DNA of 64,000 nt from Macrostomum lignano (taxonomy: Eukaryota): contig NIVC01000032.1 of NCBI GenBank assembly GCA_002269645.1, positions 1,364,001-1,428,000 of the forward strand, read 5' to 3'. How positions within the stretch are numbered: position 1 is the first letter of the stretch; every line of letters begins with the position of its first letter. Below, in pieces: positions 1-64,000 of the stretch. Made by a program: the position numbers and the translations under genes. Below the pieces are notes generated by a model. It was not told the DNA's origin. It did not search any database and was given only the letters and a program-made list of their open reading frames with translations.

Positions 1-20
1 AGCAGGTTCCATCTTACCCG

Positions 21-404
21 ATGCACGCCCCTGGCGCGGTGGTCACTGGGCAACCAGCGCTGGCGCATCCGCCTCAGCAGCGCGAATGGAACTCCGGAAT
101 CATGGCCTGCTGCGAGGACGTGGGCGGCTGCTGCCTGACCTTCTTCTGCGGCCCGTACGAGCTCTGCTGCGGTCTGTCGCAGCGAATGGGCGAAAGCTGC
201 TGCACCCCGATCTGTCTCGGCTGCGTTGGCAGCTCCGTGACGCTCATGACTTACCGGGTGAAACTGAGGGCCAGGTACAACATTAAAGGCAGCATTCTGA
301 GCGATTGTTGCACTACGATCTGCTGCGCGAGCTGCGTACAGTGCCAGCTAAAGAGGGAGCTCGACTACATTGAGAACAGCCTGGGTCTCCGGCCAGCCTT
401 CTGA
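21..404 (+). CDS. PLAC8/cornifelin-family cysteine-rich protein (N-terminus may extend beyond the window)
   Basis: 127-aa ORF with W..G...CC.D...CC...FC, Cys-rich core, R.K.R.RYNI.GS...DCC...CC..C..CQL.REL, typical of the PLAC8 family. The frame is also open upstream of the ATG back to the window edge (QVPSYP). Confidence 0.9.
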   Translation: MHAPGAVVTGQPALAHPPQQREWNSGIMACCEDVGGCCLTFFCGPYELCCGLSQRMGESCCTPICLGCVGSSVTLMTYRVKLRARYNIKGSILSDCCTTICCASCVQCQLKRELDYIENSLGLRPAF

Positions 405-674
405 CTTGACCACTTGATGGGTCGATTTTATTGGACGAATTCTATGAGACTCGTGATTCAAATAACTTTAATTTTTCTCTTTTTAGATTCCTAATCCCGA
501 AAGCTATCATATTTACTGAATCTATATTTTTTTCTGAAGTGCCCCTGGTGTTAAAGTTTTATTTTACCTTCTGTGATATTTTCTCGACCTACTTTAACTT
601 TAAAAATTCGAATACAATTCGCTTCTGAGCAATTCTTCAAAAAGAAAAAATGGTTTTTCGTGAGCATCGAGACA

Positions 675-680
675 AATAAA
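675..680 (+). promoter_or_regulatory. Candidate polyadenylation signal of the PLAC8 gene
   Basis: AATAAA ~270 nt after the stop codon in an AT-rich 3' region; motif only. Confidence 0.35.
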
Positions 681-869
681 CTGTTCCTTTTACTGTCAAT
701 TTGTTTTGCTATATCTTAAAATGCATGCACAATCTTGCGAACATATCTTCGTGCCGGTGCAGCACAATTGCAAAATCGTAGGCCTCCATAAGGTCTATAA
801 GGCTGAAAGAACTGTTACAACTTCTGCAGATATTATTTTGCTTTTTAATGCCAGTGCACTATCAATAAT

Positions 870-913
870 GTCTGTCCGTCTATCTGTCTGTCTGTCTGTC
901 TGTCCGTCTGTCC

Positions 914-965
<52 letters not shown>

Positions 966-982
966 GTCTGTCTGTCTGTCTA

Positions 983-1023
<41 letters not shown>

Positions 1024-1024
1024 G

Positions 1025-1059
<35 letters not shown>

Positions 1060-1060
1060 G

Positions 1061-1103
<43 letters not shown>

Positions 1104-1104
1104 A
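870..1104. repeat. (TCTG)n microsatellite
   Basis: Near-perfect tetranucleotide run; explains the SVCL/DRQT pseudo-ORFs. Confidence 0.98.
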
Positions 1105-1272
1105 TGCTTATTTATCACATAAAAAAGAAACAAACGCGCAAAGTATTTCATTGTCTGCTTTATTTTAAGTCTCGATAACGTTTTTCGCGTCTGATGTGTA
1201 ACCTGAACTCGATAATGGTGCAACAGTTTGAATGCTGCGTGATGGAAATTCCTATAAGCCAAACTGCGCACT

Positions 1273-4200
1273 CTACACCGAGTTCTTGCTGGTCATCAAG
1301 TATGGCCGCTCCTGAATAACAAAATTTGTAGAGAAAAACTTTGCTTCAGTAGATTTTAATAAGTAGCAAGGAACAGATATTTAAAGCTTAAATTAGGATT
1401 ACCTGAGTTGGACAGGAGAAGCTACCAGCAGGATCCCAGTTGGTGGTCTTCTGGCCCACTGGTTCCAGCTGAAGTTTTGGTTTGGTTTTTGTTTTCGTTA
1501 GAATTTAATTTATTCAGTTAGACTTTGACACCGGTTACACCATCAATATCACAGATTACAGCATCAATATCACAGTCGATTACAGCATCAATATCGCAGA
1601 TTACAGCATCAATATCACCGTCGATTACAGCATCAATATCACAGATTACAGCATCAATATCACAGTCGATTACAGCATCAATATCGCAGATTACAGCATC
1701 AATATCACAGTCGATTACAGCATCAATATCACAGATTACAGCATCAATATCACAGATTATAGCAACAATATCACAGATTACAGCATCAATATCACAGATT
1801 ACAGCATCAATATCACAGTCGATTACAGCATCAATATCGCAGATTACAGCATCAATATCACAGTCGATTACAGCATCAATATCACAGATTACAGCATCAA
1901 TATCACAGATTATAGCAACAATATCACAGATTACAGCATCAATATCACAGATTGCAGCATCAATATCACAGTCGATTACAGCATCAATATCGCAGATTAC
2001 TTCATCGATATCACAGTCGATTACAGCATCAATATCACAGATTACAGCATCAATATCGCAGATTACAGCATCAATATCACAGATTACAGTATCAATGCCG
2101 CAGATTACAGCATCAATATCACAGATTACAGCATCAATATCACAGATTACAGCATCAATATTACAGTCGATTACAGCATCAATATCACAAATTACAGCAT
2201 CAATATCACAGATTACAGCATCAATATCACAGTCGATTACAGCATCAATATCGCAGATTACAGCATCAATATCACAGATTACAGCATCAATATCACAGAT
2301 TACAGCATCAATATCGCAGATTACAGCATCAATATCACAGATTACAGTATCAATGCCGCAGATTACAGCATCAATATCACAGATTACAGCATCAATATCG
2401 CAGATTACAGCATCAATATCACAGATTACAGTATCAATATCACAGATTACAGCATCAATATCACAGATTACAGTATCAATGCCGCAGATTACAGTATCAA
2501 TATCACAGATTACAGCATCAATATCACAGATTACAGCATCAATATCGCAGATTACAGCATCAATATCACAGATTACAGTATCAATATCACAGATTACAGC
2601 ATCAATATCACAGATTACAGTATCAATGCCGCAGATTACAGCACCAAAACCGCAGACTACATCACCTTGCATTAAAAGGGCTGCATTCAGTGTTGCTCAT
2701 CATCTCACCATATTGTTCCACAGTCCTTTGCCTGCGGCGCTGTGACCCCGCACACCAAAGTGGAAACAGTCTGGCGCAAAGAAGTCGAAGTCGATTTCTC
2801 CGTTGATCCTTGGCGGCTGGCTGTCGCGCAGGAACGGCTGGTTCACCACAGTGAAGTCGTCGCGGGTGTCGTAACGACCAGAGTCAATCAGTTCGTTGAG
2901 CAGCCGCTGATAGTCCTTCTGCAGGTTGGCGATCTCTTGCTCCTAGTATATTGGTTTGATTGAATTTGAGGTGAAGGTGCTCAAAGTTTCATTTTAGTTC
3001 TCGATTTTGAGGAATTATGAGCTCATACGATAATTCACGAGCACATGCAGTTTCTAGCTGTCAAGTTACGTGTTTGGAAACGATACCTGTTCCTCGCTCT
3101 CAGGGAAAGCTGGACACTTGCAGAGCATCGAACCCAGCAGCACAGAGCAGGTGGGGCTGCCGTCTTTCAACTCCTTCACTAGAGTGACATCCAGAACTTC
3201 GACAACGTTGACAAAGGCTCGAGGCACATTATCGTGCAGATAGTCTAGCGCGTTGCGAATATGTCGGATGTAGTTCTCGGGGCTGAACATCTCCTAGAAA
3301 ATGATCAACCAGTTAAAAAGAATTTGCTATTACGTTGTTAGTGTTCCACAACCGAGTTTCGACCAGTGTAAATCGTCTTGTTGTCTTTTTAACAAACCTT
3401 ATCCTTGCAGTAGTCACAGATGTCGTTTCCGCCAACGAATAAAGTTATCAACTTCCAATCGTTGTTAAAGTCCACGTTAGAGTCGGATTTTAACTTTCTG
3501 ACCAACGACTCGGCTTGTTTAGGCATATCACTGAAATTCAGATTTTTATTTGAATTTTATTTTTAGGTTGTCGTAGTAGGCTTCCGGGCACCCCCGGCAA
3601 CACTAGCGCAGCGCTTTCGGCGACATCGTCACACAACCAGCGCTAAAGTACAATAATTCTGCCCATTCGCGCCGACTAGTCAGGCATTCCACTACAGGAA
3701 AACTACGCGACTAGACCATGGGTCCACGGTGGCATGGACTCGACTAGTCATGGCTCCCGTGGACTCGAGAAATCTAATTTATAGAGAATAGAGAATATTA
3801 AAGATTATTAGATATTAAAATTTAAAGATTATAATATTAAATATTATAGAGAATATTAAATTTATTAATAGCGCCGAAATTAAAATGAAACGAAAATTGC
3901 TCAGATTTCTCGAGTCCACGGGAGCCATGACTAGTCGAGTCCATGCCACCGTGGACCCATGGTCTAGTCGCGTAGTTTTCCTGTGGTGGAATGCCTGACT
4001 AGTCCTCCGCCGTTAGGTGCACTGTAACTAACAGGTGAGTACTGTAACTATCAGGTGAGTACTGTAACTATCAGATGAGTACTGTAACTATCAGGTGAGT
4101 ACTGTAACTATCAGGTGAGTACTGTAACTATCAGGTGAGTACTGTAACTATCAGATGAGTACTGTAACTATCAGGTGAGTACTGTAACTATCAGGTGAGT

Positions 4201-6958
4201 ACTGTAACTATCAGGTGAGTACTGTAACTATCAGGTGAGTACTGTAACTATCAGGTGAGTACTGTAACTATCAGGTGAGTACTGTAACTATCAGATGAGT
4301 ACTGTAACTATCAGGTGAGTACTGTAACTATCAGATGAGTACTGTAACTATCAGGTGAGTACTGTAACTATCAGGTGAGTACTGTAACTAACAGGTGAGC
4401 ATCATAACTAACAAGTGAGCACAGCGTCCCAAACAACCCCAAACAAAATCCCAGCAGCAGCTCACGCAGCAAGCTTTCCCGGCTCAGCAACGTTCAGCCT
4501 GGCAACCGAAGAAATCACATTCCCGTTGCCAGTCGAATAACCATAAAGATTCGTCTGCTTGTGACGAATAATGTCTGGAATAAAATAAACACTTTGTTGA
4601 AATTCAATCGATGCTGTGATAGTCAACTAGTTCAAATTTGAGAAAGGCTTACTAGGAAGAGTTGAGTGCTGTTCAGGAGTTGGTTCGCCACCGATACTAA
4701 AACCGGTATGCAAAAAATCACATTAAATACTAAACATACATGAAAATGTAACCATCAATATCTTCTGATTGTGAAAAAGTGCAGTGAAGAAGAGATGCAA
4801 GATCTGGAATGCAGGAAGTTGATGCTCAGGATGCAGGGAGGGGAATCTCAGGATGCAGGAAGGGGAATCTCAGGATGCAGGGAGGGGAATCTCAGTATGC
4901 AGGGAGGGGAATCTCAGGATGCAGGGAGGGGAATCTCAGGATGCAGGGAGGGGAATCTCAGGATGCAGGGAGGAGAATCTCAGGATGCAGGGAGGGGAAT
5001 CTCAGGATGCAGGGAGAGGAATCTCAGGATGCAGGGAGGGGAATCTCAGGATGCAGGGAGGGGAATCTCAGGATGCAGGGAGGGGAATCTCAGGATGCAG
5101 GAAGGGGAATCTCAGGATGCAGGGAAGGGAAGCGCAGGATGCAGGGAGGGGAATCTCAGGATGCAGGGAGAGGAATCTCAGGATGCAGGGAGGGGAATCT
5201 CAGGATGCAGGGAGGGGAATCTCAGTATGCAGGGAAGGGAATCTCAGGATGCAGGGAGGGGAATCTCAGGATGCAGGGAGGGGAATCTCAGGATGCAGGG
5301 AGGGGAATCTCAGTATGCAGGGAAGGGAATCTCAGGATGCAGGGAGGGGAATCTCAGGATGCAGGGAGGGGAATCTCAGGATGCAGGGAGGGGAATCTCA
5401 GGATGCAGGGAGGGGAATCTCAGGATGCAGGAAGGGGAATCTCAGGATGCAGGGAGGGGAATCTCAGGATGCAGGGAGGGGAATCTCAGGATGCAGGAAG
5501 GGGAATCTCAGGATGCAGGAAGGGGAATCTCAGGATGCAGGGAGGGGAATCTCAGGATGCAGGGAGGGGAATCTCAGGATGCAGGAAAAGGAATCTCAGG
5601 ATGCAGGGAGGGGAATCTCAGGATGCAGGGAGAGGAATCTCAGGATGCAGGAAGGGGAACCTCAGGATGCAGGGAGGGGAATCTCAGGATGCAGGGAGGG
5701 GAATCTCAGGATGCAGGGAGGGGAACCTCAGGATGCAGGGAGGGGAATCTCAGGATGCAGGAAGGGGAAGCGCAGGATGCAGGGAGGGGAAGCGCAGAAT
5801 GCAGGGAGGGGAATCTCAGGATGCAGGGAGGGGAATCTCAGGATGCAGGAAAAGGAATCTCAGGATGCAGGGAGGGGAATCTCAGGATGCAGGGAGAGGA
5901 ATCTCAGGATGCAGGAAGGGGAACCTCAGGATGCAGGGAGGGGAATTTCAGGATGCAGGGAGGGGAATCTCAGGATGCAGGGAGGGGAACCTCAGGATGC
6001 AGGGAGGGGAATCTCAGGATGCAGGAAGGGGAAGCGCAGGATGCAGGGAGGGGAAGCGCAGAATGCAGGGAGGGGAATCTCAGGATGCAGGAAGGGGAAG
6101 CGCAGGATGCAGGGAGGGGAATCTCTTACCTCCAAGCGTAGCCCCTGTACTCAATGAGCAGTCCAACAATCCCAGTGGCCCGAGCTCCGCTGCCGGCAGT
6201 CAGCGAATCGCCCATCGCTGCGACAACGTCAATGTCGGCTGGTCGAAGTCGATGCACGGAGGTCGGTGGCTCTGTCGATCGTTGCAGGTCGCAGGGGAAA
6301 TCAATTTTTGGAGTGGATTGCCTACTGGATCGGCGGCTGGCTCTGACCATCTGATCCTGAACAGCCCAGCGGTGGTACACCGGGTGCGACTGCACCGCGG
6401 TGACCGCCTGCAGCAGACGACTGCTCCAGTCGGTGGTGCTGCGGTCGCTCACTCGGCTGCTGACGTACTCGATGGCTGAGTGGATCTCTGCTTTGGAAGG
6501 CTGGCTGACTGAAATTTTGCGGAGAGGCGGAGTGATATTTTTTACAGAGTGAATTCTCAGTAGTTACAGGAGTGCCTTTGGTTCAGAGAGTGACTTTGTT
6601 TGTCGAGAGAGTGAATTTCATCAAGTCTAGCAAAGGAATTTTGTTCAATCGAAAGGTGACTTTTGTCTAGTCCAGAGAGTGCCTTTTGTTTAGCCTAGAG
6701 AGTGACTTTTGACTAGCTTAGAGAGTGACTTGTCTAGCTTAGAGAGTGACTTCTGTCTAGTCTAAAGAGTGACTTTTTTAAAGTCTATAGAGTGACTTCT
6801 GTCTAGTCCAGAGAGTGACCTTTTCGATGCAAGTGTGCTGCAAGAATTACACCGGGGAAATGCAGTTTAATTAAACAAAAAATGAGCAACTCAAACTCAC
6901 ATGAGGAAGCGACAGCAGAAATTCCAACCAGCAAAAGCAGCGACAGAACAGTCGACAT
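1273..6958 (-). CDS. PLB1: Secreted phospholipase B1-like GDSL/SGNH lipase, single catalytic domain, 9 exons, ~422 aa
   Basis: Exons (minus): 6958-6901, 6508-6130, 4696-4653, 4574-4466, 3530-3398, 3293-3087, 2942-2709, 1468-1403, 1311-1273. All introns are GT-AG with consistent phases; total 1269 nt. Signal peptide MSTVLSLLLLVGISAVASS, then VHRLRPADIDVVAAMGDSLTAG (GDSL), LFVGGND, FFAPDCFH (DxxH), LWNNMLEPVGQK and terminal PYL.TSKNS. Confidence 0.93.
1543..2645. repeat. 21/24-bp minisatellite (CAGATTACAGCATCAATATCA) in lipase intron 7
   Basis: About 50 tandem units with GTC-insert and GT/GCCG variants; lies between exons 2709 and 1468. Confidence 0.97.
3674..4004. mobile_element. MITE/foldback-like palindromic element with ~100-bp inverted arms and an AT-rich core
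   Basis: 3674-~3776 (GACTAGTCAGGCATTCC...CTCGAGAAATCT) is the near-perfect reverse complement of ~3903-4004. The spacer is almost pure A/T/G low complexity. TSD is ambiguous (TA or CTAG within terminal GACTAGTC). Confidence 0.8.
4021..4420. repeat. 20-bp minisatellite (ACTGTAACTATCAGGTGAGT)
   Basis: About 19 near-identical units in lipase intron 4. Confidence 0.97.
4805..6125. repeat. 22-bp minisatellite (GCAGGGAGGGGAATCTCAGGAT) filling lipase intron 2
   Basis: About 60 units; starts at the 5' splice site of the 6508-6130 exon. Gives stop-free ORFs in all three + frames with a 22-aa period. Confidence 0.97.
6545..6822. repeat. Degenerate ~20-23-bp tandem repeat (AGAGAGTGACTTTTGTCTAG) in lipase intron 1
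   Basis: Recurring GAGTGACTT/GAGTGCCTT core every ~20-25 bp. Confidence 0.75.
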
Positions 6959-7533
6959 GATCAGAAACGGATTACCACCCTGACAGAGCGCTTTCGGTGT
7001 TGTTTTACTGAAGTTACACGACTGTTTTCTTATGAAAAGAAATAACAAACTAGCCAGAATCTAATTGTGCTGCAAGACTAATTTTTATTAACCCGTGGCA
7101 ATTAACAATCGGTTATTAAATTGTTGCCAATTGGTAATATTCAGTTTTTTTTCAAAGCAGCAATCCTTGAGAAAACCGACACCTGGAACCAGTGACGCCT
7201 GAAGAATTGGTCGGCTGCTCTAAGCGAGAGAGGAGTCACAAAGGAAGGTCTCGCCCTGTTCACTGTGTGGCGTGATAGAAGCCTGGGTTCAGCTACTAAC
7301 AGAAAATGATTTTCCGAACTAAAATTGCCCAATGAAGCTTAATCTCAACTGTGAATTGAAAGATTTACTACATGTTATACTACTCACTAGTTAGTAGCTT
7401 TAAATAGTTGTTGGTTCTAATTTACGATATTAGATTATGTTAGATAGTTTATTATACTATGGTATTATAGTCTATATTACGTCCTTTAAACGCAAATCAT
7501 GCTATTTACGCTGGAAGCGTGTTTTTGCCGCAC

Positions 7534-7779
7534 AAATTGGAATCTCGGCTTGGCTCTGCTCGTGCAATTAACGCCCTTGAGGCCCAACCCCCAAGGCACA
7601 GTGAAGTGTACATGCCCAACGATTAATAAAGTTAGGGCCGCTGTACACTCCTGTGTGAGTGTGTGCCTGTGCGTATGACTGCGTACGTATCCGCGCGCTT
7701 GTGTGCCTGCTCAGGGGAGTCGGCATAATGGGGGCATCAATGCCTCTCGCTGGTTGTGCTACAATGTCGCTTAAAGTGC
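7534..7779. repeat. Dispersed ~170-250-bp repeat, unclassified
   Basis: AAATTGGAATCTCGGCTTGGCTCTGCTCGTGCAATTAA...CCTGCTCAGGGGAGTCGG...TCGCTTAAAGTGC. Also at 11736-11904, 28348-28592, 45135-45377 and 61952-62194, with diverged partial copies at ~41095-41190 and ~58580-58675. Confidence 0.85.
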
Positions 7780-8740
7780 ACCAGGGTTCACACAGTCCTC
7801 CCCCTCTAATAAAAATTCTCTTTACGTCTTTAGAGCGAAGTTGTCTATGGCCAAATCCTATTCAGCGTCTGCATTTCGAGCGTGGCCACTCGCCAAAAAT
7901 ACTACTTTTTCTAAACTTTTTTCTTAATAAACTTGTTGGTGCACCTCATACAAAACCTATATTCGTTAATGCATTTTGCAGAAAAAAATCAGCCTCCAAC
8001 GAACTTTAACTGCAAGTGCAGTGTCCTACGAGTATTTTAGCCGTCCATTCATCAAACAGGGCATCAGTGTAAACATGGTTACACTGATGGTACGCAATAA
8101 AATAAGGGAGCAAAAATCAATGGCTGGGCTAGAAGATGTTGGCCTGGGTTACGTGGGTTACGCCACCCCATGTAGGGCAGGGTAACCCACGAGACAAACC
8201 CAGCCAACACAGGACGCAGATTGGTGACAAATAGTTCGCTTCTCTTGTAAACCTTCTAAAGTGGCGAGGCTTGGAAGTTCTGAGAGGAGTGGCTGGCGTG
8301 GGGGGTTGGGGTTTTGGGGGGTTGGGTCCGGTCATTGATTCACTCCATTCATTTTGGTCTGGCGTGGTTGTGGTGGAATGAGGGAGAGAGAGGAGTGTAG
8401 TATAGGCAGAGATAAGGCAAGAACGATTGTGTGTGCCTGCGTGTAGGGGCCTATTACGCAATCTCTGCCCCGCCACCCCACTAGCACACACCCCCTGCCG
8501 CGTTCAACCGTTGAACTGGACTGTACATTTACACCCTAAAACCCCCCTCTATTGTGCGCACAATGACTGCCGCAACACCCCGGCATGCGTGGAGGAAAAC
8601 CAAGCCCCGGTTTTATGCATGCGTGGCCAAGAAGACAGTGTGAGCCAGGCCGCGGAGAGAACACAACGCAGAGAAAAAGGGAGCGGGAACGGAAGAAGAA
8701 CCCAGGTCAAAACAACTGTTACCACCGTCCACTACCCAGC

Positions 8741-11700
8741 ATGCACCGATACCAGCTGTCGCCCATTCACCGACATCAGAGAAGTCTGGCGGCAGCAGCA
8801 TCTTCCAGTCGAAATACCCGGTCGCAGGGTCTGCCTCAGCCTCCGCTCGCCGTGAAATTCGGCCTCGCTCTGGGAGAATCTCCCAACGCATCGGCTTCCT
8901 CGTTGTCTTCCCTGTCCGCTGCTGACGAAGCGCCAGCGACTATGCCGCGGCAGCCGTTGAAACGCTTTCTCGAGCCGCCTCGTCCCGTTACCATGACAAC
9001 TTGTTGCCAGGCCGAGTGCAACAAAACCGGAGAAGGTTCCTCGCAGAATGGACTGTCTCAGGCTGACAATCGGCAGAAGCAGCAACAGCAGCTCCGGTTA
9101 GTCTACTGTGAGAACAGCTTGTCCAGGTTCCGGCCGCCGCCTCGGCGAACTCTGTCCTTCCCGCCGCCCATTGCGTGCTCAACTCGAGCCCTGCCGATTC
9201 TTGTTCAACCGCTGGAGTGTCTGGCAGCGGCAAGCCCTGACCAGGCCGACACCGCCAAGTTCACCGCCTCTCCGACTCCGTCGCCGATCGTCCGGAGCAA
9301 GTCGCCGACTCATGCCGGCTGTCGTCGCCGTGCCGACCGACGCAGGCGTCGAGTTCGGTTCGCCGACGCGCTGGGCTTTGAGCTGACGAATGTCCGTGTC
9401 GTGGTCTGCGATCCGGAGGAGCCGCCGGTTATTCCTGGCCACGTGCTGAAGGCTCTTCGACGCCAGATGTCTCTTAGGGCGGCCGGGGCGAACGACGAAC
9501 GACAATGGGACGATTACTATGAATTCGGGTTTGAGGAGAGCGCGGTCGCTGAGCGTGCGGGTGAGTTACTACAATACAATAAAAAAATTCCAGGATGCAC
9601 CCAGATTCCCTCCTCGCGATACACCAAACACGAGTTTATTTCCCCCTAGAGTCTTCCTCTTAAGATTGTTCCCCGAAATCCTCTCAGGATTGTTCCCCAA
9701 AATCCTCTCAAGATTCTTCCCCGAAATCCTCTCAAGATTCTTCCCCAAAATCCTCTCAAGATTCTTCCCCGAAATCCTCTCGAGATTCTTCCCTGAAGAT
9801 CCTCCCGAGATTCTTCCCCATACTTCCCCGAGTTTCTTCCCCATAATTCCCCGAGTTTCTTCCCCATAATTCCCCGAGTTTCTTCCCCATGATTCCCCGA
9901 GTTTCTTCCCCATAATTCCCCCGAGTTTCTTCCCCATGATTCTCCCGACCCCATAATTCCCCCGAGTTTCTTCCCCATGATTCCCCCGAGATTCTTCCCC
10001 AAAATCCTTCCCAAGATTCTCCCCGAAATCCTATTAAGACTCTGCCGAAATCCACTCAAGATTCTCCCCCAAAATCCTCCTCAAGATTCTTCCCCGGAAT
10101 CCTCCCGAGATTCTTCCCTGAAGATCCTCCCGAGATTCTTCCCCATAATTCCCCGAGTTTCTTCCCCATAATTCCCCGAGTTTCTTCCCCATAATTCCCC
10201 CGAGTTTCTTCCCCATGATTCCCCGAGTTTCTTCCCCATGATTCCCCCGACCCCATAATTCCCCCGAGTTTCTTCCCCATGATTCCCCCGAAATTCTTTC
10301 CCATGATTCCCCGAGATTCTTCCCCAAAAATTCTCCCGAGATTCTTCCCCATAATTCCCCCGAGATTCTTCCCCAAAATCCTTCCCAAGATTCTCCCCGA
10401 AATCCTATTAAGACTCTTTGCCGAAATCCACTCAAGATTCTCCCCCAAAATCCTCCTCAAGATTCTTGCCCGGAATCCTCCCGAGATTCTTTCCCAAGAT
10501 TCTTCCCCGAAATCCTCTTAAGATTTGTACCCAAAATCATCTCAAGATTCTTCCCCATAATTCCCCGGGATTCTTCCCCATAATTCCCCCGAGACTCTTC
10601 CCTATTGGAATAAGTTTCAAATTCAAAAACCCGCGGACGCGCGACACGGGTGCCAAAATTGTGCCCTCAAAAGCGCGACGCGACACCAAATTTTGTTGAC
10701 GGGGGGCGGCGACGCGCGACGCAACACCGATGTCTGTTGACCGAATGACAGGGGGGGGGGGGGAGGACGCCACAGCAGCCACGTCGCAATTGACAATTCC
10801 CGTTCACCGAAAACATGGGGCGAGGGACGAGAGTATTCCTTTCAATTTCGCGGAAAAAGAAAAGAAATTTAAAAACAATAAACAGTAAAATAACAAAGGT
10901 ACAACACTTAGAAAAACAGCGCACGCATTGTAACTAACAAGTAACATTTCTAAAAATTATATTTGAAGTATTAGTTACTTTACTGTCAAAATAAAAAAGA
11001 AAAATTCAAGAACTTGTTATTATCAAACATGTTTGAAACATTTAAATACCGAGAAACAACCGTGAACATATTACAATGAAACACAGTTTGCAAGGTTTTG
11101 GCTACAGGTCCAGGCCGCGACGCGATGCATGACGACACCAGGTTTCCAGTGTTGCGCGACGCGACACACCACTTGACACCACTGTCGCGCGACGCGACAT
11201 CAGGAGAATCCGAAAATGCGACGGACGGTCGTCCGCGTTTTGTCAACTTATTCCAATAGGGAGACTCTTCTCCATAATTTCCCAAAACTCTTCATCAAAC
11301 TTCATCAAAGGGAAAGTGAGAAAGTGAGCTTCTACCCCTCGTAATCTTGTACAAATCGATATCAATAAAAGTTTCTCCCCATCAATCTCATCTTAGCCGT
11401 AGTCGACAAGCCATCACAACCGGCGCCACTGGGCTACTCAACCTGCTGGAGGCCTCTGTTCTCAACGCAACCACCAACCGATGCTGTGGAGAGACGCGTT
11501 GCTGATGAGAAAATCGCACTTGAGTCGGTCAGGCTGGAGACAATGGCACTGGAGGCCAATGTACAAGTACAAAACCTTGGACCAGTGAAACAGGTTCGTC
11601 AATACTCGTTGGAGACAATTCTCAAATTTATTAATTTTCGCGTTGCTTGATCAAGATTTTCTGAATTAGCCTTAGCCTAGCCTTAGCCTAGAGGTCCAGC

Positions 11701-12404
11701 GGATGAGGTTTGATTAGTCATGTTAATTTATGTCTAAATTGGAGTCTCGGCTTGGCTCTGCTCGTGCAATTAACACCCAGTTTGAAAGCCAACCTGTGTG
11801 AGTGTGTGCCTGTGCGAATAACTGCTTGTGTGCCTGCTCAGGGGAGTCGGCAGAATGGCCAGTAATGCCTCTCGCCGCTTGTGTGACAATTTCGCTTAAA
11901 GTGCGCCGTGACAGTGCGCAGTGACAATGTCGCTGGCGGGGAGAATCGTCAAGATGTCGAGGCTCATTGGGGGGAATCACTGAAATTCTGTGGCTCATGG
12001 GAGGCTCTCCTTAAGAGCCCAACAATAATGACTACTGTATAAGGTCAAAACCTACGTGCAATTTAATTTTTGCCTCCCTAACGGAAGGGGGGCGTAGATT
12101 GCTAGTTTTTCACCTGTAGCTGCCTGATTTCACACAGGTATGGCTGCGACTCACCGACAGTTCGTGGCGACATCACACAGACTTGCATCTGCAGTTCGCC
12201 AATCAGCTAGCCGATGGCGCGGTGGACAGGTTCACCCTGCGTACCTGCCTACCAATCAGCGCTTTTGAATCGCAACGATTGGAATTCGCTTTGGGACTTC
12301 GAGTTGAAGGCGTGGAAGGCGAGTTCTGGGACAACAATAACGGTTGTAACTACGCATTCGAACGGCTGCCACAGCTGCATAGGGCCTCGTGCGCTTGCAA
12401 TTGA
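8741..12404 (+). CDS. Glycogen-targeting protein phosphatase 1 regulatory subunit (PPP1R3 family, RVxF + CBM21), 3 exons
   Basis: Exons 8741 (or 8585/8942)-9560, 11397-11593, 12138-12404; GT-AG and phase-consistent. Motifs RRRVRFADALG, LESV..., VQVQNLGPVKQVWLRLTDSSW and EFWDNNNGCNY (CBM21 signature). Start codon uncertain. Confidence 0.88.
9650..10599. repeat. 23-24-bp C/T-rich minisatellite with higher-order block duplication, in PPP1R3 intron 1
   Basis: Units TTCTTCCCCATAATTCCCCGAGT and TTCTTCCCCGAAATCCTCTCAAGA. A block starting CCAAAATCCTTCCCAAG recurs ~375 bp apart. The array resumes briefly at 11262-11290. Confidence 0.95.
10600..11261. mobile_element. Non-autonomous DNA transposon (hAT- or MULE-like) inserted into the minisatellite
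   Basis: TIRs CCCTATTGGAATAAGTT / AACTTATTCCAATAGGG, then a shared CGCGGACG; many internal CGCGAC(GCGAC) motifs. Flanked by AGACTCTT (8 bp), or by GAGACTCTTC (10 bp) if the TIR is one base shorter. Confidence 0.88.
11736..11904. repeat. Copy of the dispersed unclassified repeat (PPP1R3 intron 2)
   Basis: Clear similarity to 7534-7779. Confidence 0.8.
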
Positions 12405-14638
12405 CTGGCCCGACCTGATTTGACGCACCCGGTAGCCTTATTTAGAGCAGCTGCAACACGGGCTTAGAAATTTACCTTTGTCTCTACCTGTAGCTGTCTC
12501 AATTAATGAAAATTCGTGTCTTAAACATTTTTGCTAAACCTTTTTTGCGTTTATCGCGGCTTTTTTATCGTCCCCATTTAATTTGCTTCCGCTGTGTGCT
12601 CAGGAAATTAAATCGTCTTTGAGAATTGTTTAGGATTGGTGAAGGGGCTTTGGTTCTCATTAAAAGCGTTACCGTGACAATAATCGTTAAAGGGTCATTG
12701 CAAACAACTCCACTAGTGACTCTATAGGTCGACTCTTGTGAATTTTTAACGACTGCAATGCTTAACTTTCTACTAACTCAAGTAGACTAAATAGAGTTGT
12801 TGTAAATGCGAAATTCGGAATCATACAGTGACGCAGATGCGCTTTCGACGCAACTCAGTGATTCTACGACTCTGGTTGCGCCTCAGATCCGACTCTGCGG
12901 CCACGGAGTCACTTGCATCACCCCCAGAGTCGTTCCAAAGTCGCAGACAATAATACGTGTCAAATTGACTCTCAGGGAACTCTTTGACGACTTTTTGGCG
13001 ACTTGTATCAAGAAATTTCGTCAATTTATAGCCGTCTAGAGTCACTTCTTCTTGAGACTCTTTGACGACGTGGACACTGGGTCGCTTCTTGGCCTGGGTT
13101 ACAGTTTTCCCTGGCCTTTTTATAGCCCCAATAAACCCTGAAGTTTGTTTGGCTTTTAGAGTTTATTTAAACTGCTAAACTCCTGGATTTACGAGTCCAT
13201 GTTTTATGAATATTTTGCTTCCCCGGTTTTAATGTCTTTATGCTGCACGGTTCATTTAAACAAATTTCAAGTCGGCAATAAAATTAAAACTTGTTTTTGA
13301 TTTGATCAAAAACTTAATTTGAGTGTCACGCTATAATCATCTTATATATTGCTCATGCTTTACAAATTTCAAAGGATATTTTATACTGACTACTGAATAG
13401 TAGTAGTAAGCTTATATTAAAGTTATATTTTTGTATTTGACTGTTTAAACAAATATGGCTTAATATTGTGTTAAACCAAGTTTACTTGTGAATTTTAGTA
13501 ATTTGAATTATAATTGTTAGCTCGTACAGTCCTCTCGGTGGCCTGTAGTTTCCCTTTGATCTGTTATTTTGAACCTGTCTCGATAACCAAGTACATCTCA
13601 ATACAGCTCAATTTACTGGTTTGAGTCAAGCTTGACTCAACCGAATCTAAATAAAAAAAAATTGTTTTAACTTATGCTTTCCAGTGCGCTACATGAATAG
13701 CCCGTGTGCTTTTCAATATGCGCGACCTTGCAACTTTGCTTGGCCGATTAAAACAAAAATAAAATTCGTGTTGACAGTGATGACAATTGTTCATTCATTA
13801 CTAAACTTCAATTGAGCAGCATTTTAAGTCATTCGGTTACAAAAATAGTTCTAGTTTATCTGAACTTTGTGTAACACTTGAGCAGAGTTTAACTCCAACT
13901 CTAGATATTTGGATCGAAGCGAGACCTTGCAGCGCGCGCACTTTTGAGTGGCAGGGCACAATGCATTCGCGGTATAATAAAAGTCGCACAATGGCACTCA
14001 TTTTTTTAGAATCCTAGTAATCATTATTTCAGCTACCGAATTGACCCTTTCGAGACCTACGAGTATCTACGTGTATCAACTCTATCTTACAATGCACTGT
14101 TGTCTGTCACACGTTTTAATCACACCTTCAACTTTTTCAAACGTATTAGCTGGCTAGAGTTGGACTTATCTATCGCATTGCTTAGCAAAGGTGAGATAAA
14201 CTACAGGCAATACAGAAGCTAACTTGACCTTCGCCACCCAGCAAGCCAGTGCAGTTTGACTTTGATACCAACTGGACCCACTGTTCTGACGCACGCGGTG
14301 CCAATGTGAACTCTGCGACTGACCCCCCGAGTCTCATAGCCCCGATAAGACTCAGCAGAATTGGACAGCGCGGTGGTATTTGAGTTCTGCAATAAATCTG
14401 TAATCAGCCAGCGAGGCCGGTTATTTTATTCAAAGTGAGAGCACAATATCGTCGAATGGTCAGTCTCGATAAGCGCATTAAGTCGAGCGGGAATAGTTGA
14501 CCCCAACTTATTCAAACTGTCAATCAGTATTGTAGGCCTGCGCGTGTATCTCAATAACGAAATCTATTTATCGAACTATACCCAAGCCTATACCCAGGAA
14601 AATTTTATCATCCAAGCACGTTCGTTGAACTTGAAAAA

Positions 14639-16879
14639 ATGACCGCCGGCAAGACAGCGATAGACATCTCGCTCGAGGCTCTGCCCGAAGTTGATGAACG
14701 CCAGAAACTACGGCCGCCGCCGAGGGACACACTTCGCCTGGTATACATCGCGTTTTTGCTTCACGGTGTGGGCATTCTGCTACCCTGGAATCTATTCATC
14801 AATGCCAAGGAGTACTTTGAGAACTACAAGCTCAACACGAACATCTCGCGCGAGGCGGACTACAGGCACAATTTTATGAACTACATCGGCCTCGGGTCTC
14901 AGCTGCCCAACATGCTCATGCTGGCTTGCAACGTCTTCTTTCAACCGTTGACGACCAGCGAAGGACAGGAAAAAACTGGCAGCAAAAATGCCGCACGTCG
15001 CATTATGCTGGTGATCCTGATCGAAGTTTGCGTCTGCGCCACCACCGCCATCATGGCCTTGGTGGACACGAGCGAATGCCCGCGATTGTTCTTCGATGTC
15101 ACGCTAATCAGTGTCATTGTGCTTAACTGTTGCACCGGCGTCTATCAGTCCTCAGCGTTCGGCATGGCGGGTGTGCTGCCCATGACCTACTCCAGTGCGA
15201 TCGTGCTGGGTAAGGCGTCTATCGTGATGCTTCTCGTGCGTGTCGTAGGAATCAGGGGCGTCGCCACCGGGGAGGGGGGGATGCCACAGTAAAAGCTGTG
15301 GGGGGGTTATGCCAATGCTTTGTCCCCCTCACCCAACCTTGTGATCCGTTATGAAAATCAATAATTTTGCTTCAGGGTGACAAAATATAGTGCCTGCGGC
15401 GCTAAAATGAGTGCCTGCAGCGCTAAAATGAGTGCCTGTGGCGCTAAAATGAGTGCCTGTGTCGCTAAAATGAGTGCCTGCGGCGCCAAAATGAGTGCCT
15501 GCGGCGCTAAAATGAGTGCCTGCGGCGCTAAAATAAGTGCCTGCGGCGCTAAAATGAGTGCCTGCGGCGCTAAAATGAGTGCCTGCCCAGACCTCATGGT
15601 GACAAGGGAGATATTAGTTTATTAGCTAGTCACAGAACAGCTTAACATAAGTGCGCTGTTACTACTAATCCAAATCTCCGAGTATCTCTCTGGAGCCGGC
15701 ACAGATATGGGGTGACGGAGGCCCACAAAATTTAGCAAACTTTTGCTCATCACTTTCCCAGCAAGCTTAAACATGCCACTTAAAATTCACTTGAAGCACT
15801 GAAGCATTTTAACGTCGTTTTACGCAACGCAGGTAACAACATCTGCGGAACAGTGGTTGCCATTGTGAACATTGTTAGTCGGCTGGCATCTTCGCAGAAT
15901 CTGCAAATGACCGCCGTTGGCTATTTCTCATTCTCTGTCGTACTGCTACTCATCTGCTTCTCCTCGCTCCTCATATTGCCGAAGCTGCCGTTCTATCGGC
16001 ACTACCAGCAGCCGCCGTCGCAACCGCATTCGTCTGAGAGGACCTGCGACACGACGCAAGGCGGCGCTAAGAACCGACTGCTCAATGAGCAGACGTCTTT
16101 CGAATCGGACGACTCAACTGAAACTGTAAACGGATGCTGCGATGAGAATCTGGAAACTTTCAGGGCTTGTTGTGCTTTGTGCTGTATCCGCAAGGGACCT
16201 GTGGCTGCGTGCTCCAGGTGAGCCAGCCGATTTTTTTAAAGAGTTGCCGATTTCCAAGTCAATTGAATTTTGGTAAAACAGCTGTGTCGTCAAAGTTGAA
16301 TTCATAACTTTGAACCACAATTTCAGATACTGGCAGCGATACCTGGCTGCCTTCAAAGAGTGCTGGGTTCACTGCCTCAGCGTCTGGTCGACATTCTTCT
16401 GCACGCTGGCCTGCTTTCCAGCCGTTCAATCGGCCATCCGTCCGGTCCAGCTGCTGTCCATAGAGGCCTGGTTCACCGACATCTTCGTGTTCCTCGGCTT
16501 CAACCTGTTCGCCATGCTGGGCAGTCTGGCGTCAAATTTTGTACAATTCCCAAAACCACGCTGGCTGGCACTGGCCGTGTGGATTCGAACCCTAATCTTC
16601 ATACCGTTCTTCATCATGTGCAACTGTTTCCCGGACAACCGGGCCCCGGCATTCCCGGTGGTCATCGCTAATGACTACGTGTTCGCGGCGGGCATGGTGT
16701 TGTTCGCTTTCACCGGCGGCTACTTCAGCGCCCTCTGCATGATGTACGCGCCAAGGGACGTGAAGAATCCAAAGCACGCGGCATTGGCTGGCATGGTGTC
16801 GTCATTCTTCCTGGTCTCCGGCATCTTCTGCGGAGTGGCCTTCGGTGGAGTGCTGTTCAATGTGGTGCAGGCGCATTAG
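14639..16879 (+). CDS. Equilibrative nucleoside transporter (SLC29/ENT family), intact copy, 3 exons, 502 aa
   Basis: Exons 14639-15209, 15833-16217, 16327-16879 (1509 nt). PPPRD..LVY..F.LHG.G.LLPWN.FI.A..YF, G.YQSS.FG, F..TLA.FPAV, FNLF..LGS and FAFTGGY.S.L.MMYAP motifs with multiple hydrophobic TM segments. Confidence 0.95.
15253..15590 (+). mobile_element. hAT-type MITE carrying a 21-bp minisatellite (ATGAGTGCCTGCGGCGCTAAA); right end deleted in this copy
   Basis: Left end GTAGGAAT|CAGGGGCGTCGC is identical to the complete copies at 32620-33474 and 50141-50978; right TIR and TSD are missing. Confidence 0.85.
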
Positions 16880-17719
16880 GCCGCTTAGAAAATTCCAAAT
16901 ATATCAACTTATGGATGGAGCAAATAGTCAAGCTGCATAAAGCTCGTCACTCTTAATGTCTCGATGTTAAAAAATCTTAAAAATATGTTACTTTTTCTAG
17001 AGCAGCTAGATGACGTATTTCTATATTACAATTTCTAGTTCTATAAGCTCAGATATAACTTTGTTATAGTGCGTCATAATTTCCGGTGTTGCAGTCGTTG
17101 ATCTTTATCTAGAGACAGATTATAACAATTTAGTAAGACCCCTTTAAATCAAATTGCTATTGCATTAGACGCTCCAGTACTTTCTGGTGACCCTATTTGT
17201 CATTGACGTTGGCTAATTTTATAGCTTCAATTTTTGGCCTCCATCTAGCTGGTTGAGTTTTGTCACGTCAACGAAGAAAACTTGTTTGCAGTTCAATTTT
17301 TGCGTATCTGTCACTCTTTTGGTGTATTTTTTGTTAAATTAAACTATATTTAGGCTGTAAGCTATCGTGATGAAACTATAACTCAGTACTTCAATACAAT
17401 TAGTAAATATGTAATATCATGCAATGTCAATTAATTTTAATATGGTGATTAATGTGCAACAGCTAGAATTAATTGCTGCATACTGAGAATTATAAATACT
17501 TTACCAAATGTTTCTGCTGATTCTGGTTGCTGAATTTTGAAAGTCTGAGAGACCCTATAGATCAAACATTAGCTACTTAATAAGTAGTACGAGTATAAGC
17601 ATGATTCAATTTTGATTGGTCAGTTGCGTTAAAATATACTGATATTCCTCTATATGTGCTACTCATATTGTTGAAGTAAGTAAGTAAAGCGTTTTTTATT
17701 ATTTAATGACTTTCAAATC

Positions 17720-18025
17720 CACTTATATGACACATATGCATTACCCCTAAGTTCACGTCCGCCAGCATTGCAAGTTAAGCCGAGTTGCTCCTGGTTAGTG
17801 CACACAGTTAAAGTTGCTATGCTTGTGTCCAGGGAGTTTTTCAGCGACCAGGTTTCGGCGTTCGACCACTGCCTCATAGAACAAAGCCGCCCTCTGGCGG
17901 CTATAAGAATTTGACCTACAGGACCGCTTTTACAGCAGGAAACACGACGCCCATACAAGCTCTAATCAAAATTGCGGACGTCAAGAACCAGACCGCCGAG
18001 GTAGACGAACTGCTGGTGCCATGAG
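17720..18025 (-). mobile_element. Degenerate non-LTR retrotransposon (RTE/CR1-like) fragment; copies at ~35580-35886 and ~53090-53395
   Basis: Minus-strand frames read QQFVYLGGLV (post-RT F.YLG motif) and, after frameshifts, ..YEAVV../NAETWSL, resembling the LY.A.V...LLY.AETW motif. Confidence 0.5.
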
Positions 18026-19245
18026 AATCTCTCTCACCCTAAGAATCTCTCTCACCTTTGAAAATCTCTCTCACTTTGAGAATATCTCACCTGGAGAATC
18101 TCTCACCTTGAGAATATCTCGCCTGGAGAATCTGTCACCTAGAGAATCTCTTACCGGGAGAATCTGTCACCTGGAGAATCTCTCATCTTGATCATCTCTC
18201 GCCTGGAGAATATCTCACCCTGAGAATCTCTCACCTGGAAAATCTCTCACCTTGAGAATCTTTCCCTAAAGAGAATCTCTCACCTTGAGAATCTCTCACC
18301 TTGGGAATCTCTCTCACCCTGAGAATCTCTCACCTGGAGAATCTTTCCCTTAGAGAATCTCTCAACTTGAGAATCTCTCACCTGGAGAATCTTTCCCTTA
18401 GAGAATCTCTCAACTTGAGAATCTCTCAACTTGAGAATCTCTCACCTTGAGAATCTTTCCCTTAGACAATCTCTCACTTTGAAACTCTCTCACCTTGAGA
18501 ATCTCTCACCTTGGGAATCTCTCACCCTGAGAATCTCTCTCACCTTGAGAATCTCTCACCTTGGGAATCTCTCACCCTGAGAATGTCTCACCTTGAGAAC
18601 CTCTCACCCTGATAATATCTTGCCTGGAGAATCTGTAACCTGGAGAATCTCTCATCTTGTTAATCTCTCGCCTGGAGAATATCTCACATGGAGAATCTCT
18701 CACCGGGAGAATCTGTCACCTGGAGAATCTCTCATCTTGATAATCTCTCGCCTGGAGAATATCTCACCTTGAGAATCTCTCACCTGGAAAATCTCTCACC
18801 TGGAGAATCTCTCACCTGGAGAATCTCTCATCTAAAGAATCTCTCACCTGGAGAATCTCTCACCTTGAGAATCTCTCACCTTGAGAATCTCTCACCTGGA
18901 GAATCTCTCACCTGGAGAATCTCTCACCTAGAGAATCTCTCACCTGGAGAATCTCTCAACTTGAGAATCTCTCTCACCTTGAGAATCTCTCACCTTGGGA
19001 ATCACTCACCCTGAGAATGTGTCACCTTGAGAACCTCTCACCCTGATAATATCTTGCCTGGAGAATCTCTCACCTGGAGAATCTCTCACCGGGAGAATCT
19101 GTCACCTGGAGAATCTCTCATCTTGATAATCTCTCGCCTGGAGAATATCTCACCTGGAGAATCTCTCACCTTGAGAATCTCTCACCTGGAGAATCTCTCA
19201 CCTGGAAAATCTCTCACCTGGAGAATCTCTCACCTGGGGAATCTG
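18025..19245. repeat. 16-bp minisatellite (GAGAATCTCTCACCTG/T); shorter copies at 35887-36540 and 53395-54050
   Basis: About 70 units; reverse complement of the array at 20300-20762. Confidence 0.97.
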
Positions 19246-19596
19246 TAGAACCTGCCTTAAAATCCACCATTTTAACGAACTCGCAAGGCTTGTTATGAAC
19301 AGCTAAACAGCAAAATTTAAAATTTAAAAAATTTTAATTAATTAGATTCAATTAAAAAAAGCCTAAGCTGCGAGAAGTGAATTTATTGCAAAGATGACAT
19401 TTCTTGTTTAACTAAGCGTTCGCAAAATTGTTTCAATGCTTTCATTCGACGCAAAAATTATCGAGCAACAGGTGTTTCGAAGTCGCGCATGACCTTTATG
19501 CCATTCTGTTTTATTTAAATAAATAACCTCTGAAACGGCTAAAAGCTTTAAAATTATTTCATCCAGCTCGACACTTGCTGGCCGCCTGTTTCTACA

Positions 19597-27030
<7,434 letters not shown>

Positions 27031-27090
27031 AGATTTACATAATAAATTTAACTAACATTACAAAACAGTTTAAAATCTTAACAATGTAAT

Positions 27091-27165
27091 CAGTTGTCGG
27101 CAACCTTTTTACTTCAAGGGCCAAATATAAAAGTCTTGATGATTGCTGCGGGCCGGATGATAGAT
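27091..27165 (+). mobile_element. Possible decayed hAT (Charlie-like) left end; also at ~43011 and ~60703
   Basis: CAGTTGTCGGCAACCTTTTT...AAGGGCCA...GCGGGCCGGAT resembles hAT-Charlie termini; no matching right end found. Confidence 0.35.
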
Positions 27166-28347
27166 GACAGATTAGAGAGGTGAGAGAAAAGATTAGATAA
27201 AAGATAAGAGATGAGATGAGAGGAGAGAGCTGAGAAGAGACACAAACCTTGAGCGGGCTGGATTGCTATAGTGAAGTTTCAAAGGATCAAAGGAATTGTT
27301 TCAAAGGCCGGATAGAGAGGTGAAATACATATTTCACCCCTACACTTCTACGGTAAAATTACCCCTGCACTATTAATTTTAACGGTTTTCCTTAATTAAC
27401 GGTTTTAATTTTAACGACTTCTGCTATCCAATTCTACTGTATTATTACAGTTTTGCACTTAACTCATTACTATCGCAAAAACGAAAAATAAATCCGATAA
27501 AATCACTCACAAAAGTAGATAAACTTCGTTAACAGAAAATGTTCAATTTTTTTTCAAACAAAATCTGAAGTAAATTATAACAAAATAATAGAAATATGTC
27601 AATGGTTTGGAATGTTTAAAACAATCTTTGAGATAAAATCGGTCTGGAATTTATTGAAACCGGCATAAAAAACTGTGAGCTTGGAAATTATAGTGCTTAT
27701 TAAATACTAGACAGTATAATTATAGTTTGAAAGATATAAGAAGCATAATACATGATAATATATACACCACGCAAAAAGTGAGTAAGATAAGCACTGAAAG
27801 ATGCAGGTTAGCATAATTGCGCATCATATTTTAACAGTAAAACGAGTGAAATAAATAAATAATTCCGGAAAAAATTACTAATTAACCTGCTAACTATTTC
27901 GGCTGAAAGGAGATTCAATGTGACAAATATGAGAATATTTGCAACATATTTTAATTTGAAGGCACACACAATAAAGGAAAAAGTAATCAAGTTTTGAATT
28001 ATGAGCAACAATGCTCGATAAAAACCTGCTATGCTTGCACAATAGATTGAGATTGCAAATAGAATTTCTGTATAAATTATTACAGATAGTGCACCTGAAT
28101 ATTGCAAAAATAAATTATTGAATTAATAAATTATTGCTCTAAAAACTGCAGTTTTTTTAAATACGAAATTATTACAAGCAAAAATTTGAAGAAATGTTTA
28201 ACTTGCTTAAAGCTGCAATATTCGGTTTATTTTTTGTTAAATTGGCTGAGCTCAAATTGCTCATCAATAAGTTTTTAACAATTTTGACTCTCTGATGTGC
28301 CAGCGGCCCAGGCTCGATTTCAAGTGCAGTCGCATTAATCTGGGGCT

Positions 28348-28592
28348 AAATTGGAATCTCGGCTTGGCTCTGCTCGTGCAATTAATGTCATTAAGAGCCA
28401 ACCCCCCAAGGCACAGTGAAGTGTACATGCCTAACGATTAATAAAGTTAAGGCCGCTGTACACTCCTGTGTGTGTGTGCCTGTGCGTATGACTGCGTACG
28501 TATCCGCGCGCTTGTGTGCCTGCTCAGGGGAGTCGGCGGAATGGGGGCAGCAATGCCTCTCGCCGGTTGTGCGACAATGTCGCTTAAAGTGC
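28348..28592. repeat. Copy of the dispersed unclassified repeat; copies at 45135-45377 and 61952-62194
   Basis: Similarity to 7534-7779. Confidence 0.85.
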
Positions 28593-28652
28593 GCCCGAGT
28601 GCATACAGCTCCCTGCCTCTAATAAAAAATCTCTTCAGTGCATTTTTCAAGC

Positions 28653-29042
28653 GAATTGTCTATGGCCCAACCCACTGAGCTGTAACTCAGTTTGAAACCG
28701 GCACTGCAGATAAAGTTTGTTTTTTTACTTTAGTCATTGAATTGTCTATGGCCCAACCCCACTGAGCTGTCACTCAGTTTGAAACCGGCACTGCAGATAA
28801 AGTTTGTTTTTTTACTTTAGTCATTGAATTGTCTATGGCCCAACCCCACTGAGCTGTCACTCAGTTTGAAACCGGCACTGCAGATAAAGTTTGTTTTTTT
28901 ACTTTAGTCATTGAATTGTCTATGGCCCAACCCCACTGAGCTGTCACTCAGTTTGAAACCGGCACTGCAGATAAAGTTTGTTTTTTTACTTTAGTCATTG
29001 AATTGTCTATGGCCCAACCCCACTGAGCTGTCACTCAGTTTG
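28653..29042. repeat. 87-bp tandem repeat (4 full units; 6 at 45438-46000 and 3 at 62254-62550)
   Basis: Unit GAATTGTCTATGGCCCAACCCCACTGAGCTGTCACTCAGTTTGAAACCGGCACTGCAGATAAAGTTTG(T)nACTTTAGTCATT. No unique spacers. Confidence 0.96.
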
Positions 29043-29482
29043 ACCCCAGCGAGGCGGCAGATTTTGGCCTCGGCAGCCGACTGGCAGAAGTCGATCGAAA
29101 TTTTCTAGCAACAGCACCGGAGCTTTGCCGCTGCTCAGTTTGAGACGCCGGCATAGGCCAGTAGTTGCGGCGCCGATTGGCATGTTGCCGATGTTGCTGC
29201 TTTTGCACCAGCTGGAGCCGGTCAAGAAGACTGCATAGGCGGCTAACGAATTCAAACTGGCTGGTGTACCCTGTCTCAGCAGGGCTAGCGGGCGATAGTT
29301 ACGCTTGAGTAGGTCGGTGTTTGAGCACAGGTGCTTTAGCCAGGCTGACAAGAAACCGGCACTGCAGATAAAGTTTGCTTTTTTACTTTAGTCATTAAAT
29401 TTGAGCACAAATGCTAGGAAAGCAAATCCCATTAATCTCTTAACCATGCAATCTAATCAAAACACTTATTGACAAACCACTA

Positions 29483-29640
29483 GGGTTGTAGCCTCCTCAA
29501 GACTCACGACTGAAAGGTTAGGGGTTCGTTTCCCGATCCCACTGAAACAATTTGTGTCCTTGAGAGCAAGACACTCAACTCTGCATTGCTTGAGTTCACC
29601 CAGCTGTAAAATGGGTGCCAGCATTAGCTGGGGGAATTGA
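29483..29640 (+). mobile_element. tRNA-derived SINE with a CORE-like central domain; copies at ~46440-46597 and ~62993-63150
   Basis: B-box GGTTCG(A/T)TTCCC, followed by GTGTCCTTGAGAGCAAGACACTCAAC...CAGCTGTAAAATGGG, similar to the MIR/CORE motif GTGACCTTGGGCAAGT.ACTTAAC...ATCTGTAAAATGGG. Confidence 0.65.
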
Positions 29641-29715
29641 GGGTGTGTGTGGCGACCCCCCCCCCCAGTCCTTGGACTGAACAGCCTTTAGACTGCGCCA
29701 CACAGTAGCTGCGGC

Positions 29716-30004
29716 CATACATGCGCAACCTTCAAAAATCGGTCGGCCGTGTGACTTAGTTTTTATAAAAATGCGACGTAGTTTTTGGCCAAAAAATGCG
29801 ACTTACATATAAAAAAACCCAAGCAAAATTAACGCAACTTTGGGTAAACAACAGGAGTAACTGTCTTATTAAGCCAACATGTCTCGTCAGCTACTTAGTA
29901 CTACCACTTGAGTATCTGTTCGGGTGGGCATTTTTGCGACTTCTTTGTTTGGCTGCCAAATCGGTCGGCCGTCGGCCGACTCGGCCGACTGTTATGCATG
30001 TATG
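29716..30004. mobile_element. 289-bp hAT-type MITE in a RUN-gene intron; copy at 63227-63521, absent from unit 2
   Basis: TIRs CATACATGCGCAAC / GTTATGCATGTATG, 8-bp TSD GCTGCGGC (29708-15 and 30005-12). A single GCTGCGGC is present at the empty site ~46675. Confidence 0.9.
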
Positions 30005-30899
30005 GCTGCGGCTGTGTCGGTTGCGCATCTGCCTATTATGGCAGGTGTAATCAATTAACTATGCTTTTCTCCTAAACCTCCCATTCCATGTATCAAAGCT
30101 AATTTCCACTCACTTTAAACAGGCAACGACAAAGGCATCGAATCGGCCCTGTTCGCCATTTGATTCGCTTTTCGAAGCATTTATTTGACGCACAATGGCC
30201 GACAGCTTTGGACCAATCGGTACTGCGGAAATTTGGAAATGTAAAATCAATAGATTGAGACGCAAAGCAATCGAACCCCCCTCGTTCGTGGGTTCTGAGA
30301 CTCACCGCAACTGGCACAAGACTCTTCAACCAGCAGACACAGCGGCGAAGCCATCAGTCTGCTTTTCTTTAACAGCAGATTTCTCTGTTGAACAGTTCTA
30401 GCCTTGCTAACATTGCCGCCAAATTGGTTGACAAATTCGGCTGTGGACCAAGCGCTGGACATTGCTAAACCGTTGCTAACTAGACTGTACAATGAGCGGC
30501 ACAGTAAACCTACAATAACAGATGAAGATTGACCGTTGCTAGGCAAACTGCAGATCGATATCAGCTGTTCGACAGCAGACGCGGCTTGAGCAGACAATCG
30601 ATTGAGTTGGCGAGTAGGCGATTCGGGAACTGGAAGGCGAGGTGGCGCAGCAGTTTGAGCCGGTTTGCTGGACACTGGCGAGCCGCAGAATTCCAAAGGC
30701 TGGCTGTCCTCGTCGTCGCCATAGAGACCAACTGACTGGGGTATTACCTGGTCTCGGGAAATATTGTTGAGCACGGCGGGGGGCGTTTGAGCACGGATTG
30801 ATTGGTTAATTAGTCTTCAGGATGTCAAGTTAGTCTATAGGAAGTTATATCTATCTTTGGGATTTTTCAGTTAGCCAGTAGGAAATACGAGGAATTTTG

Positions 30900-31380
30900 T
30901 TAAAATTAGTCAGTGGGAATCATGGGGAATTTTTGAGAATTAGTCAGTGGGAATCATGAGGAACTTTTTCAGAATTAGTCAGTGGGAATCATGGGAAAAT
31001 TTTTTGGAATTAGTGAAAGGGAATCATGGGGAATTTTTTCAGAATTAGTCAGTGGGAATCATGAGGAACTTTTTCAGAATTAGTCAGTGGGAAATTGGAA
31101 TCATGGGGAATTTTTTAGAATTAGTCAGTGGGAATCATGGGGAACTTTTTCAGAATTAGTCAGTGGGAATCATGGGGAATTTTTTTAGAATTAGTCAGTG
31201 GGAATCATGGGGGACTTTTTTAGAATTAGTCAGTGGGAATCATGGGGAATTTTTGAGAATTAATCAGTGGGAAATGGGAATCAGGGGGGATTTTTGAGAA
31301 TTAGTCAGTGGGAAATGGGAATCATGGGGAATTTTTTTATAATTAGTCAGTGGGAATCATGGGGAATTTTAATCAGTGGG
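30900..31380. repeat. 35-bp minisatellite (AGAATTAGTCAGTGGGAATCATGGGGAACTTTTTT) in a RUN-gene intron; expanded at 47520-48900
   Basis: About 13 versus ~39 units. Confidence 0.95.
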
Positions 31381-32031
31381 AACTATAGAGAATTTTTCTA
31401 GTTAATAAGAAGGAATCATCTGGGAATTATTTAGCCCGTGGGAATGATGGAGAATGTATGTATGATCAGGGATACTGAAAGCAAGGTTCAGAGCCAGCTC
31501 AGAATAACAATTCTCACATGGAAGTCTTGCCCGATCAGGGAGAGCTTGCCGGGGCACAGACAAGCACCTGCTAGCAGCATGATCGTCGCAGCTTGAGCAG
31601 CGAACTTTCTGACGCCTCCTGCTGCGTCCGCGACTTGACCTGGGAGCAGCAGCAGCAGCAGCAGCCGGAGCATCTGCACTTAGAAGCAGAGACGGCGCCA
31701 ATTCCTCCGCTAGGTGGCCTTCTCCGCCTCGAACAGCGACTGCTTGCTGATTGCTGCTACTAGAGAAGTCAGGCAGATTGTGGAGACGCCAGCCGGCAAC
31801 TCTTTGGCGTAGAAATGCCCAGATCTGGCAAATTTGAACAGCTGACAGCCGATCGAAGTAGTTGGTTGGATTCCAGCTTTTGATCGCTACTATTATTATT
31901 ATCATTATGCCGAACTAATAACGATTGTGGATGTTGAAGAATTCTCAGATTTGAAGGCCGACGATCGGATTTCAGGCCGCGCCAAGTTGTACGCCTGGAG
32001 CAAGGCGGGGCGGCCTGTCTGGTCTGGCAAG

Positions 32032-34742
32032 GACATCTCGCTCGAGGCTCTGCCCGAAGTTGATGAACGCCAGAACTACGGCCGCCGCTGAAGGACACAC
32101 TTCGCCTGGTATACATCGCGTTTTTGCTTCACGGTGTGGGCATTCTGCTACCCTGGAATCTATTCATCAATGCCAAGGAGTACTTTGAGAACTACAAGCT
32201 CAACACGAACATCTCGCGCGAGGCGGACTACAGGCACAATTTTATGAACTACATCGGCCTCGGGTCTCAGCTGCCCAACATGCTCATGCTGGCTTGCAAC
32301 GTCTTCTTTCAGCCGTTGACGACCAGCGAAGGACAGGAAAAAACTGGCAGCAAAAATGCCGCACGTCGCATTATGCTGGTGATCCTGATCGAAGTTTGCG
32401 TCTGCGCCACCACCGTCATCATGGCCTTGGTGGACACGAGCGAATGCCGCGATTGTTCTTCGATGTCACGCTAATCAGTGTCATTGTGCTCAACTGTTGC
32501 ACCGGCGTCTATCAGTCCTCGGCGTTCGGCATGGCGGGTGTGCTGCCCATGACCTACTCCAGTGCGATCGTACTGGGTAAGGCGTCTATCGTGATGCTTC
32601 TCGTGCGTGTCGTAGGAATCAGGGGCGTCGCCACCGGGGGGGGGACATGTCACAGTAAAAGCTGTAGGGGGGTTATGCCAATGCTTTGTCCCCCTCACCC
32701 AACCTTGTGATCCGTTATGAAAATCAATAATTTTGCTTCAGGGTGACAAAATATAGTGCTGCAGCGCTTAAATGAGTGCCTGCGGCGCTAAAATGAGTGC
32801 CTGCGGCGCTAAATGAGTGCCTGCGGGCGCTAAAATGAGTGCCTGCGGCGCTAAAATGAGTGCCTGCGGCGCTAAAATGAGTGCCTGCGGCGCTAAAATG
32901 AGTGCCTGCGGCGCTAAAATGAGTGCCTACGGCGCTAAAATGAGTGCCTGCGGTGCTAAAATGAGTGCCTGCGGCGCTAAAATGAGTGCCCGCCGCGCAA
33001 AATGAGTGCCTGTGGCGCTAAAATGAGTGCCTGCAGCGCTAAAATGAGTGCCTGCGGCGCTAAAATGAGTGCCTGCGGCGCTAAAATGAGTGCCTGCGGC
33101 GCTAAAATGAGTGCCTGCGGCGCTAAAATGAGTGCCTGCGGCGCTAAAATGAGTGCCTGTGGCGCTAAAATGAGTGCCTGCGGCGCTAAAATGAGTGCCT
33201 GTGGCGCTAAAATGAGTGCCCGCCGCGCCAAAATGAGTGCCTGTGGCGCTAAAATGAGTGCCCGCCGCGCCAAAATGAGTGCCTACGGCGCTAAAATGAG
33301 TGCCTGTAGCTCTAAAACGAGTGCCTGTGGCGCTAAGATCAGTGCCTGAGGCGCTAAAACGAGTGCCTGCGGCGCCAAATGAGCGCTGACAACACCGATT
33401 CTGAAAATAATGTACATGTACATATAGAATTCTTGGCTCTGTCCCCCCAACCATAAAATCCATCGCGACCCCTGGTAGGAATCCCGCCCAGACCCCATGG
33501 TGACAAGGGAGATATTAGTTTATTAGCTAGTCACAGAACAGCTTTACATAAGTGCGCTGTTACTACTAATCCAAATCTCCGAGTATCTCTCTGGAGCCGG
33601 CACAGATATGGGGTGACGGAGGCCCACAAAATTTAGCAAACTTTTGCTCATCACTTTCCAGCAAGCTTAAACATGCCACTTAAAATTCACTTGAAGCACT
33701 GAAGCATTTTAACGTCGTTTTACGCAACGCAGGTAACAACATCTGCGGAACAGTGGTTGCCATTGTGAACATTGTTAGTCGGCTGGCATCTTCGCAGAAT
33801 CTGCAAATGACCGCCGTTGGCTATTTCTCATTCTCTGTCGTACTGCTACTCATCTGCTTCTCCTCGCTCCTCATATTGCCGAAGCTGCCGTTCTATCGGC
33901 ACTACCAGCAGCCGCCGTCGCAAACCATTCGTCTGAGAGGACCTGCGACAACTGAGCAGACGTCTTTCGAATCGGACGACTCAACTGAAACTTAAACGGA
34001 TGCTGCGATGAGAATCTGGAAACTGTCAGGGCTTGTTGTGCTTTGTGCTGTATCCGAAGGGACCTGTGGCTGCGTGCTCCAGGTGAGCCAGCCGATTTTT
34101 TTAAAGAGTTTCCGATTTCCAAGTCCATTGAATTTGGTAAAACAGCTGTGTCGTCAAAGTTGAATTCATAACTTTGAACCACAATTTCAGATACTGGCAG
34201 AGATACCTGGCTGCCTTCAAAGAGTGCTGGGTTCACTGCCTCAGCGTCTGGTCGACATTCTTCTGCACGTGGCCTGCTTTCCAGCCGTTCAATCGGCCAT
34301 CCGTCCGGTCCAGCTGCTGTCCATAGAGGCCTGGTTCACCGACATCTTCGTGTTCCTCGGCTTCAACCTGTTCGCCATGCTGGGCAGTCTGGCGTCAAAT
34401 TTTGTACAATTCCCAAAACCACGCTGGCTGGCACTGGCCGTGTGGATTCGAACCCTAATCTTCATACCGTTCTTCATCATGTGCAACTGTTTCCCGGACA
34501 ACCGGGCCCCGGCATTCCCGGTGGTCATCGCTAATGACTACGTGTTCACGGCTGGCATGGTGTTGTTCGCTTTCACCGGCGGCTACTTCAGCGCCCTCTG
34601 CATGATGTACGCGCCAAGGGACGTGAAGAATCCAAAGCACGCGGCATTGGCTGGCATGGTGTCGTCATTCTTCCTGGTCTCCGGCATCTTCTGCGGAGTG
34701 GCCTTCGGTGGAGTGCTGTTCAATGTGGTGCAGGCGCATTAG
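32032..34742 (+). pseudogene. ENT copy 2: 5'-truncated, with multiple frameshifts
   Basis: Lacks the ATG; 1-nt deletion at CCAGAACTAC; further small indels at ~32446, ~33925-33995, ~34055, ~34130 and ~34265 relative to copies 1/3. Confidence 0.88.
32620..33474 (+). mobile_element. hAT-type MITE with an internal 21-bp minisatellite (ENT intron 1, unit 2)
   Basis: TSD GTAGGAAT on both sides; CAGGGG...CCCCTG termini. Confidence 0.9.
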
Positions 34743-36891
34743 GCCGCTTAGAAAATTCCAAGTATATCAACTTATGGATGGAGCAAATAGTCAAGCTGCA
34801 TAAAGCTCGTCACTCTTAATGTCTCGATGTTAAAAAATCTTAAAAATATGTTACTTTTTCTAGAGCAGCTAGCTGACGTATTTCTATATTACAACTTCTA
34901 GTTCCATAAGCTCAGATATAACTTTGTTATAGTGCGTCATAATTTCCGGTGTTGCAGTCGTTGATTTCTGGCTAGAGACAGATTATAACAATTTAGTAAG
35001 ACCCCTTTAAATCAAATTGCTATTCGATTAGACGCTCCAGTACTTTCTGGTGACCCTATTTGTCATTGACGTTGGCTAATTTTATAGCTTCAATTTTTGG
35101 CCTCCATCTAGCTGGTTGAGTTTTGTCACGTCAACGAAGAAAACTTGTTTGCAGTTCAATTTTTGCGTATCTGTCACTCTTTTGGTGTATTTTTTGTTAA
35201 ATTAAACTATATTTAGGCTGTAAGCTATCGTGATGAAACTATAACTCAGTACTTCAATACAATTAGTAAATATGTAATATCATGCAATGTCAATTAATTT
35301 GAATATGGTGATTAATGCGCAACAGCTAGAATTCATTGCTGCATACTGAGAATTATAATACTTTACCAAATGTTTCTGCTGATTCTGGTTGCTGAATTTT
35401 GAAAGTCTGAGAGACCCTATAGATCAAACATTAGCTACTTAATAAGTAGTACGAGTATAAGCATGATTCAATTTTGATTGGTCAGTTGCGTTAAAATATA
35501 CTGATATTCCTCTATATGTGCTACTCATATTGTTGAAGTAAGTAAGTAAAGCGTTTTTTATTATTTAATGACTTTCAAATTCAAATTGATATGACAAATA
35601 TGCATTACCCCTGAGTTTACGTCCGCCAGCATTGCAAGTTAAGCCGAGTTGCTCCTGGTTAGTGCACACAGTTGAAGTTGCTATGCTTGTGTCCAGGGAG
35701 TCTTTCAGCGACCAGGTTTCGGCGTTCGACCACTGCCTCCTAGAACAAAGCCGCCCTCTGGCGGCTATAAGAATTTGACCCACAGGACCGCTTTTACAGC
35801 AGGAAACACGACGCCCATACAAGCTCTAATCAACATTGCGGACGTCAAGAACCAGACCGCCGAGGTAGACGAACTGCTGGTGCCATGAGAATCTCTCTCA
35901 CCCTAAAAATCTCTCTCACCTTGAGAATCTCTCGCCTGGAGAATCTGTCACCTAGAGAATCTCTTACCGGGAGAATCTGTCACCTGGAGAATCTCTCATC
36001 TTGATCATCTCTCGCCTGGAGAATATCTCACCTTGAGAATCTCTCACCTGGAAAATCTCTCACCTTGAGAATCTTTCCCTAAAGAGAATCTCTCACCTTG
36101 AGAATCGCTCACCTTGAGAATCTCTCAACTTGAGAATCTCTCACCTTGAGAACCTCTCACCATGATAATCTCTTGCCTGGAGAATCTGTCACCTGGAGAA
36201 CCTCTCATCTTGTTAATCTCTCGCCTGGAGAATATCTCGCCTGGAGAATCTCTTACCTGGAGAATCTCTCACCTGGAGAATCTCTCACCTGGAAAATCTC
36301 TCACCTGGAGAATCTCTCACCTGGAGAATCTCTCACCTGGGGAATCTCTCACCTTGAGAATGTCTCTCACCCTGATAATCTCTTGACTGGAGAATCTGTC
36401 ACCTGGAGAATCTCTTACCTGGAAAATTTCTTATCTTGATAATCTCTCGCCTGGAGATTCTCTCACCTAGAGAATCTCTCACCTGAAAAATCTCTCACCT
36501 GGAAAATCTCTCACCTGGAGAATCTCTCACCTGGGGAATCTGTAGAACCTGCCTTAAAATCCACCATTTTAACGAACTCGCAAGGCTTGTTATGAACAGC
36601 TAAACAGCAAAATTTAAAATTTAAAAAATTTTAATTTTTTAGATTCAATTAACAAAAGCCTATTCTGCGAGAAGAGAAATTATTACAAAGATGAAATTTC
36701 TTGTTTAACTAAGAGTTCGCAAAATTGTTTCAATGCCACATTCGACGCTAATTATCGAGCAACAGGTGTTTTCGAGTCACATGACCTTAATTATGTAATT
36801 CTGTTTTATTTAAATCGATAACCTCTGAAACGGCTAAAAGGTTTAAAATTATTTCATCCAGCTCGACACCTGCTGGCCGCCTGTTTCTACA

Positions 36892-42944
<6,053 letters not shown>

Positions 42945-43689
42945 TTGAAGATTTACATAATAAAATTAACTAACATTACAAAACAGTTTAAAATCTTAAC
43001 AATGTAATCAGTTGTCGGCAACCTTTTTACTTCAAGGGCCAAATATAAAAGTCTTGATGATTGCTGCGGGCCGGATGATAGATGACAGATTAGAGAGGTG
43101 AGAGAAAAGATTAGATAAAAGATAAGAGATGAGATGAGAGGAGAGAGCTGAGAAGAGACACAAACCTTGAGCGGGCTGGATTGCTATAGTGAAGTTTCAA
43201 AGGATCAAAGGAATTGTTTCAAAGGCCGGATAGAGAGGTGAAATACATATTTCACCCCTACACTTCTACGGTAAAATTACCCCTGCACTATTAATTTTAA
43301 CGGTTTTCCTTAATTAACGGTTTTAATTTTAACGACTTCTGCTATCCAATTCTACTGTATTATTACAGTTTTGCACTTAACTCATTAGTATCGCAAAAAC
43401 GAAAAATAAATCCGATAAAATCACTCACAAAAGTAGATAAACTTCGTTAACAGAAAATGTTCAAATTTTTTTCAAACAAAAACCTGAAGTAAATTATAAC
43501 AAAATAATAGAAATATGTCAATGGTTTGGAATGTTTAAAACAATCTTTGAGATAAAATCGGTCTGGAATTTATTGAAATCGGCATAAAAAACTGTGAGCT
43601 TGGAAATTATAGTGCTTATTAAATACTAGGCAGTATAATTATAGTTTGAAAGATATAAGAAGCGTAATACATGATAATATATACACCAC

Positions 43690-44544
43690 TTTTGGTTTTG
43701 TCTCGCATAGAGACGCCTAACCGCAGTCACTTCTGTGAAACTTGTCTCTGCCTGGCTGAAAGCTTGTAATGAGTGAGTAGGCTGGGTTGGAGGGTAATAG
43801 TGGATCGGGAGGGGCTGTGGGTAGCTGTATAGGAAGGCAGGCCTATACCTGTACCAAGGTGCTCTGACGGTATCCCTCAGGCGCCCTCTGAGCGTACAGC
43901 CAGCGACCCTATTAAAGCAGGAGTGTGCCAGAACCAGGACTGAGTCTGAGCAGGACGAGACCGTTGGCACGATCATAATAGAAATGGCGGGTTGGCGAAG
44001 CAAAGGGTGAAATAGTCCCGGCGATTAGCCCTCCTGCCGCTTCAAAGATAAGAGAGTGTCTGTTGGCAAGAGTACCCGGGGTTTAGTAGGGGGGGAGGCT
44101 CCTTCGGGTTGCCACGGCCGTGGGGGCGGTCTTATGACCGGTGTTTTGGCCTTTCTAACCCAGGAGAAGGCACGGGCTCCCCTGAATGGTTCTCTCTTCC
44201 CCCTCTAGCCTCGGGGAGGTTTATGATTTGTACCCGGGGGTGGTGGGCGGTCGGCCCCAGCATGGTAGCCACGGCTCTAGGCCTTCGGGCCACCCCTAAT
44301 AGGCATGGGTGTCTATCTAACCTGGTTTTTGGGCACGGGCTTCCTGACTGGTATGTCGTTCCGCTGTCACTGTCCCCCGGGGAGGTTTGGTTTTTTTGAT
44401 ACTGCCCTGTACAGTCCTCTATAGTCTAACTTGGCTTTTAGTGTACTTTAGTACACTCCCTAATAGGAAACTCATTTAGTCTAGTGGCGTAAGAGCCTAT
44501 TTCAATGGCTGAGGCGCCGGAGCACTTATCTTAGTTAGTTAGTT
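43690..44544 (+). mobile_element. 855-bp retroposon-like insertion unique to unit 2
   Basis: 13-bp direct repeat ATATATACACCAC on both sides (43677-89, 44545-57) with a single copy at the empty sites (~27758, ~61370). Ends in a short (TTAG)n tail; no TIRs. Confidence 0.8.
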
Positions 44545-45991
44545 ATATATACACCACGCAAAAAGTGAGTTAGATAAGCAGTGAAATAAATAAATAATTC
44601 CGGAAAAAATTACTAATTAACCTGCTAATTATTTCGGTTGAAAGGAGATTCAATGTGACAACAGCTTGCCGGTAAATAAGAAGATAGGGTAAGAGTAAAA
44701 CACGACAACAGATATGAGAATGTTTGCAACATATTTTAATTTGAAGGCACACGAAATAAAGGAAAAAGTAATCAAGTTTTTAATTATGAGCAACAATGCT
44801 CGATAAAAACCTGCTATGCTTGCACAATAGATTTGAGATTGCAAATAGAATTTCTGTATATATTATTACAGATAGTGCACCTGAATATTGCAAAAATAAA
44901 TTATTGAATTAATAAATTATTGCTCTAAAAACTGCAGTTTTTTTAAATAAGAAATTATTACAAGCAAAGATTTGAAGAAATGTTTAACTTGCTTAAAGCA
45001 GCAATTTTTGGTTTATTTTTTTGTTAAATTGGCTGAGCTCAAATTGCTCATCAATAAGTTTTTACCAATTTTGACTCTCTGATGTGCCAGCGGCCCAGGC
45101 TCGATTCCAAGTGCAGTCACATTAATTTGGGGCTAAATTGGAATCTCGGCTTGGCTCTGCTCATGCAATTAATGTCATTAAGAGCCAACCCCCCAAGGCG
45201 CAGTGAAGTGTACATGCCCAACGATTAATAAAGTTAAGGCCGCTGTACACTCCTGTGTGTGTGCCTGTGCGTATGACTGCGTACGTATCCGCGCGCTTGT
45301 GTGCCTGCTCAGGGGAGTCGGCGGAATGGGGGCAGCAATGCCTCTCGCCGGTTGTGCGACAATGTCGCTTAAAGTGCGCCCGAGTGCATACAGCTCCCTG
45401 CCTCTGATAAAAAATCTCTTCAGTGCATTTTTCAAGCGAATTGTCTATGGCCCAACCCCACTGAGCTGTAACTCAGTTTGAAACCGGCACTGCAGATAAA
45501 GTTGTTTTTTTACTTTAGTCATTGAATTGTCTATGGCCCAACCCCACTGAGCTGTCACTCAGTTTGAAACCGGCACTGCAGATAAAGTTTGTTTTTTTAC
45601 TTTAGTCATTGAATTGTCTTTGGCCCAACCCCACTGAGCTGTCACTCAGTTTGAAACCGGCACTGCAGATAAAGTTTGTTTTTTTACTTTAGTCATTGAA
45701 TTGTCTATGGCCCAACCCCACTGAGCTGTAACTCAGTTTGAAACCGGCACTGCAGATAAAGTTGTTTTTTTACTTTAGTCATTGAATTGTCTATGGCCCA
45801 ACCCCACTGAGCTGTCACTCAGTTTGAAACCGGCACTGCAGATAAAGTTTGTTTTTTTACTTTAGTCATTGAATTGTCTATGGCCCAACCCCACTGAGCT
45901 GTAACTCAGTTTGAAACCGGCACTGCAGATAAAGTTGTTTTTTTACTTTAGTCATTGAATTGTCTATGGCCCAACCCCACTGAGCTGTCAC

Positions 45992-48900
45992 TCAGTTTGA
46001 CCCCAGCGAGGCGGCAGATTTTGGCCTCGGCAGCCGACTGGCAGAAGTCGATCGAAATTTTCTAGCAACAGCACCGGAGCTTTGCCGCTGCTCAGTTTGA
46101 GACGCCGGCATAGGCCAGTAGTTGCGGCGCCGATTGGCATGTTGCCGATGTTGCTGCTTTTGCATCAGCTGGAGCCGGTCAAGAAGACTGCATAGGCGAG
46201 CTAACGAATTCAAACTGGCTGGTGTGCCCTGTCTCAGCAGGGCTAGCGGGCGATAGTTACGCTTGAGTAGGTCGGTGTTTGAGCACAGGTGCTTTAGCCA
46301 GGCTGACAAGAAACCGGCACTGCAGATAAAGTTTGCTTTTTTACTTTAGTCATTAAATTTGAGCACAAATGCTAGGAAAGCAAATTCCATTAATCTCTTA
46401 ACCATGCAATCTAATCAAAACACTTATTGACAATCCACTAGGGTTGTAGCCTCCTCAAGACTCACGACTGAAAGGTTAGGGGTTCGATTCCCGATCCCAC
46501 TGGAACAATTTGTGTCCTTGAGAGCAAGACACTCAACTCTGCATTGCTTGAGTTCACCCAGCTGTAAAATGGGTGCCAGCATTAGCTGGGGTAATTGAGG
46601 GTGTGTGGCGACCCCCCCTCCCAGTCCTCGGACTGCACAGCCGTACGCAGCCTTCAGACTGCGCCGCGCAAATAGCTGCGGCTGAGCTGTCGGTTGCACA
46701 TCTGCCTATTATGACAGGTGTAATCTATTAACTATCAAATCACTCACTTCAAACAGGCAACGACAAAGGCATCGAATCGGCCCTGTTCGCCATTTGATTC
46801 GCTTTTCGAAGCATTTATTTGACGCACAATGGCCGACAGCTTTAGACCAATCGGTACTGCGGAAATTTGGAAATGTTAAATCAATAGATTGAGACGCAAA
46901 GCAATCGAACCCCCCTCGTTCGTGGGTTCTGAGACTCACCGCAACTTGCACAAGACTCTTCAACCAGCAGACACAGCGGCGAAGCCATCAGTCTGCTTTT
47001 CTTTAACAGCAGACTTCTCTGTTGAACAGTTCTAGCCTTGCTAACATTGCCGCCAAATTGGTTGACAAATTCGGCTGTGGACCAAGCGCTGGACATTGCT
47101 AAACCGTTGCTAACTAAACTGTACAATGAGCGGCACAGTAAACCTACAATAACAGATGAAGATTGACCGTTGCTAGGCAAACTGCAGATCGATATCAGCT
47201 GTTCGACAGCAGACGCGGCTTGAGCAGACAATCGATTGAGTTGGCGAGTAGGCGATTCGGGAACTGGAAGGCGAGACGGTGCAGCAGTTTGAGCCGGTTT
47301 GCTGGACACAGGCGAGCCGCAAAATTCCAACGGCGGGCTGTCCTCGTCGTCGCCATAGAGACCAACTGACTGGGGTATTACCTGGTCTCGGGAAATATTG
47401 TTGAGCACGGGGGAGTTTGAGCACGGATTGATTGGTTAATTAGTCTTCAGGATGTCAAGTTAGTCTATAGGAAGCTATATCTATCTTTGGGATTTTTCAG
47501 TTAGCCAGTAGGAAATACGGGGAATTTTGTTAGAATTAGTCAGTGGGAATCATGGGGAATTTTTTAGAATTAGTTAGTGGGAATCATGGGGAATGTTTTT
47601 AGAATTAGTCAGTGGGAATCATAGGGAATTTTTTAGAATTAGTTAGTGGGAATCATGGGAAAATTTTTTTAGAATTAGTCAAAGGGAATCATAGGGAATT
47701 TTTTAGAATTAGTTAGTGGGAATCATGGGAAAATTTTTTTAGAATTATTCAAAGGGAATCATGGGGAATTTATTAGAATTGGTCGAAGGGAATCATGGGG
47801 AATTTTTGAGAATTAGTCAGTGAGAATCATGGGAATTTTGTTTAAATTAGTCAGTGGGAATCATGGGGAATTTTTTAGAATTAGTCAGTGGGAATCATGA
47901 GGAACTTTTTTAGAATTAGTCAATGGGAATCATGGGGAATTTTTTAGAATTAGTCAGTGGGAATCATGAGGAACTTTTTTAGAATTAGTCAGTGGGAATC
48001 ATGGGGAATTTTTTAGAATTAGTCAGTGGGAATCATGAGGGACTTTTTAAAAATAGTCAGTGGGAATTCATGGGAACTTTTTTAGAACTAGCCAACGGGA
48101 ATCATGGGGAACTTTTTTAGAACTAGCCAACGGGAATCATGGGGAACTTTTTTAGAACTAGCCAATGGGAATCATGGGGAACTTTTTTAGAACTAGCCAA
48201 CGGGAATCATGGGGAACTTTTTTAGAAATAGCCAATGGGAATCATGGGGAACTTTTTTAGAACTAGTCAACGGGAATCATGGGGAACTTTTTTAGAATTA
48301 GTCAACGGGAATCATGGGGAACTTTTTTAGAATTAGTCAGTGGGAATCATGGGGAACTTTTTTAGAATTAGTCAGTGGGAATCATGGGTAACTTTTTTAG
48401 AACTAGTCAACGGGAATCATGGGGAACTTTTTTAGAATTAGTCAGTGGGAATCATGGGGAACTTTTTTAGAATTAGTCAGTGGGAATCATGGGGAACTTT
48501 TTTAGAATTAGTCAGTGGGAATCATGGGGAACTTTTTTAGAACTAGCCAACGGGAATCATGGGGAACTTTTTTAGAATTAGTCAGTGGGAATCATGGGGA
48601 ACTTTTTTAGAATTAGTCAGTGGGAATCATGGGGAACTTTTTTAGAACTAGTCAACGGAAATCATGGGGAACTTTTTTAGAATTAGTCAGTGGGAATCAG
48701 GGGGAACTTTTTTTAAAATTAGCCAATGGGAATCATGGGGGACTTTTTTAGAATTAGTCAGAGAGAATCAGGGGGAATTTTTGAGAATTAGTCAGTGGGA
48801 AATTGGAATCATGGGGAACTTTTTTAGAATTAGTCAATGGGAATCATGGGGAATGTTTTTATAATTAGTCAGTGGGAATCATGGGGAATTTTAATCAGTG

Positions 48901-49636
48901 GGAACTATAGAGAATTTTTCTAGTTAATAAGAAGGAATCATCTGGGAATTATTTAGCCCGTGGGAATGATGGAGAATGTATGTATGATCAGGGATACCGA
49001 AAGCAAGTTTCAGAGCCAGCTCAGAATAACAATTCTCACATGGAAGTCTTGCCCGATCAGGGAGAGCTTGGCCGGTGGCACAGACAAGCACCTGCTAGCA
49101 GCATGATCGTCGCAGCTTGAGCAGCGAACTTTCTGACGCCTCCTGCTGCGTCCGCGACTTGACCTGGGAGCAGCAGCAGCAGCAGCAGCCGGAGCATCTG
49201 CACTAGAAGCAGAGACGGCGCCAATTCCTCCGCTAGGTGGCCTTCTCCGCCTCGAACAGCGACTGCTTGGATTGCTGCTACTAGAGAAGTCAGGCAGATT
49301 GGTGGAGACGCCAGCCGGCAACTCTTGGCGTAGAAATGCCAGATCTGGCAAATTTGAACAGCTGACAGCCGATCGAAGTAGTTGGTTGGATTCCAGCTTT
49401 TGATCGCTACTATTATTATTATCATTATGCCGAACTAATAACGATTGTGGATGTTGAAGAATTCTCAGATTTGAAGGCCGACGATCGGATTTCAGGCCGC
49501 GCCAAGTTGTACGCCTGGAGCAAGGCGGGGCGGCCTGTCTGGTCTGGCAAGGACATCTCGCTCGAGGCTCTGCCCGAAGTTGATGAACGCCAGAACTACG
49601 GCCGCCGCTGAAGGACACACTTCGCCTGGTATACAT
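45992..49636 (-). CDS. Predicted chimeric ORF: ENT-antisense-derived N-terminus fused to the RUN-domain gene (491 aa)
   Basis: Exons 49636-49040, 47381-46940, 46856-46748, 46319-45992 (1476 nt), GT-AG and stop-free. The first ~28 codons come from the reverse strand of ENT exon 1. Expression is unknown. Confidence 0.5.
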
Positions 49637-52251
49637 CGCGTTTTTGCTTCACGGTGTGGGCATTCTGCTACCCTGGAATCTATTCATCAATGCCAAGGAG
49701 TACTTTGAGAACTACAAGCTCAACACGAACATCTCGCGCGAGGCGGACTACAGGCACAATTTTATGAACTACATCGGCCTCGGGTCTCAGCTGCCCAACA
49801 TGCTCATGCTGGCTTGCAACGTCTTCTTTCAGCCGTTGACGACCAGCGAAGGACAGGAAAAAACTGGCAGCAAAAATGCCGCACGTCGCATTATGCTGGT
49901 GATCCTGATCGAAGTTTGCGTCTGCGCCACCACCGTCATCATGGCCTTGGTGGACACGAGCGAATGCCCGCGATTGTTCTTCGATGTCACGCTAATCAGT
50001 GTCATTGTGCTCAACTGTTGCACCGGCGTCTATCAGTCCTCGGCGTTCGGCATGGCGGGTGTGCTGCCCATGACCTACTCCAGTGCGATCGTACTGGGTA
50101 AGGCGTCTATCGTGATGCTTCTCGTGCGTGTCGTAGGAATCAGGGGCGTCGCCACCGGGGGGGGGACATGTCACAGTAAAAGCTGTAGGGGGGTTATGCC
50201 AATGCTTTGTCCCCCTCACCCAACCTTGTGATCCGTTATGAAAATCAATAATTTTGCTTCAGGGTGACAAAATATAGTGCCTGCAGCGCTTAAATGAGTG
50301 CCTGCGGCGCTAAAATGAGTGCCTGCGGCGCTAAAATGAGTGCCTGCGGCGCTAAAATGAGTGCCTGCGGCGCTAAAATGAGTGCCTGCGGCGCTAAAAT
50401 GAGTGCCTGCGGCGCTAAAATGAGTGCCTACGGCGCTAAAATGAGTGCCTGCGGTGCTAAAATGAGTGCCTGCGGCGCTAAAATGAGTGCCCGCCGCGCC
50501 AAAATGAGTGCCTGTGGCGCTAAAATGAGTGCCTGCAGCGCTAAAATGAGTGCCTGCGGCGCTAAAATGAGTGCCTGCGGCGCTAAAATGAGTGCCTGCG
50601 GCGCTAAAATGAGTGCCTGCGGCGCTAAAATGAGTGCCTGCGGCGCTAAAATGAGTGCCTGTGGCGCTAAAATGAGTGCCTGCGGCGCTAAAATGAGTGC
50701 CTGTGGCGCTAAAATGAGTGCCCGCCGCGCCAAAATGAGTGCCTGTGGCGCTAAAATGAGTGCCCGCCGCGCCAAAATGAGTGCCTACGGCGCTAAAATG
50801 AGTGCCTGTAGCTCTAAAACGAGTGCCTGTGGCGCTAAGATCAGTGCCTGAGGCGCTAAAACGAGTGCCTGCGGCGCCAAATGAGCGCTGACAACACCGA
50901 TTCTGAAAATAATGTACATGTACATATAGAATTCTTGGCTCTGTCCCCCCAACCATAAAATCCATCGCGACACCCCTGGTAGGAATCCCGCCCAGACCCC
51001 ATGGTGACAAGGGAGATATTAGTTTATTAGCTAGTCACAGAACAGCTTTACATAAGTGCGCTGTTACTACTAATCCAAATCTCCGAGTATCTCTCTGGAG
51101 CCGGCACAGATATGGGGTGACGGAGGCCCACAAAATTTAGCAAACTTTTGCTCATCACTTTCCCAGCAAGCTTAAACATGCCACTTAAAATTCACTTGAA
51201 GCACTGAAGCATTTTAACGTCGTTTTACGCAACGCAGGTAACAACATCTGCGGAACAGTGGTTGCCATTGTGAACATTGTTAGTCGGCTGGCATCTTCGC
51301 AGAATCTGCAAATGACCGCCGTTGGCTATTTCTCATTCTCTGTCGTACTGCTACTCATCTGCTTCTCCTCGCTCCTCATATTGCCGAAGCTGCCGTTCTA
51401 TCGGCACTACCAGCAGCCGCCGTCGCAACCGCATTCGTCTGAGAGGACCTGCGACACTGAGCAGACGTCTTTCGAATCGGACGACTCAACTGAAACTGTA
51501 AACGGATGCTGCGATGAGAATCTGGAAACTGTCAGGGCTTGTTGTGCTTTGTGCTGTATCCGCAAGGGACCTGTGGCTGCGTGCTCCAGGTGAGCCAGCC
51601 GATTTTTTTAAAGAGTTTCCGATTTCCAAGTCCATTGAATTTTGGTAAAACAGCTGTGTCGTCAAAGTTGAATTCATAACTTTGAACCACAATTTCAGAT
51701 ACTGGCAGAGATACCTGGCTGCCTTCAAAGAGTGCTGGGTTCACTGCCTCAGCGTCTGGTCGACATTCTTCTGCACGCTGGCCTGCTTTCCAGCCGTTCA
51801 ATCGGCCATCCGTCCGGTCCAGCTGCTGTCCATAGAGGCCTGGTTCACCGACATCTTCGTGTTCCTCGGCTTCAACCTGTTCGCCATGCTGGGCAGTCTG
51901 GCGTCAAATTTTGTACAATTCCCAAAACCACGCTGGCTGGCACTGGCCGTGTGGATTCGAACCCTAATCTTCATACCGTTCTTCATCATGTGCAACTGTT
52001 TCCCGGACAACCGGGCCCCGGCATTCCCGGTGGTCATCGCTAATGACTACGTGTTCACGGCTGGCATGGTGTTGTTCGCTTTCACCGGCGGCTACTTCAG
52101 CGCCCTCTGCATGATGTACGCGCCAAGGGACGTGAAGAATCCAAAGCACGCGGCATTGGCTGGCATGGTGTCGTCATTCTTCCTGGTCTCCGGCATCTTC
52201 TGCGGAGTGGCCTTCGGTGGAGTGCTGTTCAATGTGGTGCAGGCGCATTAG
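49552..52251 (+). pseudogene. ENT copy 3: 5'-truncated but otherwise open frame
   Basis: Exons ..-50097, 51238-51589, 51699-52251 are open. No native ATG; in-frame TGA upstream after the 1-nt deletion; first in-frame ATG at 49764 (after TM1). 33-nt in-frame deletion in the central loop. Confidence 0.75.
50141..50978 (+). mobile_element. Complete 838-bp hAT-type MITE with an internal 21-bp minisatellite
   Basis: TIRs CAGGGGCGTCGC / GCGACACCCCTG; 8-bp TSD GTAGGAAT at 50133-40 and 50979-86. Confidence 0.92.
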
Positions 52252-54400
52252 GCCGCTTAGAAAATTCCAAGTATATCAACTTATGGATGGAGCAAATAGT
52301 CAAGCTGCATAAAGCTCGTCACTCTTAATGTCTCGATGTTAAAAAATCTTAAAAATATGTTACTTTTTCTAGAGCAGCTAGCTGACGTATTTCTATATTA
52401 CAACTTCTAGTTCCATAAGCTCAGATATAACTTTGTTATAGTGCGTCATAATTTCCGGTGTTGCAGTCGTTGATTTCTGGCTAGAGACAGATTATAACAA
52501 TTTAGTAAGACCCCTTTAAATCAAATTGCTATTCGATTAGACGCTCCAGTACTTTCTGGTGACCCTATTTGTCATTGACGTTGGCTAATTTTATAGCTTC
52601 AATTTTTGGCCTCCATCTAGCTGGTTGAGTTTTGTCACGTCAACGAAGAAAACTTGTTTGCAGTTCAATTTTTGCGTATCTGTCACTCTTTTGGTGTATT
52701 TTTTGTTAAATTAAACTATATTTAGGCTGTAAGCTATCGTGATGAAACTATAACTCAGTACTTCAATACAATTAGTAAATATGTAATATCATGCAATGTC
52801 AATTAATTTGAATATGGTGATTAATGCGCAACAGCTAGAATTCATTGCTGCATACTGAGAATTATAATACTTTACCAAATGTTTCTGCTGATTCTGGTTG
52901 CTGAATTTTGAAAGTCTGAGAGACCCTATAGATCAAACATTAGCTACTTAATAAGTAGTACGAGTATAAGCATGATTCAATTTTGATTGGTCAGTTGCGT
53001 TAAAATATACTGATATTCCTCTATATGTGCTACTCATATTGTTGAAGTAAGTAAGTAAAGCGTTTTTTATTATTTAATGACTTTCAAATTCAAATTGATA
53101 TGACAAATATGCATTACCCCTGAGTTTACGTCCGCCAGCATTGCAAGTTAAGCCGAGTTGCTCCTGGTTAGTGCACACAGTTGAAGTTGCTATGCTTGTG
53201 TCCAGGGAGTCTTTCAGCGACCAGGTTTCGGCGTTCGACCACTGCCTCCTAGAACAAAGCCGCCCTCTGGCGGCTATAAGAATTTGACCCACAGGACCGC
53301 TTTTACAGCAGGAAACACGACGCCCATACAAGCTCTAATCAACATTGCGGACGTCAAGAACCAGACCGCCGAGGTAGACGAACTGCTGGTGCCATGAGAA
53401 TCTCTCTCACCCTAAAAATCTCTCTCACCTTGAGAATCTCTCGCCTGGAGAATCTGTCACCTAGAGAATCTCTTACCGGGAGAATCTGTCACCTGGAGAA
53501 TCTCTCATCTTGATCATCTCTCGCCTGGAGAATATCTCACCTTGAGAATCTCTCACCTGGAAAATCTCTCACCTTGAGAATCTTTCCCTAAAGAGAATCT
53601 CTCACCTTGAGAATCGCTCACCTTGAGAATCTCTCAACTTGAGAATCTCTCACCTTGAGAACCTCTCACCATGATAATCTCTTGCCTGGAGAATCTGTCA
53701 CCTGGAGAACCTCTCATCTTGTTAATCTCTCGCCTGGAGAATATCTCGCCTGGAGAATCTCTTACCTGGAGAATCTCTCACCTGGAGAATCTCTCACCTG
53801 GAAAATCTCTCACCTGGAGAATCTCTCACCTGGAGAATCTCTCACCTGGGGAATCTCTCACCTTGAGAATGTCTCTCACCCTGATAATCTCTTGACTGGA
53901 GAATCTGTCACCTGGAGAATCTCTTACCTGGAAAATTTCTTATCTTGATAATCTCTCGCCTGGAGATTCTCTCACCTAGAGAATCTCTCACCTGAAAAAT
54001 CTCTCACCTGGAAAATCTCTCACCTGGAGAATCTCTCACCTGGGGAATCTGTAGAACCTGCCTTAAAATCCACCATTTTAACGAACTCGCAAGGCTTGTT
54101 ATGAACAGCTAAACAGCAAAATTTAAAATTTAAAAAATTTTAATTTTTTAGATTCAATTAACAAAAGCCTATTCTGCGAGAAGAGAAATTATTACAAAGA
54201 TGAAATTTCTTGTTTAACTAAGAGTTCGCAAAATTGTTTCAATGCCACATTCGACGCTAATTATCGAGCAACAGGTGTTTTCGAGTCACATGACCTTAAT
54301 TATGTAATTCTGTTTTATTTAAATCGATAACCTCTGAAACGGCTAAAAGGTTTAAAATTATTTCATCCAGCTCGACACCTGCTGGCCGCCTGTTTCTACA

Positions 54401-54570
54401 ATGAGTGTCAAAGTGAACTCAGCTTTTGCTTCGGCGCTGCTGGCCTTTGGTCTGCTGCTGCCCTGTCAACTGGGCCTGCCCACCACGAGAAATCAGGGGT
54501 GAGTGCTGGATTCTTCGGGACAGGTATGTGAGCTCATAGACAGACTGATAGACACACAGACTGACAGACT

Positions 54571-54621
<51 letters not shown>

Positions 54622-54661
54622 GGACACACAGACAAAAAGACAGACAGACAGACAGACAGAC

Positions 54662-54750
<89 letters not shown>

Positions 54751-54751
54751 A

Positions 54752-54788
<37 letters not shown>

Positions 54789-54809
54789 CTAAGACAGACA
54801 GACAGTAAA

Positions 54810-54850
<41 letters not shown>

Positions 54851-54869
54851 CTAAGACAGACACTAAGAA

Positions 54870-54910
<41 letters not shown>

Positions 54911-57900
54911 GTAAAAGACAGACAGAGTCACAAGCACCAGAGGTCGCTGACCATCGCAGCCCCAATCGACCCCCCAGCGACCGGCTAATCGTGTTCGTCC
55001 CCACGCGGCAGGCGCAGCTGGACTGGCTGGAACTGATCCACTCCCAGGCTGGGAAGCCTGGCGAAGTCGGCGAAAATGTACGTTGGATCAACGTAATATG
55101 TTTTAATTAAGATATCTTTTCAGCGAGAGAGGACTGAGATTCTAAGGCGAGATGCTCGATGATTCTCATAAGATTCTAACACAAGGGATAATTATGCTAG
55201 AGATTCTCAAGGGGAACGATACTCTATAGGTGAGATGTTTTCAAGGTGAGATATTCTCCAGGTGAAGGATTCTCAAGGTGAGAGATTCTCAAGGTGAGAG
55301 ATTCTCAAGGTGAGAGATTCTCAAGGTGAGATATTCTCAAGGTGAGATATTCTCAAGGTGCGATATTCTCAAGGTGAGATATTCTCACGATGAGAGATTC
55401 TCAAGGTGAGAGATTCTCAAGGTGAGATATTCTCACGATGAGAGATTCACAAGGTGAGAGATTCTCAAGGTGAATGATTCTCAAGGTGAGAGATTCTCAA
55501 GGTGAGATATTCTTACGATGAGAGATTCTCAAGGTGAGAGTTTCTCAAGGTGAGAGATTCTCAAAGTGAGATATTCTCAAGGTGAGAGATTCTCCAGGTG
55601 AGATATTCTCAAGGTGAGAGATTCTCAAGGTGAGATATTCACAAGGTGAGGGATTCTCCAGGTGAGAGATTCTCAAGAAGAGATATTCTCAAGGTGAGAT
55701 ATTCTCAAGGTGAGGGATTCTCCAGGTGAGAGATTCAAACAAATAATATCGTCGCTTCTGCCCCGTCCTTCATCGCAGGTGAGATTCTGGTTCGGTCCGG
55801 GGCTGCTGAACCAAGAGACCATAGTCTTTGTTCCAGGCGGTGACTATGGCAGACTGGTGTCGGCCATACCCAGCAGTCAGGACACGTACTCTTGGTGGAC
55901 GGTGCAGAAAGAAAATCTTGGCAAACTGGTTACCAGGGAGACGAGAGCAAACGCTGTTCGAAGGAGGAGTTCGGATATCAGCTCCGCGTATCGCACCTAT
56001 CAGGAGGTGAGGTCTTTGTATTAGAGTTACAAAGTGTGACATCCGTGTCCAACAAAGTGGGAAATCCCTGTCTAACAAAGTGTGACTTCCGTGTCTAACA
56101 AAGTGTGACATCCGTGTCCAACAAAGTGGGAAATCCCTGTCTAACAAAGTGTGACATCCGTGTCTAACAAAGTGTGACATCCGTGTCTAACAAAGTGTGA
56201 CATCCATGTCTAACAGAGTGGGACATTCGTGTCTAACAGAGTGTGACATCCATGTCTAACAGAGTGGGACATTCGTGTCTAACAGAGTGTGACATCCATG
56301 TCTAACAGAGTGGGACATTCGTGTCTAACAGAGTGTGACATCCGTGTCTAACAGGGTGTGACATCCGTGTCTAACAGAGTGTGACATCCGTTTCTAACAG
56401 AGTGTGACATCCGTTTCTAACAGGGTGTGACATCCGCGTCTAACCGAGTGTGAGATGGACCGTCTCAAACCTGATAAATTAAATCGATCTCATGTTCCGC
56501 CTACAGATCCTGAACTTCCTAGACCAGACACAATCAACTTGCGGCTCATTCTGTTCCGTTGAAAAATTTGGCACCAGCTACGAAGGCAGAGACTTAAAAT
56601 TAATTAAGGTAAATAAAAATAATCACTGATCGAATATTAATGTACTAGACAAAGCATAAGTAGTATGAAGCGTAGAAAATCATCATTTTTTATCAGATTG
56701 GCGATGATCTGCCATCGAAGCGAATTATTTGGATTGACGCCGGCATTCACGCAAGAGAATGGATTGCTCCAGCCACTGCTCTGTACTTCATCGATAAGGT
56801 AAACTCTACCATCACTGCTCATGTCTACTCTACCCTTAGTCTACCATCACTGCTCATGTCTACTCCACCCTTAGTCTACCATCACTGCTCATGTCTACTC
56901 CACCCTTAGTCTACCATCACTGCTCATGTCTACTCTACCCTTAGTCTACCATCACTGCTCATGCCTACTCTACCATCACTGCTCATGTCTACTCTACCAT
57001 CACTGCTAATGTCTACTCTACCCTTAGTCTACCATCACTGCTCATGTCTCATCACTGCTCATGTCTACTCTACCATCACTGCTCATGTCTACTCTACCCT
57101 TAGTCTACCATCACTGCTCACGTCTACTCTACCCTTAGTCTACCATCACTGCTCACGTCTACTCTACCCTTAGTCTACCATCACTGCTCACGTCTACTCT
57201 ACCCTTAGTGTATAACCATCAGTGCTCATGTCTCACAACAATTGCAGATAGTCCAAGGCTACAAGTCGTCAGATTCAACTATAAAGTCGATGCTGGATAA
57301 CTTTGCCTTCTATATCGCTCCTCTGCTAAATCCGGATGGATATGTGTACACTTTTACTACGGTAAGTACGGTCTGGTGGCGGGTTGAATATTGGAAAAAG
57401 TAGTATCGTTTTGGTTCTGAGACTGGGTAGAGGTTAAATATTAGCTTGTTCTCAGTGAATGATGATGATACACTATGATACAAGCATGATGATCGTCAGT
57501 TCTCCTCGGCCAACACCCAGCGCTGACGGAAATTCTTAGGGGCGTCACCGTGGACTTTATGGTGGGGGGACAAAGCCAAGAATTCAACATGTACTGAAGT
57601 ACATGTACATGACTAAACTCGATCCTAAATTTCCATTATTGTGAGAATCGTGTTATCAGCGCTCATTTTAGCGCCGCAGGCACTCATTTGGCGCCACAGG
57701 CACTCATTTTAGCGCCGTAGGCACTCATTTTAGCGCCGTAGGCTCTCATTTTAGCGCCGTAGGCACTCATTTTAGCGCCGCAGGCACTCATTTTAGCGCC
57801 GTAGGCACTCATTTTAGCGCCGTAGGCACTCATTTTAGCGCCGTAGGCACTCATTTTAGCGCCGTAGGCACTCATTTTAGCGCCGTAGGCACTCATTTTA

Positions 57901-60638
57901 GCGCCGTAGGCACTCATTTTAGCGCCGTAGGCACTCATTTTGGCGCCGTAGGCACTCATTTTAGCGCCGTAGGCACTCATTTTGGCGCCGTAGGCACTCA
58001 TTTTGGCGCCGTAGGCACTCATTTTAGCGCCGTGGGCACTCATCTTAGCGCCCTGAAGAAAATTATTGATTGCCACGAGTCACAAAGGTGGGGTGGGGGG
58101 ACAGAGCATGATTGATATGCCCCCTATAGCTTATACTGGGGGGACGGACATGTTCCATCTGTCCCCCTGGCGGCCACGCGCCTGCACGCGCTCACACGGG
58201 GTGTACATGTACAGCGGCCCTAATCGCCAGGCCGGTTAATTTTCGCGCACACAACACTCGCACTCACTCAGAACCGATTTTGGCGCAAAACCCGATCAGC
58301 CCAAGCTGGCGGTTGTTATGGCGTCGATCCGAACAGAAACTTCGGCTACCATTGGGGCGGCCAGGGCACCAGCAGTAATCCATGCGCTGAGACGTTCAGA
58401 GGTTCCTCGGCGTTTAGCGAGCCGGAGACCAGAGCAGTGAGAGACAAACTGTTGGCTATCCGACTGAGAACGATTTCATTCATCACTATGCACTCCTACG
58501 GGCAGGACTGGATGGTGCCGTACGGGTGAGCCGACTGGGTGGGTTTTCATGAGAAAATTCATTCCGTACATAAACTTCTACACCCTGTGTGAGCGTGTGC
58601 ATGAGTGCTGTGCCTGAGTACAGTATTGGTGCTTGTGTGCTCAGGAGTGTGCGGAACGGGCAGAATTGCCTCTCACTATTGCTGATTGGTCGTGGGACAG
58701 CAGACAAGGTTTCAGTCAACAACAGACAAATAGATTTCATTTGTCTTTCATTTCATTTGATTTAGAGTCAACAACAGATTAATAGATTTAGCAGTCAACA
58801 ACAGACAAAGAGTTTAGCAGTCAACAACAGACAAATAGATTTCGCAGTCAACAACAGACAAATAGATTTCAGTCAACAACAGACAAATAGATTTCGCAGT
58901 CAACAACAGACAAATAGATTTCGCAGTCAACAACAGACAAAGAGTTTTAGCAGTCAACAACAGACAAATAGATTTCGCAGTCAACAACAGACAAAGAGTT
59001 TTAGCAGTCAACAACAGACAAATAGATTTCAGTCAACAACAGACACATATAGATTTCAGTCAACAACAGACAAAGAGATTTCAGTCAACAACAGACAAAT
59101 AGATTTCAGTCAACAACAGACACATATAGATTTCAGTCAACAACAGACACATATAGATTTCAGTCAACAACAGACACATATAGATTTCAGTCAACAACAG
59201 ACAAATAGATTTCGCAGTCAACAACAGACAAATAGATTTCGCAGTCAACAACAGACAAATAGATTTCGCAGTCAACAACAGACAAATAGATTTCAGTCAA
59301 CAACAGACAAAGAGATTTCGCAGTCAACAACAGGCAAATAGATTTCGCAGTCAACAACAGACAAAGAGATTTCGCAGTCAACAACAGACAAATAGATTTC
59401 GCAGTCAACAACAGACAAATAGATTTCAGTCAACAACAGACAAATAGATTTCGCAGTCAACAACAGACAAATAGATTTCGCAGTCAACAACAGACAAATA
59501 GATTTCGCAGTCAACAACAGACAAATAGATTTCGCAGACAACAACAGACAAATAGATTTCAGTCAACAACAGACAAATAGATTTCGCAGTCAACAACAGA
59601 CAAATAGATTTCGCAGTCAACAACAGACAAATAGATTTCGCAGTCAACAACAGACAAATAGATTTCAGTCAACAACAGACAAAGAGATTTCGCAGTCAAC
59701 AACAGACAAATAGATTTCAGTCAACAACAGACAAATCGATTTCGCAGTCGACAATAGACAAATAGATTTCAGTCAACAACAGACAAATAGATTTCAGTCA
59801 ACAACAGACAAATAGATTTCAGTCAACAACAGACAAATAGATTTCGCAGTCAACAACAGACAAATAGATTTCAGTCAACAACAGACAAATAGATTTCGCA
59901 GTCAACAACAGACAAATAGATTTCAGTCAACAACAGACAAATAGATTTCGCAGTCAACAACAGACAAATATAGATTTCGCAGTCAACAACAGACAAATAG
60001 ATTTCGCAGTCAACAATAGACAAATAGATTTCAGTCAACAACAGACACATATAGATTTCAGTCAACAACAGGCAAATAGATTTCGCAGTCAACAACAGAC
60101 AAATATAGATTTCGCAGTCAACAACAGACAAATAGATTTCAGTCAACAACAGACAAATTGATTTCAGTCAACAACAGGCAAATAGATTTCGCAGTCAACA
60201 ACAGACAAATAGATTTCAGTCAACAACAGACAAATAGATTTCGCAGTCAAAAACAGACAAATAGATACCGGCTTCTCAGACCTCAGAAACCGACTCATTC
60301 CCACCACTAAAACCAGGTACGCTTACAACGTTAGCGTAGACAACTATGCTCAGATGATGCGACCAGTGCAAGCTGCAGCAGACAAACTGAAATCGCTCGG
60401 CCGCAACTATGACATCGGCAACTCGGCCGTGGTCACCTATCCCGCAGCGGGAGCTTCAGATGACTACGCGGCAAGCATTGGGGTGCCCTATGCTCACACA
60501 ATCGAATTGCCAGACACGGGTCAGTATGGCTTCCTACTGCCGCAGAGTGAAATACCCAGAGTTGGCTTGGAGACGCTGGAGGCTCTCAAAGTCTATTTGG
60601 GGTATATTGCGGCCGCTAATCAGCCAAGGGATGAATGA
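54401..60638 (+). CDS. Carboxypeptidase B-like M14A, copy 3, apparently intact
   Basis: Exons essentially identical to copy 2; same catalytic motifs and stop. Confidence 0.9.
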
Positions 60639-62542
60639 TTGAAGATTTACATAATAAAATTAACTAACATTACAAAACAGTTTAAAATCTTAACAATGTA
60701 ATCAGTTGTCGGCAACCTTTTTACTTCAAGGGCCAAATATAAAAGTCTTGATGATTGCTGCGGGCCGGATGATAGATGACAGATTAGAGAGGTGAGAGAA
60801 AAGATTAGATAAAAGATAAGAGATGAGATGAGAGGAGAGAGCTGAGAAGAGACACAAACCTTGAGCGGGCTGGATTGCTATAGTGAAGTTTCAAAGGATC
60901 AAAGGAATTGTTTCAAAGGCCGGATAGAGAGGTGAAATACATATTTCACCCCTACACTTCTACGGTAAAATTACCCCTGCACTATTAATTTTAACGGTTT
61001 TCCTTAATTAACGGTTTTAATTTTAACGACTTCTGCTATCCAATTCTACTGTATTATTACAGTTTTGCACTTAACTCATTACTATCGCAAAAACGAAAAA
61101 TAAATCCGATAAAATCACTCACAAAAGTAGATAAACTTCGTTAACAGAAAATGTTCAATTTTTTTTCAAACAAAATCTGAAGTAAATTATAACAAAATAA
61201 TAGAAATATGTCAATGGTTTGGAATGTTTAAAACAATCTTTGAGATAAAATCGGTCTGGAATTTATTGAAACCGGCATAAAAAACTGTGAGCTTGGAAAT
61301 TATAGTGCTTATTAAATACTAGACAGTATAATTATAGTTTGAAAGATATAAGAAGCATAATACATGATAATATATACACCACGCAAAAAGTGAGTAAGAT
61401 AAGCACTGAAAGATGCAGGTTAGCATAATTGCGCATCATATTTTAACAGTAAAACGAGTGAAATAAATAAATAATTCCGGAAAAAATTACTAATTAACCT
61501 GCTAACTATTTCGGCTGAAAGGAGATTCAATGTGACAAATATGAGAATATTTGCAACATATTTTAATTTGAAGGCACACACAATAAAGGAAAAAGTAATC
61601 AAGTTTTGAATTATGAGCAACAATGCTCGATAAAAACCTGCTATGCTTGCACAATAGATTGAGATTGCAAATAGAATTTCTGTATAAATTATTACAGATA
61701 GTGCACCTGAATATTGCAAAAATAAATTATTGAACAGGGCTCTAAAACTGCAGTTTTTTCTAAATACGAAATTATTACAAGCAAAAATTTGAAGAAATGT
61801 TTAACTTGCTTAAAGCTGCAATTTTTGGTTTATTTTTTTGTTAAATTGGCTGAGCTCAAATTGCTCATCAATAAGTTTTTAACAATTTTGACTCTCTGAT
61901 GTGCCAGCGGCCCAGGCTCGATTCCAAGTGCAGTCACATTAATTTGGGGCTAAATTGGAATCTCGGCTTGGCTCTGCTCGTGCAATTAATGTCATTAAGA
62001 GCCAACCCCCCAAGGCACAGTGAAGTGTACATGCCCAACGATTAATAAAGTTAAGGCCGCTGTACACTCCTGTGTGTGTGCCTGTGCGTATGACTGCGTA
62101 CGTATCCGCGCGCTAGTGTGCCTGCTCAGGGGAGTCGGCGGAATGGGGGCAGCAATGCCTCTCGCCGGTTGTGCGACAATGTCGCTTAAAGTGCGCCGAG
62201 TGCATACAGCTCCATGCCTCTAATAAAAAATCTCTTCAGTGCATTTTTCAAGCGAATTGTCTATGGCCCAACCCCACTAAGCTGTCACTCAGTTTGAAAC
62301 CGGCACTGCAGATAATTTTTTTTACTTTAGTCATTGAATTGTCTTTGGCCCAACCCCACTGAGCTGTCACTCAGTTTGAAACCGGCACTGCAGATAAAGT
62401 TTGTTTTTTTTTTAGTCATTGAATTGTCTATGGCCCAACCCCACTGAGCTGTCACTCAGTTTGAAACCGGCACTGCAGATAAAGTTTGTTTTTTTACTTT
62501 AGTCATTGAATTGTCTTTGGCCCAACCCCACTGAGCTGTCAC

Positions 62543-64000
62543 TCAGTTTGACCCCAGCGAGGCGGCAGATTTTGGCCTCGGCAGCCGACTGGCAGAAGTC
62601 GATCGAAATTTTCTAGCAACAGCACCGGAGCTTTGCCGCTGCTCAGTTTGAGACGCCGGCATAGGCCAGTAGTTGCGGCGCCGATTGGCATGTTGCCGAT
62701 GTTGCTGCTTTTGCATCAGCTGGAGCCGGTCAAGAAGACTGCATAGGCGAGCTAACGAATTCAAACTGGCTGGTGTGCCCTGTCTCAGCAGGGCTAGCGG
62801 GCGATAGTTACGCTTGAGTAGGTCGGTGTTTGAGCACAGGTGCTTTAGCCAGGCTGACAAGAAACCGGCACTGCAGATAAAGTTTGCTTTTTTACTTTAG
62901 TCATTAAATTTGAGCACAAATACTAGGAAAGCAAATCCCATTAATCTCTTAACCATGCAATCTAATCAAAACACTTATTGACAATCCACTAGGGTTGTAG
63001 CCTCCTCAAGACTCACGACTGAAAGGTTAGGGGTTCGTTTCCCGATCCCACTGGAACAATTTGTGTCCTTGAGAGCAAGACACTCAACTCTGCATTGCTT
63101 GAGTTCACCCAGCTGTAAAATGGGTGCCAGCATTAGCTGGGGGAATTGAGGGTGTGTGTGGCGACCCCCCCCCCCCCAGTCCTTGGACTGAACAGCCTTT
63201 AGACTGCGCCACACAGTAGCTGCGGCCATACATGCGCAACCTTCAAAAATCGGTCGGCCGTGTGACTTAGTTTTAATAAAAATGCGACGTAGTTTTTGGC
63301 CAAAAAATGCGACTTACATATTAAAAAAACCCAAGCAAAATTAACGCAACTTTGGGTAAACAACATGAGTAACTATGACTGTCTTATTAAGCCAACATGC
63401 CTCGTCAGCTACTTAGTACTACCACTTGAGTATCTGTTCGGGTGGGCATTTTGCGACTTCTTTGTTTGGCTGCCAAATCGGTCGGCCGTCGGCCGACTCG
63501 GCCGACTGTTATGCATGTATGGCTGCGGCTGTGTCGGTTGCGCATCTGCCTATTATGGCAGGTGTAATCAATTAACTATGCTTTTCTCCTAAACCTCCCA
63601 TTCCATGTATCAAAGCTAATTTCCACTCACTTTAAACAGGCAACGACAAAGGCATCGAATCGGCCCTGTTCGCCATTTGATTCGCTTTTCGAAGCATTTA
63701 TTTGACGCACAATGGCCGACAGCTTTGGACCAATCGGTACTGCGGAAATTTGGAAATGTAAAATCAATAGATTGAGACGCAAAGCAATCGAACCCCCCTC
63801 GTTCGTGGGTTCTGAGACTCACCGCAACTGGCACAAGACTCTTCAACCAGCAGACACAGCGGCGAAGCCATCAGTCTGCTTTTCTTTAACAGCAGATTTC
63901 TCTGTTGAACAGTTCTAGCCTTGCTAACATTGCCGCCAAATTGGTTGACAAATTCGGCTGTGGACCAAGCGCTGGACATTGCTAAACCGTTGCTAACTAG
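62543..64000 (-). CDS. RUN-domain protein, 3' exons of copy 3 (5' part lies beyond the window)
   Basis: Exons >64000-63823, 63739-63631, 62870-62543 are open and phase-consistent. Confidence 0.75.

What the first reader, a model, noticed from the sequence alone, without database searches (positions are those of the whole stretch)
45992..49636. Duplication junction creates an open 491-aa chimeric gene from antisense ENT sequence plus a RUN-domain gene
Seen: the junction at 49552 joins a truncated RUN-gene exon (-) head-to-head with ENT exon 1 (+). An ATG on the ENT antisense strand (49636) reads ~28 codons, crosses the junction and stays open to a GT donor at 49040, then through three phase-compatible RUN exons. 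Seen: the 1-nt deletion CCAGAAACTAC>CCAGAACTAC shared by ENT copies 2/3 breaks the ENT frame and is exactly what puts this ATG in frame; the copy-1 sequence would be out of frame. Inference: a newly born chimeric gene, possibly also an antisense transcript to ENT. Chance is possible, and the frame of the first exon depends on my splice-site choice.
Basis: partly seen in the sequence, partly recalled or inferred. Interest (0 to 1): 0.8.

Follow-up and report, generated by a model that had tools for sequence, protein, structure and literature searches.

The report
Duplication-junction ORF, probably not a gene
In a flatworm (Macrostomum lignano) genome, a 17-kb tandem duplication joins the beheaded copies of two genes head-to-head; the 491-codon reading frame across the join exists, but it is about what chance predicts and nothing shows it is expressed.

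Summary
The sequence facts hold. The window is Macrostomum lignano DNA with a ~17.4-kb unit repeated three times in tandem. The unit starts 24 nt into the coding sequence of a nucleoside-transporter (ENT) gene and ends inside a coding exon of a RUN-domain gene on the other strand. The join has a 3-bp microhomology and occurs twice (32032, 49552). From ATG 49636 (minus strand) a spliced 491-codon frame is open. Residues 29-491 match residues 102-564 of the transcript-annotated native protein PAA70571.1 at 462 of 463 positions, so frame and splice sites are correct. The shared 1-nt deletion does put the ATG in frame.

The "new gene" reading is weakly supported:
- 94% of the frame is inherited from a near-identical parent.
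- The 28-codon leader is what 22-28% of arbitrary junctions would give.
- Both fragments lack their 5' ends and face away from each other, so no promoter arrives.
- Short upstream reading frames precede the ATG.
- The same frame at the other junction is closed, possibly by assembly error.
- No database protein has the chimeric N-terminus.

Most likely this is a by-product of a young segmental duplication. Transcription could not be tested.

The parts
49552..49554 (.). Duplication junction J2. It is a 3-bp microhomology (GAC on the plus strand, GTC on the minus strand) shared by ENT codon 9 and the RUN exon.
49555..49636 (-). Leader of the chimeric ORF, read from the antisense strand of truncated ENT exon 1. 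ATG at 49636-49634; about 28 codons, MYTRRSVSFSGGRSSGVHQLRAEPRARC.
49594..49595 (.). Site of the 1-nt deletion (AAA in copy 1 at about 14705-14707; AA in copies 2 and 3). It puts ATG 49636 in the RUN frame and separates the ENT frame from everything upstream.
49040..49551 (-). Native part of RUN exon A (5'-truncated), corresponding to P0001 residues about 102-273. Donor GT at 49039-49038.
47501..48892 (.). 35-bp satellite (about 40 copies) filling the intron between exon A and exon 2.
46940..47381 (-). RUN exon 2. An alternative in-frame acceptor 12 nt downstream, at 47369, is used by other gene models.
46748..46856 (-). RUN exon 3.
45992..46319 (-). RUN exon 4 with stop codon TGA at 45994-45992. 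The RUN domain (PF02759) spans chimera residues 281-429, across exons 2-4.
32032..32034 (.). Twin junction J1, with the same sequence as J2.
31769..32116 (-). Same ATG (32116) and leader at J1. The ORF closes after 115 codons because exon A here carries 6-7 small indels.
14639..16879 (+). Intact ENT gene (copy 1), PF01733. ATG at 14639. The duplication breakpoint at 14663 lies after codon 8.
49552..52251 (+). ENT copy 3. It is 5'-truncated: no ATG, and two stop codons lie just upstream of the conserved frame. Its exons are otherwise open.
32032..49551 (.). Second copy of the ~17.4-kb tandem unit: ENT(+), carboxypeptidase M14(+), RUN(-). Copy 1 is 14663-32031; copy 3 runs from 49552 past the window end.

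Best explanation
The feature is the breakpoint scar of a young tandem segmental duplication (now three units of ~17.4 kb) in the Macrostomum lignano genome.

How it formed. An illegitimate, microhomology-mediated join (3 bp) connected a point 24 nt into the ENT coding sequence with a point inside a coding exon of the convergently oriented RUN-domain gene. Each internal junction therefore carries a 5'-truncated RUN fragment and a 5'-truncated ENT fragment that point away from each other. Neither has its promoter or its start codon. The carboxypeptidase M14 gene between them is duplicated whole.

Why the frame is open. The 491-codon frame is the still-undecayed 3' part of the RUN gene (463 codons). 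It happens to be preceded, after a 1-nt deletion in the ENT remnant, by an in-frame ATG 28 codons upstream on the ENT antisense strand.

What is shown and what is inferred. Shown: the duplication, the junction, the frames and the chance level. Inferred: that the frame is an untranscribed or non-functional by-product, that is, a duplicated gene fragment or incipient pseudogene, rather than a gene.
For: - Three tandem units with identical junction sequences at 32032 and 49552.
- A 3-bp microhomology, with the intact exon continuing upstream in Mlig_3_7 locus L001.
- Chimera residues 29-491 equal native residues 102-564 with one difference.
- The fragment differs from the intact L001 coding sequence by only 10 substitutions in 1,391 nt. 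Only 2 substitutions are private to this copy (both synonymous), so openness says nothing about selection.
- An ATG-led open leader is expected at 22-28% of arbitrary junctions.
- The truncated ENT copies have no start codon.
- The twin junction ORF is closed after 115 codons, and RUN exon 4 of that unit is frameshifted.
- In-frame upstream ATGs at 49687 and 49663 are closed by a TGA only 10 nt before the main ATG, so they act as short upstream ORFs.
- No protein with the chimeric N-terminus was found among the homologues or cluster members. The exact 491-aa and 208-aa products are not on record.
- In the best-studied data set of tandem-duplication-born genes, new transcripts arise when a 5' gene segment is placed next to other sequence (PMC5460883). 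That is the opposite of the geometry here.
Against: - No expression data could be consulted, so absence of transcription is an inference.
- M. lignano trans-splices 30-39% of its genes. Its spliced leader ends in ATG and needs only an unpaired acceptor (PMC5730564, PMC8629364). A promoter-less fragment is therefore easier to rescue there than in most animals. A [T/C]TNCAG acceptor-like motif ends 37 nt upstream of the ATG.
- The frameshifts that close the twin ORF look like long-read consensus errors: 6-7 indels against 2 substitutions, both beside an indel. Copies 2 and 3 show 3 substitutions against about 8 one-nt indels in 5.3 kb. The twin may therefore really be open.
- The two private substitutions of this copy are both synonymous, although this has no statistical power.
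Confidence: 0.72

Rival explanations
1. A real, newly born chimeric gene. Minus-strand transcription starts inside the ENT remnant, either from a cryptic promoter, from divergent transcription off the downstream M14 promoter, or by spliced-leader trans-splicing of an antisense read-through. It produces an mRNA encoding an N-terminally replaced RUN-domain protein, with 28 new residues in place of at least 101 native ones. It may also act as an antisense RNA to the ENT remnant.
For: - The spliced ORF is intact with native splice sites, a complete RUN domain and the native 3' end.
- The deletion brings an ATG into frame.
- An acceptor-like TTCCAG ends 37 nt upstream of the ATG.
- Trans-splicing is widespread in this species.
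- The two copy-private coding changes are synonymous.
Against: - Neither parent donates a promoter.
- The ATG is at chance level.
- Short upstream ORFs sit directly before the ATG.
- No database protein has this N-terminus.
- The only gene model that links antisense ENT to RUN (UniProt A0A1I8I309) skips exon A, starts in translated satellite and reads past the native stop. That pattern fits an ab initio artefact better than a transcript.
- The acceptor motif is expected by chance about once per 500 nt.
Confidence: 0.12
2. The fine detail is an assembly product. The illegitimate junction is real, but the copy number (three units), the mosaic make-up of the units, or the single-base frame state (the AAA-to-AA deletion, the open state at J2, the closed state at J1) reflect consensus errors or redundant assembly of a noisy long-read draft.
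For: - Copies 2 and 3 differ by 3 substitutions but about 8 one-nt indels in 5.3 kb of unique sequence, and 7 of those are deletions in copy 2.
- Exon A at J1 differs from J2 by 6-7 indels and only 2 substitutions, both beside an indel; several of the indels are single bases added to short runs of the same base.
- The units are mosaics: in the left half copies 2 and 3 agree, in the right half copies 1 and 3 agree.
- The window is not identical to either Mlig_3_7 locus (96-98% identity with many gaps).
- The window exactly encodes UniProt-only fragment models, so it may come from the older PacBio assembly ML2. That assembly is 1040 Mb for a 742-Mb genome and only 32% error-free by REAPR (PMC5730564).
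Against: - The junction sequence and the deletion are identical in two copies whose other indels are not shared.
- The deletion comes with two shared substitutions.
- A gene model from a different contig (P0002, with the K303 variant absent from the window) also places antisense ENT upstream of RUN exon 2.
- AAA in copy 1 is confirmed by the intact ENT frame.
Confidence: 0.16

Closest known systems
Chimeric and 'recruited non-coding' gene structures at tandem-duplication breakpoints in Drosophila yakuba (Rogers et al. 2017, PMC5460883; 2014, PMC4069613)
   Same: A tandem duplication whose breakpoints fall inside two genes creates a novel junction. There a fragment of one gene is read together with sequence that was not coding in that frame.
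   Different: In the Drosophila cases the productive configurations carry a 5' segment (promoter and transcription start, with or without the start codon) into the junction, and expression was measured. Here both fragments are 3' parts facing outward, no promoter is supplied, and expression is unknown.
Sdic gene cluster of Drosophila melanogaster (from my own knowledge, not checked here)
   Same: A tandemly repeated chimeric unit born from a duplication that fused parts of two neighbouring genes (AnnX and Cdic). It has a new 5' coding end derived from sequence that was not coding in that way before.
   Different: Sdic has a demonstrated testis promoter, transcripts and a phenotype. The present ORF has none of these, and its new leader comes from the antisense strand of the partner gene.
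Duplicated (unprocessed) pseudogene or gene fragment
   Same: It retains introns, lacks the parental promoter, 5' exons and start codon, and lies next to the parent in a segmental duplication. The sister fragment carries frameshifts.
   Different: The J2 copy has no disabling mutation downstream of the breakpoint and has acquired an in-frame ATG.
RUN-domain proteins (Pfam PF02759); weakest-but-best solved relatives are the RUSC2/Iporin and RUSC1 RUN domains
   Same: The RUN domain is detected at residues 281-429 (E = 9e-12, above the gathering score). There are weak hits to 6if2 and 4giw.
   Different: No SH3 domain or other partner domain was detected. The orthology group was not determined.

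Membership tests
Chimeric gene born at a tandem-duplication junction | The junction joins parts of two parental genes | tested here: met
   ENT exon 1 (breakpoint 24 nt after the ATG) is joined to a RUN coding exon. There is a 3-bp microhomology and the junction is present twice.
Chimeric gene born at a tandem-duplication junction | A continuous ORF crosses the junction into the native frame of the recipient gene | tested here: met
   491 codons at J2. Residues 29-491 equal P0001 residues 102-564. At J1 the frame closes after 115 codons, possibly through consensus error.
Chimeric gene born at a tandem-duplication junction | A promoter or 5' end is inherited from one parent, or a new one is demonstrated | tested here: not met
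   Both fragments are 5'-truncated and diverge from the junction. No promoter tool for this organism was available to test for a new one.
Chimeric gene born at a tandem-duplication junction | A transcript crosses the junction | not testable with these tools
   No RNA-seq was accessible. The exact products are absent from the protein collection. The homologue search found no protein with the chimeric N-terminus.
Chimeric gene born at a tandem-duplication junction | Evidence of selection on the new copy | tested here: inconclusive
   There are only 2 substitutions private to the copy, both synonymous. The site patterns among copies are reticulate.
Duplicated pseudogene or gene fragment | Lacks the parental start codon, 5' exons and promoter, and retains introns | tested here: met
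   Homology to the intact gene ends at L001:10764. The upstream 763 nt of the L001 gene, including the native N-terminus, is absent from the window.
Duplicated pseudogene or gene fragment | Disabling mutations in the retained coding part | tested here: inconclusive
   None at J2. Several indels at J1 in exon A and exon 4, but the indel-to-substitution ratio suggests assembly error.
RUN domain family (PF02759) | Match to the Pfam HMM above the gathering score | tested here: met
   45.6 bits against a cut-off of 22, at residues 281-429.
Equilibrative nucleoside transporter (PF01733) | Match to the Pfam HMM above the gathering score (partner gene, copy 1) | tested here: met
   209.7 bits against a cut-off of 29.8.

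The most novel reading that the evidence does not exclude
The junction ORF is a transcribed, translated young gene. A tandem duplication plus one single-base deletion converted the antisense strand of a transporter exon into a new 28-residue N-terminus for a RUN-domain protein. Expression of the promoter-less fragment is made possible by spliced-leader trans-splicing or by divergent or cryptic transcription. This would be a route to gene birth that is particularly open in trans-splicing animals.
Probability: 0.1. Interest if true: 0.55.

Novelty: new member of a known kind. Interest (0 to 1): 0.22.

Why it matters
If it were expressed, this would be a dated, mechanistically transparent example of gene birth. 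The sequence of events would be a microhomology-mediated tandem duplication, then a 1-nt deletion, then antisense-derived coding sequence. It would also be in an animal where trans-splicing could relax the need for a promoter at the breakpoint.

As it stands it mainly matters for annotation. It explains several odd UniProt models of M. lignano: 288-aa RUN fragments, and the 739-aa A0A1I8I309 that runs antisense through ENT. It also shows that single-base frame arguments in this draft assembly need read-level confirmation.

Tried and rejected
- I tried to reach the ENT gene or the junction in the polished Mlig_3_7 assembly. Homologue searches with ENT exon 1 and with carboxypeptidase M14 exons returned no M. 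lignano protein.
- P0002 and P0003 are not on record as gene products.
- I reconstructed the 435-aa M14 product of L001 by exon-chain search. The first attempt timed out. Later attempts gave many equally valid chains. L001 stops about 3 kb short of where the junction would be.
- Look-ups of the 491-aa product and of the unspliced 208-aa ORF found nothing.
- A literature search for the locus name Mlig005653 found no paper. The Wasik 2015 genome paper is not held.
- A Rfam scan of the whole window and ARAGORN on the SINE-like intron fragment were negative.
- A dN/dS-type argument was rejected. There are only 2 lineage-private substitutions, and the site patterns indicate gene conversion.
- The explanation 'one clean unequal crossover' for the third copy was rejected. 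It predicts that the middle unit is a hybrid whose right half matches copy 1, and the observed mosaic does not show that.
Full report
**What the window is.** The 491-aa conceptual product finds a 564-aa RUN-domain protein of the flatworm Macrostomum lignano (P0001 = PAA70571.1, BOX15_Mlig005653g2) at 97% identity. The window is therefore M. lignano genomic DNA. A self-comparison shows a ~17.4-kb unit repeated three times head-to-tail: 14663-32031, 32032-49551, and 49552 to beyond 64000. On the plus strand each unit holds an equilibrative nucleoside transporter gene (ENT, PF01733, 209.7 bits) and an M14 carboxypeptidase whose tested exons are open in all three copies. On the minus strand it holds the 3' part of the RUN-domain gene (PF02759).

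**Checking the observation.**
- The left end of the unit lies 24 nt after the ENT start codon. ATG is at 14639, the breakpoint is at 14663, and codons 1-8 are lost.
- The right end lies inside a RUN coding exon. In the Mlig_3_7 assembly (locus L001, contig NIVC01001226.1) that exon continues upstream in the same frame, and homology to the window stops at L001:10764, which corresponds to 49554 and 32034.
- ENT homology starts at 49552, so 3 bp (GAC on the plus strand, GTC on the minus strand) are shared. That is a microhomology junction with no inserted bases.
- On the minus strand the ATG at 49636 opens a frame that crosses the junction, runs to the GT donor at 49039, and continues through 47381-46940, 46856-46748 and 46319-45992.
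- Residues 29-491 align without gaps to residues 102-564 of P0001 with one difference, E303K. P0001 comes from the transcript-guided annotation of Mlig_3_7 (PMC5730564).
- In-frame indels between the two Mlig_3_7 paralogues (P0001 and P0004) also indicate that this low-complexity frame is coding.
- The 1-nt deletion (AAA to AA) is shared by copies 2 and 3 together with two nearby substitutions. With the copy-1 sequence the RUN frame would be open for 45 codons upstream but would contain no ATG.

All the stated sequence facts are confirmed.

The same junction, with the same ATG (32116) and the same deletion, sits one unit to the left. There the frame closes after 115 codons because exon A carries 6-7 small indels. 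RUN exon 4 of that unit is also frameshifted.

**Is it more than chance?** No, for three reasons.
- 463 of the 491 codons are the inherited 3' part of a gene. This copy differs from the intact L001 coding sequence by 10 substitutions in 1,391 nt. Only 2 substitutions are private to this copy when the paralogue L002 is used as outgroup. An undecayed frame is therefore the neutral expectation.
- For the leader I asked how often an arbitrary junction position and frame is preceded by an in-frame ATG with no stop in between. The answer is 21.5% over the whole window and 28% within antisense ENT exons.
- All ten ATGs in the 400 nt upstream on this strand fall in this same frame, probably a by-product of ENT codon usage. 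The two nearest (49687, 49663) are closed by a TGA 10 nt before the main ATG. Any mRNA starting more than about 30 nt upstream would therefore carry short upstream ORFs.

**Geometry.** ENT (+) lies at the left end of the unit and RUN (-) at the right end. At each internal junction the two fragments are therefore both 5'-truncated and point away from each other. Neither brings a promoter, a transcription start or a start codon.
- The ENT remnants have two stop codons immediately upstream of the conserved frame, and no ATG before the first transmembrane segment.
- In the Drosophila yakuba survey of tandem duplications, new or chimeric transcripts arise when a 5' gene segment is placed next to other sequence (PMC5460883). 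The present configuration is the unproductive one.
- Transcription would need a cryptic or divergent promoter inside the ENT/M14 copy to the right.

There is one organism-specific caveat. M. lignano trans-splices 30-39% of its genes to a 35-nt leader that ends in ATG. An unpaired acceptor ([T/C]TNCAG) is sufficient for this. One such motif ends 37 nt upstream of the ATG, but the motif is expected about once per 500 nt by chance.

**Database evidence on expression.**
- Only three protein clusters are related to the query, and I read all of their members. They are the intact proteins (564, 618, 550 and 468 aa), 288-aa fragments that begin at exon 2, and the 739-aa UniProt model A0A1I8I309.
- A0A1I8I309 starts in translated 21-bp satellite, runs through antisense ENT ORFs, skips exon A, joins RUN exons 2-4 and reads past the native stop. 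That pattern fits an ab initio artefact better than a transcript. It does carry the K303 variant that no window copy has, so a second contig also places antisense ENT upstream of RUN exon 2.
- No protein has the chimeric N-terminus. The exact 491-aa and unspliced 208-aa products are not on record.

This is only weak negative evidence.

**Quality of the underlying sequence.**
- Copies 2 and 3 differ in 5.3 kb of unique sequence by 3 substitutions but about 8 one-nt indels. Seven of these are deletions in copy 2, clustered in ENT exons.
- Exon A at the first junction differs from the second by 6-7 indels and only 2 substitutions, both beside an indel. Such ratios are typical of long-read consensus error rather than evolution.
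- The window is 96-98% identical, with many gaps, to Mlig_3_7 locus L001 and about 90% identical to the paralogous L002. It exactly encodes UniProt-only fragment models. It may therefore come from the older PacBio assembly ML2, which was reported to be inflated and error-rich (PMC5730564). That origin is an inference.

Two consequences follow. First, the closed state of the twin ORF is not reliable evidence of decay. Second, any single-base frame argument needs read support. The deletion itself is probably real, because it is identical in two copies whose other indels are not shared, and it is accompanied by shared substitutions.

**History.**
- In the left half of the unit, copies 2 and 3 are virtually identical and differ from copy 1 at 122 of about 5,490 sites (2.2%).
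- In the right half, copies 1 and 3 agree and copy 2 is the odd one out at 69 of about 3,000 sites.
- The RUN coding sites show reticulate patterns among the three copies and L001.
- The first duplication is thus young, at roughly a quarter of the L001-L002 paralogue divergence.
- The array was then remodelled by unequal exchange or gene conversion, or the assembly is chimeric. A single unequal crossover does not reproduce the pattern.

**Verdict.** The 'newly born chimeric gene' is an open frame that neutral processes would be expected to produce, in the geometry least likely to be transcribed. I put about 0.7 on an unexpressed or non-functional by-product and about 0.1 on a truly expressed new gene. 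The remainder goes to the possibility that the frame or copy-number detail is an assembly product. Stranded RNA reads across 49552 or 32032, and genomic reads over 49594, would settle it.

Noticed in passing
window 14663-64000 (three units): The tandem units are mosaics. In the left half (ENT to the 5' half of M14) copies 2 and 3 are identical at 122 sites where copy 1 differs. In the right half (3' half of M14 to RUN) copies 1 and 3 agree at 69 sites where copy 2 differs. RUN coding variants are reticulate among the copies and the Mlig_3_7 allele. This indicates gene conversion or unequal exchange, or a chimeric assembly.
   Followed up: partly
window 45438-46000 (also 28653-29043, 62254-62551; L001 13473-14465): An 87-bp tandem repeat lies directly 3' of the RUN stop codon. 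Its unit is the exon-4 splice acceptor (tttatctgcag|tgccggttt) fused to the stop-codon region, so the body of exon 4 sits inside one unit of the array. Copy number varies: 6.5, about 4.5 and about 3.4 in the window, and about 11 in L001.
   Followed up: partly
window 47501-48892 vs 30870-31370: A 35-bp satellite in the RUN intron has about 40 copies in unit 2 but only about 0.5 kb in unit 1, so the satellite turns over quickly within a young duplication.
   Followed up: no
window 50276-50885 (+) and 57659-58052 (inverted); equivalents in the other units: A 21-bp satellite in an ENT intron recurs in inverted orientation about 7 kb away in the M14 gene. UniProt A0A1I8I309 translates it as GAKMSAY repeats. 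That 739-aa entry looks like an artefactual model running antisense through ENT into RUN exons 2-4.
   Followed up: partly
window 32446-34269 vs 49967-51778: Copy 2 of ENT carries seven 1-nt deletions relative to copy 3, with only one substitution over the same 2.4 kb. This is probably long-read consensus error, so frameshift-based pseudogene calls in this window are unsafe.
   Followed up: yes
window 49637-50036, minus strand: All ten ATG triplets in the 400 nt upstream of ATG 49636 are in the same reading frame as it. This is probably a by-product of NNC-ATN (Ile-rich) codon pairs on the ENT sense strand.
   Followed up: no
window about 46440-46660 (RUN intron 3), all three units: A SINE-like fragment with a tRNA T-arm-like GGTTCGATTCCCGATCC on the plus strand. 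ARAGORN and Rfam find nothing there.
   Followed up: partly
window 46643-46740 vs 29687-30106 and 63198-63623: RUN intron 3 of unit 2 is about 325 bp shorter than in units 1 and 3. This is a further private change in the right half of unit 2.
   Followed up: no
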